Below, in pieces: positions 1 through 48,593 of a DNA stretch of 48,593 nucleotides. Numbering within the stretch: the stretch's first letter is position 1; every line of letters begins with the position of its first letter. The translations under genes were made by a program, and so were the position numbers. Source of the stretch: an uncultured bacterium (GTDB taxonomy: Bacteria > Muiribacteriota > UBA6191); contig CAZYUV010000001.1 in NCBI GenBank assembly GCA_964650625.1, positions 1 through 48,593 on the forward strand, in the 5' to 3' direction. The notes beneath the pieces were generated by a model, which saw only the letters and a list, made by a program, of their open reading frames with translations, searched no databases and had not been told where the DNA came from.

Positions 1-53
1 GACTTGAAATCGTGTGAGTGAAAGCTCCGTGGGTTCGAATCCCACCTCCACCG
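1..53 (+). tRNA. 3' portion of tRNA-Ser (anticodon UGA); 5' half lies upstream of the window
   Basis: Anticodon loop CTTGAAA at 3-9 (anticodon TGA at 5-7). Long variable arm (about 15-28, GAG/CTC stem) marks a class II tRNA. T-arm GTGGG-TTCGAAT-CCCAC at 29-45. Acceptor 3' strand CTCCACC at 46-52 plus discriminator G53. CCA is not encoded. Confidence 0.75.
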
Positions 54-93
54 CTCCTTAACAAATATCAAATGTGTATTTGAGAGAATAACT

Positions 94-303
94 ATGTCTA
101 AACTGACCAAAGTGACCTGTATTGAATACGGTGATTATTACATTAACCGAGATTTAGTAACATTCATCAGCTCGGGTGAAATTAGTGAGTTGGAAGGTGT
201 AAAATCTGAACAGATTTTTATCCACTTCAGTGGCGGAAAAGAATCCGCCATGCTATTCGTTGATAACAAGGAAAAAGTAATCGACGACTTAAATGCTCAT
301 TAA
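94..303 (+). CDS. small hypothetical protein (69 aa)
   Basis: Only ORF in the gap between the tRNA and the next gene, on the same strand as its neighbours. No motif recognised. Confidence 0.35.
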   Translation: MSKLTKVTCIEYGDYYINRDLVTFISSGEISELEGVKSEQIFIHFSGGKESAMLFVDNKEKVIDDLNAH

Positions 304-336
304 ATCTTTAAGTTCCTGAGATCACGGTGGATAATT

Positions 337-2655
337 ATGAAAACCTCAATTCTAATTTGCTTAGTTTTAACCTTAACTACCGTTTCACTTAAAGCAAGAC
401 AGCTACCCAATCTTACCAATGCCGAATTACAAAAATTACCACTTGATGGCGGTAAAAACTTTAATCGACTTATTTTTGAAAAGAGCCCTTATCTTCTTCA
501 GCATGCAAGAAACCCTGTAGACTGGCGTCCATGGTCTCAAGAAACCTTGAATCTAGCTCAGAAAAAGGAGAAACCAATCTTTCTTTCTGTAGGATATTCC
601 AGCTGTCATTGGTGCCATGTAATGGAACGTGAATCCTTCAATGATATTGAAACCGCAAAAATATTAAATGATAATTTTATTCCAGTAAAAATTGACCGGG
701 AAGAGCGACCTGACATTGATCGAATCTACATGACTGCTACACAGTTAATAATGCAAGGCCGAGGTGGATGGCCTAATAATGTTTGGCTCACACCCAATGG
801 ATTGCCATTTTATGCAGGCACTTATTTTTCGAAAGCAAAATTTCAAAACTTACTTTCACAGCTTACTCTTAAGTGGAGTAACAATAGAGAAGAGGTTATT
901 AGTAGCGCAAACTATATAAATACTTTGCTTCAACAAATGCTTAGTCTAGAACCTCGAGAGGCCATTAATGTCAGCGAGCAATACTTAAATAAAATGTTGC
1001 AGAGACTTGAAAGTCGCCTGAATAAATTAAATTCTTCTTCTACTAAAGGACCTAAATTTCCACCTCATCAAATTCTACACTTCATCACTAACCAAAGTTT
1101 AAAACGAACCAAGTTCAAAACAAAATTTGCAGCTTCGATTGATTCAGCATTACGACTTTTAAAAACTCTTGCTTTCAGCGGTTTATATGACCATCTTGCA
1201 GGCGGCTTTCATCGATATTCTACTGATGGAAGATGGTTTCTTCCACATTACGAAAAGATGCTTTATGATAACACTCAATTAGCGCAGTCTTACGCAGCAG
1301 CTTATGCTATTAGTAAAGATTCTTTCTATAAAAACGTCGCTTTAGAAATTTTTGATTTTCTAGAGCGTGATATGATCACCAAGGAAGGCTTGTATGCTTC
1401 TGCTATTGATGCTGAAAGTGAGAACCAGGAAGGTCTATTCTATTTTTGGACTACTAAACAATTACGCAAAGTTCTAAATGAAAATGAATATTTAAACTTT
1501 AGTAAACGTTATGGAATTAGAGAAAAAGGTAATTTTAAGCCCGAAAATGGAAGTAAAAACCCCGGATTCAACCTACTTTCAAAAGCCCTGGAAAAAAATT
1601 GGAATATTGATAAATTAGTTCGCCAAAAGTTATGGAAAGAACGATCCAAAAGAGTCTGGCCTCTAATTGATGATAAAGTATTATGTGACTGGAATGCATT
1701 AGCTATCGAAAGTCTAGCGAAAGCATCCAAATGGCTCAATAGCGACAAATTGCTTATTCGAGCCAAACGTATCGCGAACCAACTCATCAATTTATTGTGG
1801 TCTGAGAAAACTTTGTATCATCACGGGCGCAATGGACAACATGGAGAAGTTGCTGCCTATCTCAGTGACTATGCTTATCTAGCTAGAGCTCTAATAAGTT
1901 TGAGTAGGGTCACTGGCGAATCTAGTCATATTGAAAAAGCTCATAAACTACTCAAAATTGGTTGGAAAAAGTTTTATGATGAGAAGTCAAAGAACCTGTT
2001 CAACTCTTCTGATGAACACCAAGATTTAATTTTTCGAGTACTGGACCTTGATGACAATGTACTTCCTTCAGCACCAGCTGTGTTTTTGGAAGCAAATCTC
2101 GAATCTAAAAATCGTCAATTAAGATTAAAAGCTATGAAAATTATTCCCTACTACATGGGACAACTTATTGACAATCCCGCTGGATCGGTAACCTATTTAA
2201 ATTCGTTACTAACTCATATCGAAGACGCTAAAGAATTCTCCATCAAAAAACCCCAATCAGCTAATATAAAAAAATCATTAAAACTAGAAAAACATCCTCT
2301 AATAATTGAAGCTAGTTCTTCAAAAAAAACTGTTAATGTCACAATTAAAATAAAAGATGGATTCCATATTAACTCCGCAGAACCCTACCAAGAATATCTG
2401 ATACCAACCCGCTTAGATGTAGTAAATAAAAACCAGATTACTTACGGAAAAATTATTTATCCTGATGGAGAAGATTTAGAATTAGATTTTTCTGATGAAG
2501 AGCTTTCTGTGTATGAAGGTATTCTAAATTTAAAATTTAAATATGAACCAAAAGATTCATCCGTCTCAAAAATCCATCTAAATCTAAATACGCAAGCCTG
2601 CAGTGAGAGCGAATGTCTACCACCTCAAAAACATGAGATAATATTAGATATATAA
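337..2655 (+). CDS. exported DUF255/thioredoxin-like protein (YyaL/SSP411 type) with an extra C-terminal DsbD-alpha-like domain
   Basis: 772-aa ORF with signal peptide [23 protein letters not shown]255 block NPVDWRPW...[12 protein letters not shown], with CxxC at nt 604-615. Long helical middle as in the six-hairpin part of this family. The last ~120 aa form a beta-rich domain ending [11 protein letters not shown] (Cys codons at 2599 and 2614). GGTGGA Shine-Dalgarno-like sequence upstream. Confidence 0.85.
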
Positions 2656-2665
2656 GAAATCAATA

Positions 2666-3181
2666 TTGTCTCTAGATACTATGAACGCCGAAGATTTAAT
2701 AAAACATTTTGGATTAGTGCCATTACCTAAAGAAGGCGGATTCTATCTTGAAACTTATCGTAGCCCCGCACAAATTCCAGGGACTATTTTGCCATATCAA
2801 GACTCAAAATCATTCTCAACTGCAATATATTATTGTTTAACTAAAAATACCTTCTCTCACCTGCATCGTCTTCCAACAGATGAAATTTATCATTTTTATT
2901 ATGGTGATCCGGTGGAGTTATTCTTTTTAATTGAAACTCCGACACCTCGCTTTGAGGTACATTTATTAGGAAGCGATTTTATGTCCGGTCACTTACCCCA
3001 AATTAAAGTTCCGGCCAATAGCTGGCAAGGGTCGAGACTAGTTGATGATGGTGAAGTAGCTTTAATGGGCACTACAATGTCACCTGGATTCGATTTTAAA
3101 GACCTTGAACTTGCAGATTATGAAAACCTTAAACGATTGCTGCCAAGAGCAGATTACTGGTTAAAGCTACTTTGTACCTAA
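2666..3181 (+). CDS. cupin superfamily protein, DUF985 (cupin_5) type
   Basis: LIKHFGLVPLPKEGGFYLETYRS matches the conserved N-terminal signature of DUF985 cupins. The track start is TTG; the in-frame ATG at 2681 is more likely. Confidence 0.8.
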   Translation: MSLDTMNAEDLIKHFGLVPLPKEGGFYLETYRSPAQIPGTILPYQDSKSFSTAIYYCLTKNTFSHLHRLPTDEIYHFYYGDPVELFFLIETPTPRFEVHLLGSDFMSGHLPQIKVPANSWQGSRLVDDGEVALMGTTMSPGFDFKDLELADYENLKRLLPRADYWLKLLCT

Positions 3182-3182
3182 A

Positions 3183-4217
3183 CTACCAGTAGTCATTACT
3201 TACCAAAACCCCATTAACCATACTTATGTCTAAACTGTATACCTGAGATATATTTAAATTATTAAGAAACCCAGCAACTAATATGAGGTTACTCACATCC
3301 GTTGCTGCATATTCTCCACCAATATCTTCATCACTAAGATCGTAAGAGTTTTCCAAAGCTTCATTCACAGACCCCAAATCATACACTGGCATATTTACCT
3401 GATTACTAACTGAGTAAGAATGGACTCCTCCTATTCCATATACCCTCGTTCGTGAATCTGCAAGTTTTTGACGGAGTACAGGTGGTACTCGATTGCTAAA
3501 TTCCTCAACGATTAATATTCCTAATTCTCCTTGTTCACGGATGATGGGATTAGGTGATGATATTGTCATTGAATTTTTCATTTGAACCTTATTAATGAAC
3601 ATATTCTTAAAAGAAATACTAGCCAATATAGCCTCAAAGGTAAAAGGTTCAGGGTCCTCGTCGATCATGCTTGAAAACTGCATACTACCGGCTCCAATTT
3701 CCCATACCGCGATATCCTTACGAGGAGTTTGAACAGTTGATCTTACTGCTTCAAAACTTAATTTACCTTTTTGCTTTGGACTAAGAACAAGAAAAGAAAG
3801 ATCAAACCATTTTTGCAGTTTATTGGAAAATTCATTGGCATTTATGGCTCTACGAAACACGGATGTACCCACAGCCAAACTACGCTCCACCTTGTAAGGT
3901 TTCGCAAGATTGAACATTTCTGAAATAATTTGTAATCCTCTCCACATAATCTTCCGGCTCAATTCCTTTTTACCCGATTTAAGAAGATCATCTTGAAAGT
4001 CTATTCTTCGTGAAACTCTCACAAACACATCAGAAATTTTACTGTTACAAAAATCCACCTCAGCTACTGCCATTTTTATAGCGGTAGAACCTAGGTCTAA
4101 AGCCATTCGAACTTCATGACAGTTTTTTGAATGTACTTGCTGCATCAAGCCGAGTATTAAAAAACAGAATAACTTCATTAGATCATTTAGTTTATTTGAA
4201 GAAACAGAGCTTTTCAA
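3183..4217 (-). CDS. Ppx/GppA-family (ASKHA fold) phosphatase-like protein with N-terminal signal peptide or anchor
   Basis: ALDLGSTAIKMAV, AVGTSVFRRAINANEF and WEIGAGSMQFS occur in the order of the Ppx/GppA phosphate-binding motifs. The hydrophobic stretch MKLFCFLILGLMQQVHS precedes the domain. The start may be the ATG at 4178. Confidence 0.6.
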   Translation of the reverse strand: MKSSVSSNKLNDLMKLFCFLILGLMQQVHSKNCHEVRMALDLGSTAIKMAVAEVDFCNSKISDVFVRVSRRIDFQDDLLKSGKKELSRKIMWRGLQIISEMFNLAKPYKVERSLAVGTSVFRRAINANEFSNKLQKWFDLSFLVLSPKQKGKLSFEAVRSTVQTPRKDIAVWEIGAGSMQFSSMIDEDPEPFTFEAILASISFKNMFINKVQMKNSMTISSPNPIIREQGELGILIVEEFSNRVPPVLRQKLADSRTRVYGIGGVHSYSVSNQVNMPVYDLGSVNEALENSYDLSDEDIGGEYAATDVSNLILVAGFLNNLNISQVYSLDISMVNGVLVSNDYW

Positions 4218-4331
4218 CTCATGTTAATTATTCGTTTGACACCTAATTTTAAAATCGTCTTTAAGGAACATCTTTTATTATTTCATGCTGTCAAACTTGC
4301 AAATAGTTTCATTTAAAGTAACCATTTAATT

Positions 4332-4907
4332 ATGTCTAAACCTGTTTATCACAATGCATACTGTGGAATTCAAATTGGACTAGTTCATGCAAGTTTCCCA
4401 TTTACTCGCTTAAGAGTTCATCAAAATAATTTAACTATAGAGTCGCTCATAGGGAATTATTCCTTCTCGGCAGAAAAATTAATCGAAATTGAGTGTAAAT
4501 CGCACTGGATGGGAGCTGAATATATATTGAAGCATTCTCGACCAGATTATCCTCAAGATATACAGCTCGTTTTCTTAAGAAATCAAGGACAAGAGTTCTT
4601 TAAGACAATTGAGCAAAATGGTTTTTTTCCGAAAGGGAAAATTGATGATTTGCCGCTGCCTCGATCACCAATAGCATTTAATATTCCCAGAGTTTTTAGC
4701 TTACTGGTGCTTGTAGTCCAACTGCGTTTACTTCTAAATATGATATTGTTTTGTCTTACGGGAATCTTAATCTGCTACTTGTTTGAAAAAAATAAAACCT
4801 TCCAAAAGTTTTTATTAATGCCTAGCCGTTATTATTCTGAAGTCCAGCATTGGAATCGCTCAGCGACTATTTTCTTTCTAACTTTTTTAGTTTCTGGCTT
4901 GCTCTAA
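4332..4907 (+). CDS. hypothetical membrane protein
   Basis: 191-aa ORF with a soluble N-terminal ~125 aa followed by hydrophobic helices. Its 3' end overlaps the convergent thioesterase gene by 21 nt. Confidence 0.45.
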   Translation: MSKPVYHNAYCGIQIGLVHASFPFTRLRVHQNNLTIESLIGNYSFSAEKLIEIECKSHWMGAEYILKHSRPDYPQDIQLVFLRNQGQEFFKTIEQNGFFPKGKIDDLPLPRSPIAFNIPRVFSLLVLVVQLRLLLNMILFCLTGILICYLFEKNKTFQKFLLMPSRYYSEVQHWNRSATIFFLTFLVSGLL

Positions 4908-5363
4908 ATTGATTAACTCAGGTTTACATTCATCCTGAAAATTTAATATCGACTTGATTAAGTCTGCAGGTACTTTGGCTTTTTCATCCTTGTTGTAGTC
5001 GTAACAAACAATCAATCCGTTTCCATTTGCCGCTAATTTTTGATTTTTAAGAGAAAAAATTGCATGACTTATTTCATAACGGTCGTATTCAATTCTTGAA
5101 ACACAGGCACCTAATAACAATTCATCTGGATAAACTAAAGGTATCCTGTAACGGCAATCTGTAGAGTGTAAGATAGGGCCTAGATTTTGAGATTGCATAA
5201 TATCGAGTACGCCTAATTTCTCAAAGTAAGCAATACGAACACTTTCGAATAGTCTAAAATAAGCCACATTGTTTAAATGCTGAAAGGCATCCATCTCGCC
5301 CCATACTAAACTCTGCTTGAGAGTAAATGGATATTGCTTATTAAACTCAGAAATTTGCATCAA
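4887..5363 (-). CDS. acyl-CoA thioesterase, 4HBT/YbgC-FadM hot-dog family
   Basis: WGEMDAFQHLNNVAYFRLFESVRIAYF matches the catalytic-Asp / H-x-N-N-x-x-Y region of YbgC-type thioesterases. Size of 158 aa is typical. Confidence 0.75.
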   Translation of the reverse strand: MMQISEFNKQYPFTLKQSLVWGEMDAFQHLNNVAYFRLFESVRIAYFEKLGVLDIMQSQNLGPILHSTDCRYRIPLVYPDELLLGACVSRIEYDRYEISHAIFSLKNQKLAANGNGLIVCYDYNKDEKAKVPADLIKSILNFQDECKPELINLEQARN

Positions 5364-5366
5364 CTT

Positions 5367-5654
5367 TTACCAAAGAACATTTCGCTCATCATCACTCTCC
5401 AAAAAGTCTTTCAGATCAAGAGTGGTAGTCTCCCAGGTACGACTCCTGGAGGGCATTTCACATTCTCCACAATTATTGCTACCTGGACCGATATGCTCAA
5501 GCGCTATCATTTTAACTGGATGCAGTGCTACGCAAAGCATATCAGGAAATTCAGGATCTTCACTTACAACCGACACCTTGCGAATTAGAGCGTATTCTTT
5601 ACCGTCAAACTGCGCTATTTCACCATATAGTTTTAAGGTTACTTCGTATTCCAT
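5367..5654 (-). CDS. hypothetical 95-aa protein, last small gene of the AAA/VWA cluster
   Basis: Fits the minus-strand operon with a 10-nt gap after the VWA gene and a 3-nt gap before the thioesterase. The competing plus-strand ORFs (5317-5682, 5334-5588) are Ser/Leu-rich shadows. No domain recognised. Confidence 0.45.
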   Translation of the reverse strand: MEYEVTLKLYGEIAQFDGKEYALIRKVSVVSEDPEFPDMLCVALHPVKMIALEHIGPGSNNCGECEMPSRSRTWETTTLDLKDFLESDDERNVLW

Positions 5655-5664
5655 AACAATTAGT

Positions 5665-6873
5665 TTAGCACTTTACCAGTAGCTTTCGTATGCCATTTTC
5701 TAAACCCTCTAATGTCATCGGGAACATTGGTATTTCGGAACTTATTTTAATTTGAGTTTGAGATTCCCATAGAGTGTCCGGATTTAGCCAAATTATTTTT
5801 GAAAATCTTGCTTTAAGCTGCATTAATCTTTGCCAACCCGTCATACCTTCTAAACTTGAATCGGATCCATAAAATAGATGTCTATAAAAAAATTCCTTAT
5901 CAGCACTTAAGTGAAATAATTCATAAGGTGCCATAGCAGCATCTCCAACAATAATTACACAAGTATCATTATTTAACTGAGTCATCAAATCGTCTAATTC
6001 GACCCCTTCTGTATATTTCATAGTGATATCTGGATAAACTTTGTCATAAAAAATATTATGAAAGTAGTAGTGTTGAAATTCACGAAAATGATTGATTTGA
6101 TGGGCGGCGCTAAATAGTGCAGAAACCATTTCCGCAAAAGGGGTCATACTCCCACCTACGTCGGTAAGTAACAGTAGTTTTAACTGATTTTTTCGGGAGG
6201 CTTTGTAAACTACCTCTACTTCTCCGCCCTGATCGCACGATTTACGGATGCTAGATGGAATATCCAGTTGTGGTCGTCCGGTTCTATGAAGATATCTCAA
6301 TGATTTAAGAACCATCTTCCACTGCCTTATTTCGATAGTGCAATCTTTGCGATACTCCGCAAATTTTCTCTCGCCCGCCACTGCTAATGCCGAGCCATGT
6401 TTAGATTCACCACCTACTCTTATACCCGCAGGATTATAACCACTGTGACCGAAAGCGGAAGTACCGCCAGTCCCTATCCAATAATTTCCACCATCATGCC
6501 GTCCTGTCTGTTCCTCGATTCGTTTTATGAATTCTTTTAGCAAGTTTTCGGATAAAATATTTTGAGCAGCTTCTCTAGCCTCTAGGTTTAACTCCTTTTC
6601 CAATGCGTCATGAAGCCAGTTTTCCAACTGGTTCCTAAATTTCGTATCTAAATTTATAGCTCCGGAAAAACAACGAGAAAATGCAAGGTCAAACCCGTCA
6701 TAATGACTTACATCTTTTACCAAGCTAGCTCTTGCAAGATTATAAAAACGATTAGAATCAAAACTATCATTTGTCTTTAAACTGTAGTCAATTACTTTTA
6801 GAAAGTCTAAATATTCACGTGGTCCAGTAGGAACCCTCTCAGCACGTAAGGTATAAAAAAAGTTGAGAAACAT
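5665..6873 (-). CDS. VWA domain protein, CoxE-like
   Basis: N-terminus MFLNFFYTLRAERVPTGPREYLDFLKV is typical of CoxE-type VWA proteins. The C-terminal VWA has the MIDAS-like sequence LLLLTDVGGSM (DxGxS instead of DxSxS). 11-nt gap to the upstream AAA gene. Confidence 0.7.
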   Translation of the reverse strand: MFLNFFYTLRAERVPTGPREYLDFLKVIDYSLKTNDSFDSNRFYNLARASLVKDVSHYDGFDLAFSRCFSGAINLDTKFRNQLENWLHDALEKELNLEAREAAQNILSENLLKEFIKRIEEQTGRHDGGNYWIGTGGTSAFGHSGYNPAGIRVGGESKHGSALAVAGERKFAEYRKDCTIEIRQWKMVLKSLRYLHRTGRPQLDIPSSIRKSCDQGGEVEVVYKASRKNQLKLLLLTDVGGSMTPFAEMVSALFSAAHQINHFREFQHYYFHNIFYDKVYPDITMKYTEGVELDDLMTQLNNDTCVIIVGDAAMAPYELFHLSADKEFFYRHLFYGSDSSLEGMTGWQRLMQLKARFSKIIWLNPDTLWESQTQIKISSEIPMFPMTLEGLENGIRKLLVKC

Positions 6874-6884
6874 GCTTAATCTGT

Positions 6885-7685
6885 CTAAGAACTTCTTATG
6901 AAATCTTCTTCCGTTTTCATCAATGTACCTAAGAAAGGGATTTTATTACTTATATCCAGATTAACATCTTGATTGATTAAGATACTCAACCAGTCAATTA
7001 ATTCACTGGTGGAAGGCTTTTTACGTATATTTTGCTGATTTCTTAACTGATAAAATATCCTTAGTGAGTTGCGCAAAATATTACTTTCAATTTTAGGAAA
7101 ATGAGATTTTATAATCTTAGTCATAAGTTCCCGATCCGGAAATTGAATGTAATGAAATACACAACGCCTCAAAAAAGCATCTGGCAATTCTTTTTCGTTA
7201 TTGGACGTTATTACTACAAAAGGCCTAATTTTGGCCTGAATTTTTTCACCCGTTTCCAGTATTTCAAATTCCATACGGTCCAATTCTCGCAATAAATCGT
7301 TGGGAAACTCAATGTCAGCCTTGTCTATCTCATCGATCAATAGCACACAAGGGCTATTAAGTGAAAAGGCTTTTCCCATACCCTCTAATTTGATGTAGTT
7401 AGAAATATTTTTGACTTTGTTTAAATTTTGTTCATCCAGATCCAAAAAACGCGAATCGTGAAGCCTAGAAAGAGCGTCATAAGTATACAATCCATCTTTT
7501 GCCAAAGAAGTGGATTTCACATGCCACTCAAATATTGGTAAACCTTTTATTTTGGCAACGTGCTGTGCAAGCAGTGTTTTTCCGGTACCAGGTTCACCTT
7601 TGAGTAGCAGAGGTCTACCAGTAACTTCAGCTACCAAAATAGCTTCTTTTAATTGGTCACACATTACATATTCGAATTCTTGCAT
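6885..7685 (-). CDS. AAA+ ATPase, MoxR-class AAA_5 (CoxD/CbbQ-like)
   Basis: Walker A GEPGTGKT, Walker B VLLIDEIDKA, and VVITSNNEKELPDAFLRRC (sensor and arginine region). 266 aa. Confidence 0.85.
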   Translation of the reverse strand: MQEFEYVMCDQLKEAILVAEVTGRPLLLKGEPGTGKTLLAQHVAKIKGLPIFEWHVKSTSLAKDGLYTYDALSRLHDSRFLDLDEQNLNKVKNISNYIKLEGMGKAFSLNSPCVLLIDEIDKADIEFPNDLLRELDRMEFEILETGEKIQAKIRPFVVITSNNEKELPDAFLRRCVFHYIQFPDRELMTKIIKSHFPKIESNILRNSLRIFYQLRNQQNIRKKPSTSELIDWLSILINQDVNLDISNKIPFLGTLMKTEEDFIRSS

Positions 7686-7705
7686 AATTACTCGCCCACA
7701 TTTAA

Positions 7706-8587
7706 TTAATTTAATATTTTTCTGGCTAATTGCTTAATTCTAGCTAGCCTTTCTGGACCCTTCTTGCCAATCATAGACTCTGCCTCAAAATATTTTAGAG
7801 TTTTTGAGAAATAAATACTTGAGCTACTATGCCCTAAAGCTAACAAATTTTCCGCTATTTCCTCGAATACAATAGCGTCATTTGTTCCAGACTTCTTGTG
7901 CCATTCCTCTTGCGCGCGAAGTTCCAGTAGAGCTTCTTTATGCAATCCTAAAGCTCTTTGAGCAATGCAAATAGAAAGTCGAATATACCTAACCTTCTCA
8001 GCATCGAAAGCCTTCGAAAAAATATCGCAAGCATGCATAAATTGCTCGATTGCTTTTTGATATTCCTGAACCTGTAAATAAGATTCACCAATTTCAATTG
8101 CTAAGTTTCCAATACTAGATTTTAATTCTCCATTATCTGACTTTGTAGCTAAATCTATTCCTTTCAAGCCAAATTCTATTCGTTCATTAATAGAAACCAC
8201 ACTAACAAGCATATTAATTGCATCCATACTTAAATCTTCAGCTTCAATATTAAGAGCTAATTTTAAGGCAAACTTAAAGTAGCGAATTGAATCTTCAGGT
8301 TTGTCATTGAGCATCAAAAGACGTCCCATCTCAAGGTTGTATCTTATTCCTACCAAATCCTTGGATACGCAAGTAGGCGCAAACTCGAGACCAGCTTGAA
8401 TTGAATCCAATATTTTAAATGCCTGAATAAACTTTCCTTGTAGTCCTAAAGCTCTTGCTACCTGTGTTTGCAGCTCCCAAACTTCAAAAGCGGAGTCAGA
8501 GTGTTTTTCCATTTTTTCTCGAAAGTTTTTTTCGCAATTCTGTGGATTAGAAAAATCCCACATATCACTAATTTTTAAACGCATCAA
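7706..8587 (-). CDS. TPR-like helical repeat protein
   Basis: 293-aa all-helical protein with repeated A-x-x-x-Y/F...A-L 34-residue-like units (for example YQKAIEQFMHACDIF and HKEALLELRAQ). Confidence 0.5.
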   Translation of the reverse strand: MMRLKISDMWDFSNPQNCEKNFREKMEKHSDSAFEVWELQTQVARALGLQGKFIQAFKILDSIQAGLEFAPTCVSKDLVGIRYNLEMGRLLMLNDKPEDSIRYFKFALKLALNIEAEDLSMDAINMLVSVVSINERIEFGLKGIDLATKSDNGELKSSIGNLAIEIGESYLQVQEYQKAIEQFMHACDIFSKAFDAEKVRYIRLSICIAQRALGLHKEALLELRAQEEWHKKSGTNDAIVFEEIAENLLALGHSSSSIYFSKTLKYFEAESMIGKKGPERLARIKQLARKILN

Positions 8588-8598
8588 ATGTTCCTAAA

Positions 8599-10080
8599 TT
8601 AATCTCTCCAAAACGTTGGGGTGAATAAAACCAGCACCGTAAATAGTTCTAATCTTCCCAAAAGCATCAGGAAAGCTAAAACCCACTTACCAAAATCGCT
8701 AATATCTGCAAAATTATCAGTTGGGCCTATTGATCCAAAAGCGGGTCCAATATTTCCAAGACAGGTCGCGGTTGCGGCGCTAGCGCTAATCAGGTCTAAG
8801 CCAGTGGATGCCATAAGAACCGTCCCAATCATGAATGAAAGTGCATAAAGTATAAAGAAACCTAATACTCCCTTAATGACATTATCTTTTACCATTTGAC
8901 GATTGACTTTAAGATTCAATATAGCTTGAGGATGGATTAACTGATTAATCTGTTGATAAGCAAACTTACAAAATATAACTAAACGTATTATTTTAATGCC
9001 ACCGGTAGTAGAACCTGCACATCCACCTGTGAAGAATAAACAGAATAGTATTGCCTGACAAACTATAGGCCATTGCTCATAATCAACAGTAGCAAACCCT
9101 GTACCTGTAATTAGCGCTATGGTTGTAAATAAAACATCTCTAACACATAGAAATAAATCTATATAGATCCCTTTAAAAAACAAGATAGCTACTAGTAGGG
9201 ATACTACGGAGATTATAAAAAATAGATATGATTTGAACTCCGTATCTGTCCATATGGAAGAAAATTTCAACCTAGAAAATTGATAATGTAGAGCAAAGTT
9301 AACGCCAGAAGCCAACATGAAGACAATGATTATAAAATGTATCCATGAACTATCGTAATGCGCAACACTAGCATTATGAGGTGAAAAGCCGCCCGATGAC
9401 AATGTGGATAATGAATGACATACTGCGCTAAAGAAGTCCATTCCAGCTATCCAGAGCAATAAACATTCTACAAGGGTCAAAAAAATATACGTTTGATACA
9501 GAATTTTAGCCGTATCGCGAATACGTGGAGTTAATTTATCGCTCACAGGACCGGGTACCTCAGCTCTAAACAACTGCATACCACCAATTCCAAGAACAGG
9601 AAGAATAGCTAAGCTCATAACAATGATACCCATTCCACCTATCCACTGAGTTATATTTCCCCAAAGTAATATTCCTTTAGAATGTGAAGCAATATCACGA
9701 AAAACGTTTGATCCCGTAGTTGTAAAACCCGACATTGTTTGAAAAAAAGCATCCGTATAACTATGACCAACAAATACATAAGGAAGTGCGCCAAAAATAG
9801 TAAAAACAACCCAAACTAAAGCCACAATTGAAAAGCCTTCTCGTGTAGACATGTCCGCATTTGATGCAAAGATTTTACTTAGAAAAAAACCTATAGCAAA
9901 AGTAAAAATAGCCGGAATTATGAATGCAATCCAATCATTTTCACCGAAACTGAATGTGGCTATAAGCGGAACAAGCATAGCCACAGAAAGACCCATCAGA
10001 AGCTTACCAATGGTAAAAAGAATGATTCTGGTGTTCAGCAGATAGGAGCGCTGAAAAAGTTGCTTGTTTAGGCTCTGCAT
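8599..10080 (-). CDS. trkH: TrkH-family potassium uptake permease
   Basis: Four pore-loop motifs (MSGFTTTGS, LSSGGFSP, ITGTGFAT, CAGSTTGGIK) separated by pairs of hydrophobic helices. 493 aa. Confidence 0.9.
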   Translation of the reverse strand: MQSLNKQLFQRSYLLNTRIILFTIGKLLMGLSVAMLVPLIATFSFGENDWIAFIIPAIFTFAIGFFLSKIFASNADMSTREGFSIVALVWVVFTIFGALPYVFVGHSYTDAFFQTMSGFTTTGSNVFRDIASHSKGILLWGNITQWIGGMGIIVMSLAILPVLGIGGMQLFRAEVPGPVSDKLTPRIRDTAKILYQTYIFLTLVECLLLWIAGMDFFSAVCHSLSTLSSGGFSPHNASVAHYDSSWIHFIIIVFMLASGVNFALHYQFSRLKFSSIWTDTEFKSYLFFIISVVSLLVAILFFKGIYIDLFLCVRDVLFTTIALITGTGFATVDYEQWPIVCQAILFCLFFTGGCAGSTTGGIKIIRLVIFCKFAYQQINQLIHPQAILNLKVNRQMVKDNVIKGVLGFFILYALSFMIGTVLMASTGLDLISASAATATCLGNIGPAFGSIGPTDNFADISDFGKWVLAFLMLLGRLELFTVLVLFTPTFWRD

Positions 10081-10219
10081 ATAACAAAATTTGGCCCATA
10101 ATAGGGCCGCTGATCTTAAATTTCAAATGCTATTTTCATACTTAAACGTGATTATTTTCAAATTGTATTAAAACATATGCAAATTCATATCGTAATGATA
10201 TTCTAAACCACTCGTTCAA

Positions 10220-11071
10220 TTGGCCAAAATTATGTCTAAGAATTCAAGATTCGAATTAGGTAAAGACCTAGCGATAGTTCATAGTAAATCAGAAGAAAAA
10301 AATGCTTCGACAGTTAACACTAAAGAAGTTCCCAGAAACTCACGTCAGAAACTAAGAGGTTACTATAGATTTCAACTAGCTTGGAGATTTTTTCTTAGTG
10401 CCTTAAAAACAAAGAATATAAGGCAACAATATGATGCATTTTCTGAGCATTACTTTGATTTATTTGGACAAAGTCAATTGAACTACGCTCAGTATCTAGT
10501 AGAGTTTGTAAGTGAATTAGTAGAAAATAATCAAAATCGTATTCTTGATCTAGGTGCAGGTACCGGAATTCTTAGTTTTCCATTATCTAAGCGAAGTAAA
10601 CAATTAGTCGCTGTAGACTTTTCTTTCAAAATGCTAAAAAAAGGACTTGATTCGACTTCTAAGGGGGAATCCATTGAGTGGCAACAAGCTAATGTATGTA
10701 ATCTCCCTTTCGAATCCAAAACCTTTGATGTTGTAATTTCCTGTGGCTTGATAACCCATATTGTTCCAGATCATTTTGAAGCATTCATTGCAGAAATGAG
10801 TCGGGTAGTCACTCAAGATGGACACGTTGTAATTAGTGTACCGCCCCTACCATGGAGACGGGTGTTTCTACAAAAATGTCCTTTAAAACCTAATCTGATA
10901 GATAAAACTATAGCTTATTTTTACAATAGATTTCACAGGAAATTAGGCATGAACGAGAGTAGATGTGGTTACGATCGAAAACTAATAAAAGATGTTTTTC
11001 TCAAATACGGCTTAGAAGTTGAATTTCACCTTATGGGTAATATGGGACTTATTCACGCAACAAAACATTAA
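10220..11071 (+). CDS. class I SAM-dependent methyltransferase
   Basis: Motif I ILDLGAGTGILS, post-I VAVDFS, and FDVVISCGLITHI. The track start is TTG; the ATG at 10232 is likely. Confidence 0.8.
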   Translation: MAKIMSKNSRFELGKDLAIVHSKSEEKNASTVNTKEVPRNSRQKLRGYYRFQLAWRFFLSALKTKNIRQQYDAFSEHYFDLFGQSQLNYAQYLVEFVSELVENNQNRILDLGAGTGILSFPLSKRSKQLVAVDFSFKMLKKGLDSTSKGESIEWQQANVCNLPFESKTFDVVISCGLITHIVPDHFEAFIAEMSRVVTQDGHVVISVPPLPWRRVFLQKCPLKPNLIDKTIAYFYNRFHRKLGMNESRCGYDRKLIKDVFLKYGLEVEFHLMGNMGLIHATKH

Positions 11072-11107
11072 ATTGGTTTGAATATAAGAAATAAATTTGC
11101 TTTAAAT

Positions 11108-12649
11108 CTATTCAAACAAAATATCTCCGTCCATTTCACTAGGTATTTCAACATCAAGCGCATGAAGCATTGTAGGTGCTATATCAGCCAGTTTACCCCC
11201 ACTCTTTAATTTGCCAAATCTTTTGTCTCCAGGTCTAGGAACGTGAATAAAATCAACTTGATTCAAAGAGTGATTGGTCAAGACTTGCCCCGTATTATGA
11301 TCAATCATTTCATCTAAATTACCATGGTCAGCCGTTATAAAAGTGGAACCTCCGACGGAAGCCATAGCTTTTAATAATTGTTCTACACAATCATCAACTA
11401 TACTAACAGCTTTGATTGCAGCTTCTAAATTGCCCGTATGACCGACCATATCTGGATTGGCATAGTTAACCGCTAAAAAATCATACTGATAAGAGTCAAT
11501 GGCACCCAATAGAGCTTTAGTGACTTCTTCAGCTGACATTTCAGGTTTAAGGTCATAAGTCGCTACTTTTGGGGAAGGAATTATTTGATGTTTTTCACCA
11601 TCAAACTCCTTCTCATGTCCGCCATTCATAAAATATGTTATATGAGCATACTTTTCAGTTTCAGCTATTTTAAACTGGCGCATCCCTTTATTACAAAAAA
11701 CCTCTGCTAATGTATTTCCCAAGTTTTTCTTCGTATAAATTACGGGAACGGTGAGTTCAGACGAATAAGGAGTCATTATCGTAAAGTGTAAATTCAATTC
11801 CCTTGCATTGAAATGAGTGAAGTTATTATTTTCTAGTGCAAAGGATATTTGGCGCGCACGATCAGGACGAAAATTCATAAATAAAGCGGCATCGCCTGAT
11901 TGAATGCATCCTTCAGTATTAATTACAGTAGGCTCGATAAATTCATCGGTAATACCTTTAACATATGAATCTTCTATGCATTTTTTAGAACTTTTTGAAT
12001 ACTCTCCCTTTCCTAACACTATTGCGTCATAAGCCTTTTTGGTCCTATCCCAATTTTTATCGCGATCCATTGCATAATAACGACCACTAATAGTAGCTAT
12101 TTCGCCTACTCCAATGAGATTCATCTTTTCTTCAAGTGTAGCTATATAATCCGCACCACTTTCAGGGAAAGTATCTCTTCCATCTGTTATGACATGTACG
12201 AAAACTTTATCAATTCCAGCTTTTTTAAGTAATTTCAGAACACCATAAAAATGATTCTGATGAGAGTGAACACCCCCATCAGATACCAAACCTAATAAAT
12301 GTACACGACCCCTATTAATAGATTGCTTAAGAAAAGCCGCCATATTCTGCTGTTTTTCAAATTCACCAGTTTCTAAATCTCTGTTTATTCTAGGTAGATC
12401 TTGATATACAGTACGACCACTTCCAATATTCATGTGACCTACTTCGGAGTTACCCATTTGACCTTCAGGAAGTCCGACGGCCTCCCCGCCAGGCTCTAAA
12501 CTAGTCCAATAATTTTGATTTAATAACCTTTTATAACATTTGGGGTCTGCTAATTTTACCGCGTTGCCCCTCAACTTATCGCTAATACCCCAGCCATCCC
12601 TAATAATTAACAGCCCTGGGTGTTTGATAACGGGCTTCGTTTGACTCAT
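11108..12649 (-). CDS. gpmI: 2,3-bisphosphoglycerate-independent phosphoglycerate mutase
   Basis: LIIRDGWG...GNSEVGHMNIGSGR, ITDGRDT and ADHGN metal-site motifs are collinear with iPGM. 513 aa. Confidence 0.95.
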   Translation of the reverse strand: MSQTKPVIKHPGLLIIRDGWGISDKLRGNAVKLADPKCYKRLLNQNYWTSLEPGGEAVGLPEGQMGNSEVGHMNIGSGRTVYQDLPRINRDLETGEFEKQQNMAAFLKQSINRGRVHLLGLVSDGGVHSHQNHFYGVLKLLKKAGIDKVFVHVITDGRDTFPESGADYIATLEEKMNLIGVGEIATISGRYYAMDRDKNWDRTKKAYDAIVLGKGEYSKSSKKCIEDSYVKGITDEFIEPTVINTEGCIQSGDAALFMNFRPDRARQISFALENNNFTHFNARELNLHFTIMTPYSSELTVPVIYTKKNLGNTLAEVFCNKGMRQFKIAETEKYAHITYFMNGGHEKEFDGEKHQIIPSPKVATYDLKPEMSAEEVTKALLGAIDSYQYDFLAVNYANPDMVGHTGNLEAAIKAVSIVDDCVEQLLKAMASVGGSTFITADHGNLDEMIDHNTGQVLTNHSLNQVDFIHVPRPGDKRFGKLKSGGKLADIAPTMLHALDVEIPSEMDGDILFE

Positions 12650-12823
12650 TGAATTCCTTTTGTAACTTTACTAGATTGTCAACATACTAATACACTAGAC
12701 TAAGAGTAAAACTAATATCAAATAAAGTTGCTAAAAACTCTGTCGACCCTGCTTCGTTTAGTCGAAGTAGACAAAGAAAGGCGTTTTCTGTTTCCTTTTG
12801 ATCACAAACTGCTGGAATAAGCC

Positions 12824-14713
12824 ATGGCAATTAAGTACAACAAAAATGTTCAGATAATGGATTTGGGGACTCATACCATCAAGTTCGGTGTCTTCAAAAT
12901 AACTAAAGAAGAAGAAGTGGTTGCCGAATCAAGGCATGAGTACAAAATACCTCAGACCTACTCTGGTGTTGATGTATACATTGAGTCCATAGGAACCTAT
13001 CTTAACGATATTTCTGAACAAATTGATAAAAAGCTTCCTATCAGATTTGTAGCTTCGTCTATTTTTGCGCCTACTAACTTGGCATATTTAACGCGTATTG
13101 ACAAAGATCAGGTTCAAACTCGAATTAAAGAAGAACTAGAAAAATTTGCGAATCAAGAAAAAATACCGCCTGAAATCGAACATAATCGCTTTATAGAATT
13201 ATTCACTAAAGATATTGAAACAAGATCACAGGTGATCGCAGCAACCATACTTATGAATCCAAAGTACGTAGGTATGCTAAGAGATAAAGTGAATAAGTTG
13301 GGTTTAAAGTTTGGTGGAGTTTATCCTTTATTACAAACGACACTTGCGCTTTACAAGCGTCTATTAACATTCGAAGAATCTATAAATGATGAACCTGTAG
13401 TTTTTGTTGATATTGGATATCTTACCACCAAAGTAAATTTATTCTTTCAGGGACAACTGCTGTTCAACAAAGTTTTGCATTATGGATCCAAAAGTTTCTA
13501 TGACGAGCTATATGATTTTGCTAGCAAATCTGGTGAAGCCGCACTTTCAGGTAGCGAAGTAGAAAGTATTTTGCATAAAGTAGGTTTTTCTGGAGAAGTA
13601 GACTTAGTTAATCAAATGGGTTTTGATATTAATGATCCAAAGCCTTATCTAGACAATATGTCAAAGACACTAGGTTCGATTTTTTCAAAGGTAAACTCAT
13701 CCATTAATTATTTTACCTCGGCACTAGCACGAAATTTTACTGCAGACAATAATGCGTTCATGACTATTCGCAAAGGCCCTACGCGAATATTTTTCTCTGG
13801 TGGAATAATTAATGCACCAGAATTTTTACAAATCGCTCAAGAAAACTTCAAAGCAAAACTACATGCTTTTCAACCATTTGATGTTGCCGAAACTCTCAAG
13901 CAAGAACCTAATACATTTGAGCGAGAAGAGTTTCGTATGAAATTACGAACTGAAAATCACTTCATCGACTGTTCATCTACATCTATAGTTAGCTTAGATA
14001 GCAAGGCTACTAATATCAATTTAGTGAAAAAGGTTGATAGTGAAAATGAAAACCCTATTCAAGTACTGCGTAAGCTACCACTAGTCAAATGGCGTTTAAT
14101 CCTTGGGGTAATACTTACAATTCTAGTTCTCCAAACAGGTGTTAACTATCTACAAGTAAGTAGTGAATGGAATAAATTAAAGCGCAAAAATAGAGCTCTT
14201 AAGCGTGCTACTGATGGTACCGAAATGGCTAGAGCTCAATTGAAAAATCTTAAACTGGAAGACATATTATACAAAGCACAAATAGGCTACATTAAGAAGG
14301 TCATGGAAAATCATGCTTATTATCCAAGGGTTTTGAAAACACTTATGACCAAACTTGGACCAGATATTAAACTTAACGCTCTAGAATTTAAATCCATTGT
14401 CCCAACATTCAAGCCAGGTAGTTACAAAAAATGGGCCGAGTCGCAAAGGGAAAAAGACAATCCATGGACTAAGCTGGAGATCGAATGGAAAATGGAAGGC
14501 GATGCTCTACAGAGAACATCTATAACCGCTTTGATAAAGAAACTTACTGAAACTGGCATTTTTTATATTCCAAAACCACCCGATCAAAAATTTGTCCCGC
14601 GCCAAGAAATCAAAAAACCAGGCTCGAAAAAGGGAGAGGAAGAATATCAGGAAATAGCAGCACATTATGAGTTCTCCATGGAAGGAACTCTAAGATTGGA
14701 TAATCCCCTATGA
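12824..14713 (+). CDS. PilM-like actin-fold ATPase fused to a PilN-like transmembrane/periplasmic module (GspL-like architecture)
   Basis: ASKHA motifs MDLGTHTIKFGVF, VVFVDIGYLTTKV and IFFSGGIINAPEF lie in PilM/FtsA order within the first ~380 aa. One TM helix WRLILGVILTILVLQTGVNYL (nt ~14090-14152). This is followed by a coiled coil and a ~130-aa alpha/beta domain, as in PilN. Confidence 0.6.
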   Translation: MAIKYNKNVQIMDLGTHTIKFGVFKITKEEEVVAESRHEYKIPQTYSGVDVYIESIGTYLNDISEQIDKKLPIRFVASSIFAPTNLAYLTRIDKDQVQTRIKEELEKFANQEKIPPEIEHNRFIELFTKDIETRSQVIAATILMNPKYVGMLRDKVNKLGLKFGGVYPLLQTTLALYKRLLTFEESINDEPVVFVDIGYLTTKVNLFFQGQLLFNKVLHYGSKSFYDELYDFASKSGEAALSGSEVESILHKVGFSGEVDLVNQMGFDINDPKPYLDNMSKTLGSIFSKVNSSINYFTSALARNFTADNNAFMTIRKGPTRIFFSGGIINAPEFLQIAQENFKAKLHAFQPFDVAETLKQEPNTFEREEFRMKLRTENHFIDCSSTSIVSLDSKATNINLVKKVDSENENPIQVLRKLPLVKWRLILGVILTILVLQTGVNYLQVSSEWNKLKRKNRALKRATDGTEMARAQLKNLKLEDILYKAQIGYIKKVMENHAYYPRVLKTLMTKLGPDIKLNALEFKSIVPTFKPGSYKKWAESQREKDNPWTKLEIEWKMEGDALQRTSITALIKKLTETGIFYIPKPPDQKFVPRQEIKKPGSKKGEEEYQEIAAHYEFSMEGTLRLDNPL

Positions 14714-15453
14714 ATCCAGACCTTATCATAAAGAAACATCTTCAGATACTGGGAGGTATCATCGTTGTTTGGTTTCTTTTCGCAGACGACTTTCTTTTAG
14801 GGCAAATGCCAAAAGATATAAGAAGATTCAAAAGTAGCATAAAGAAATATACTGAAGAGAAAAGAAAATTCGAAGATTTAGTCGCGACAAGAGACTCTGT
14901 CAAAAGTAGCATCGAAGAATCAAATGAAAACTTGCGTGATTTATTCGACAGATTTCCAAAAGAAGGAACAGCCGAGAACAATATTAATGCCACAGTCACA
15001 AAAATCACTGAACAGATTATTGTTCAAAATGATCAGTTAAAACCTAAAGTAACAAAAGAATATATCGCCAAAGGTGTCGATACTTACTCTGTACCAGAAG
15101 TGAAGTCGGGCGACATGCAAATGCAAGTAGATAATTCCATTATGATTTCTTCCTATGTACAAGAAATGGAAATCCGCTGCAATTATTTTGAATTGCTAAA
15201 ATTTCTCCACGATATAACTACTCAGGATCTTTATTTTTTAGTCACCGAACTAGCACTAAAGCCTTACAAAGACTTACCGTATGGAATTGATGCTAAGGTG
15301 AGTTTACTTACTTTCGGATTTGAAGGTTTTAAGGATAGAGAACAAAACGATCTACTGATTCAGCTTCGTGAACAACAAAGTGAGAACGAGTCTGAAGAAG
15401 AAGATAGTTCTGAAGATGATGAAGAAAGCGACTACGAAGAAGAGTTTTATTGA
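14710..15453 (+). CDS. PilO/GspM-like bitopic membrane protein with poly-acidic C-terminal tail
   Basis: ATGA overlap with the upstream gene. Short N-terminus, TM helix (LQILGGIIVVWFLFADDFLLG), coiled coil, then an alpha/beta domain (YFELLKFLHDITTQDLYFLVTELALKP...). The tail is SENESEEEDSSEDDEESDYEEEFY. Confidence 0.4.
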   Translation: MNPDLIIKKHLQILGGIIVVWFLFADDFLLGQMPKDIRRFKSSIKKYTEEKRKFEDLVATRDSVKSSIEESNENLRDLFDRFPKEGTAENNINATVTKITEQIIVQNDQLKPKVTKEYIAKGVDTYSVPEVKSGDMQMQVDNSIMISSYVQEMEIRCNYFELLKFLHDITTQDLYFLVTELALKPYKDLPYGIDAKVSLLTFGFEGFKDREQNDLLIQLREQQSENESEEEDSSEDDEESDYEEEFY

Positions 15454-16216
15454 GTCTATAAGTCTTATATCTGTATGCTTTAATCAAGTCGATTATCTTG
15501 ACGATTTTTTCAACTCTTTCCTGCAAGTTTATGGGGAAATGCCCTATCCAATTTTGATAGCCGATAATGCCAGTCAAGATGATAGTTATAAACGCTTAAA
15601 ATACTGGAAAAATATTCTTGGTGATAATGTAAGACTTATCAGAAACACAGAGAATGTTGGTTTTGCGAAAGCGAATAATCAGCTTGCAAAAATTTGTGAG
15701 AGTGATTTATTAGTTTTCTTGAATCCAGATGTAACATTCAATACTGACTTCATAAACCCCTGCGCTCAAACATCTAAATTATTCCAAGCACTCATTGCAC
15801 CGAAGTTGTGTGACGCAATTCATGGTCACTACAAACACTATGCCCCGTTTCCAGATGACCCAATGGGTTTGTTGAAAGAAATAGGCTATTTATTTTTACC
15901 TTATTTTGAAACTATATCCGTAGATTGGCTTCAAGGAGCTTGCTGGTTTTTACCTCGTACAGTTTTTAATGAGATAAATGGTTTCGATGAGTCATATTTC
16001 TTATATACAGAGGATCTAGAGTTTTGTAGAAATCTAAAAGACAAAGGCATACCAAGATTTTTGATGAACACCCAAAGGGTTTATCATCCTCGGACTCGAG
16101 TCAGCCAAGAAAAGCAAAAAATTATTGATCAAAACTTGGAATATTATTTTCGTAATCGTGATCAAAGCCCATGGCTATTGCGAAATTTTTTAAGACAAGT
16201 CTTCTCCATACGATGA
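15368..16216 (+). CDS. glycosyltransferase family 2 (GT-A fold)
   Basis: ISVCFNQ...LIADNASQDDS...VGFAKANN...YTEDLEFC are GT2 motifs. The start is most likely ATG 15416 or 15419; no in-frame ATG/GTG/TTG lies between 15419 and the first GT-A strand. The gene therefore starts inside the preceding ORF. Confidence 0.85.
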   Translation: MNNKVRTSLKKKIVLKMMKKATTKKSFIESISLISVCFNQVDYLDDFFNSFLQVYGEMPYPILIADNASQDDSYKRLKYWKNILGDNVRLIRNTENVGFAKANNQLAKICESDLLVFLNPDVTFNTDFINPCAQTSKLFQALIAPKLCDAIHGHYKHYAPFPDDPMGLLKEIGYLFLPYFETISVDWLQGACWFLPRTVFNEINGFDESYFLYTEDLEFCRNLKDKGIPRFLMNTQRVYHPRTRVSQEKQKIIDQNLEYYFRNRDQSPWLLRNFLRQVFSIR

Positions 16217-16237
16217 GTATTAAGATATAATCTAGTC

Positions 16238-17401
16238 ATGCGGATTTTACTGCAAGCGCGCAGCAATTTGTGGTCTAAACCTGGCGGCGATAGTATACAG
16301 GTATCGTCACTTGCCAAAGGACTTAGAGAAATCGGTCACGATGTTGAAATCGATCTAAGTGTAAACAGAAGACTAGATAACTTTGATTTAGTACATTGTT
16401 TTAACATCAGTAGGATTCAAGAAACTTACCAACAGGTTTTGAACGCAGAGCGACAAGCTAAACACTTTGTATTAACACCCATATTCCAGAATTTGACGGA
16501 GTACAATTTAAGAGGTCGTTATGGTTTGGGTGGTTATTTTGCTGCAAGATTGTCCTATGAAACTGCAGAACAGTTACGAAATACTTACTTATGGCTCCGT
16601 AAAGAAAGTTCTCATGACGCCTGTAAATCAATTTGGCAAGACGGTTATCTCCATGCGGTACGCCATGTTTTGAATAATGCCCAAGGAATTATTCATAGCA
16701 GTAGTTTAGAAAATAACGAAATACAACATTTTTTCAAACCTTTTCGAAAAGCACCCTTCACGAAAATACCCGTTGGTATGGATTTAACGGAACTAGATCA
16801 GTCGGACTTAAGTTTTTGCCAACAACTTGGTCTGAAAAACTATGTTCTATGTGTTGGTCGTATTGAAGATTTAAAGAATCAACATCGTATAATACAAGCA
16901 TTGAAACGAGCTCCTCATCTACCCCTAGTTTTTATAGGTTTTCCAAACCCCAATCATCGAAGCTACGTAAGACAGTTTATGTCGATGGTTCGCGCTCGCA
17001 GAAATACATTTTGGTTTAAAGACCTTGATAGACAATCAATTCTAAGTGCGATAAGAGGCGCTAGAGTTCATATTTTAGCGTCTTTTTTCGAGACAACAGG
17101 ACTTGCCAACCTAGAAGCAGCTTATCTTGACACGTCTGTAGTTAGTACTAATCAAGGATATTGCCAAGAAATTTTTGGAAAATATGCAATTTATTGTGAT
17201 CCATTCAACGAAAATTCAATACTGAAAGCCACCCTTGAAGCTTGGTCTACAAAACCTGTTGCAGATACGAGAAATTGGATAAAGAATCGTTTTTGCTATA
17301 AAGTTTGTGCCTTGAAACATGTAAATTTTTATGAAAAAATGCGAAGTCAGACGAAAGATGTACATCCATTGAATGATAGAAACTTATTTATAAATAAATA
17401 A
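16238..17401 (+). CDS. glycosyltransferase family 4 (GT-B fold)
   Basis: N-terminus MRILLQARSNLWSKPGGDSIQVSSLAKGL, and C-terminal FFETTGLANLEAAYLDTSVVSTNQG (E-x7-E-like region). Confidence 0.8.
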   Translation: MRILLQARSNLWSKPGGDSIQVSSLAKGLREIGHDVEIDLSVNRRLDNFDLVHCFNISRIQETYQQVLNAERQAKHFVLTPIFQNLTEYNLRGRYGLGGYFAARLSYETAEQLRNTYLWLRKESSHDACKSIWQDGYLHAVRHVLNNAQGIIHSSSLENNEIQHFFKPFRKAPFTKIPVGMDLTELDQSDLSFCQQLGLKNYVLCVGRIEDLKNQHRIIQALKRAPHLPLVFIGFPNPNHRSYVRQFMSMVRARRNTFWFKDLDRQSILSAIRGARVHILASFFETTGLANLEAAYLDTSVVSTNQGYCQEIFGKYAIYCDPFNENSILKATLEAWSTKPVADTRNWIKNRFCYKVCALKHVNFYEKMRSQTKDVHPLNDRNLFINK

Positions 17402-17414
17402 TGGTTATTCATGT

Positions 17415-18833
17415 ATGTTGTCTCAGCAAGGGAAATTTATGAAAATTTTAATCCTTTTAATAATGTTTACCACCTCCTTTGCAAATGATCAATTCGACCC
17501 GCAAGAATTGCTGAAGATGGGTCAAAAATTAGTGACCAAAAATCCGGTTAAAGCCGTAGAGCTACTTGAAAAAGCCTACCTCGTAAGATATCCAAAAGCA
17601 GATATACAAAAAGGTGTCTTTAAAGCATTACATGCAGCCTGCAACGCAGCACTCAAGAATAAAAAATATAAACAATTAAACCAGTTCGTAGACAAAGCAA
17701 TTATGTTAGGACTTCCAAGACCGGAAACCTTCATGGTCTATCTTATGATGGCAAGTCACGATCAAGGCGATTATAACCGCTGCATTGACTACGCCACTAA
17801 TATTCTAAGAAAGGATAAAGCTCACGATGAAGCATTGTTTTTTAGAGGTAAAAGCAAAGCAAAGCTAAAAAATTATAAGAAAGCCATTCTTGACCTCAAA
17901 AAAATCAGTTCGAATTTTGATTCAACTGGACGACGAAATTCCTTAGTAATTTTAGGAGAGGCGTATTATCACCGAGGTCAATTTGATTTGGCTATATCCA
18001 CTTTGAACCAAGCGCAGGGATTAAGAGAATCGAAAGACGTCGAAAAGTTTCTTCAAAAAATTGAAAATGACAAAACACTCGAAGAAGGTTACATCACCAG
18101 TAAGCCAAGCCCACATTTCGTAATACGTTCTAGCAAAGAAAAGCTAACTGAATTGCAGAAAACTCTTATCCCTATTTTAGAAAGGAGTTACAGAGATCTA
18201 ACGCAAATTTTTGATTTTTTTACCGAAACACCAATAACTATCGTTGTATATGATCCAAAGAAACGCAATATGGCAGTTCGAATGGGAAGCCCGAGTTGGG
18301 CAGCCGGCGTATACGATGGAGAAATTAGAATTCCATATGCAGAAACGCTCAGAGAAGAATATAAACTTGAAACTCTCCTAAGGCATGAATTAGGTCATCT
18401 TTTTCTTGATGCCCTAACTCACAATTCTGTCCCCACTTGGTTTAATGAAGGATTAGCTCAATATTATGAAAAACCCTTTATTTACTCGGGTCCAGATTCT
18501 TTTTCTGACCGTATTGATGCACCCATTTCAAAAATGTTCAAAAAAACGGTTGTTGAAGCTATTTCTGCTAAAAAAATCATGCCATACGACCGTATATCGG
18601 GTAGCTTCGCTTTGTTCAGAAAGAAAACCGCAACATTAGCATATGCCCAGAGTCTAATGATGTTCAAACATTTAATAGAGTCCCACGGATTATGGAGAAT
18701 ACGCAGAATGTTGCGACAAATATTTCAAGGTAAACACTTTGACGTAGCTTTTCAAACAGAGTTTGATTATCGACCTCAAGATTTCATCAATGGTTGGGTA
18801 ATCTACCAAAAAAGTGAATGGAAATTACCATGA
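17415..18833 (+). CDS. exported TPR-repeat protein with C-terminal peptidase-MA-like (HExxH...E) domain
   Basis: Probable start ATG 17439 (MKILILLIMFTTSFA signal peptide, AAGGGA upstream). TPR-like repeats in the N-terminal half. HELGH at nt 18384-18398 and WFNEGLAQYYE 16 residues later (gluzincin-like third ligand). Confidence 0.65.
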   Translation: MLSQQGKFMKILILLIMFTTSFANDQFDPQELLKMGQKLVTKNPVKAVELLEKAYLVRYPKADIQKGVFKALHAACNAALKNKKYKQLNQFVDKAIMLGLPRPETFMVYLMMASHDQGDYNRCIDYATNILRKDKAHDEALFFRGKSKAKLKNYKKAILDLKKISSNFDSTGRRNSLVILGEAYYHRGQFDLAISTLNQAQGLRESKDVEKFLQKIENDKTLEEGYITSKPSPHFVIRSSKEKLTELQKTLIPILERSYRDLTQIFDFFTETPITIVVYDPKKRNMAVRMGSPSWAAGVYDGEIRIPYAETLREEYKLETLLRHELGHLFLDALTHNSVPTWFNEGLAQYYEKPFIYSGPDSFSDRIDAPISKMFKKTVVEAISAKKIMPYDRISGSFALFRKKTATLAYAQSLMMFKHLIESHGLWRIRRMLRQIFQGKHFDVAFQTEFDYRPQDFINGWVIYQKSEWKLP

Positions 18834-20383
18834 AAAAATTAATCTACGTGCCGTTAGCCTTAATAATTGCTTTACTCCCAAGTGAGTTATCTGCTGCCAA
18901 GTTTAATCGAAATTCATCAGTACAATCTCTGACTAAAAATCTAGAGAACAGAGACAGAAAAAAGAAAGCTCACGCCATATTGGGATTAGCCCATCTAAAC
19001 CATACTGAATCTGTTGATTCTATTCGCAAAATGTTGAGGGACAAGCACTCTGTAGTTGTTAAGGCCGCCGTAAATGCTCTGGTAAAGTTTGTAGATACTG
19101 ATTCCACGGACGATCTCTACAGAGTTTTCAAAAAATCAAGAAAAAAGAAAGACGTTCAACGAACTATCCTACGTGCCTTCAAGACCCTTAACGATGATAA
19201 AACTGTATCATTTATCAGAAAATATCTTGGTAAACTTGACCCAACCACTGCTCAGGTTGCTTATATTACTTTGCAAGAAATACAAGAACCGTTTGTGTTT
19301 TCTTCCGACTCCGGACGAATCAGCTTGGATAGCTTCAGTATCAGTGGATATATTGGTCAAGGAAAACGCGCAAAAGTTAAAATAGGTCGAGAGTTTTTCG
19401 GAATCGAAGATACGATTTTAGGCTACAAAATAACTGCCATCGATCCGGATGAAGGTATCGTCAGCTTAGAAAAAGATAAAGAGATTTTCACTAAAGAAAT
19501 TGATACTTCTGGTCAGAATGATTTGGAAAAATCTATCGAAAAATTAAATTCTGATGAGGATGAGGTTGTATACAAAGCTTTGCTTGATGTGATTTACCAC
19601 AGGTCGAGTCAAGCTTCTGATGAAGTGCTAAGCCTTGCTTCAGGAAAAAACAAACCTAATATCAAATTAACTGCTATATATGCACTTGGTCAATGCGAGA
19701 TTACTGAAAGCGAGTCATTCTTAAAAAAACTTTTAGCTAAACCCAAGTCTTCGGATCAAATAATTCTAGCCGCTGAAGCCTTGAGTTTAATTGGTGATGA
19801 AAATGTATTAGACATCTTAGACCCTTTAGCTCAGCATAGTAATCCTTGGGTGCGCAATGCCATTATCTCTGCCATAGGTTATATGGAGTCACCAAATAGT
19901 GTTGGAACACTTGTACGAGGGCTAGACGACAAATTTGGTTTCATACGTAACAATGCTTACAATCAATTGATCAATCTAGCATCAGGAGATACTGTAGGTA
20001 CAATGGTTTCCATTCTCCAAGGTGGAGCTACTCGTCCTAGCCCCGTCAAAAATAATCTCATAGAGTTTTTACGAACAATCCCTGGCGGTGATAATCTGAA
20101 TAATCCATTTACTGGGATGAGTACTAAACGAAAAGCTCCTGCAATTAAAACCTGGAAACCATCATTTATTATTGTAAGTATCGGTCAATTTGGCACCAAG
20201 CCTGTATTAAAGGTTATCGAGAATGACAAAGAAATGAATCTCAAAGTCGGAGATTTCGTGGAAAATAGAGAGATTATAAAGATAGACGTAGAAGATGAAT
20301 CCATTATTGTAAAAGATGGAAAAAAAGAAATTATGCTTATACAAGGAGAGGGCGACGAAGCTCCGGCTGAAATATTCGAGTGA
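18818..20383 (+). CDS. exported HEAT-repeat protein containing two PilP/GspC-HR-like beta modules
   Basis: Probable start ATG 18830, in ATGA overlap with the upstream stop. Signal peptide MKKLIYVPLALIIALLPSELSA. PBS-lyase/HEAT-like repeats (LGLAHLNHTESVDSIRKMLRDKHSVVVKAAVNALV; NPWVRNAIISAIGYM). Two similar ~63-aa beta-rich modules at nt 19310-19500 and 20156-20344. Confidence 0.6.
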   Translation: MEITMKKLIYVPLALIIALLPSELSAAKFNRNSSVQSLTKNLENRDRKKKAHAILGLAHLNHTESVDSIRKMLRDKHSVVVKAAVNALVKFVDTDSTDDLYRVFKKSRKKKDVQRTILRAFKTLNDDKTVSFIRKYLGKLDPTTAQVAYITLQEIQEPFVFSSDSGRISLDSFSISGYIGQGKRAKVKIGREFFGIEDTILGYKITAIDPDEGIVSLEKDKEIFTKEIDTSGQNDLEKSIEKLNSDEDEVVYKALLDVIYHRSSQASDEVLSLASGKNKPNIKLTAIYALGQCEITESESFLKKLLAKPKSSDQIILAAEALSLIGDENVLDILDPLAQHSNPWVRNAIISAIGYMESPNSVGTLVRGLDDKFGFIRNNAYNQLINLASGDTVGTMVSILQGGATRPSPVKNNLIEFLRTIPGGDNLNNPFTGMSTKRKAPAIKTWKPSFIIVSIGQFGTKPVLKVIENDKEMNLKVGDFVENREIIKIDVEDESIIVKDGKKEIMLIQGEGDEAPAEIFE

Positions 20384-21534
20384 ATTATCGGTCTTGTGTA
20401 ATGAGTAGAGTACTACATCTTGTAGAACAGCAGTATCCTGAAAAACCTGGGGGCGTTGAAAGATACTTATACTTTTTGATGAAAAACGCATCCTCTCATT
20501 CTTCCAAGGTAGGTCACGAAAAAGTAAGCTATTTTCAACGTACGGCTGTAACATTTGGAATTCATCAGCCATATGGTATAAAACCTCAGACACTGGGACA
20601 TCCATTTGCAATTGAACAAAGAGTCAATAAATGGATAGAAGATAATTCAATTGATGTAGTTCACGTTCACCATACGGCAGCTTTTGGCTTGAATTTACTA
20701 CAAAAGTTAGCTAAAAAACGCCCCTTGGTTTTACACTGGCATGATTATTTTGTTTTGTGTCAAAGAACTCAACTTTTAACTTATAGAAATAAAATATGCA
20801 CTGGACCTTCAATGATTAAATGCTCCATGTGTCTTCAAAACAAAAAGGCCTTCGCAAAAAAAATTTTAATGCCAATCTCAGTTCAGTGGCGAATGATAAA
20901 TGCTCATAAATTAATGGATGCTTGCGCAGCCATAGTTATTCCGCAGAAAACCATTGGACAGAAAATTCCAAAAATTTTTCGTAAGAAATGTGTCGTAATA
21001 CCATATCAAAGCGAAGCAGAATGGGATGTAGATTTAGGTCTTACTAAAGAAGCAAAAATTTCCAATCCTCTAACTGCAAATTCTTGGTGCGTAATTGGAG
21101 GACCTAATTCTCACAAAGGCATCTCTGAATTTATCGATGAATTAAAAGATATAAATTTTTCTGGTCGACTCGAAGTGTTTGGAGAAGGCTGGGAGCAAGT
21201 TAATGGTTTACCAAAATTTGTTAAAGTCAGAGGTAAGCTTTTTAGCAAAAAGCAATTAGTTAACTGTAGTCACTGGATTATACCGTCTAAATGGCTGGAA
21301 ACAGGCCCGCTTGTCGCTATCGAGGCTCATAAAATGGGTTTGTCGGTATGGGCGCGTAAAGGTTCTATTTCGGATTACATGGCAAATTTATACCAAGTTT
21401 CTGTATTCGAAAGTGCTAACGATATTTATAAAGGAATAAAATCTTATCGAAAAGAAGGCACAAAGCCGAGTTGGACTAGCATTTTAGATAGCTACGCATC
21501 ACTCTACACAAAACTTAACAAAAATTTTCGATAA
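20380..21534 (+). CDS. glycosyltransferase, GT4-like (GT-B fold)
   Basis: VLHLVEQQYPEKPGGVERY at the N-terminus, and SKWLETGPLVAIEAHKMGLSV in the C-terminal half. The start is GTG 20380 (GTGA overlap) or ATG 20401. Confidence 0.7.
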   Translation: MNYRSCVMSRVLHLVEQQYPEKPGGVERYLYFLMKNASSHSSKVGHEKVSYFQRTAVTFGIHQPYGIKPQTLGHPFAIEQRVNKWIEDNSIDVVHVHHTAAFGLNLLQKLAKKRPLVLHWHDYFVLCQRTQLLTYRNKICTGPSMIKCSMCLQNKKAFAKKILMPISVQWRMINAHKLMDACAAIVIPQKTIGQKIPKIFRKKCVVIPYQSEAEWDVDLGLTKEAKISNPLTANSWCVIGGPNSHKGISEFIDELKDINFSGRLEVFGEGWEQVNGLPKFVKVRGKLFSKKQLVNCSHWIIPSKWLETGPLVAIEAHKMGLSVWARKGSISDYMANLYQVSVFESANDIYKGIKSYRKEGTKPSWTSILDSYASLYTKLNKNFR

Positions 21535-21610
21535 ATTTTTTTGAATCATGCAGAATATTTATGAAATTGCTACAATTCAAAAGCTATAAGCCCATTAAAA
21601 GGAGTTTGAA

Positions 21611-22270
21611 ATGTCTAAGATAGCAGTAATTTTATCCGGCTGCGGAGTATATGATGGTTCTGAAGTACATGAAGCTGTTTTGACTTTATTATATTTATCT
21701 CAAGCTAATCAGGAAGTTACTGTAATGGCTCCGAATATTAATCAAATGCACGTCATTAATCATGCTAACGGGGAAGTGATGAATGAAAATCGCAATGTTT
21801 TAGTTGAATCGGCTAGAATAGCGAGAGGCCCCGTATTAAATATAGCTGATGCCAATCCAATAGATTATGATGCAGTAATCATACCTGGCGGTTTCGGTGC
21901 TGCTAAAAATCTCAGTGATTTCGCAGTAAAGGGTTCGGAAGGTAATATTAATGAAGATGTTAAATCTTTTCTAGTTTCATTTCATAAGCTTAACAAACCT
22001 ATTGGAGCAATCTGTATCGCTCCAGCCCTTCTGGCTATACTTGAATCGGATATAAAACACGGTTTCGAGTTAACCATTGGCAGTGATGTTGAGACTGCTC
22101 AGATTATAAATGATCTAGGGTGTACTCATCATAATCGTGAAGTATCTGAGATTTGTGTAGATACTGATAATAAGATAATTTCTACTCCAGCTTACATGTT
22201 AGGTCAGAACATTGCGGAAGTCTCTATTGGTATTGAAAAGTTAATTAAAAAAGTTCTCGAACTTTGTTAA
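21611..22270 (+). CDS. elbB: isoprenoid biosynthesis glyoxalase ElbB (DJ-1/PfpI superfamily)
   Basis: MSKIAVILSGCGVYDGSEVHEAVLTL, IIPGGFGAAKNL and GAICIAP are collinear with ElbB. AAGGAG Shine-Dalgarno sequence 6 nt upstream of the ATG. Confidence 0.9.
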   Translation: MSKIAVILSGCGVYDGSEVHEAVLTLLYLSQANQEVTVMAPNINQMHVINHANGEVMNENRNVLVESARIARGPVLNIADANPIDYDAVIIPGGFGAAKNLSDFAVKGSEGNINEDVKSFLVSFHKLNKPIGAICIAPALLAILESDIKHGFELTIGSDVETAQIINDLGCTHHNREVSEICVDTDNKIISTPAYMLGQNIAEVSIGIEKLIKKVLELC

Positions 22271-22282
22271 CAAAATCTAAGT

Positions 22283-23671
22283 TTGAAATATTCATTATAC
22301 AAAATCAGAATGCACTTCTTACTGCATATCCTCATAGTCAGCTTTGCTTACTCGAGTGGCGTCTCAAACTACGAGAAAACTAATACTTGGCCACCTCCGA
22401 ATCGAGAAACTAGTACCGTAATATATCGTAAAGCAATATTATTCTTAGATCATTTAGCTTCCCTTGATTTCGACCTTGCTTCTAAAAGCTTTCACGATGG
22501 ATTTCCAAAAAAACAGTTGCAGTCTCAACTAAAACAAACATGGTCTCAACACATCCTATCTCATGGAGACTATAGAGAACTTAGACAAATGAGCATTTCG
22601 CGCAGTGAGCATACTTTTCACTTTCTCGCTCGTATAGTGTTTGAAAAACATGAGTTGGGATTAAATTTGGATTTTAATAAAAACTTAGAAATTAATAGCT
22701 ACTCTTATGTACCTTTAAGAAAATTATTAAAAGTACCTCAGGTTAAAGTTCCTTATGATAGACCCCATAAATATACAATTAAACACATTTCAATAGGCTC
22801 TGAAAAACATCCTCTTAAAGCAAGGCTATATTTGCCTAATGGTATAAAAAATCCATCCATCGTTATTCTTACTCATGATTTTGGGCCACAAGACCTGGAA
22901 CACAGAACTGGTATTAACGGATTTTTTAAGGATATAGCTACTGGATTAGCTAGTAATGATATTGGATGCTTACTTTATCCAAAAAGAAGTTATGTTCATA
23001 AGATGCCTAAAGGGCAACTAATTCATCCATCTTGGGAGGTTCTTGAAGATATTTATAATGCAATCTTTCAAATAAAAACATTGCCTATGACACACAGCTC
23101 AAATCTAATATTATTGAGCTATGGATTCAGTTCTTATTTCGTGCCGTATCTTGCTCGTAAAAAATTATTTAAAGGTTACATATTATTAAACCCTTCTTTT
23201 CGCCACCCTATTGATGTTCTGTTTGAAATAGAAGAATTCTTTTTGGCAAAAAATACTGATATAAAATCATCTCAAAATCAAATTGAAAACCTTTACAATC
23301 GAATACAAATGATTCATCAAAAAAAACTTGCCAGAACTGAAACAGTTTTTGATTATCCTGCAAGTTATTTTTACGGTTTAGATAGATTTAAACCTGAAGC
23401 TTTTAAAGAAAACGAAGTTCAAGAACCCTTTTTATCGCTAATTGCAAAACGAGATTTTGCATCTAATCCAGCAGACTATCAACTACTAGAAGTCATTCTA
23501 AAAGAAGCCATCCACCGACTAGAAACATTTCCCAAGCTGAATCGCATTTTTCATGTGGGAGATAGACTCAATCCCAAACAAGATTTTTTAACGCCTGGAG
23601 TAGTCTCTGCTCATGTTATAGGTGAAATAAAAAAATTTATTAACCTAGTAGATCGAAGAGCAAATAAATAA
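22283..23671 (+). CDS. exported protein: DUF3887-like N-terminal domain plus alpha/beta-hydrolase-fold domain (nucleophile motif degenerate)
   Basis: Signal-peptide-like MHFLLHILIVSFAYSSG follows the ATG at 22310. IVILTHDFGPQDLEHR...GCLLYPKRS resembles dienelactone-hydrolase-like proteins. The expected GxSxG position reads SYGFSSY. Confidence 0.45.
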   Translation: MKYSLYKIRMHFLLHILIVSFAYSSGVSNYEKTNTWPPPNRETSTVIYRKAILFLDHLASLDFDLASKSFHDGFPKKQLQSQLKQTWSQHILSHGDYRELRQMSISRSEHTFHFLARIVFEKHELGLNLDFNKNLEINSYSYVPLRKLLKVPQVKVPYDRPHKYTIKHISIGSEKHPLKARLYLPNGIKNPSIVILTHDFGPQDLEHRTGINGFFKDIATGLASNDIGCLLYPKRSYVHKMPKGQLIHPSWEVLEDIYNAIFQIKTLPMTHSSNLILLSYGFSSYFVPYLARKKLFKGYILLNPSFRHPIDVLFEIEEFFLAKNTDIKSSQNQIENLYNRIQMIHQKKLARTETVFDYPASYFYGLDRFKPEAFKENEVQEPFLSLIAKRDFASNPADYQLLEVILKEAIHRLETFPKLNRIFHVGDRLNPKQDFLTPGVVSAHVIGEIKKFINLVDRRANK

Positions 23672-23706
23672 AGCTAGCCGAAACATCTGGCTCGAATATT
23701 AGTAAC

Positions 23707-24414
23707 TTAATCTTTTTTGGATGAAGAAAACTTTAATAACCTAAAAATAAATAGAACGCTACAAATCACAAACACCTGAAAGAGAACTCCCAAGTTTTCA
23801 GAACTCCTGTTATTAATTCCTGCTCCCATAAAACTTTTCAAAAAAGTTTCGTAATTGGCACGATTTAAATCCTTTACCTCATCTTTACTCAGAGAATAAA
23901 CATGTAAAAAGCGAGATCCAATTGGAATTAGCGTACTTTTGTAGAAAAACTTTATGCCATTTTTAATACACATTAATTCAAGATGAGCAGAACGAACACC
24001 ATCTACCATTCTGACATCAGATAGAAGATTCGATGCATTGATATCATCATATGAAGCATCTACTAAAAATTTTTTAGTGATTGTAGAAAAAGTTTCGGCT
24101 AAGCTTTCAGAATAGTCCACCGAACCAGCCCATTCCTCGAAAATAATGATCCCCACATGATCATCTGATTTGAAATCAAAAAGGCGTCCTTGATTATTTT
24201 CTAATCGAGCAATTACAGGTGCAGAAAATTCGTCAATATAGTATTTGAGAGTTTTTCTTGTAATTTCATTTACATCAGAATTTTCGTGCCAATTATTAGG
24301 CAAAACAAAAGAAACACCGTTACCATAATAGAAGAAACTTTCTTTAGTGTTTTGTACGGTAGAAGCTTCTGGTACTCCCGATAACATTACTGCCAAAAAA
24401 ATCAAAATCTTCAT
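23707..24414 (-). CDS. hypothetical exported protein with C-terminal membrane anchor
   Basis: Signal peptide MKILIFLAVMLSGVPEAS and C-terminal TM LGVLFQVFVICSVLFIFRLL. No catalytic motif recognised. Confidence 0.45.
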   Translation of the reverse strand: MKILIFLAVMLSGVPEASTVQNTKESFFYYGNGVSFVLPNNWHENSDVNEITRKTLKYYIDEFSAPVIARLENNQGRLFDFKSDDHVGIIIFEEWAGSVDYSESLAETFSTITKKFLVDASYDDINASNLLSDVRMVDGVRSAHLELMCIKNGIKFFYKSTLIPIGSRFLHVYSLSKDEVKDLNRANYETFLKSFMGAGINNRSSENLGVLFQVFVICSVLFIFRLLKFSSSKKD

Positions 24415-24443
24415 AGGTAAAAATTAATGTTAGCATTTTCAAA

Positions 24444-25283
24444 ATGAAAATTTATGCTAGTTCAGATATTCATGTAGATTCTCATGATCTAAATTTAAGG
24501 TGGTGGGAGAAACTACACAAATATTGTTTAATTAACCCACCGGAAATACTCATAATTGCGGGCGATTTGGCGGAAACTATAGATGGCTGGGATAACGCAC
24601 TCCAACTATTTAAAGACTGTAAATTTAGCCGTTTGATTGTACCGGGAAATCATGACCTTTGGTGTCGTAATGAAGATTTGAGCAGTGAAGACAAACTCAA
24701 TGTTATGCTTCCTGAAATATGTTCTAAAAATCAATGGATTTATCTACCTAAGCAAACTTTCAAAATTGATAATTGGACCTTCGTAGGTAGCCCCGCATGG
24801 TACGACTACTCCTTGATGCCGTCCGATCACCCTTTTACACTAGATGATTTTATTAGCTATCAAAGAGGTGGTAGACGTTGGATGGATAGCCTTTTTTGTA
24901 AATGGAAAGAATTTCAGGGCCCTAAACGAGATTTTGAATTAACAGATTATTTTTATTATAAACTTGATGAACAACTTAAAAAGGTAATGACGGATAATAT
25001 TTTTCTAGTCACTCACTTTCCATTCTATCCAGAATTTTTAAATTTCACCGGTAAAAATTGGGATTTTGAGTATTTTGGAGCTTTTATGGGAAGCAAGAAA
25101 TATAGGAGTTTGCTTGATAATTATCCAATAAAACAACATATTTGTGGCCATCTACATCGTTTCGCACGCACTACAGTTGCGAATTGTCAGGCCTACTTGA
25201 GTCCTGTGGGATACGTAAAGGAATGGGCTGGTATGAGCGTACAGGAAAGACTTTCCGCCTGTCTATTAACTATTGAGGTTTGA
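24444..25283 (+). CDS. calcineurin-like metallophosphoesterase
   Basis: All five signature motifs appear in order: SDIHVD, AGDL, PGNHDLW, VTHFP and CGHLHR. Confidence 0.85.
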   Translation: MKIYASSDIHVDSHDLNLRWWEKLHKYCLINPPEILIIAGDLAETIDGWDNALQLFKDCKFSRLIVPGNHDLWCRNEDLSSEDKLNVMLPEICSKNQWIYLPKQTFKIDNWTFVGSPAWYDYSLMPSDHPFTLDDFISYQRGGRRWMDSLFCKWKEFQGPKRDFELTDYFYYKLDEQLKKVMTDNIFLVTHFPFYPEFLNFTGKNWDFEYFGAFMGSKKYRSLLDNYPIKQHICGHLHRFARTTVANCQAYLSPVGYVKEWAGMSVQERLSACLLTIEV

Positions 25284-26283
25284 AATCTAAATGCGTTACA
25301 AACCAATTTCCTTTCTCATAGAAAACGGTCACATTTGCATTCATTTCATTACCTAATTTTGTTTTCGATTTTCCAAAATAAACCCGTTCAACATTAGCCT
25401 TTGCTTTATAATCAGTTGGCTTGAATTTATGTTCTACAAATCCTATATCAATTAAACGTGAATGTAGTTTTAATAACTTAAGCCGTTTGTCCATTCCCCA
25501 CGACTCAAGACGCTTTGGATGAAAAAAGCCTTCAAATACAGTGGCGCGATCCTTTGAAAAAGTCCCTAAGAATTCTGTAACCGCTGTATGTGCTGCTTTT
25601 TCTTCCCGCCTTTTTCTATCCTCACTATTCACTTGGAAGCCCGTAATAAAAAGTTTTTTACTTTTTCCTAGCTTTCGTAAGATAAATTTTAGTTCAAAAT
25701 TTCCTTGGGCTTTACCAACGTATTCTAATGAACCACTAAGACTTGCATTATCATCCCAAGAGTTAAAATTTTTCTCTTCAAAATCTATATTATTTATCTG
25801 GTCAAAATAGAATGCAGATGATCGTAACAATAGACGAAAATTATTATTATTAATTTTTTCTCTGTAGGGTTTATCCATCATGGAATATGCTCTATTGTAA
25901 TCTCCATCATTTAAAGCTTTAAAGAATTTCTTTGTAAGATCTTCTGCTAGGGGAAATTTTTGGCTAGATAAGTAAAACCATAAACCTAAGCCAATTAAAA
26001 TTCCAAGCAATAAAACAACTATTATCCCAGCGATGACACTGCGTTTAGAATTTGCCGTTGAAGCTTGAATTTGATTTTCTTCTGGTACATCATCGGTATT
26101 TTCTAGCTCTAACGAATCAAATTCATCTGACTCATCCAATTCTTCCAAGGATTCCGAATCTGAGAATAAATCTTCCTCGTCATTCAAAAGACTATCTTCA
26201 CCAAATTCGTCTTGCTCAGTTTCATCCCCAGGAGGTCGTTCATTTGAGGAAGCTTTCTTTTTAAGTCGATCTAGTAAACCCAT
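25270..26283 (-). CDS. hypothetical bitopic membrane protein: acidic N-terminal region, one TM, two NTF2/DUF4864-like repeats
   Basis: MGLLDRLKKK start, ~70 aa rich in D/E, and TM VIAGIIVVLLLGILIGLGLWFYL. Two similar halves follow, beginning FFKALNDGDYNRAYSMM and TEFLGTFSKDRATVFEGFF. Confidence 0.5.
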   Translation of the reverse strand: MGLLDRLKKKASSNERPPGDETEQDEFGEDSLLNDEEDLFSDSESLEELDESDEFDSLELENTDDVPEENQIQASTANSKRSVIAGIIVVLLLGILIGLGLWFYLSSQKFPLAEDLTKKFFKALNDGDYNRAYSMMDKPYREKINNNNFRLLLRSSAFYFDQINNIDFEEKNFNSWDDNASLSGSLEYVGKAQGNFELKFILRKLGKSKKLFITGFQVNSEDRKRREEKAAHTAVTEFLGTFSKDRATVFEGFFHPKRLESWGMDKRLKLLKLHSRLIDIGFVEHKFKPTDYKAKANVERVYFGKSKTKLGNEMNANVTVFYEKGNWFVTHLDFKPQ

Positions 26284-26448
26284 TTGTTGCTATACTCCAC
26301 TTTTAACTTCGGATACCCTGTTTTCTAGGATAATGCTCCACGGCGGGAGCATAACAATTAGTTTTTCATAACATGAACAAATCATGATAAATCATACTAA
26401 ATTTGACTACCTAAGCTTCGTCATGTCTAGTCTCTGGCATACCGATAT

Positions 26449-27156
26449 TTGTTAAGTATGCGTCTAATATTATTTTTTGCTATCTATGCTTCTTCACATT
26501 CTATGACAGTCAAAGATCTATTCTCTGGAAAAAATTTAATAAAAAAAATATATATTGATGAATGGCTTTCAGATCTACAATTAGTTCATGATAACTCTGA
26601 ATCCAAAAAACCAGAGATCGTAAATCAAATACAATGGAATTTAATAGAGCTTAGCCAAAGTCTACCAATTCGAATTATTTATGATCGAGGCTTATTGAGT
26701 CTTATGCAACCAAGCTTCCGCAGAAAGGACGAACCATTAGTTTTTAGAGCCAACTTAATCGCAATTACTACACACAATCTGATTAGTAAAATTAATTCGA
26801 TGAATAACTGGTTTCTACGTTCGAAAGTAGAATTCAAAGTATATGGAGATAAAGGTCAATTCACCCTGATACATTTCGTTACGCCTAAAGAATTCTACCT
26901 AAATCAATTTAATTCTGACTTTAAAGAGTTTTCTGATACTCTTTTTGGAAGATCACGCTACTCTTTGAAGTCATCAGTTAGCGATTGGTATGGTCTTCAA
27001 AGAGATTTAATATATGAAAATCATACTGGTTTATTACCCGATCCATATGAAGGTTTTAATCTAAATTTTTCGAGGATTTTTCGAACTGCTCCGGGTTCAG
27101 ACTTGCGACCATTAAACCACTCTGGGGATCAACCTCATCCATTACATATTCACTGA
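26449..27156 (+). CDS. hypothetical exported protein (3' end uncertain)
   Basis: Signal-peptide-like MRLILFFAIYASSHS. The last ~35 codons overlap an antisense 76-aa ORF and look low-complexity. Confidence 0.45.
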   Translation: MLSMRLILFFAIYASSHSMTVKDLFSGKNLIKKIYIDEWLSDLQLVHDNSESKKPEIVNQIQWNLIELSQSLPIRIIYDRGLLSLMQPSFRRKDEPLVFRANLIAITTHNLISKINSMNNWFLRSKVEFKVYGDKGQFTLIHFVTPKEFYLNQFNSDFKEFSDTLFGRSRYSLKSSVSDWYGLQRDLIYENHTGLLPDPYEGFNLNFSRIFRTAPGSDLRPLNHSGDQPHPLHIH

Positions 27157-27441
27157 TATCTTTTGAACCTATCTTTACTTTATTGCGTAAAATTCTAAAA
27201 ATTAAGATCGGAACCAAACTACCTGCCATGAGCAAGGCACCGGTTTTTAGATATGGGGTAATTTCCAGAAGTAATGGACTCACCAAAAAAGAATACCAAA
27301 AATTCTCACTTATAGCAGCTTTTTTGTCAGACTACACAAAAAATGCTGATCAAAAATTCTTACTGCGAAATCATAAAAAATCATTTAATTATAATGCAGT
27401 TTAGTACATACGATATTCTTTAATATTTGATCTAGTTAATG

Positions 27442-27469
27442 CCCTTGAGTTTTATACTAAGGGTTTTTA
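27442..27469 (+). terminator. weak candidate intrinsic terminator
   Basis: CCCTT(G)...(T)AAGGG stem at 27442-27463 followed by TTTTTATTT. The T-run contains the stop codon of the convergent TPR gene. The stem is only 5-6 bp. Confidence 0.25.
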
Positions 27470-28585
27470 TTTGGAGCTGAATCTATCGAACTTTTTAAGC
27501 CTAGTACTATTATCAAGTGTTCGTCTTTTACGACCTTTACCATCCAAAAACTTGAAAAAATAAAAATGGTCACCACCTGATTCGCGAGCTTCTTGAATAA
27601 TATGCGAACGTTTCCTAAAAAACGCTGCATTCTTTTTAGCATTACTGTATGCAGGATTACCCGACAAAGCTTTGGCATATTGTATGCCGGCATTAAGCTC
27701 TTCATCACTAAACTTTTCCATTACTGCTAAGTTGTTATGAAAAACAGGATGTCTTTCAAGAACAACGGCTTTTCGTAAGTGATATTTAGCTCTTTCGACT
27801 TGCTTTACTTCAAAATAAAAATTAGCAATATTACTATGAATGGATGCATCATCATAATCTAACTCAAGAGCTCTGCTAAAATGCTTGTAAGCTTCATTAA
27901 ACTCTCTCTGCAGCATATACAAATTTCCCAAATTATTATGTGCCGTTGTAAAATGAGAATCAATCGCTAATGATCTCAAATATAAGACTCGTGCTTCTCT
28001 TAGCCTTTTTTTATCGTAAAAAATGTTAGCGTAGTTATTAAGACTGACTACATCATTTGGATTCAATGCAAGAGCTTTTTCATAATATTGCATAGCTATT
28101 TCGTCTTCTGCTAATTCGTAATTAGCTGCTGCTATCGAAGAACACGGTTGAAAATGATTGGGGTGATACTTTTCTGCCAATTCATAGTAGTGTAGAGCTC
28201 CTCGAAACTCTCTTCTGGCAGAATATACATCACCGATACCTATAAGAGCATTTAAATTATAAGGGTCGATATGTAATGCTTTACCATAATATCCCTCGGA
28301 ATCTCCATAATTTTTTTTAAAGTGGAAGAAAAGATGTCCAATTTTAGTGTAAAGCCTAGCACGTTCCTTACTATTCTCAGCGGTCTCATGCAGAGCGTTA
28401 AATGCCGAGGTGAATGCCTTACGCCATTCCCCCTGCTCCATAAAATATTCAGCTCGCTGTTCCCAATAATTTAGTTCTTCTGATTTCACTGTATTGGCTG
28501 AAATAAGATTCGAAAAAACTACGAGAAAAATGGAAAACCAAAAAATAGAAAGTCTCATGTATTTAATATCGTAGTAAGCTAACAA
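27467..28585 (-). CDS. exported TPR-repeat protein
   Basis: Multiple canonical TPR units (for example YYGKALHIDPYNLNALIGIGDVY, YYEKALALNPNDVVSLNNYANIF, HFSRALELDYDDASIHSNIANFY). Signal peptide MRLSIFWFSIFLVVFSNLISA if translation starts at ATG 28558. Confidence 0.8.
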   Translation of the reverse strand: MLAYYDIKYMRLSIFWFSIFLVVFSNLISANTVKSEELNYWEQRAEYFMEQGEWRKAFTSAFNALHETAENSKERARLYTKIGHLFFHFKKNYGDSEGYYGKALHIDPYNLNALIGIGDVYSARREFRGALHYYELAEKYHPNHFQPCSSIAAANYELAEDEIAMQYYEKALALNPNDVVSLNNYANIFYDKKRLREARVLYLRSLAIDSHFTTAHNNLGNLYMLQREFNEAYKHFSRALELDYDDASIHSNIANFYFEVKQVERAKYHLRKAVVLERHPVFHNNLAVMEKFSDEELNAGIQYAKALSGNPAYSNAKKNAAFFRKRSHIIQEARESGGDHFYFFKFLDGKGRKRRTLDNSTRLKKFDRFSSK

Positions 28586-28702
28586 TCACTTACGGGTGGC
28601 GGAAACATTTGAAATAGATTTAGTTATAAGACATACTAAAAATCAATTATTCTTACGATTTTGTGCAAAACTTATCCTAGATACGAATCTTGTAATTTGC
28701 TC

Positions 28703-28711
28703 TGATATAAT
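28703..28711 (+). promoter_or_regulatory. candidate extended -10 promoter element (TGATATAAT)
   Basis: Exact TGnTATAAT sits immediately before the TTG start predicted in the track. This implies the heptosyltransferase really starts at ATG 28739. No good -35 box is present. Confidence 0.3.
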
Positions 28712-29776
28712 TTGGTTCTTGTGTTAGATTCCGAGAAAATGCACCAATTGGTTAAAAACCATTCAACCATTGTAATACGCGTACCCAATTGGGTAGGCGA
28801 TATTGTTATGGTTACGCCAAGCCTTCGTAATTTGAAGAATACCTATCCCGAAAAACAGTTTATAGCAACAGGTAGAGCTAATTGTTTTGACGTTTTGAGG
28901 TCTAATGAAATTTTTGACGATTTCATAATTAAACCAGCCAAAAATGCAGGCATTGCTGCATACCTTAACTATATACAAGAACTACACCGTTACAACAATG
29001 TAGCCAGTTTGCTTTATACAAATTCTTTTTCTACTGCTTGGGATTTTTTTCTAGCACGTTTTCCTATACGGATGGGCTATAAAAATGAAATGCGAGAATT
29101 TGTTTTAACGCATTCTCTAGTTAAGCACAAAGAACCCATGGACCAATATTATTCTCGATTGACTCGGGCATTTGGTGCCGAAATTACAGCAACTGACTTA
29201 GAAATTAATTTTGATGAACAATCAATTCAAATATTTAATATCGTAGAAAAAAAATATCAAATTAAACAAGACGATATCATGATTGGTTTAAATCCTGGAG
29301 CCGGCTTTGGAGAAACTAGAAAATGGATCAAACATCATTTTGTTGATTTAGCTGAAATGATGGTTCAAACATTTCCTAATGTTAGATTTTTTGTCTTTGG
29401 AGGCCCTGGAGATGAAGAACGTGCCGATTTCATAAGTAAAGAAATTGGCGACAAGGCTATTAATTTGAGCCGTGAGTCACTGGGACTACATAATATTAAA
29501 CCTTTCTTTGATCGAATGCAGTTATTTGTTACGGGTGATAGCGGTTTAAGGTGGTACTCTTTGTCAATGAGCAAACCAACCGTTGTGCTTTTTGGTGCTT
29601 CTGACCCCAATCTGACCCACTGTTTCCTAGATAATTTTTATCCTGTAAGAAATGAAGTGCATTGCTCTCCATGTAAAAATCGAGTTTGTCCTACAGATTT
29701 TGCCTGTATGATCGGTCTTAAACCTAAAAAAGTACTCGATTTAATCAAAAATTTAAAAAATGAAAATGTCTGGTGA
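28712..29776 (+). CDS. glycosyltransferase family 9 (LPS heptosyltransferase)
   Basis: IVIRVPNWVGDIVMVTPSLRNLK is the GT9 N-terminal signature. C-terminal FVTGDSGLRWYSLSMSKPTVVLFGASDP is also typical. Likely start at ATG 28739. Confidence 0.85.
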   Translation: MVLVLDSEKMHQLVKNHSTIVIRVPNWVGDIVMVTPSLRNLKNTYPEKQFIATGRANCFDVLRSNEIFDDFIIKPAKNAGIAAYLNYIQELHRYNNVASLLYTNSFSTAWDFFLARFPIRMGYKNEMREFVLTHSLVKHKEPMDQYYSRLTRAFGAEITATDLEINFDEQSIQIFNIVEKKYQIKQDDIMIGLNPGAGFGETRKWIKHHFVDLAEMMVQTFPNVRFFVFGGPGDEERADFISKEIGDKAINLSRESLGLHNIKPFFDRMQLFVTGDSGLRWYSLSMSKPTVVLFGASDPNLTHCFLDNFYPVRNEVHCSPCKNRVCPTDFACMIGLKPKKVLDLIKNLKNENVW

Positions 29777-30054
29777 AAGACTTTGCCAAAACTAGGCTTG
29801 TTAATTTCAAAAATCTTTTTACAATATTTAAGAGAAAGGCAAAAGACTTATACTTAACAAATTACGTAGTCATTATTATGGGCAAAATAAGATGTAATTT
29901 AGACAAATCCGAGCGTGACCTAGACATGCAGAGTTGGATGGAAAAGAATAAACCGCTTCAACCGGTAAATATACCTAGTAATGCAGCTCATTCTAAATCA
30001 CTTAGAGAAGATTTAGATGAATTGGCTCACGATTTAACATTAGATGCTTTGTAA
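29773..30054 (+). CDS. small hypothetical protein (93 aa)
   Basis: GTG start in GTGA overlap with the heptosyltransferase stop. No motif recognised. An internal ATG (MGKIRC...) is an alternative start. Confidence 0.35.
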   Translation: MKDFAKTRLVNFKNLFTIFKRKAKDLYLTNYVVIIMGKIRCNLDKSERDLDMQSWMEKNKPLQPVNIPSNAAHSKSLREDLDELAHDLTLDAL

Positions 30055-30110
30055 GCGTGTAATCAGATAGAAGAAGTTCGCTTTAACCGCTCAAAGATAG
30101 CGAGTTAACT

Positions 30111-31064
30111 CTACTTCAAAATTAACCATTCGGGTAAATCCTTTAGGTATGTTTCTTGAATTTTTTGTACCGCACTTACCAACCCATCTTTATAATTTAA
30201 CTCCTTGCGAGTCCCCAAAATCGTCGTGGACAAACTTGCGCAGTACGTAGCGTATTTCAATGATAAAATCATATCTTTCACTTGAGGATAAAAATAAGCA
30301 AAACTTGCATGAAATACATCACCTGCACCAGTAGTGTCAGATGTGTCATTTAGTGGGATTGAAGGAATATGCACGGGTTTGTTCTTATCTTTCCACCAAA
30401 CACTACCATATTCGCCAAAGGTAATTATCAATTCACCGCGAACATCAGCGAGCAATCCCTGTAATGCAGTTTCTCTACTAATATTGGAATCTATATCTAG
30501 AATAGTTTCTGAGGCTATGAAAAAGTCAGCAAATTCTTTCATAGCATTCAATGCCGGACGATCTCTTTCGGCATCATAAATTACCAAAGTCTCAGGCTGT
30601 TTCCACTTTTTAACCTTCTGCAAATCTTCGAAACTAATTTCTGGGTCAAGTATTAGTGTTTTACAACGAGCAAAAGCTTCCTCTGGTAATGGACAGGAAA
30701 AGTTTTCCTGTTTTGATTGATAGAAAATATTCCTATTACCCGTTAATTGATCAACTACAACTAAAGCCTTTGGAGTGGTGTAATTGTTTGGTCTTTGCAC
30801 CCATCTACAGTCAACACCAAAGCGACGAAATTCTTTTAATAACAACATTCCGCCCTCATCCCAACCCAAATTGCCCACATAAGCTGAACTTCCGCCCAGC
30901 AGACTCACTATAACTGCAGAAGTTGCTGCCTGACCACCACCCGAAATCTCTTCATTTAGAATTGGATTTTTACTGCTCTTATCTTGCTTCATTTCAACTA
31001 CATAAGTGAAATCAACACATGACCTACCGAATGCAATTAAATCAAAAACTACAGTGTCTTCCAT
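30111..31064 (-). CDS. PfkB-family carbohydrate kinase (ribokinase-like)
   Basis: N-terminal GGGQAATSAV (GG dipeptide region) and C-terminal DTTGAGDVFHASFAY (PfkB signature 2). Confidence 0.85.
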   Translation of the reverse strand: MEDTVVFDLIAFGRSCVDFTYVVEMKQDKSSKNPILNEEISGGGQAATSAVIVSLLGGSSAYVGNLGWDEGGMLLLKEFRRFGVDCRWVQRPNNYTTPKALVVVDQLTGNRNIFYQSKQENFSCPLPEEAFARCKTLILDPEISFEDLQKVKKWKQPETLVIYDAERDRPALNAMKEFADFFIASETILDIDSNISRETALQGLLADVRGELIITFGEYGSVWWKDKNKPVHIPSIPLNDTSDTTGAGDVFHASFAYFYPQVKDMILSLKYATYCASLSTTILGTRKELNYKDGLVSAVQKIQETYLKDLPEWLILK

Positions 31065-31067
31065 GTT

Positions 31068-32465
31068 CTAATATGCTTCTAAACTAACTTTAAAAAAAGC
31101 TTGAGCAATTTCATTATGTCGAAAATTAGGAAATGTATGTTGTAAAAAAATAAATACGGTTTTATTTTCACCTTGAGCTAACAGTTTAAGGTCAATATCT
31201 AATTCAAGTACATTAGTATTTTGAAATACAGGATCCATATCAGAAATTAATAGATTGTTATGATTATCCCCATTTTGCACTTTCAATACTCCAGCCTCTA
31301 TTAATGAATCACGAAATTCAATAGGTAGAAACTCGTTAAAATGAATTTTCAGAGTTACATTTGTAGTATGTAAAGGAAAAGGTTTGTGAGGAGTAAAATC
31401 AAAATTTCTAAATAATTGTGTTTCTTTGTTGAGTCCCGGTTGAACAATGCTAACCAACCTGATCCAATTAACTAACTTTTTATTAATCGATGAATCTAAA
31501 GGAATATCTTCTTTAGTCATATTCTCATATGGCTCTACCTCAGAAACTATTTCCTGACTCGGATGGAACAAATGCTTCTCCCAGTCCTTAACTTGATTAG
31601 GTTCTCGATATTTAAAAGGATCGTAATTAGTGGAATATATCTCAAAATTTCCTTCATTATTAATACCCACACGATTAATATTTTCAATTAGTAAATTCTT
31701 ATTAAGCTTTCCATCAATCCTAGAGTCTATGATTGAATTCATGGAATCCATAAAACTTGAAATGTCTTTATGTCTTAAAGTTTTATATTCACTAGTTTGC
31801 TCCATCATACGTGTAGCTAAAGTTGAGTTAACTAAATCTAAGTCAGGAACATCCACTACTTGATCAAATTCACTTAAACTCCCCATTGCAACCTCTAAAA
31901 CCTTTTCTCCCTCTACAATTCTTAAACGTAATGATTGATAAGGGAATTCACCAGCAAATCGATAATGTAACTTTCCTGATGCAGTATATCGATTAAAAAT
32001 ACTGGTCTGTAACACGATACCTGAATCTGTAACTAAACTTATAATTTTGTCTGGTCCAGCAAATAAACCCTCCTCATCAGGCTCCTGTTTATTTATATCC
32101 ATTGTCGTGGAAGTTTCCAAAAAAACTGACGAACTCTCAGGAGAAGAAATAAAGTTTTGAGGTTGAGATATTAATGTAAGATTGTCTGCAGTATCTTCAT
32201 TTGAATTCAAATTCTCCGAGGATTCTAGGTATACATGCATACCACCTTCAAAAACAATGCTCGATAAACTAGACTTAGTTCCTCCGGAAAATACAGAACC
32301 CCCAGTAACTAAACCTTGAATAACAGAGTATGCATTTAATGGTGTGCTTCCTGTTATATTTCGCATTTGTTCGGTACTACAACCAACCCAGAGTAGACTA
32401 ACTAATCCAATGATTAATAATCTAAACCTAAGTCTACTAGAATTTTTTTTCGTTTCAAAAAGCAT
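31068..32465 (-). CDS. hypothetical lipoprotein
   Basis: Lipobox LLWVGC|S follows a basic/hydrophobic N-terminus. 465 aa with no catalytic motif. 3-nt gap to the kinase gene. Confidence 0.55.
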   Translation of the reverse strand: MLFETKKNSSRLRFRLLIIGLVSLLWVGCSTEQMRNITGSTPLNAYSVIQGLVTGGSVFSGGTKSSLSSIVFEGGMHVYLESSENLNSNEDTADNLTLISQPQNFISSPESSSVFLETSTTMDINKQEPDEEGLFAGPDKIISLVTDSGIVLQTSIFNRYTASGKLHYRFAGEFPYQSLRLRIVEGEKVLEVAMGSLSEFDQVVDVPDLDLVNSTLATRMMEQTSEYKTLRHKDISSFMDSMNSIIDSRIDGKLNKNLLIENINRVGINNEGNFEIYSTNYDPFKYREPNQVKDWEKHLFHPSQEIVSEVEPYENMTKEDIPLDSSINKKLVNWIRLVSIVQPGLNKETQLFRNFDFTPHKPFPLHTTNVTLKIHFNEFLPIEFRDSLIEAGVLKVQNGDNHNNLLISDMDPVFQNTNVLELDIDLKLLAQGENKTVFIFLQHTFPNFRHNEIAQAFFKVSLEAY

Positions 32466-32469
32466 AATG

Positions 32470-33288
32470 CTAAATTTTAAAGCTAACAGAAACCGTAATA
32501 TCTAAGCCGTGAAGATCTATCTCATTGCGTCCAAAAGGGTCTGCAGCAGGAAATTCTAAATCTTTAGAGAAGGTATAGTTTGCAATAAGTACCAAGGGTC
32601 TTTTAATTATTGGAACTTCGTCCCATATCTTACGGCCTATCCCTACACTCATATAAGGCAACTTCTCATTTTCAAACCTATGTCCACGAGAACTGTAATA
32701 AGATCGATAAACATGATTAGGGTGATACTTTCTTAAACCTATATTAGATTGAAAAAAATACTTTTTATTAAAATACTTTCGAAAACCTAAATTAAGGTCC
32801 CATGAACGCATTTTCATATTTCCATATGGATTCTTAAGAACTAATGGAGAGTAATTCAAACCTAATGAAACTGAGCGCTCATCCCCGAGGTCGCGAGCAT
32901 AAGATATTGTATTTGTAAGTCGTAATTTAAAATCGTAAAAATTCACAAAACCTAAACGAATTGGCCTAAACATGCTTACTCGACCCTGCTCATCTACAGA
33001 TTTTCTACTTATAGAAAGTGGATCAGAACTAAATATTTGCTTAGCACCTTTAATAAGCTTTTCCATTTTTGAGTCTTGCGAAGGAGCGAAAGAAAACTCT
33101 TTTTCTGCAACTATTTTCTTTTTTCTATTAGATTTTGTATGCGAGATTTCTGAAGAATCCAGGTTCAACCAATCATTTGCTCGTTCATAAAGTGAATCAT
33201 TTTTGGAGACCTCATCATCTACTGCTAAACAAGGAGAAATTGGTAAAAGCAATACAAAAACTAATCCCATGTTCCTGATAGTGTGCAT
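32470..33288 (-). CDS. hypothetical exported protein, small outer-membrane beta-barrel-like
   Basis: Signal peptide MGLVFVLLLPISPCLA. The C-terminal ~170 aa show alternating hydrophobic/polar strands rich in Y/G/N/R, ending ...ITVSVSFKI. Confidence 0.45.
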   Translation of the reverse strand: MHTIRNMGLVFVLLLPISPCLAVDDEVSKNDSLYERANDWLNLDSSEISHTKSNRKKKIVAEKEFSFAPSQDSKMEKLIKGAKQIFSSDPLSISRKSVDEQGRVSMFRPIRLGFVNFYDFKLRLTNTISYARDLGDERSVSLGLNYSPLVLKNPYGNMKMRSWDLNLGFRKYFNKKYFFQSNIGLRKYHPNHVYRSYYSSRGHRFENEKLPYMSVGIGRKIWDEVPIIKRPLVLIANYTFSKDLEFPAADPFGRNEIDLHGLDITVSVSFKI

Positions 33289-33351
33289 AAACTTATTCCT
33301 TTAGCCTGTTTAATCGGTATTGATTCCTAGGTATTCAATGCAATTCAAGAC

Positions 33352-33377
33352 TCTTTTTCAATCATTTGTGAAAAAGA
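33352..33377. promoter_or_regulatory. perfect 9-bp inverted repeat (TCTTTTTCA-N8-TGAAAAAGA), candidate operator
   Basis: Read directly at 33352-33360 and 33369-33377. It lies in the 138-bp divergent intergenic region, 50 nt upstream of the ATP-grasp gene start. Confidence 0.25.
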
Positions 33378-33426
33378 CAACCTTGTGCCAGAATGCAGTT
33401 AATAATCTCTCAACTGAGGAGTTCTA

Positions 33427-34824
33427 ATGTCAAAGAAAAAGACACTGACAGGCGAAAGTTTCGATCTAGCTGAAAAAAAAATGGAAGATTGGATGTTAAG
33501 CCATCCAAAAGAAATTATTAAAGAACGTACTGATTTTCTGGGAAGACTAAACAAAAAGCGTTGTAGCTATGGAGAAAATACAACATTACCAATATCTCTA
33601 GTCCCTGTTTTTCTAAAGGACTCTTCAGTTAATTTAATTGCAAATGTAGGTGAAACTTTAGACCGTGCACTTGATAAAGTGATTAATGCCTATATTGATG
33701 GTGATCAAAATGTTCGAGAGTACTTTCCTTATCCAGATATTCCAGAAGAATGGATCAAGTGGGACCCCGGATATAAGAAGCCTACGGTTATTAACAGACA
33801 TGATGCACTCTTCGATGGTGAAACATTAAAATTCATAGAATTCAATACTGACATGCCTGGAGCCCGTGGCTGGATTGGAGTTTATGAACAATTATTTAGC
33901 CAGCAATCATATTGCAAAGAGCTCATCGAGACTTACACAAACCCACAACGTCCAAATACGCTCAAAATGTTTTTAGATAGTATGTTGAGTTGTTATCGAG
34001 AAGCTGGTGGTCAGAAAAAAAACCCTCGTATTGGAATATGTAGTTTTAAGTCATATCTGGTGGGCTCCGATGCTGAAATTGTTAGAGATTATATGATAGA
34101 ACAAGGTTACGAAGCTAATTACTTGGACCCTAGGGAACTAGAGTATCGAGATGGTGGCTTATACTCAAATAACATTCAATTTGATCTCATAAATCTTGCT
34201 ATTCGCTTTCTGTTTTATAAAAGGTATCCTCGCGAATTGAAAGATTTTCTAGCGGCCATTGGAAACAAAGCCGTGATTCCTGTTAACCCTTTCAGAGCTA
34301 TTATAGGTGCACACAAAGAGGTTATGGCTTTAATGACAAATGAAGACTTTTCATATTTGTTTACTAAGGAAGAGTCGGAGTGTATTGCTAAACATGTACC
34401 ATGGACTCGTAAATTAGATGAAACTATAACTCTATCTCCGGAAGGATGTGACATATCTTTACATGACTATTTAATGAGTAATAAGAAAACAATGGTTATT
34501 AAGCCTACGGGAGGAGCTGGTGGGCAAGATGTTTATGTGGGTGCCCATACTGATGATGCAAAATGGCAGGCCGTGGTAGACCAGTGTATGGGATGCTCTT
34601 GGTGGATTGCTCAAGAAGCTTTTGAGGTACCTGAACATGATTTTTTGACATTAAGTGAAGGAAAAGTTGTTAAGGAAAAACGTAACCTTAATCTGAATCC
34701 TTATATTTTTAATGGGAAATATGCAGGTACATTGGGTAGAGCATCACGTTCAGCAGTTGTTAATGTAAGTTCTGGTGGTGGAGGCTTAATTCCCATTTTC
34801 CCACTCAAACCCGGAGTTGAATAA
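33427..34824 (+). CDS. ATP-grasp superfamily ligase (glutathione / glutathionylspermidine-synthetase-like)
   Basis: RHDALFDGETLKFIEFNTDMPGARGW resembles the R-x-D...E-x-N-(T/A)-D-x-P pre-ATP-grasp motif. MVIKPTGGAGGQDVYVG and VNVSSGGGGLIPIF are typical ATP-grasp elements. GAGGAG Shine-Dalgarno sequence upstream. Confidence 0.55.
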   Translation: MSKKKTLTGESFDLAEKKMEDWMLSHPKEIIKERTDFLGRLNKKRCSYGENTTLPISLVPVFLKDSSVNLIANVGETLDRALDKVINAYIDGDQNVREYFPYPDIPEEWIKWDPGYKKPTVINRHDALFDGETLKFIEFNTDMPGARGWIGVYEQLFSQQSYCKELIETYTNPQRPNTLKMFLDSMLSCYREAGGQKKNPRIGICSFKSYLVGSDAEIVRDYMIEQGYEANYLDPRELEYRDGGLYSNNIQFDLINLAIRFLFYKRYPRELKDFLAAIGNKAVIPVNPFRAIIGAHKEVMALMTNEDFSYLFTKEESECIAKHVPWTRKLDETITLSPEGCDISLHDYLMSNKKTMVIKPTGGAGGQDVYVGAHTDDAKWQAVVDQCMGCSWWIAQEAFEVPEHDFLTLSEGKVVKEKRNLNLNPYIFNGKYAGTLGRASRSAVVNVSSGGGGLIPIFPLKPGVE

Positions 34825-34867
34825 AGACTTTCATAATTCAACCTCTTACTAACTTTTTGGAAAAAAA

Positions 34868-36496
34868 TTAATTCGATTTAGAGCGGGTTAGAGTTTGAAT
34901 ATTTTGGACTAAATACACTTCCGCTAAAAGCCATATCAAAAAAAGCAAAAGTAAAACTTTTGAAAGGTCTGACCAGTCGGCCAAATTTTGCGTTTCCTTT
35001 TCTGTAACAACGGCTAAGTTATTAGGCCGCTCAAAAGAATTATTATTCAATACCGGACTTTTCTGGATTAATGGAAAACGATCTAAAAACAACTGATACA
35101 AAAAGACAGGAAAATAAGGATGAGTAACCCCTGAAAAATCATATTTGCTAAAATCAAAGGCGGAAAAATACACCCCTTTATTTTCAAAAAAAAGTACTTC
35201 TTCCCCAGCTATTGCCAATTGTACACCGTCCTCTTGTTTCAATTGTAAGTATCTATAAATTTGCCATGGAACGGAATATAAACCTCGATCTTCGGTGTTC
35301 ATTATAGGAAACTCTAATTCACGCGGCAATGCCTCAACTGCATAGGATTTAATTCCCAATTTTTGATCGATTTGGGTCTGAATGGATCTTTCTTTTTGTG
35401 GAAAAATAAGCATTTTTTTTGCGTCATTTTTCCAAACAAAATTTTTGAGATTACCTATGATCAACCAATCTGGTTTTTCTTGTGACTCTTCCCATAATTT
35501 AGAATCCATATCTATGATTCTAACCAATGTTTTAGGAAACATTAGTTCAAGGCTCTCTAAAAATTTTCTAATAAAATAAAGTCTAGAGTTACGCTGTGAT
35601 GAGCTTACTTCATCATCCACAAGTATTATTGTAAAACTGGATTTAACATCGAGCTTCAAACTCACTTCATCATCAGCATTCAAAATATCTCCTGGAATCT
35701 TGAGCTTATAAACTCTAGATTGTTCATTTTCTACTATCATTGGAAATATAAAATTTGAAGCGGAAGTCACTGAAGGAAATAAAGTTTTTTCGATTATTTT
35801 TTCATCATTTTCAAAAAGGCTTAATTCAGTAGAAAGTTCCTTGGTAGAATTTGTATGAACTGAACCTATGATTTTTACTTCTTCACCTTCGAAAGCCACG
35901 TTTGGTTGAATATAAGCTCCCAAGATTCCTCGATTATCAACCCTTTGAGATCCAAAGGGAATAAACTGCAAAGATAATTTACTTAATGCTTTTAGCTCTT
36001 CGGAGCTAATTCCATAAAATCTACTGAATAAAATATGCTGTGTATCATTGGTATCTATGGATTGAGTTACTCGATCCAGTAAATTATCATCTGTTTTAGC
36101 TTCATACAAAACTACAAATTCCACATCGATTGCTTGAGAATCACCTCTCATTTTATACCATTCAGAGATCATAGAATCTCGATTATCCCAACGATTATCT
36201 AAAAGTACCGTCAGACGATCTTCGTATGGTAAAAGTTGTTGTATCCAACTAGGTGCTTTTTGAATAACTGGCCTTAAAAAATATAAGGATAAACTCAAAA
36301 CAATTAGGCACCTAACTGCAAGAAGAATAACTTGTCTTAATTTTAATTTTTGTGACAAATTAGCTTTCTTACGACGCAAAAGATAGAGTGAACTAACCAT
36401 TATTTGCTTCGCCTGCATACGCTTCAAGAGATGTATTAATAAAGGTATCAATAGAAAAAATAGAAGTATTTGATGATAATTTAATAAAAATTTCAT
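34868..36496 (-). CDS. BatA_N (aerotolerance regulator N-terminal, double-TM) domain protein without VWA MIDAS
   Basis: LLFFLLIPLLIHLLKR plus a second TM (LRQVILLAVRCLIVLSLSLYF) form the BatA N-terminal signature. C-terminal TM LLLLFLIWLLAEVYLV. 4-nt overlap with the DUF58 gene. No DxSxS motif. Confidence 0.7.
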   Translation of the reverse strand: MKFLLNYHQILLFFLLIPLLIHLLKRMQAKQIMVSSLYLLRRKKANLSQKLKLRQVILLAVRCLIVLSLSLYFLRPVIQKAPSWIQQLLPYEDRLTVLLDNRWDNRDSMISEWYKMRGDSQAIDVEFVVLYEAKTDDNLLDRVTQSIDTNDTQHILFSRFYGISSEELKALSKLSLQFIPFGSQRVDNRGILGAYIQPNVAFEGEEVKIIGSVHTNSTKELSTELSLFENDEKIIEKTLFPSVTSASNFIFPMIVENEQSRVYKLKIPGDILNADDEVSLKLDVKSSFTIILVDDEVSSSQRNSRLYFIRKFLESLELMFPKTLVRIIDMDSKLWEESQEKPDWLIIGNLKNFVWKNDAKKMLIFPQKERSIQTQIDQKLGIKSYAVEALPRELEFPIMNTEDRGLYSVPWQIYRYLQLKQEDGVQLAIAGEEVLFFENKGVYFSAFDFSKYDFSGVTHPYFPVFLYQLFLDRFPLIQKSPVLNNNSFERPNNLAVVTEKETQNLADWSDLSKVLLLLFLIWLLAEVYLVQNIQTLTRSKSN

Positions 36497-37392
36497 AAAT
36501 ACCTAGATCTCTTATATAAAAAATGTACCAAGGCTTTTTCTAACGGTATTGATGTATCAAATAATTGATAGTCTACTGAATACTGATGCATAACCGATCG
36601 AATTTCTTTTAAATATACTTGTAAGCTCTTTTCATAGTTTTTCTTGACCGACCGTGCTTCCATACTCAATGTGGTACCTGTCTCAAGATCAACAAAGGTA
36701 CTGAAGTCTTCATACGGAAATGTAAGTTCTTCAGGACTTAAAATATGAAAAGCAACTATCTCATGTTTATGAAATCTGAGTATGCGAATAGCCTCAATGA
36801 GTTCGTCTTCTAGATCCAGGAAATCACTGATAATAATGATCAAACATTTTTTTTTCAGATTGGGTAAAACCTCATTAATAGAATCTAATAAACTAGTTCG
36901 CCCTACAGAGTTGGAACCTTCTAAAAAGTTAACTAATTGCCCGAATTGGGTCATTCGAGAGGAAATGGGAAGAAAATCACGCATCTTATCTGCAAAGCTT
37001 AAGAAACCCACCCCATCCCTCTGATTCAGCAACAGATACGCTAAAGCACAACAGAGAATTTGAGAATAGCGCTCTTTCGATAGATTCGATGGACTATTTG
37101 CTCCCATAGAAGCACTCTGGTCAAGCATTAAAAAACCATTCAAGGAAGAAGATTCTTCGTATTGTTTTACGTAATACTTACCCGATTTACCATAGCGCTT
37201 CCAATCAATATGTCGAAGTTCATCACCAGGCTGATATTCACGATGATGAGAAAACTCTGCGTTATAACCAACATAGGGAGATTTATGATATCCGCCAATT
37301 GCTCCCTCTGCCACGTACCTAGCTGCTAAGTAAAGATTCTTTACTTGAGCAAACAATTTGGGATCAAGAAACTTTTTGCTATTTAGCGGCAC
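36493..37392 (-). CDS. DUF58 (VWA-like) protein
   Basis: HREYQPGDELRHIDWKRYGKSGKYYVKQYEE and FLMLDQSASMG (intact DxSxS) are the DUF58 signature. 10-nt overlap with the MoxR gene. Confidence 0.9.
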   Translation of the reverse strand: MPLNSKKFLDPKLFAQVKNLYLAARYVAEGAIGGYHKSPYVGYNAEFSHHREYQPGDELRHIDWKRYGKSGKYYVKQYEESSSLNGFLMLDQSASMGANSPSNLSKERYSQILCCALAYLLLNQRDGVGFLSFADKMRDFLPISSRMTQFGQLVNFLEGSNSVGRTSLLDSINEVLPNLKKKCLIIIISDFLDLEDELIEAIRILRFHKHEIVAFHILSPEELTFPYEDFSTFVDLETGTTLSMEARSVKKNYEKSLQVYLKEIRSVMHQYSVDYQLFDTSIPLEKALVHFLYKRSRYL

Positions 37393-38351
37393 TTATTTAC
37401 CAAGTCCTCTATGATCTGTCTCACTAAAATTCCTTCTGCTTCACCTTGAAAGTTCATAACCAATCGATGTTGTAATACCATCGGTGCTACCATTGCAATA
37501 TCATCAGTAGAAACATTAGGTCGACCTTGCATAAAGGCTCTAGCGCGTGCAGCTGCAACCATAAACTGACTAGCCCTAGGGCCACTACCCCACGAAATAT
37601 ATTTTTTGACCATATCAGTGGCATAATCACTATTGCTGCGCGTTGCAAAATTCATTCTGACAGCATATTTAACAATTTCTTCACCAACCGGTATAGATTC
37701 AACCATTCTTTGAGCTTCTGCTAAATCTTCCATGGTCATACATTGTTTCATATCTTTTTCAAAAGTTTGTTCCAACAGGGCAATTCGAACTTCATCATCA
37801 AAACTGGGGTATTTCATGTAAAGAGAGAAAGTAAAACGATCTAACTGCGCTTCTGGCAAAGGATAAGTACCTTCTTGTTCAATAGGGTTCTGCGTGGCTA
37901 ATACGAAAAAAGGCTGGGGTAAATCATAGGTTTTATCGCCCTGACTGATTCTTTGTTCCTGCATAGCCTGCAATAAGGCTGACTGTGTCTTAGGAGGGGT
38001 TCTATTTATTTCATCTGCAAGAAGAATATTACAAAAAATAGGTCCTTTAACAAATCTAAACTCTTTTATACCCGTATCTGGATATTCTTGAATAAGATCT
38101 ACCCCTGTAATATCAGATGGCATTAAATCGGGAGTAAATTGAACTCTATTAAATTGACCTCCTAGTACCTTGGCAAGGGTATGAACAATAAGCGTCTTAG
38201 CTAATCCGGGCACTCCAACAAGTAAGGCATGACCACGAGTTAAAATAGATATAAATAACGCATCTAAAACATCTTCTTGGCCAACAATTAGCCGTCCAAG
38301 TTCATTTCTAGCTTCTGTGAGTTTGGCTTGTACTTCTGCAATTGAGCTCAT
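37383..38351 (-). CDS. MoxR-family AAA+ ATPase
   Basis: LLVGVPGLAKTLIVHTLAKVLGGQFNRVQFTPDLMPSDITG, LLADEINRTPPKTQSALLQAMQE and VLATQNPIEQEGTYPLPEAQLDRF are collinear with MoxR proper. 322 aa. Confidence 0.95.
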   Translation of the reverse strand: MSSIAEVQAKLTEARNELGRLIVGQEDVLDALFISILTRGHALLVGVPGLAKTLIVHTLAKVLGGQFNRVQFTPDLMPSDITGVDLIQEYPDTGIKEFRFVKGPIFCNILLADEINRTPPKTQSALLQAMQEQRISQGDKTYDLPQPFFVLATQNPIEQEGTYPLPEAQLDRFTFSLYMKYPSFDDEVRIALLEQTFEKDMKQCMTMEDLAEAQRMVESIPVGEEIVKYAVRMNFATRSNSDYATDMVKKYISWGSGPRASQFMVAAARARAFMQGRPNVSTDDIAMVAPMVLQHRLVMNFQGEAEGILVRQIIEDLVNKCR

Positions 38352-38422
38352 ATTTTCCTTCTTTAATTTTTGCGCGCTGAGTATAAACTAAAGACACAAG
38401 CTTCACAAAGTAGCTTCAACCA

Positions 38423-39736
38423 CTATAAACAATCTCCAGATAAAGATAATTCCATCAAAATTTTATTTCGTAATTCTGCAATATCACTAATTCCATCTAT
38501 CTGGAATTGTCTAACACGCATTACTACATCTTCAAAACCAGATTCTGCTTTTATGCCCCACTGTATTATGATTGTACCGTCTATTTTTTCCGGTAAATTT
38601 ACCAAATCTGAAAATGGAGGAAACTGAAATCTACGCTGAAATTGCGTGTATAGCCAAAATATCTCCTCTCCACAGTGCGAAGTTAAGATTTTTTCCTGAA
38701 GAGCATCGGGATAATTAGTTTTATATCTATTGCCCAACCTTATAAGACCACTAAGTATTGTTTTTATTTCTTTAGCATAAGGAATATGAAAATGTTTTAA
38801 GCGTCTTTCTAAGACCTTGAATTCTTCAAAAGTTATTTTAAACGCTTTAAGTTCTAACCAATGACAAAGAAGCAAAGGAAACACCTGTTTGTCAGATTTA
38901 AGTTTATTAGTGGGAAAAAAATTGGGGGTTTGCTGCGGAAAAAAGCATGATAATTCAGGAAAACAAATGTTTAAAATATCGCATTCTAAATAATCTTGAA
39001 TAGCTTTACGGGGATTTGCTTGCACCGTTTTAATAACCTCAGCCTGAACTCGATCAAAAGAAATACTAGGTAATAGTTTTGATGCATTATTACGAATAAC
39101 CTCAAAAAGACGTCTATCAATAGTAAAGTTTTTTTGATTACAAAAACGATATGCACGTAATATTCTAAGTGGATCTTCTTGCATCCTCAGGAGTGGGTCT
39201 CCAACTGCTCGAATTTTTCGATTCTTAAGATCTTCTAATCCATTAAAATAATCGATTAATTCGAAATCCAAAATATCTTTGTCTGAAGTGAAAAACTTAA
39301 TAAATATAGCGTTTACAGTAAAGTCTCTACGCTCACCATCCTGCCGAGCAGATATCCTTTCTGCATCTATTTCAAAATCTGTATGACCAGGGCCGGTAGA
39401 AACTTCTGTTCTGGCTAAAGCCAAATCAATATCTTCATCAAATTGATAAATTTTTATCTTAAAAACCGGAAAACTTTTTCCTACTTTCTGAAAACTCCGC
39501 AAATAATTTGATTTCTTCAAAGCTATTAAAATATTGATAATATCTTCTGCACTACAAAGATCCACCATCAAATCTATATCTTTTCCTTCAGTGGCATTCA
39601 ACAAAATATCTCTAACTAAACCACCTACCATATATACACTGGATTCTTTAGGCAGTTTTAAGCAAAGTTGTTTTAAAAATTGCATCAATGGTCGCTTAGT
39701 TTCTGAAAAAAGTGTATTTCGAAGCAGTTTCTCCAT
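38423..39736 (-). CDS. CCA-adding tRNA nucleotidyltransferase / poly(A) polymerase family protein
   Basis: VGGLVRDILLN...KDIDLMV (GG-x-VRD, DxD), ERRDFTVNAIF and RILRAYRF motifs of the class II nucleotidyltransferase head/neck. No HD domain. Confidence 0.8.
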   Translation of the reverse strand: MEKLLRNTLFSETKRPLMQFLKQLCLKLPKESSVYMVGGLVRDILLNATEGKDIDLMVDLCSAEDIINILIALKKSNYLRSFQKVGKSFPVFKIKIYQFDEDIDLALARTEVSTGPGHTDFEIDAERISARQDGERRDFTVNAIFIKFFTSDKDILDFELIDYFNGLEDLKNRKIRAVGDPLLRMQEDPLRILRAYRFCNQKNFTIDRRLFEVIRNNASKLLPSISFDRVQAEVIKTVQANPRKAIQDYLECDILNICFPELSCFFPQQTPNFFPTNKLKSDKQVFPLLLCHWLELKAFKITFEEFKVLERRLKHFHIPYAKEIKTILSGLIRLGNRYKTNYPDALQEKILTSHCGEEIFWLYTQFQRRFQFPPFSDLVNLPEKIDGTIIIQWGIKAESGFEDVVMRVRQFQIDGISDIAELRNKILMELSLSGDCL

Positions 39737-39855
39737 TTACCCTCCTTAAACTACAGGAAACCACTATGGATAATGCCATGCAAGCACTACTCACTAAAAT
39801 ATTGAAACGCCAAATCTATGTTGTTGAATAGATATACCTGTTAAACTGTCTCCAT

Positions 39856-40341
39856 ATGAGCGAAGATGTCAGTTTTGCTAGTAAAAAAGTTAACTTCTCG
39901 GCTCAGCCTCCAAGTTTGAAGTTAGCTGAGAAGTCCGATCTGTTTGAACACGCTTCTAAAGAATTAGATGTTAACTGTGTCAAATGTGGCAAACCATTAA
40001 AAATGAACTTTAAGGAAGAGCTAATACGATGTCCATTTTGTTCAGATTTCTTCAAACCCCATGCCCAATTAATCTTCCTACTCGAAGAAGAGTTGCAAAA
40101 ACTCTCAACAAAATCACCTGTTACCTTTTTCCTTAAAAAAAAATGGATCAAAATTCTAATTCTAGCTACGTTATTAAGCGGGTTCATATTGTCTGAAGAT
40201 TGGATTTCAATTAGCTTTTTGGTTTCTATATTTGGAGTTCTTTTTTATGAACTTTATACTAAAACAAATCACAAAGTTAAGAGATTTAGACATTTGACAA
40301 AACTTCTTACCGAATTAGAGTCTACTTATCAAAAAATTTAA
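39856..40341 (+). CDS. hypothetical membrane protein with N-terminal zinc-ribbon
   Basis: CVKCGKPLKMNFKEELIRCPFCSDFF (CxxC-x14-CxxC) followed by two hydrophobic helices (ILILATLLSGFIL and ISFLVSIFGVLFYELY). Confidence 0.5.
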   Translation: MSEDVSFASKKVNFSAQPPSLKLAEKSDLFEHASKELDVNCVKCGKPLKMNFKEELIRCPFCSDFFKPHAQLIFLLEEELQKLSTKSPVTFFLKKKWIKILILATLLSGFILSEDWISISFLVSIFGVLFYELYTKTNHKVKRFRHLTKLLTELESTYQKI

Positions 40342-40353
40342 TTAATAAGAGCT

Positions 40354-41577
40354 ATGGTTACCTTTCTAATATTTTTTTTAATACTCGTAATCTCTATAAC
40401 TTTTTTCATCGCATTAAGAAATGATGGAAAAAAGTTATCAAAAAACCAAAACAACTCTGAGAATAGTCCCGAAACATCTCGATCAAGAAAATCTCCTCAC
40501 AAAAAATCTATCCATACCAATCATTCGAATGAAATTAGTGAAATTCATCCACTTGATGAGCTTAAAGCCATAAGCGAACACTTTGACAAATATTGTGAAA
40601 CTAATATAGGAGACAACCAATATAACAGTTCGAATAATGAATTAGTTTTAGAGACAAAATCTAATTTAAACAAATTAGACACAGGGGTTATGATTTTAGC
40701 TACCAATCAATTTAAACCTTATGATCCTATAGGAATGATGAATCTAAATGATCAGATTACTATCATCACAGATGAAATAATTGAACAAGTAAATAGAATG
40801 ACTCAAGATGCCTCTCAAATCCTAATGGTTTCCAAAAAAATAAATGCCTTAAATGCTATTGAAGATTCTCTTCGAAATCTAATCGATGAATGTAATCGAT
40901 TAGAAACTAAGGAATTAAATGATGAAACTGCCAAAGATTTAATTGAAGATTCTATGGGGATTGCTCCTACCGCAGAATTGGGTCAAACGGAATGTAAAAA
41001 ATTCCTGACTTTTTATTCTATCTACAAAGCTTTTAGAGTCGTTACCCCATTCCTAAAGCTCCAATTGCAAGAAATACAAGATCTCACTACAAAAATTTTG
41101 GAAATACTCAAAGAAGCTCACAACGAACTTTCAGACGAACAATTCCAAATTTTAATAGATATACAACCGCAATTATTGAATCGTTATCGAAATTTTTTTA
41201 ACCATTTCAATGATTTAAATAATGGTATCTACGAAGGCTTACAAATATTTAAATCCAGTACTCTAAGAGATTTTAGAGAGTCTCAAACTACACTTATACA
41301 AATAATCGAAAATATTGATGATCAACTTGAGACATGTAGCTATTTTGCTAGTGGATCTGGTAAGTCAGAAAATGAATTTAATGGCTATTTTAATAAAATT
41401 AAAACTGTATTTAAATCTAAGAAATCCTCAAAATCACTTGGAATTGGTTTACAAGAGTCAGCTCAGAGTTTTTTCGAAGCTCGAGCTCTGGATGCAGACA
41501 ACTTAATTAATTGCAGCAATCTTATGAAATTGGATCAAATTATCTCCAGAGTCGTAAGAACTATTGAAAGGTTATAA
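40354..41577 (+). CDS. hypothetical N-terminally anchored, long alpha-helical/coiled-coil protein
   Basis: TM MVTFLIFFLILVISITFFIAL, a low-complexity basic/Ser linker, then ~330 aa of helical heptad-like sequence. Its stop abuts the GTG start of the next gene. Confidence 0.5.
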   Translation: MVTFLIFFLILVISITFFIALRNDGKKLSKNQNNSENSPETSRSRKSPHKKSIHTNHSNEISEIHPLDELKAISEHFDKYCETNIGDNQYNSSNNELVLETKSNLNKLDTGVMILATNQFKPYDPIGMMNLNDQITIITDEIIEQVNRMTQDASQILMVSKKINALNAIEDSLRNLIDECNRLETKELNDETAKDLIEDSMGIAPTAELGQTECKKFLTFYSIYKAFRVVTPFLKLQLQEIQDLTTKILEILKEAHNELSDEQFQILIDIQPQLLNRYRNFFNHFNDLNNGIYEGLQIFKSSTLRDFRESQTTLIQIIENIDDQLETCSYFASGSGKSENEFNGYFNKIKTVFKSKKSSKSLGIGLQESAQSFFEARALDADNLINCSNLMKLDQIISRVVRTIERL

Positions 41578-42648
41578 GTGTCCAGGCCTCGTATACTAAT
41601 GGTCAGTGTTCGCGCAGACCACGGGGGTGGCCCACGTCACCTTTATCAATTGATAAAAAATCTAAACCATCAATTTGAAATCTTTACTGCTTGCCCTCAC
41701 GAAAAACCGTATTGGGATTTGTTTGAACAAATTTTAGATGAATCTCATATGGAAATAGTCCCGCATCGTCGTTTTCGTTTTGATAAGCTCAACGATTTAG
41801 CAAACTATGCAAAACTAAAAAAAATACAATTAATCCACTCCCATGGAAAAGGAGCTGGTTTATATGGTCGACTGCTGTCTCGCAAAACCGGCATCAAAAG
41901 CGTTCATACCTTTCATGGACTACACTTAGATAACTATAATGCATGGCAAAAATGGCTTTACTTAAAATTAGAGAGATGGCTGTGTTCTCAATCCCAAGCC
42001 TGCATTGCCGTATCGAATTCAGAATATGAACGCGTGCTTGAAAACAAGATAGTTTGTAAAGACAAATTATTCACAATTCTTAATGGTGTATCAGTGGCCA
42101 AAAGAAAGCATCTACTCAGAATGCATAAGCGAGTCATTTGTATTTCAAGGGATGATCCCGCCAAAAATACTGGTTTGATTATCCAAATTGCTAAAATATT
42201 ACCTGATTTCGAATTTAGAATAGTTGGAGTTGAGCCTTCAAAACATTGGAATAAACAATTAGAGGGAATTAATAACATCACCATGATGGGATTAGTGTCG
42301 GAAAATAAAATAATAGAACAAATGCAATGGGCCAGCATTTGTCTAAGTACATCACTATGGGAGGGTTTACCTCTGGCTTTGTTGGAAGCCATGAGTCAAC
42401 AAGTTGCTATTGTAGCTACTCAAGTGCCAGGTAATCGAGACCTAGTTGAAAAAGATGGCTGGATGTTTGAAAGTAATAATCCTCAAGCTGGCGCTAAGGC
42501 TTTGATAGATTGCTTATCTGACTCTCAAATATATGAGAATAAGGTAAGAGACGCCTATGACAAACTAATTAAAAAATACAATGAAACCTTAATGTGCAAA
42601 ATGACTGCCGAACTTTATTTTAATTTACTTAAAAAAAATCGCACCTAA
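41578..42648 (+). CDS. glycosyltransferase family 4
   Basis: RILMVSVRADHGGGPRHLYQL at the N-terminus and SLWEGLPLALLEAMSQQVAIVATQVPGNRDLV (E-x7-E). GTG start directly after the upstream stop. Confidence 0.85.
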   Translation: MSRPRILMVSVRADHGGGPRHLYQLIKNLNHQFEIFTACPHEKPYWDLFEQILDESHMEIVPHRRFRFDKLNDLANYAKLKKIQLIHSHGKGAGLYGRLLSRKTGIKSVHTFHGLHLDNYNAWQKWLYLKLERWLCSQSQACIAVSNSEYERVLENKIVCKDKLFTILNGVSVAKRKHLLRMHKRVICISRDDPAKNTGLIIQIAKILPDFEFRIVGVEPSKHWNKQLEGINNITMMGLVSENKIIEQMQWASICLSTSLWEGLPLALLEAMSQQVAIVATQVPGNRDLVEKDGWMFESNNPQAGAKALIDCLSDSQIYENKVRDAYDKLIKKYNETLMCKMTAELYFNLLKKNRT

Positions 42649-42775
42649 TTACTAGTCAAACGCTAATAAGTTTTGTGTTCGCTACTATTAAATTATTCGA
42701 CCTTGCTTGAGTTAATACTCGATAATACAATGAAGAGTTTAATCATTTTTAACTGAAACAACGAGTGGTTACTTA

Positions 42776-43777
42776 ATGACATATACACTTAAAAACAAAA
42801 CTGTTTTACTGACTGGCGGAGACGGTTTTATAGGGTCTCATTTAGCAGAACACTTGGTAAACCAATGTGCAAAACTGAGAGTATTAACACAATATAACTC
42901 TTACAACTCTTGGGGTTGGCTAGACAATAACCCTCTCACAGAAGATATGGAGATGTGGAACGGTGATATCCGCGACCCTGGTTATTGTCGTAAGTTAGTA
43001 GACGGTGTAGATATTATTTTTCACTTAGCTGCATTAATTGCTATCCCCTATTCTTATCACGCCCCATCCAGTTATATCAATACCAATGTAGTCGGCACAA
43101 CAAATATGCTCGAAGCCGCCTTAGAAAAAGGTATAGAATCTTTTTATCAGACCAGTACTAGCGAGGTTTATGGAACAGCAATCCAAATACCAATTTCAGA
43201 AACCCATCCGTTACAACCTCAATCTCCATACTCTGCTAGCAAAATAGCTAGTGATTCCATAGCCAAATCCTTTTATAGTTCCTTTGAACTCCCGGTAACT
43301 ATTATTCGACCTTTTAATACCTATGGACCTAGACAGTCAGCGCGAGCAGTTATACCTACAATTATTTCTCAAGTTCTTAGTGGAAGCAATCAGCTTAAAT
43401 TAGGAGCTTTAAGTCCAACTCGCGACTTTAATTTTGTATCCGATACATGCCAGGGTTTCATTGATATCGCATTGATGGGAGGTCTACCTGGCGAAGCTAT
43501 AAATATTGGGTCTGGTAGGGAGATTTCGATTGGTGACCTTACACAGCGGCTACTAAGTATTATGAATATGGATCATATGGAAATAGTCTGTCATGAAGAG
43601 AGAATTCGCCCAGAAAAAAGTGAAGTAAATCGCCTTTTAGCAGATCCTACAAAAATTCAGAAATTATGTAATTATAAACCAAAGATTGGTCTAACAAGCG
43701 GTTTAGAACTTACAGTGAAATGGTTTTCCAACCCTAATAATCTTCTTCGATACCGAAGCGGAATATATAATGTTTAA
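42776..43777 (+). CDS. extended SDR NAD-dependent sugar-nucleotide 4,6-dehydratase, LegB-like
   Basis: GGDGFIGSHL Rossmann motif, STSEVYG and YSASK catalytic motifs. QYNSYNSWGWL...FHLAALIAIPYSY...RPFNTYGPRQSARAVIPTII resembles, from memory, the LegB-type GlcNAc-nucleotide 4,6-dehydratases. Confidence 0.75.
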   Translation: MTYTLKNKTVLLTGGDGFIGSHLAEHLVNQCAKLRVLTQYNSYNSWGWLDNNPLTEDMEMWNGDIRDPGYCRKLVDGVDIIFHLAALIAIPYSYHAPSSYINTNVVGTTNMLEAALEKGIESFYQTSTSEVYGTAIQIPISETHPLQPQSPYSASKIASDSIAKSFYSSFELPVTIIRPFNTYGPRQSARAVIPTIISQVLSGSNQLKLGALSPTRDFNFVSDTCQGFIDIALMGGLPGEAINIGSGREISIGDLTQRLLSIMNMDHMEIVCHEERIRPEKSEVNRLLADPTKIQKLCNYKPKIGLTSGLELTVKWFSNPNNLLRYRSGIYNV

Positions 43778-44924
43778 AGAGCTCTTTGATCTAGTTCAAG
43801 ATTTGTATCCTGGAAAATCGCCTATTCCACTTCATGAGCCACTATTAAATGGCAATGAAAAAAAATACTTAAATCTATGCATCGATAGTGGTTACGTTTC
43901 GAGTGTTGGCGAATTCGTCAATCGCTTTGAAAAAGAAATTTCTAACTTAACCGGTAGCAAGAATGCCATAGCAGTAGTTAACGGAACTCAAGCTTTACAT
44001 CTAGCTTTATATACGTTGGGGATAGGCCCTGGAAAAGCTGTATTAGCTCCATCGTTAACATTCGTTGCGACCATAAATTCAATTTATCACAATGGAGCTT
44101 CGCCAATCTTTCTCGATATTGAAGATGAAACTCTTGGAATATGTCCAGATAAAGCTAGAGCTTTTATTCAAAATGAATGCTTTTCCTTAGGGAGCGAACT
44201 AAAGCACAAAGCGTCCGGTCTTACAATAGCAGCTATAATGCCTACCCATGTATTCGGTCATGCTTCACGAATCAAAGAACTTTCAAAGTTAGCTGATGAT
44301 TATTCACTACATTTAATTGAAGATGCCGCTGAAGGCGTAGGTAGTCGGACTAATCAGAAACATTTAGGAACATTCGGTACACTGGGAGTTCTTAGTTTTA
44401 ATGGCAATAAAACATTAACGACTGGAGGAGGGGGTATTGTTCTAACTGAACACAACTCTATTGCGCAACAACTAAAACACTTGTCAACAACAGCACGAGT
44501 TCAATCAGGATATGAGCTGGAACATGATATGCCGGGTTTTAATTATAGAATGCCAAATCTTAACGCAGCATTGGGAATGGCTCAGCTAGAAAGTCTTCCT
44601 CACTTTTTACATAAAAAACGTTCTTTAGCCTTAAATTATCAGCAACTCCAAATTCCGCATTCAAAATGGCTTAAAGAACCTAAAAACAATCAATCAAATT
44701 ACTGGTTAAATGCAATTCAATTGGATAGTGTAAAGCTACGTAATAACCTTCTTAATGATGCCCATAAAAAAGGGATTCTTTGTCGACCCATCTGGAAACC
44801 TATTCATAATATGACCGCCTACGCCAAATTTCCAAAAGACGATCTTTCTACAACAGAAAACTTATCCCTACGTATTGTATGCCTACCAAGTGGCCTCAAA
44901 GGTTTAAACCTAAAATCTTTTTAA
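43770..44924 (+). CDS. DegT/DnrJ/EryC1-type PLP aminotransferase, LegC-family-like
   Basis: NGNEKKYLNLCIDSGYVSSVGEFVNRFE, VNGTQALHLAL and the PLP-lysine region SFNGNKTLTTGGGGIVLT. 8-nt overlap with the dehydratase gene. Confidence 0.85.
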   Translation: MFKELFDLVQDLYPGKSPIPLHEPLLNGNEKKYLNLCIDSGYVSSVGEFVNRFEKEISNLTGSKNAIAVVNGTQALHLALYTLGIGPGKAVLAPSLTFVATINSIYHNGASPIFLDIEDETLGICPDKARAFIQNECFSLGSELKHKASGLTIAAIMPTHVFGHASRIKELSKLADDYSLHLIEDAAEGVGSRTNQKHLGTFGTLGVLSFNGNKTLTTGGGGIVLTEHNSIAQQLKHLSTTARVQSGYELEHDMPGFNYRMPNLNAALGMAQLESLPHFLHKKRSLALNYQQLQIPHSKWLKEPKNNQSNYWLNAIQLDSVKLRNNLLNDAHKKGILCRPIWKPIHNMTAYAKFPKDDLSTTENLSLRIVCLPSGLKGLNLKSF

Positions 44925-46538
44925 TCAAACCGCCTTTTGAAAACTATTTACGGACTCTTTTAACAACCATCCCATAGGAGAATACTCTAAGGTGTAGTGA
45001 ACCTCTTGAACTGATTGTTCACGATGACTTACGCAAATTACAATGGTTTCAGGAATTGCCTTTCTCAACCCTTTCCAAACATTTTTTTCACATAAATAAT
45101 CAAGGCCCGACATGGCTTCATCTAAAATAAGTAAATCAGGTTTTCGTAAGATAGCTCTGGCAAGAGCAATTCGTTGTGCCTCACCGGTGGACAAATTTTT
45201 TCCAGCTTCATAAATTTGGCCATCCAATCCAATTGTTTCTAATATCTCGGAAAAGTATACGCTATGCAAAACATCGATACATTCCTGCTTAGTAACCTGA
45301 TCCGAAAGGGGGTGCCCATAGAGTAAATTGTCACGTAAACTTCCTTGAATTAAACACATCTGATGATTTGCATAGGCAAGTCTTGAGGAGTAATTAATTA
45401 AACAATCTTTGTTATGATTAATAAGAAGCTTATTTTCGAACATTAATTGATCTAAAAAAGTAGTTTTTCCACAACCACTTGGCCCTTTTATCCAAAGTAT
45501 TTCTCCCGACTTTAAGAATAGTTGTTGCCCATCTGGAAACTCGGTACTAACAGAACGAATATTATCTAATGCATTTACTGAAGGTGTTATATCTTCATAT
45601 TCTTTTAAATTAATTGACTCGTCGAATGCTATTTGCATGCTACGAGCCTGACTATAGGCCCCAGAACAATGCGCTAGAGCTTGGGAAAACCGAAGTAATA
45701 TATACGCGAAAGCAATTATTTTCGTTTGATCACTTTGAATACTTGCAAGACAAAGAATCGATATTACAACCAAAAATCCAATTGCTTGTGGGCATGTATT
45801 GGAGAGAGCAAAATCCCTATCTACCTTATAACTAAAATTCAGATAATCCTCGTTTTTCATCTGAATACTGTCTAATTCCCCCTGCTGATTTCCCGTTAAT
45901 TTTAAAAAACGTTGATTCGCCTTTGCGTTTATCAATTTACGATTAAGATCAAACATTGCTTGCAATCGTAAATTTCCTCTGCGCATTACTCGCTTACCCA
46001 ACGAACGTACCATCCATGCAGTACATCCAACCAAAAGTAAGGCTAATCCAAAAAGAGTGCCGCCCAATAGCATCGCTGGAATTAATAAGCACGCTCCTAG
46101 CAAAAAGCGCTGGTAAAACTCGGCCACACTACATAAAAATTGGGCCGAATGTGTTATTCCCTCTTGCAACGCATTTTGTAATTGCGCAGTCGAAATATAA
46201 TCGGGCCTCGAAAATAAACTGGCAGTAACCCAACGAAGTCTTAAGATAGCAGTCGTATTTTCCCTAATACGTGCTAATAATACATGATGAAAAAACTGAA
46301 AAAGTGCTCTTAAGAAGATCATAATACCCAGAATCAAGCCACTAAATAAAATGGTATATTTGGAAGGAAAACTATTATTAGTTATCCATAATGCAAACTC
46401 TTGTAGCTCCCAAGCAAAGATAATTTCTACAACAAAAAGTAAGAATGTAATCGGAAACCAGGCGTAAAATAGCCATTTCAAAGAATCCTGCTGAATTAAA
46501 AAGCGTAATCCTTTTACTAGGGTATTTGTTGTTTTCAT
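44925..46538 (-). CDS. ABC half-transporter (fused permease + ATPase, exporter type)
   Basis: N-terminal ~300 aa with about 5-6 hydrophobic helices. Walker A GPSGCGKTT, signature LSTGEAQRIALARA, Walker B LLILDEA and H-loop VSHR. Confidence 0.9.
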   Translation of the reverse strand: MKTTNTLVKGLRFLIQQDSLKWLFYAWFPITFLLFVVEIIFAWELQEFALWITNNSFPSKYTILFSGLILGIMIFLRALFQFFHHVLLARIRENTTAILRLRWVTASLFSRPDYISTAQLQNALQEGITHSAQFLCSVAEFYQRFLLGACLLIPAMLLGGTLFGLALLLVGCTAWMVRSLGKRVMRRGNLRLQAMFDLNRKLINAKANQRFLKLTGNQQGELDSIQMKNEDYLNFSYKVDRDFALSNTCPQAIGFLVVISILCLASIQSDQTKIIAFAYILLRFSQALAHCSGAYSQARSMQIAFDESINLKEYEDITPSVNALDNIRSVSTEFPDGQQLFLKSGEILWIKGPSGCGKTTFLDQLMFENKLLINHNKDCLINYSSRLAYANHQMCLIQGSLRDNLLYGHPLSDQVTKQECIDVLHSVYFSEILETIGLDGQIYEAGKNLSTGEAQRIALARAILRKPDLLILDEAMSGLDYLCEKNVWKGLRKAIPETIVICVSHREQSVQEVHYTLEYSPMGWLLKESVNSFQKAV

Positions 46539-46583
46539 GCAGAAATTTTACGCTGTGCCAGACTTTAGCACCAGCAATGATTT

Positions 46584-47819
46584 ATGAGTATAATAAACAA
46601 AATGCGATCTACTTCAAATCAGTATAGATATCCATGGACCCTGATCAAAGATGCTTTTGCAGGAAAGTCTGTAGTGGATAGTCGTTGGATGCAGATAAGG
46701 TCCATAAATGATGCGGAAGAAACAATACGTTATTATGGATACGATTGGCAGGCTCAGAATGATCGTAACATATTATTGGAAAGCTATAAAAAGTCCTTAG
46801 ATTTTATAGAGCAATCATTGATCCAAAACTTTCCGGAGCCACTTCGTATACATTCAGAGGTAAAGGAGAGTAACGATCTTAGACAGGTCTTGTATTGGAC
46901 AAATCCACGCACAAGAAATAAAGAAGTTCAACTTTGGTCATGTGCAGTATTAAAAGTACTTCACACTATTCTTCATCTTGAAAACGATTTTTTATATGAC
47001 CATTTTCAGGAGGCAAGAAGTCAAATTTTTGAGCGATTTCATGGACATCTGTATATCGATGAAAATAATCATATTTATTTTGGAAAAGATCCATCAAAAT
47101 TCATACCGCTATATTATTTCGAAGTAAAACGAGAAAAGGATTGGAAATCAAAATTAATCAAACTTTTACAAAAACCAGAGAATACAGCAACTCGAATCTT
47201 TGATCATATAGGTGTTCGTATGGTCACAGAAAATTTGCTGGATGTGTTACAAATTTTCAATTATCTACTCATAAGTAAAATTTTTATATTTGCGAATATC
47301 ACACCATCTCGTTCTAGAAATACATTGCTGGACATTGATGCTTGTCAAAAATACATAAATCGCGTTTTACGACAGGTAAGCTCCGGCAAATTAAACCAGG
47401 AAGATCTTGATAAAAAAATATATTCAAAATATAACTATGAAGAACTTCTTATTGATGATCCTCTGCCGGATAACCCCTATTCTCTTGATCACTTTCGTTC
47501 AATTCAGTTTACATGCAGGCATCTTGTTCGTTTTGCCAATCCCACCTATATTCAAATGATGGATTTAAGACAGCATATGTTTGTAGATCATATTCCTCCT
47601 CATAGTATTCAGGAGTTAGATCAAATTTTATCTGGCATTAAGCGTGAAATTAAATTTTTTTTCCCATTTGAAATTCAAATAATGGATAAACAAACTTTTC
47701 TAATTAACCAAAAAGGCTTAGGTTCCCATGCAGAGTATAAACAAAATCAATTGGAAGCTGCACGAAAAAGAGTTTTAGGAAAATTACTTGAACCATACAA
47801 TAGTCAAGGAGCACAATGA
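46584..47819 (+). CDS. divergent RelA/SpoT-synthetase-fold (alarmone synthetase-like) nucleotidyl/pyrophosphotransferase
   Basis: R183-E-K-D-W-K-S-K-L-I-K193 (RxKxxxSxxxK), D207-HIGVR212 (DxxGxR), F305-RSIQF, and FEIQI...GSHAEYK (aa 362-386) occur in the same order as the SYNTH-domain motifs of RelQ/RelA. Large insertions separate them, and there is an extra ~170-aa N-terminal region. Confidence 0.6.
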   Translation: MSIINKMRSTSNQYRYPWTLIKDAFAGKSVVDSRWMQIRSINDAEETIRYYGYDWQAQNDRNILLESYKKSLDFIEQSLIQNFPEPLRIHSEVKESNDLRQVLYWTNPRTRNKEVQLWSCAVLKVLHTILHLENDFLYDHFQEARSQIFERFHGHLYIDENNHIYFGKDPSKFIPLYYFEVKREKDWKSKLIKLLQKPENTATRIFDHIGVRMVTENLLDVLQIFNYLLISKIFIFANITPSRSRNTLLDIDACQKYINRVLRQVSSGKLNQEDLDKKIYSKYNYEELLIDDPLPDNPYSLDHFRSIQFTCRHLVRFANPTYIQMMDLRQHMFVDHIPPHSIQELDQILSGIKREIKFFFPFEIQIMDKQTFLINQKGLGSHAEYKQNQLEAARKRVLGKLLEPYNSQGAQ

Positions 47820-48592
47820 ATCAGGTAAAAAGTTTTCTGGATGAGCTTTTAGAGGAACCACATCCATTAATAAATTTAGATCAAGCTCAGGAGTGGAACG
47901 ATTGTGAGTTTGTCGATAGATTTTTTGATTCCAGTAGAGACGGATTTTATGATCTAGAAGATGAAACAAAGTTTGTACAAAATCAACTCACCGATGGGCC
48001 TTTTCTAGACTTGGGGAGTGGTAGAGAAAGACTGGCTGCACCACTATCAGAGAAAATCAAAGGTTTCGCCTTGGATAAGAGTCTTGTTAGTCTTCGCGGA
48101 AATCAAATACCCAGTATATGCGCTGACTATCATAAACTACCCTTAAAAGGTCAATTTGGTTCCATCTTATTAGCTTATGGGCAAATTTGCTTTTGTGAAA
48201 AACCAAAGCTAATCGATTTATTAAAACGCTGTAAAAAAATACTTAAACGAAAAGGTAAAATATATCTCGATTTGCCAACTATCGATGCCATTCAATCCAT
48301 GCACTCTTACGGCGAATGGGAATTTGTAGACACAAGTAAACATCAACTACTTTTTACTGCGCGTCATTACGATCCAGATAGTGGTATTTTTTCACAAAAA
48401 TTATTAAACATAAATCGTATAAGCGGTAACTTAAAGACTCGTTGGATTCATTATCAAATGTATTCTTTATATGAATTACTAGAACTTTTCAAAGACCTGC
48501 GTTTACAGGTAAATTATGGTGCCGAAGATTTTGATGAATCACCTATTAAGGAGGAGTCCCCATGGATGATATTCGTACTCCAAAAACCTTGA
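47816..48592 (+). CDS. class I SAM-dependent methyltransferase-like protein
   Basis: ATGA overlap with the upstream gene. Motif-I-like FLDLGSGRERLAAPL, then ILLAYGQICF and KGKIYLDLP. The stop lies at the very end of the window. Confidence 0.6.
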   Translation: MNQVKSFLDELLEEPHPLINLDQAQEWNDCEFVDRFFDSSRDGFYDLEDETKFVQNQLTDGPFLDLGSGRERLAAPLSEKIKGFALDKSLVSLRGNQIPSICADYHKLPLKGQFGSILLAYGQICFCEKPKLIDLLKRCKKILKRKGKIYLDLPTIDAIQSMHSYGEWEFVDTSKHQLLFTARHYDPDSGIFSQKLLNINRISGNLKTRWIHYQMYSLYELLELFKDLRLQVNYGAEDFDESPIKEESPWMIFVLQKP

Positions 48593-48593
48593 A

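Follow-up and report, generated by a model that had tools for sequence, protein, structure and literature searches.

What kind of envelope machine would be built from a compact set of genes in which relatives of type IV pilus proteins alternate with sugar-transferring enzymes? The question is raised by seven tightly packed open reading frames, all on the forward strand, at 12824-21534 of the 48,593-nt stretch of DNA analysed here (the window). All seven lie where a preliminary description of the sequence had placed them, and reading the junctions bears out its statement that they are tight or overlapping (Table 1).

Organization of the block

Table 1. Genes, junctions and upstream region of the seven-gene block (window coordinates).
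Feature	Position	Strand	Description	Basis
Intergenic region	12650..12823	+	174 nt between divergent gpmI and g1; presumed operon promoter region	
g1	12824..14713	+	629 aa, PilM-PilN fusion	structure and profile comparison
g1/g2 junction	14710-14713	+	ATGA	
g2	14710..15453	+	247 aa, PilO-like bitopic protein	hhalign, PDB profile search
g2/g3 junction	15368-15419		candidate GT2 starts GTG 15368/15380 and ATG 15416/15419, all within g2 (end 15453)	
g3	15416..16216	+	~266-282 aa, soluble GT2 glycosyltransferase; start 15368-15419, overlapping g2	
g3/g4 junction	between 16216 and 16238		21 nt	
g4	16238..17401	+	387 aa, soluble GT4 glycosyltransferase	Pfam Glycos_transf_1, E 2.5e-16
g4/g5 junction			13 nt (ATG 17415) or 37 nt (ATG 17439)	
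g5	17415..18833	+	472 aa, secreted TPR + gluzincin-type metallopeptidase (HExxH...NEGxAQY)	
g5/g6 junction	18830-18833		ATGA; ATG 18830 gives signal-peptide start MKKLIY; first ATG of g6 ORF is 18818	
g6	18818..20383	+	521 aa (517 aa from ATG 18830), exported HEAT-repeat protein	Pfam, Foldseek, hhalign
g6/g7 junction	20380-20383		GTGA; alternative ATG 20401 gives 17-nt gap	
g7	20380..21534	+	377-384 aa, divergent GT4-type glycosyltransferase	Pfam Glyco_transf_4 N-domain, E 1.7e-8

The intergenic region upstream of g1 is the sole sizeable non-coding gap preceding the block; a promoter scan identified no confident promoter in it, and it has no Rfam match. Inside the block, promoter-like matches are no more frequent than in shuffled sequence, and scanning returned a single weak terminator-like site on the forward strand (19242-19259), with five pairs and a poor T-run. 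Domain calls for the flanking genes agree with their earlier naming as gpmI and elbB: upstream is an iPGM gene, encoded on the other strand, and downstream a DJ-1/PfpI gene of ElbB type.

Platform proteins and accompanying enzymes

In Pfam and NCBIfam searches, no PilM, PilN, PilO or PilP family reached threshold (PilM_2, E 0.038; TIGR pilM, E 0.004), so that profile-profile and structure comparisons were needed; both support the assignments given here. The g1 protein combines a cytoplasmic actin-like ATP-binding domain (residues ~1-390), one transmembrane helix (~417-440; a single predicted segment, 417-435), a coiled coil and a periplasmic alpha/beta domain resembling PilN (~510-625). Its AF2 model (pLDDT 68.9) matches Pseudomonas aeruginosa PilM best in Foldseek (5eou, E 1.3e-13, TMt 0.67), followed by 3jc8_Ma and FtsA, with no GspL/EpsL chain among the 50 structure matches listed. 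Profile searching of 1.84 billion representatives led from g1 to PilM_2+PilN fusions, one of which, verified by Pfam (P0041), aligns with g1 in hhalign at 97.5% (E 6e-12, 423 columns). The ASKHA motifs are invariant (phosphate-1 D13-G15-K20, phosphate-2 D196-G198-T201-T202, and G326).

The g2 protein has an N-terminal transmembrane segment, a coiled coil and a C-terminal alpha/beta core, together with an acidic tail unique to the window copy. It aligns with a Pfam-verified PilO (L017:8460-9023) at 93.8% (hhalign, E 1.7e-7, 154 columns), and Myxococcus xanthus PilO (3jc8_Oa, E 0.023) is the sole PDB profile match to fall on its globular C-terminal core, the others falling on the coiled coil. 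The preliminary description had called g1 a PilM-PilN fusion, and had itself named profile and structure searches as a way to refute this; the searches uphold the call, as the PilO alignment and the 3jc8_Oa match uphold its PilO-like reading of g2.

Embedded in the HEAT-repeat protein g6 (HEAT_2, E 1e-29) are two small beta modules (residues ~157-228 and ~447-515), both of which had been proposed to be PilP/GspC-HR-like. For the first, the fold is borne out by structure search: its model (pLDDT 74) has PilP 2y4y (prob 0.99, rmsd 2.9), 3jc8_Pa, GspB 4wfw, PilP 2ivw and GspC-HR 3oss_C as top Foldseek matches, with 6hcg_e also among the matches, and hhalign pairs it with PilP-position proteins of outgroup genomes at 94.7% (E 6e-8) and with a 154-aa protein of locus L016 at 88%. 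The second module is a weaker case, scoring 54% against the outgroup proteins and 80% against the first. A lipobox (GCF/GCL) occurs in all five aligned g6 orthologues, marking them as predicted lipoproteins.

Pfam also reproduces the remaining domain calls of the preliminary description (GT2, GT4, TPR + HExxH, HEAT and GT4-like). The g3 protein matches Glycos_transf_2 (E 1e-15), has no predicted transmembrane segment, and carries at the DxD position an LNPD motif that is present in six of seven orthologues checked. An EX7E motif is kept in all seven orthologues of g4 and likewise in all seven of g7 (ETGPxVxxE), the latter despite identities of 24-29%. The g5 protein matches Peptidase_MA_2 (E 2e-13) and TPR families, and both its signal peptide and its HExxH + NEG(I/L)AQY motif recur in six of six orthologues. 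Judged by their motifs, the three cytoplasmic glycosyltransferases g3, g4 and g7 are all intact, as is the zinc-peptidase site of g5.

Conservation and descent

The block was found only in candidate phylum UBP17, which is uncultured and marine. There, the g1-g7 order is retained in every related locus with enough DNA (about seven species-level lineages, GC 29-51%), and a check of gene-order conservation showed it kept in all relatives found, including loci with changed flanks: L008 has g1-g7 intact though the downstream genes g8 and g9 are absent, and L007 carries a 2.8-kb upstream insertion with g1-g3 still contiguous up to the point at which the contig stops. Tight or overlapping junctions recur in relatives, identities range from 24 to 60%, and in most loci synteny reaches the housekeeping flanks (gpmI upstream; DJ-1/PfpI and g9 downstream). 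We count the order kept across this GC range, the tight junctions and the conserved motifs as indicating selection on the unit.

The closest homologues of g1 (P0022-P0024, E 1e-50 to 1e-59) reside in outgroup MAGs resembling Riflebacteria or Wallbacteria (L012, L013 and L015), whose clusters consist of pilMN, pilO and a small pilP; in L015 this cluster adjoins a Secretin-domain gene, a GFTLIE-type pilin and a Wzy_C gene. The second outgroup gene is homologous to g2 and aligns with it, and the C-terminal domain of the third (141-151 aa) is homologous to the first module of g6. Unlike UBP17, the outgroup keeps this PilP-position protein small and stand-alone, and its platform genes are not separated by any glycosyltransferase, HEAT or TPR-peptidase gene. 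This arrangement, with a secretin and a pilin at one locus, indicates by sequence relationship that the UBP17 block is a lineage-specific offshoot of a pilMN-pilO-pilP cluster belonging to a type IV pilus system.

The block shares with type IVa PilM/N/O/P of P. aeruginosa and M. xanthus (5eou, 3jc8, 2y4y) a PilM domain that is actin-like and binds ATP, a PilN and a PilO that are bitopic and combine a coiled coil with an alpha/beta core, the order M-N-O...P, and a beta domain of PilP type carried by an exported protein (in UBP17 relatives, a lipoprotein). It departs from them in that PilM and PilN form one chain, pilQ does not come next, genes for three glycosyltransferases and a TPR-metallopeptidase are interspersed, the PilP-type domain sits inside a HEAT protein of ~520-580 aa with a second, weaker copy, and the proteins fall below the Pfam/TIGRFAM threshold for PilM, PilN, PilO and PilP. 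Type II secretion offers a second comparison: GspL, like g1, joins a cytoplasmic actin-like domain, a transmembrane helix and a periplasmic ferredoxin-like domain in one chain, GspM corresponds to PilO, and GspC-HR and the GspB C-domain have the fold of the first g6 module (3oss_C, 6hcg_e, 4wfw). However, g1 best matches PilM and FtsA and has intact nucleotide motifs, no gspD/E/F/G-K genes were found here, and g6 is without GspC's PDZ domain. With its TPR domain, its export signal and its place among the platform genes, g5 recalls the accessory proteins PilF/PilW/Tgl and MshN (generic TPR matches), but it has a type I signal peptide with no lipobox, and a C-terminal Peptidase_MA_2 domain whose HExxH...E site is intact.

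Missing partners and possible function

The preliminary description had noted that pilus, secretin and Wzx/Wzy/Wza genes are lacking in and beside the operon, and this holds in Pfam, motif and phmmer scans. Over ~23 kb on the upstream side and ~27 kb on the downstream side there is no gene for a pilin, a secretin, PilB/T/C or Wzx/Wzy/Wza. When the window was swept with Pfam, in a scan that excluded five ORFs above 100 aa (121-258 aa), no match came from the families for secretins, N_methyl, Wzx, Wzy, Wza or the PilB/T/C type (T2SSE/T2SSF); precomputed Pfam calls gave none of these families in the adjoining 10 kb to the left of the window, and a motif and phmmer scan of the window and the relatives' flanks gave no pilin, secretin or PilB-type Walker A. 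Altogether, secretin, pilin, PilB/T/C and prepilin peptidase went undetected in ~59 kb around the operon and, for seven related lineages, in +/-10 kb. A search that started from the outgroup secretin, word-based and of low sensitivity here, returned no UBP17-like orthologue and none on UBP17 contigs; its orthologues were confined to proteins of high-GC amino-acid composition, with a steep fall after E 1e-117. The window does hold a GT9 heptosyltransferase gene, which points to a diderm with LPS.

In pilus systems, pilB/C/D/T and pilA are normally encoded away from pilMNOP. To our knowledge, the PilP-type domain binds a secretin N0 domain in every solved homologue, and its conservation therefore argues that an N0-domain partner still exists. 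We favour, with a probability of about one half, the reading that the block supplies the alignment scaffold, in the inner membrane and periplasm, for an envelope machine of the type IV filament class, with partners elsewhere and glycosyltransferases that decorate its product. In g1 the ATP-binding PilM domain is covalently joined to the transmembrane and periplasmic parts of PilN, and g2 is the PilO partner; in such a machine, PilN and PilO would form a heterodimer by way of their coiled coils and cores. The g6 domains of PilP type would dock onto PilN/O and extend to a partner with an N0 domain at the outer membrane, most probably a secretin from another locus, and the TPR part of g5 may act like the pilotin-type proteins PilF/PilW/Tgl. 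The glycan made by the three glycosyltransferases would decorate the assembled product or travel with it, as sugar on a glycosylated pilin or as a surface glycan associated with the product; the genes for motor ATPase, platform protein and pilins presumably lie at other loci. Several observations count against this: the pilus genes were not seen nearby, and the secretin search gave nothing of UBP17 composition; pilin O-glycosylation needs a flippase, an oligosaccharyltransferase and an initiating phosphoglycosyltransferase, and the operon has none of them; we know of no counterpart to the HEAT-PilP fusions or the peptidase-bearing TPR protein in characterised pilus systems; and PilMNO homologues can work without a pilus, as FcpMNO do (PMC11870540).

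This last precedent also speaks for a second reading, the one suggested in the preliminary description, which we regard as possible and hold tentatively: that the scaffold was exapted, without secretin, pilins or PilB/T, for non-pilus trans-envelope assembly or export of a glycan or glycoconjugate surface structure, and would couple the three cytoplasmic glycosyltransferases to HEAT and TPR scaffolds in the periplasm. Synthase-dependent polysaccharide export typically involves periplasmic scaffolds built of helical repeats (AlgK, PelB, BcsC, PgaA), the catalytic motifs of all three glycosyltransferases are kept, no pilus gene is nearby and no outgroup-secretin orthologue was detected. In place of the outgroup's small pilP stands a GT2-GT4-TPR/peptidase-HEAT/PilP-GT4 set, interleaved with platform genes across GC 29-51%. 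In Campylobacterota, FcpMNO, PflA/B (TPR) and PflD (PilP loop) of the flagellar motor are exapted PilMNOPQF parts in a species without other T4P genes (PMC11870540); there too, PilMNO homologues occupy their own operon without pilus genes, functionally accompanied by TPR proteins and a protein with a PilP-derived element. In UBP17, by contrast, M and N are fused, glycosyltransferases and a peptidase share the operon, the lineage is unrelated and no flagellar link was seen. Moreover, none of the operon's genes encodes a membrane-embedded synthase, a flippase, a polymerase or an outer-membrane exporter, so that by themselves they could not complete a glycan pathway; the TPR-fused enzyme is a peptidase, not glycan-modifying; the PilP-type domain implies a secretin-like partner; and the absence of pilus genes is a local result. 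The preliminary description's alternative, an unrecognised trans-envelope complex, may also apply.

Could pilMN-pilO, a glycan-synthesis set and two unrelated exported repeat proteins simply be chance neighbours, their order preserved because one narrow lineage rearranges slowly? Every locus comes from one candidate phylum and most are syntenic into housekeeping flanks, but we consider this improbable: the PilP-type domain lies in g6, two glycosyltransferase genes and g5 away from pilO, so that the platform genes are themselves interleaved with others; short junctions recur; L008 keeps g1-g7, and L007 g1-g3 up to its contig end, despite altered surroundings; and the identities and GC range reflect a deep divergence over which unselected order usually decays. 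Very unlikely, finally, is a flagellar-motor scaffold, with PilMNO(P)-like, TPR and HEAT proteins forming a cage or disk and the glycosyltransferases modifying flagellar components, for which the FcpMNO/PflA/PflB/PflD precedent (PMC11870540), the many flagellar genes reported by KEGG annotation in the operon-carrying genome NORP72 (L001/L011; 10.1101/2021.10.08.463351) and a FapA-domain gene ~4.3 kb upstream of g1 in L003/L004 can be cited, but which is opposed by the lack of flagellar genes in the window or adjoining the operon in any locus and by nearest homologues in pilus-type rather than flagellar clusters, one with secretin and pilin.

Whatever it assembles, this operon, seen only in UBP17, unites a pilus-type membrane scaffold with three glycosyltransferases and a secreted protease.

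Layout and conservation of the seven-gene block

The preliminary description had placed seven tightly coupled + strand genes between gpmI and an elbB-type gene. Direct reading of the sequence recovered all seven ORFs and every junction, and both flanks were confirmed, with a divergent gpmI upstream and a DJ-1/PfpI gene downstream. The first two genes share an ATGA (14710-14713), all candidate starts of g3 fall within g2, 21 nt separate g3 from g4, and the gap before g5 is 13 or 37 nt, depending on the start. A second ATGA (18830-18833) links g5 to g6, its ATG at 18830 leading into a signal-peptide start, MKKLIY; g6 meets g7 at GTGA (20380-20383), or across a 17-nt gap if the alternative ATG at 20401 is used. 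A sequence scan returned one weak terminator-like site on the + strand within the block, where promoter-like matches are no more frequent than in shuffled sequence, and a search upstream of g1 found no riboswitch or RNA element.

Coordinates of the operon genes in the window
Gene	Position	Strand	Description
g1	12824-14713	+	ORF, 629 aa; PilM-PilN fusion
g2	14710-15453	+	ORF, 247 aa; PilO-like
g3	15368-16216	+	ORF; GT2; candidate starts 15368, 15380, 15416, 15419
g4	16238-17401	+	ORF; GT4
g5	17415-18833	+	ORF; TPR + peptidase
g6	18818-20383	+	ORF, 521 aa; HEAT
g7	20380-21534	+	ORF; GT4-type

Homologues of g1 and g6 occur in just a few dozen clusters, all from marine or aquifer metagenomes. Among GTDB species representatives, g1 is present in seven (UBP17_UBA6191, NORP72, BROCD023, GY13CL_bin.7 and three binchicken MAGs), five further loci come from JGI metagenomes, and a TARA Oceans scaffold (L026) shares the sequence of the window; the lineage is GTDB phylum UBP17, earlier placed in Cloacimonetes (PMC9426571). 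The gene order first noted in the window is kept in every locus with enough DNA, at identities of 24-61% and GC contents of 29-51%, and junctions in the relatives are likewise overlapping or very tight. In most loci, gpmI on one side and the DJ-1/PfpI gene (g8) with its neighbor g9 on the other belong to the syntenic stretch, which by itself would weaken the argument from conservation; in locus L008, g1-g7 are intact and g8 and g9 are missing, and in L007 2.8 kb is inserted between gpmI and g1, with g1-g3 contiguous up to the contig end. Because the PilP-type domain lies four genes from pilO, the platform genes are interleaved with glycosyltransferase and peptidase genes. As an operon, this combination of genes is new, and the phylum that carries it is uncultured.

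Several further features of these loci were recorded. In the window, a 76-nt gap and an AAAGGAG ribosome-binding site precede g8 (21611-22270), followed by g9 (22283-23671), whose product, secreted and 462 aa long, matches DUF3887 weakly; both genes may or may not be co-transcribed with the operon. The GC contents of loci L001-L025 spread over 29-51%, unusually widely for a single small candidate phylum, while their g1 proteins remain 48-61% identical to that of the window. In L018, a 1.2-Mb pilon-polished contig, g1 is called as 312 + 317 aa (4004-5892) and g4 as 77 + 312 aa (7417-8585); these split calls are probably frameshift errors of long-read assembly, not real pseudogenes. Among the source names shown, g1 orthologues are labeled 'hypothetical protein' and g6 orthologues 'HEAT repeat' protein.

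The PilM-PilN fusion and the PilO-like protein

In direct sequence searches of Pfam, NCBIfam and PDB, matches to PilM, PilN, PilO and PilP remained below threshold, so that profile-profile and structure comparison were needed. Among the platform genes, Pfam returned PilM alone, sub-threshold, and nothing for PilN, PilO or PilP: PilM_2 (PF11104) scored 13.4 bits on g1 (E 0.038) against a cut-off of 27, and TIGR01175 16.1 bits against 133. The top seven Foldseek matches of an AlphaFold2 model of g1 (pLDDT 68.9) are all PilM chains (E 1e-13 to 9e-12, TMt 0.61-0.68), the best being P. aeruginosa PilM 5eou (E 1.3e-13, TM 0.67 on target), with M. xanthus PilM within the top five and FtsA appearing from rank eight. 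The ASKHA phosphate-1 and phosphate-2 motifs are invariant across 15 sequences; a PDB profile search returned hexokinase phosphate-1 matches only, which indicate ASKHA membership and nothing further. A GspL identity was dropped, given that PilM and FtsA rank first among the structural matches and that the nucleotide motifs are intact.

A g1 profile built from 15 orthologues and searched against 1.84 billion representatives reached only 27 proteins at E < 1e-3, comprising the g1 family, three full-length intermediates (P0022-P0024; E 1e-50 to 1e-59) and then fusions that pass PilM_2/PilN (P0041, P0042, P0044). P0041 passes Pfam for PilM_2 (1e-45) and PilN (2e-9), P0044 matches PilM_2 at 3e-14 (53 bits), and the intermediate P0023 matches Pfam PilN (PF05137) at 3e-6; the window g1 itself has no Pfam PilN match. 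Alignment of the g1 family with P0041 by hhalign (97.5%, E 6e-12, 423 columns) extends from the C-terminal half of PilM across the membrane helix and through the PilN part. The window protein has a single TM segment (417-435), after which its model shows a long helix and an α/β domain (515-623); model and alignment together point to the TM helix, coiled coil and periplasmic α/β core of a PilN joined to PilM. Profile, hhalign and Foldseek evidence accordingly bears out the original call that g1 is a PilM-PilN fusion.

In the second protein, g2, a TM helix at the N-terminus is followed by a coiled coil and then by a C-terminal core with the motif NYFELLKFLH...Q..F; the protein is bitopic and encoded after pilN, as expected of a PilO. 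It has no direct match to Pfam PilO (PF04350). By hhalign it aligns end to end with the Pfam-verified PilO of L017, a more distant PilMN fusion locus (93.8%, E 1.7e-7, 154 columns), and in a PDB profile search M. xanthus PilO (E 0.023) was the sole match on the globular core, the others falling on the coiled-coil stretch. Both comparisons support the initial assignment, and we conclude that g2 is PilO-like. No relationship was seen between g2 and the Amuc_1100-like protein of L016, another distant fusion locus (hhalign 0.9%). The C-terminus of the window g2 (15364-15453) forms an acidic Ser/Glu/Asp tail of ~30 residues, QQSENESEEEDSSEDDEESDYEEEFY, which is the stretch overlapped by the GT2 start and has no counterpart in seven aligned orthologues of greater distance (212-256 aa). 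In L018, a closer relative (85% identical), g2 is likewise 247 aa long.

The HEAT protein, the peptidase and the glycosyltransferases

The product of g6 comprises a signal peptide, a HEAT block, a β module of ~70 residues, a second HEAT block and a second β module; Pfam T2SSB and CdsD_C matches to it are sub-threshold. When module 1 was modeled alone from an alignment of 20 rows covering both modules (pLDDT 74), its best Foldseek matches were PilP 2y4y (prob 0.99, rmsd 2.9 Å), M. xanthus PilP 3jc8_Pa, GspB, N. meningitidis PilP 2ivw and the GspC/PulC HR domains, and PilP-class chains held 8 of the top 14 places, with E-values of only 0.2-1.6 because the domain spans ~60 residues. Module 1 is therefore predicted to adopt a small β-sandwich fold of PilP type. 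By hhalign it is homologous to the small exported proteins that occupy the PilP position in the outgroup loci, within their C-terminal domain (94.7%, E 6e-8). Module 2, which scores 54% against the outgroup proteins and 80% against module 1, is a weaker copy, and the modules match a 310-aa protein of L017 weakly (28%). Of the two PilP/GspC-HR-like modules originally claimed, the first is therefore well matched and the second less so. HEAT repeats carrying PilP-type domains constitute a new protein architecture.

A lipobox (..GCF/GCL) is present in all five aligned g6 orthologues (L001, L003, L006, L008, L009), followed in most by a Lys/Pro-rich linker of 30-50 residues, an arrangement expected for a PilP-like lipoprotein. 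The window g6 has neither lipobox Cys nor linker (18818-18900) and starts with a type I-like signal peptide.

For the remaining genes, Pfam confirms GT2, GT4, TPR + Peptidase_MA_2 and a Glyco_transf_4 N-domain, as well as the HEAT_2 repeats of g6. The g5 protein has a signal peptide and TPR repeats, and its HExxH...NEG(I/L)AQY motif is kept in 6/6 orthologues. No TM segments occur in g3, g4 or g7, whose catalytic motifs are kept (LNPD in g3, EX7E in g4 and g7), in g7 even though it is only 24-29% identical between lineages. On these intact motifs, all three glycosyltransferases are predicted to be active. Their PDB sequence searches gave generic, distant matches only and hence no prediction of donor or acceptor.

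Origin, partners and possible roles

The nearest outgroup homologues of the platform sit in clusters of pilMN, pilO and a small pilP. In L015, a Secretin-domain gene, whose relatives are labeled Riflebacteria and Wallbacteria, lies immediately upstream and divergent, with a GFTLIE-type pilin and a Wzy_C gene a few kb away. Of the more distant fusions, that in L017 precedes genes for PilO, a PilP-position protein and a secretin, and that in L016 lies downstream of pseudopilin-type T2SSJ/K genes. From these settings we conclude that the UBP17 block is descended from a cluster of pilus type, in which a HEAT protein with PilP-type domains took the place of the small pilP and the glycosyltransferase and peptidase genes were gained. 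Two very large MFS_1 + Spermine_synth proteins (1022 and 1038 aa) flank the Wzy_C and type IV pilin genes of L015 (7170-15346), an unusual neighborhood that may be related to pilin modification.

Partners were sought by a Pfam sweep of all but five of the window ORFs >100 aa, and 10 kb beyond the window's left end and ±10 kb in seven related lineages were inspected as well. No pilin, secretin, prepilin peptidase, PilB/T, PilC/GspF or Wzx/Wzy/Wza gene was found in the ~59 kb around the operon or in the relatives' ±10 kb, and a motif and phmmer scan of all DNA examined detected pilin and secretin in L015 only. A search seeded with the outgroup secretin gave a tight orthologue group (E < 1e-117) and then a steep drop, with no UBP17 orthologue: all near matches were of Riflebacteria/Wallbacteria type and, in contrast to UBP17 proteins, high-GC in amino-acid composition, and none lay on a UBP17 contig. 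This is a weak negative, since candidates were chosen by shared exact words. No glycan export locus (initiating transferase, flippase, ABC transporter, synthase or outer-membrane exporter) lies in or adjoins the block, the nearest sugar-nucleotide genes and ABC ATPase-domain gene being ~20 kb downstream.

Elsewhere in the window, a sugar cluster (GT4, NAD-dependent dehydratase/epimerase, DegT aminotransferase; 41578-44924) adjoins that ABC ATPase-domain gene (44925-46538, - strand), and a GT9 heptosyltransferase (28712-29776) points to an LPS core and hence to a diderm envelope. The - strand also carries a MoxR (AAA_3)-DUF58-BatA cluster (34868-38351), like a Bat aerotolerance operon, and a second AAA+/VWA-type cluster, TPR-AAA-VWA_CoxE (5665-8587). 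Beyond the window's left end, L026 (1-6815) encodes a 1711-aa TPR/ARM/HEAT protein and a HEAT_2 + MORN protein of at least 1027 aa; very large HEAT and TPR proteins seem frequent in this genome.

The conserved operon encodes a PilMN-PilO-PilP-type scaffold, three glycosyltransferases and a secreted TPR-metallopeptidase; the platform proposed at the outset holds on profiles, structures and conserved order. We prefer the reading, with a probability of about 0.5, that motor, pilins and secretin have their genes at other loci, because all solved PilP/GspC-HR/GspB homologues known to us bind secretins and pilus genes are commonly dispersed. The inner membrane would be crossed by PilN/PilO heterodimers, and g6 would connect through its PilP-type domains to an N0-domain partner in the outer membrane; HEAT and TPR parts would serve as scaffolds in the periplasm, and the glycosyltransferases would supply a glycan linked to the product of the machine. 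Type IV pilus genes have been reported for the phylum Cloacimonadota in general (10.1101/2021.10.08.463351).

Less probable, yet a real alternative, is exaptation, in which a PilMNOP-type scaffold was recruited to another trans-envelope assembly, as FcpMNO/PflA/B/D were in Campylobacterota, in a species that has no other type IV pilus genes (PMC11870540). A specific form of this idea, close to the glycan or surface machine first suggested, is tentative: in UBP17 the PilMN-PilO and HEAT/PilP platform might be a secretin-independent trans-envelope scaffold that holds the three cytoplasmic glycosyltransferases and the periplasmic TPR-metallopeptidase in a physical link, for the making or processing of a surface glycoconjugate. 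A flagellar link, for which the flagellar genes reported for NORP72 could be cited (10.1101/2021.10.08.463351), is a minor alternative, as is chance juxtaposition.

We found a single documented re-use of PilMNOP parts, in the Campylobacterota flagellar cage (PMC11870540). The strongly conserved UBP17 operon combines these parts with three glycosyltransferases, a secreted metallopeptidase and a HEAT/PilP architecture, and its hosts form a candidate phylum that is marine and lacks cultured members. PilM/N/O/P are otherwise regarded as dedicated to type IV pili and related secretion systems. Recruitment to glycoconjugate assembly, if true, would be a second, independent PilMNOP exaptation and a previously undescribed kind of glycan-assembly machine. 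Should a secretin and pilins be encoded at other loci, the operon shows an unusual way in which glycosylation and a protease are wired into the assembly of pili; should such partners be absent, it is a new envelope machine. In either case, seven genes gain named functions.

Follow-up and report, generated by a model that had tools for sequence, protein, structure and literature searches.

The alarmone synthetases RelP and RelQ, and the synthetase (SYNTH) domains of Rel and RelA, have in common a fold and strand order, a Lys/Ser/Lys motif that binds ATP, an aspartate that binds Mg2+, a catalytic Glu-x-Gln, and a C-terminal H..YK helix. The Tyr and His of the G-loop of RSH synthetases (YxSLH) stack on the acceptor base. 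The SYNTH fold is also found in toxins of the toxSAS type (FaRel, FaRel2, PhRel, CapRel), and exported RSH enzymes are known (PMC12691689). A gene whose product has motifs of this kind is present in a 48,593-nucleotide stretch of DNA from an uncultured bacterium (the window, by which we mean the entire stretch that was analyzed). The initial annotation proposed an uncharacterized enzyme of the SYNTH fold, paired with an adjacent methyltransferase in a signaling or toxin-like module. The reading that we prefer, and hold to be fairly probable, is that the RSH-like protein is a divergent SYNTH enzyme, a native ATP-dependent pyrophosphotransferase, with which the methyltransferase has no conserved partnership.

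The RSH-like gene is an ORF of 411 aa on the forward strand (46584-47819). Gene callers place the start at the ATG at 46602, giving a protein of 405 aa, which is probably its true length. The stop codon and the start of the next gene share the sequence ATGA at 47816-47819. This next gene (47816-48592, forward strand, 258 aa) encodes the methyltransferase and has its own Shine-Dalgarno sequence, AAGGAG. A third gene (product MDDIRTPKTL..., ~280 aa) starts at 48562 on the same strand, overlaps the 3' end of the methyltransferase gene by 31 nt, and runs off the end of the window at 48593; its Shine-Dalgarno sequence, AAGGAGGAG, is at 48548-48556. We found no terminator-like site between the three genes.

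Upstream and divergent is a gene for an ABC exporter similar to MsbA, PglK and CydDC (44925-46538, reverse strand, 537 aa). This exporter gene closes a glycan cluster (GT4, 41578-42648; LegB, 42776-43777; LegC, 43770-44924), and only relatives with 79% identity or more have it beside the RSH-like gene. The two ORFs are separated by 45 bp (46539-46583), or by 63 bp (46539-46601) if the RSH-like protein starts at 46602. The divergent region contains a promoter-like site on the forward strand, TTAGCA-18-TATAAT (46565-46594, matching at 10 of 12 positions), which would tentatively put the start of the transcript near the ATG at 46602. The assignment is tentative because the region has no more promoter-like sites than expected from shuffling. 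The ORF, its ATGA overlap and the 45-bp gap all lie where they had been annotated, and so do the four motifs, which we verified by translation. GC content is uniform across the window (33-37%), and a search of the window against Rfam gave no RNA family matches.

We found that the RSH-like protein is clearly an ordinary member of an existing protein family. It matched the NCBIfam profile TIGR04562 with 312.6 bits (cutoff 140; E=3.6e-93), over residues 18-398 of the protein and positions 2-355 of the 356 in the profile. It also matched TIGR04552 with 293 bits (cutoff 125). Its homologues are annotated as "TIGR04552 family protein", belong to the same length class and have the same invariant motifs. 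The TIGR04552/TIGR04562 family numbers about 870 clusters when grouped at 50% identity, the majority of them from Bdellovibrionota and Myxococcota, with others from metagenome-assembled genomes (MAGs) labeled Cloacimonadota and from Eremiobacterota. It is curated and named, yet it is an uncharacterized conserved hypothetical family, and its members receive only passing mention in the literature consulted (DOE51_RS08710 of Bdellovibrio NC01 and MXAN_4858 of M. xanthus). The initial annotation was made without knowledge that the family had already been curated. The 2011 classification of RSH proteins does not include TIGR04552/TIGR04562 as a named subfamily. It lists B. bacteriovorus with Rel only, and it has an unclassified "SYNTH[S]" entry for M. 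xanthus that, by accession arithmetic, is probably its TIGR04552 member.

We found that the methyltransferase is not a conserved partner of the RSH-like family. We searched 78 family loci that had at least 1 kb of downstream sequence with an HMM of the methyltransferase family. The methyltransferase gene neighbored the RSH-like gene in 1 of the 78 loci, and only in close relatives of the window. No neighboring gene was common to RSH-like loci across phyla. Relatives with 47-61% identity have the RSH-like gene without a methyltransferase neighbor, and in one MAG (JACFNL01) the RSH-like and methyltransferase genes lie on separate contigs. The ATGA overlap is also not conserved; in close relatives the genes abut directly or are separated by a gap of 8 nt. 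The proposal that the methyltransferase is a functional partner or neutralizer of the RSH-like protein is therefore not borne out at the level of the family.

The constant partner of the methyltransferase is the ~280-aa protein. A homologue of the third gene overlaps the gene for the methyltransferase in L082, L083, L085, L087, L088 and L089, and the two occur together without an RSH-like gene in three loci (L087-L089). They constitute a two-gene module of their own that is a recent neighbor of the RSH-like gene, and in the lineage of the window the module is probably co-transcribed with it. Because the methyltransferase belongs with the downstream gene, the RSH-like protein and the methyltransferase are not a toxin-antitoxin-like pair.

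The methyltransferase itself is a class I SAM-dependent enzyme, in agreement with its description as methyltransferase-like. It matched Pfam Methyltransf_11 (21.5 bits; cutoff 21.2), has LDLGSG at residues 64-69 and an invariant D87, and had a profile match in the PDB (9rfr, E=1.7e-12). A structural model (pLDDT 85) matched CcbJ, CypM, PsmD and TylM1 in Foldseek; the best match was CcbJ (E=6.4e-18, TM about 0.68). Like these and UbiG-like methyltransferases, it has a Rossmann-type core with a C-terminal beta-sheet cap and the LDLGxG motif. It is only 12-18% identical to them and, unlike them, is always followed by an overlapping gene for the ~280-aa protein. With 16 clusters found, its family is a very narrow one. 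The third gene had no match in Pfam, NCBIfam or the PDB, and only 10 homologous clusters, none of them annotated.

An alternative is that the three genes form a lineage-specific operon with a shared function in a marine lineage, their products acting in one pathway, such as one that would methylate or sense a pyrophosphorylated nucleotide or small molecule. We consider this unlikely. The order of the three genes is kept in L001, L081-L083 and L085, over a range of 99-62% identity of the RSH-like protein, and L085 retains it even though its upstream genes differ; because of this persistence, the genes may be functionally linked within the lineage. The genes abut or overlap with no terminator-like site between them, and the methyltransferase resembles N-, C- or O-methyltransferases of small molecules. 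Against a common pathway are the loci in which the methyltransferase and third genes stand alone, the unlinked genes of JACFNL01, and the lack of the methyltransferase in 77 of the 78 family loci. Moreover, the sister relatives P0008 and P0009 (about 60% identity) have no methyltransferase, yet in a neighbor-joining tree they group with P0006, which does have it. Since linked and unlinked relatives group together in this way, the linkage is labile.

We found that the RSH-like protein has the SYNTH fold, as the initial annotation had suggested. The match to Pfam RelA_SpoT (PF04607) was marginal for the window protein itself (24.3 bits, E=4e-5, below the gathering cutoff of 27) and spanned only the first 46 of the 113 profile positions. 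Among 56 family members, 50 matched the same profile with an E value of 0.01 or lower (best, 1.8e-9). A search of PDB sequences with the single protein (phmmer) gave no meaningful matches, so a family profile was needed. The profile matched RelSeq (1vj7, E=1e-3), RelP (6fgk, E=2e-3) and Mtb Rel (5xnx); the matches fell into two collinear blocks, which include D264 and E323. Alignment to two Rel SYNTH sequences with hhalign in local mode recovered the blocks with the D and E motifs but not the G-loop. In global mode the alignment was forced and meaningless, and we discarded it.

An AlphaFold model of the protein (pLDDT 90.7, pTM 0.85) has a core in the order beta1-helix-beta2-helix-G-loop/beta3-beta4-helix. 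In a Foldseek search of the PDB with this model, the top 43 matches were all RelP, RelQ, Rel or RelA (best match: E=2.7e-4, probability 1.00, target-normalized TM 0.51). No other nucleotidyltransferase family was among the top structural neighbors. A search of viral structures (BFVD) gave no significant match, the E value of a phage RelA/SpoT protein being 0.42. Together, the Pfam and PDB profile matches, the model and the structure comparison support the conclusion that TIGR04552/TIGR04562 is a deep, divergent branch of the RSH synthetase fold.

The residues that characterize RSH synthetases are conserved across the family. We read the conservation of each alignment column from 56 homologues that are about 30% identical, and the motif residues were invariant or nearly so. 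The ATP-phosphate-binding motif, REKDWKSKLIKLLQK (47130-47174, forward strand; R183-x-K185-xxx-S189-xxx-K193-xxx-K197), is on strand beta1 and the following helix in the model. In the family profile it aligns to K243/S247/K251 of RelSeq and to RVKSFESIVNKLMRK of RelP. K185, K193 and K197 do not vary, 55 of 56 homologues have S189, and R183 is variable. The motif DHIGVR (47202-47219, forward strand) contains D207, the equivalent of the Mg2+-binding D264 of RelSeq as judged from the profile alignment to 1vj7 and from hhalign (E=0.009). D207 and G210 are invariant, and R212 is found in 54 of 56. The catalytic strand, EIQIMD (47670-47687), and the helix with H382..Y385-K386 (HAEYK, 47727-47741) form a segment of the forward strand (47670-47741) that aligned to residues 321-350 of 1vj7. 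E363 is the equivalent of E323 of RelSeq (hhalign E=2.4e-4). E363, Q365, D368 and Y385 are invariant, and K386 is present in 55 of 56. These motifs are not chance matches, given this conservation and the E value of the match to TIGR04562.

Two of the motifs differ from the canonical ones. In the window protein, the Arg and Thr of the canonical EIQIRT are replaced by M367 and D368. The G-loop-like motif is FRSIQFT (47493-47513, forward strand), directly before strand beta3 (residues 307-318). The family consensus is YRSIQFT, with Tyr at residue 304 in 46 of 56 homologues and Phe in 9 of 56, the latter being the residue in the window protein (F304). The position of the G-loop His is occupied by Gln (Q308) in 55 of 56, and T310 is invariant. 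We matched FRSIQFT to YxSLH by motif order and predicted topology, with no significant alignment, and the correspondence is likewise a predicted one. The substitutions (M367, D368, and the Gln and Phe of the G-loop) could mean that the chemistry or the acceptor differs from that of canonical synthetases.

The family also has additions to the core. An extra N-terminal region of ~170 residues had been annotated from the sequence, and in the model it is an all-helical, family-specific domain (about residues 1-170; 46584-47093, forward strand). D32, Y51, G52, H127 and H131 in this domain are invariant, and W118 and C120 are nearly so. Pfam found no domain in this region in the window protein or in the 56 members. 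We considered a degenerate HD hydrolase and rejected it, as there was no Pfam HD match in the 56 members and no HD doublet. Insertion 1 (residues 251-296; 47334-47471, forward strand), with predicted helices at 251-266, 272-281 and 285-288, lies between the conserved motif PSRSRNTL and the G-loop and is flanked by the invariant residues R243, N246 and N297. In the model it would sit beside the expected acceptor pocket. Insertion 2 (residues 319-352; 47538-47639, forward strand) is a two-helix hairpin (helices 320-334 and 339-350 in the model) between beta3 and beta4. It is absent or shorter in many family members, and many homologues match the profile in two stretches that skip positions of about 313-340.

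The two helical insertions account for the wide spacing of the motifs. Spacing roughly twice that of small synthetases had been noted, and this proved true of parts of the protein only. Taking Y308 as the G-loop reference position in RelSeq, D207 to F304 is 97 residues (44 in RelSeq) and F304 to E363 is 59 residues (15 in RelSeq), but K185 to D207 is 22 residues, compared to 21 in RelSeq. The window protein differs from RelP/RelQ and Rel/RelA in its N-terminal domain, in its insertions of 46 and 34 residues and, with the rest of TIGR04552/TIGR04562, in having EIQIMD in place of EIQIRT and Y/F-RSIQ in place of YxSLH. Unlike the long RSHs (Rel, RelA), it has no HD, TGS or ACT domain.

From these features we infer an activity, a type of reaction and a cellular role. 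The protein would be an active, chromosomally native and cytoplasmic ATP-dependent pyrophosphotransferase. Its core, with the ATP-binding Lys/Ser/Lys, D207 and E363, is decorated by the N-terminal domain and the two insertions. The predicted reaction moves the beta,gamma-pyrophosphate of ATP onto the 3'-OH of a nucleotide-type acceptor, which may not be GDP or GTP, and the protein may act as a signaling enzyme like the alarmone synthetases. The methyltransferase and ~280-aa protein form a separate module that, in the lineage of the window, came to lie directly downstream.

The fold might instead have been kept while the activity changed or was lost. The protein could then act as a nucleotidyltransferase or some other phosphotransferase, or serve as a nucleotide-binding regulator that has no catalytic activity. 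The changes from EIQIRT to EIQIMD and from His to Gln in the G-loop are in keeping with this idea, as are the large family-specific additions with invariant residues of their own (H127, H131, R243, N246 and N297) and the marginal sequence similarity to canonical RSHs. However, all of the known ATP-phosphate and Mg2+ residues of RSH synthetases are invariant or nearly so in homologues that are only about 30% identical, which suggests that catalysis of the same type has been kept, and the top structural neighbors include no other nucleotidyltransferase family. We regard a different or lost activity as improbable.

In our reading the RSH-like protein is not a toxSAS-type toxin, and neutralization of such a toxin by the adjacent methyltransferase is highly improbable. 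The likeness to FaRel, FaRel2, PhRel and CapRel is limited to the SYNTH fold and to the overlapping, bicistronic arrangement seen in the window, and the overlap is not conserved in close relatives. The family has no conserved cognate neighbor; only 1 of 78 loci has the candidate partner, which is paired with a different gene and can be found where the RSH-like gene is missing. There is no mobile or defense context: PADLOC matched none of the three gene products, and the composition is native. The protein is far larger than the RelP and RelQ chains (about 180-200 residues) and has a conserved extra domain. In Bdellovibrionota, orthologues are in a syntenic housekeeping locus (recA/pgpA) or overlap a gene for an FAD-type oxidoreductase-like protein; the +1 (FAD-like) and +2 (Fe-S) neighbors of these orthologues were not found in the window or in L081-L089.

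It is equally hard to credit that the protein is an exported alarmone synthetase that leaves the cell through the ABC exporter (in the clade of the window) or a TolC-like OEP (in the sister clade): the exporter gene is 45 bp away, in L002-L005, L084, L086 and L090 an OEP gene immediately precedes the RSH-like gene in the same orientation (overlapping it in L086), and there is precedent for exported RSH enzymes, but no signal peptide or hydrophobic N-terminal segment was evident when the sequence was read by eye, Pfam found RelA_SpoT only and no secretion-recognition domain, the ABC protein is MsbA/PglK/CydDC-like and ends a Leg-sugar glycan cluster, there is no adjacent gene for a membrane-fusion protein, an exporter neighbor is lacking in most of the family (Bdellovibrionota, Myxococcota), and the routes described for exported synthetases do not include type I secretion (PMC12691689).

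Our results might also indicate something broader than a divergent pyrophosphotransferase, although we regard this as doubtful. The family would be an active RSH branch that the field has not recognized, with an acceptor pocket reshaped by the 46-residue insertion and by R243, N246 and N297. Its product would be non-canonical, either an alarmone not yet described or an RNA or metabolite that has been modified, and would give Bdellovibrionota, Myxococcota and the marine lineage of the window a second signal of the stringent type. In that lineage, the methyltransferase and the ~280-aa protein could handle the product further.

The main value of the window is a negative one, in that what looked like a toxin with its methyltransferase is a lineage-specific juxtaposition and not a module. 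For the family as a whole, if its members are active, Bdellovibrio and similar bacteria would carry a second, unstudied alarmone-synthetase-like enzyme. The active site, conserved yet remodeled, would then offer a defined starting point in the search for new nucleotide signals.

The RSH-like gene (RSH, RelA/SpoT homologue) lies at 46584..47819 on the + strand and encodes a 411-aa protein. ORF2, the methyltransferase gene (258 aa; 47816..48592, +), shares with it the ATGA at 47816-47819. A divergent gene for a 537-aa ABC exporter (44925..46538, -) has its start codon 45 bp from that of the RSH-like gene. The initial annotation had described these ORFs, the overlap and the 45-bp gap correctly, and all of its quoted motifs are encoded where it placed them. 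Public gene callers use a 405-aa form of the RSH-like protein that starts at ATG 46602. The top site in a promoter-site scan, TTAGCA-18-TATAAT (46565-46594, +), has its -10 box (46589-46594) within the opening codons of the 411-aa ORF, hinting at a leaderless transcript that starts about at ATG 46602. This is only a hint, because promoter-like sites were no commoner than in shuffled sequence. No terminator-like sites were found in 46300-48593, and GC content is uniform (33-37%) across the window.

Several comparisons support an RSH synthetase (SYNTH) fold for the protein, as the initial annotation had proposed from motifs. Pfam RelA_SpoT matched residues 182-228 (E=4e-5) with 24.3 bits, below the gathering score of 27 bits. 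Of 56 diverse family members, 50 also matched it at E<=0.01 (best 1.8e-9); among the 56, this was the only recurrent Pfam domain. Searching the PDB with a profile made from the family alignment gave matches, in two collinear blocks, to RelSeq (1vj7, E=1e-3), RelP of B. subtilis (6fgk, 2e-3), Rel of M. tuberculosis (5xnx) and RelA. In the profile alignments, D207 and E363 of the family correspond to RelSeq D264 and E323, the two residues on which synthetase activity of RelSeq depends, and K185, S189 and K193 pair with RelSeq K243, S247 and K251. The same two blocks were recovered with hhalign against two Rel SYNTH sequences from a paper supplement (E=2.4e-4 and 0.009).

An AlphaFold2 model built on the family alignment was confident (pLDDT 90.7, pTM 0.85). 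In the Foldseek comparison that had been suggested, its top 43 PDB neighbours were all RelP, RelQ, Rel or RelA (best E=2.7e-4, probability 1.00, target-normalised TM ~0.5), with no other nucleotidyltransferase family among them. The predicted elements (beta 174-181, helix 187-196, beta 210-215, helix 220-230, beta 307-318, beta 355-368 and helix 382-410) follow the SYNTH order, with every motif within its expected element.

The protein belongs to a family that is already catalogued but uncharacterised, of which it is a new member. Over its full length it matches TIGR04562 (312.6 bits against a cutoff of 140) and TIGR04552 (293 bits against 125), two curated NCBIfam families that both carry just the name 'TIGR04552 family protein'. 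A word-indexed search gave 198 homologues, several bearing these names, and an exhaustive family-profile search of 1.84 billion representatives gave 873 clusters with a threshold of E<=1e-3 and 635 with E<=1e-10. It is a genuine, moderately sized family, and its profile does not draw in the much larger set of canonical RSH proteins. In a genome scan that gave at least 567 loci, Bdellovibrionota (Bdellovibrionia, Bacteriovoracia, Oligoflexia) and Myxococcota supplied most of the best 80, and others came from Bradymonadia, Eremiobacterota/Vulcanimicrobiota and one 'Cyanobacteria' MAG. Closest to the window were one uncultured bacterium (92% identity) and MAGs labelled Cloacimonadota or UBP17 (47-52%). 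Cluster members place the window's own lineage as a marine (Tara Oceans) uncultured bacterium.

The literature found mentions the family only in passing, once as a gene mutated in an evolved Bdellovibrio sp. NC01 and once as MXAN_4858 of M. xanthus, which lies near the gliding G1 cluster and shows a mild developmental fitness pattern; a text search for 'TIGR04562' found no mention. The 2011 RSH classification lists Rel only for B. bacteriovorus and one unclassified 'SYNTH[S]' entry each for M. xanthus and Sorangium. The offset between YP accessions and locus tags makes MXAN_4858 the probable identity of the M. xanthus entry (YP_633016.1), so a few members had already been noticed as unplaced divergent synthetase-domain proteins. 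Neither that classification nor the literature found names or studies the family as a small alarmone synthetase subfamily. The routes given for exported alarmone synthetases are Sec, T3SS, T6SS, T7SS, eCIS or MuF (PMC12691689); a type I route is not among them.

The family differs from known synthetases mainly by additions. There is an all-helical N-terminal domain of ~170 aa (invariant D32, Y51, G52, H127 and H131). A helical insertion of 46 residues (251-296) separates the G-loop from a family-specific PSRSRNTL motif, in which R243 and N246 are invariant, and adjoins the place where RSH enzymes bind the acceptor nucleotide. A two-helix insertion of 34 residues (319-352) between beta3 and beta4 is absent from many members. 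These additions account for the roughly doubled motif spacing noted initially. The distances are widened from D to G-loop (97 versus 44 in RelSeq) and from G-loop to E (59 versus 15); the K-to-D spacing is canonical (22 versus 21). Canonical EIQIRT is EIQIMD in the family, with D368 invariant. The putative G-loop, placed by motif order and predicted topology, reads Y/F-R-S-I-Q, with Tyr in 46/56 members and Phe in the window protein, and Gln takes the canonical His position in 55/56. The motif residues are indeed conserved in homologues: those predicted to bind ATP phosphates and Mg2+ are all invariant or nearly so at ~30% overall identity, from which we infer that the protein would be an active ATP-dependent pyrophosphotransferase.

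Conservation of the pair of RSH-like and methyltransferase genes is confined to the clade immediately around the window. Among relatives' loci, the order RSH-like gene, methyltransferase gene, ~280-aa gene occurs in L001 (92% identity), L081/L082 (88%), L083 (79%) and L085 (62%). The ATGA overlap is present only in the window; the two genes are 8 nt apart in L081-L083 and directly adjoining in L085. The methyltransferase was not found beside the RSH-like gene in L090 (61%), L084 (60%), L091 (52%) or L086 (47%). Using tblastn and a methyltransferase-family HMM on the best 80 genome loci, we found it beside the family gene in 1/78 loci that extend 1 kb or more downstream (L001 only). L087, L088 and L089 carry methyltransferase homologues (42-45% identity) and lack a neighbouring RSH-like gene. 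MAG JACFNL01 includes both L088 and L003 as contigs, and in its genome the RSH-like gene is not linked to the methyltransferase pair. In a neighbour-joining tree, the methyltransferase-linked protein P0006 clusters with P0009 and P0007, which are linked to a TolC-like outer-membrane efflux protein (OEP), indicating that the linkage is labile.

The constant partner of the methyltransferase is the ~280-aa gene, not the RSH-like gene. In the window this third gene (MDDIRTPKTL; +) starts at 48562, behind AAGGAGGAG, and runs past the window end (48593). Its homologues (L082:9961-10809; L083:9964-10821; L085:7965-8810; L087:6726-7589; L088:6744-7583; L089:2786-3619) encode proteins that begin MDD[IL]R and are homologous to one another in the six loci (27-36% identity, E down to 1e-57). 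The gene always overlaps the methyltransferase 3' end by ~30 nt, with or without an RSH-like gene upstream. It had no match in Pfam, NCBIfam or the PDB, and only 10 homologous clusters were found. ORF2 itself encodes a class I SAM-dependent methyltransferase: it bears LDLGSG and an invariant D87, barely exceeds the Pfam Methyltransf_11 cutoff, and has a UbiG-like PDB profile match (E=1.7e-12). Its structure model (pLDDT 85) is nearest to small-molecule or peptide N-, C- or O-methyltransferases (CcbJ, CypM, PsmD, TylM1, glycine-sarcosine methyltransferase). Just 16 homologous clusters were found.

Elsewhere the family gene has other neighbours. In 33/35 Bdellovibrionota loci it overlaps by 4-26 nt a ~400-460-aa gene with only an FAD-type N-terminal motif, followed by a gene for a ~680-aa 4Fe-4S/2Fe-2S protein, with divergent pgpA and recA upstream (L009, L011-L017 and ~25 further loci; e.g. 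L009:5875-7215, 7199-8578; L007:8362-10416). This arrangement resembles a conserved operon; none of these neighbours occurs in the window or its close relatives. In the sister clade (47-61% identity) the OEP gene is directly upstream on the same strand (L002-L005; L084:4344-5816; L086:4544-6004; L090:3484-4950), with a 4-nt overlap in L086; the upstream gene of L091 is cut by the contig end. Downstream in L086 and L091 are a convergent epimerase-like gene and then a phosphoglucomutase-type gene. These varied neighbourhoods fit a native enzyme recruited into different operons. The initial proposal of a signalling or toxin-like module with the methyltransferase is not supported. A toxin-antitoxin cassette fits the neighbour pattern poorly, with no neighbour common to different phyla. 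PADLOC gave no match for the RSH-like protein, methyltransferase or third gene, and the viral-structure search was also negative.

The MsbA/PglK-like ABC exporter lies at the end of a glycan cluster (41578-44924, +) of a GT4 glycosyltransferase, a LegB-like 4,6-dehydratase (453 bits, slightly below the 475-bit cutoff) and a LegC aminotransferase (468 bits, above cutoff), which points to a legionaminic-acid-type sugar pathway ending beside the RSH-like gene. The exporter matched PADLOC models mad3 (E=1.9e-21) and mad8, most likely because its ABC ATPase domain is generic and not because it acts in defence. Comparing L082 with the near-identical L081 (3069-7747), the genes for the glycosyltransferase, epimerase, LegC and exporter are fragmented in L082 and mostly less so in L081, where LegC and the exporter are intact; the splits probably reflect frameshifts from assembly or polishing, not pseudogenes. 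Contigs of relatives carry a weak ATP/ADP translocase (TLC) match and Sel1-repeat proteins (L090:1864-3372; L081/L082/L083 ~13184-15170), and those of 1.2-1.4 Mb may each be an almost complete small genome. These features together hint that the marine lineage lives in association with a host.

The point of interest is the family itself, a widespread and conserved RSH-like enzyme that is predicted to be active and has a remodelled acceptor side.
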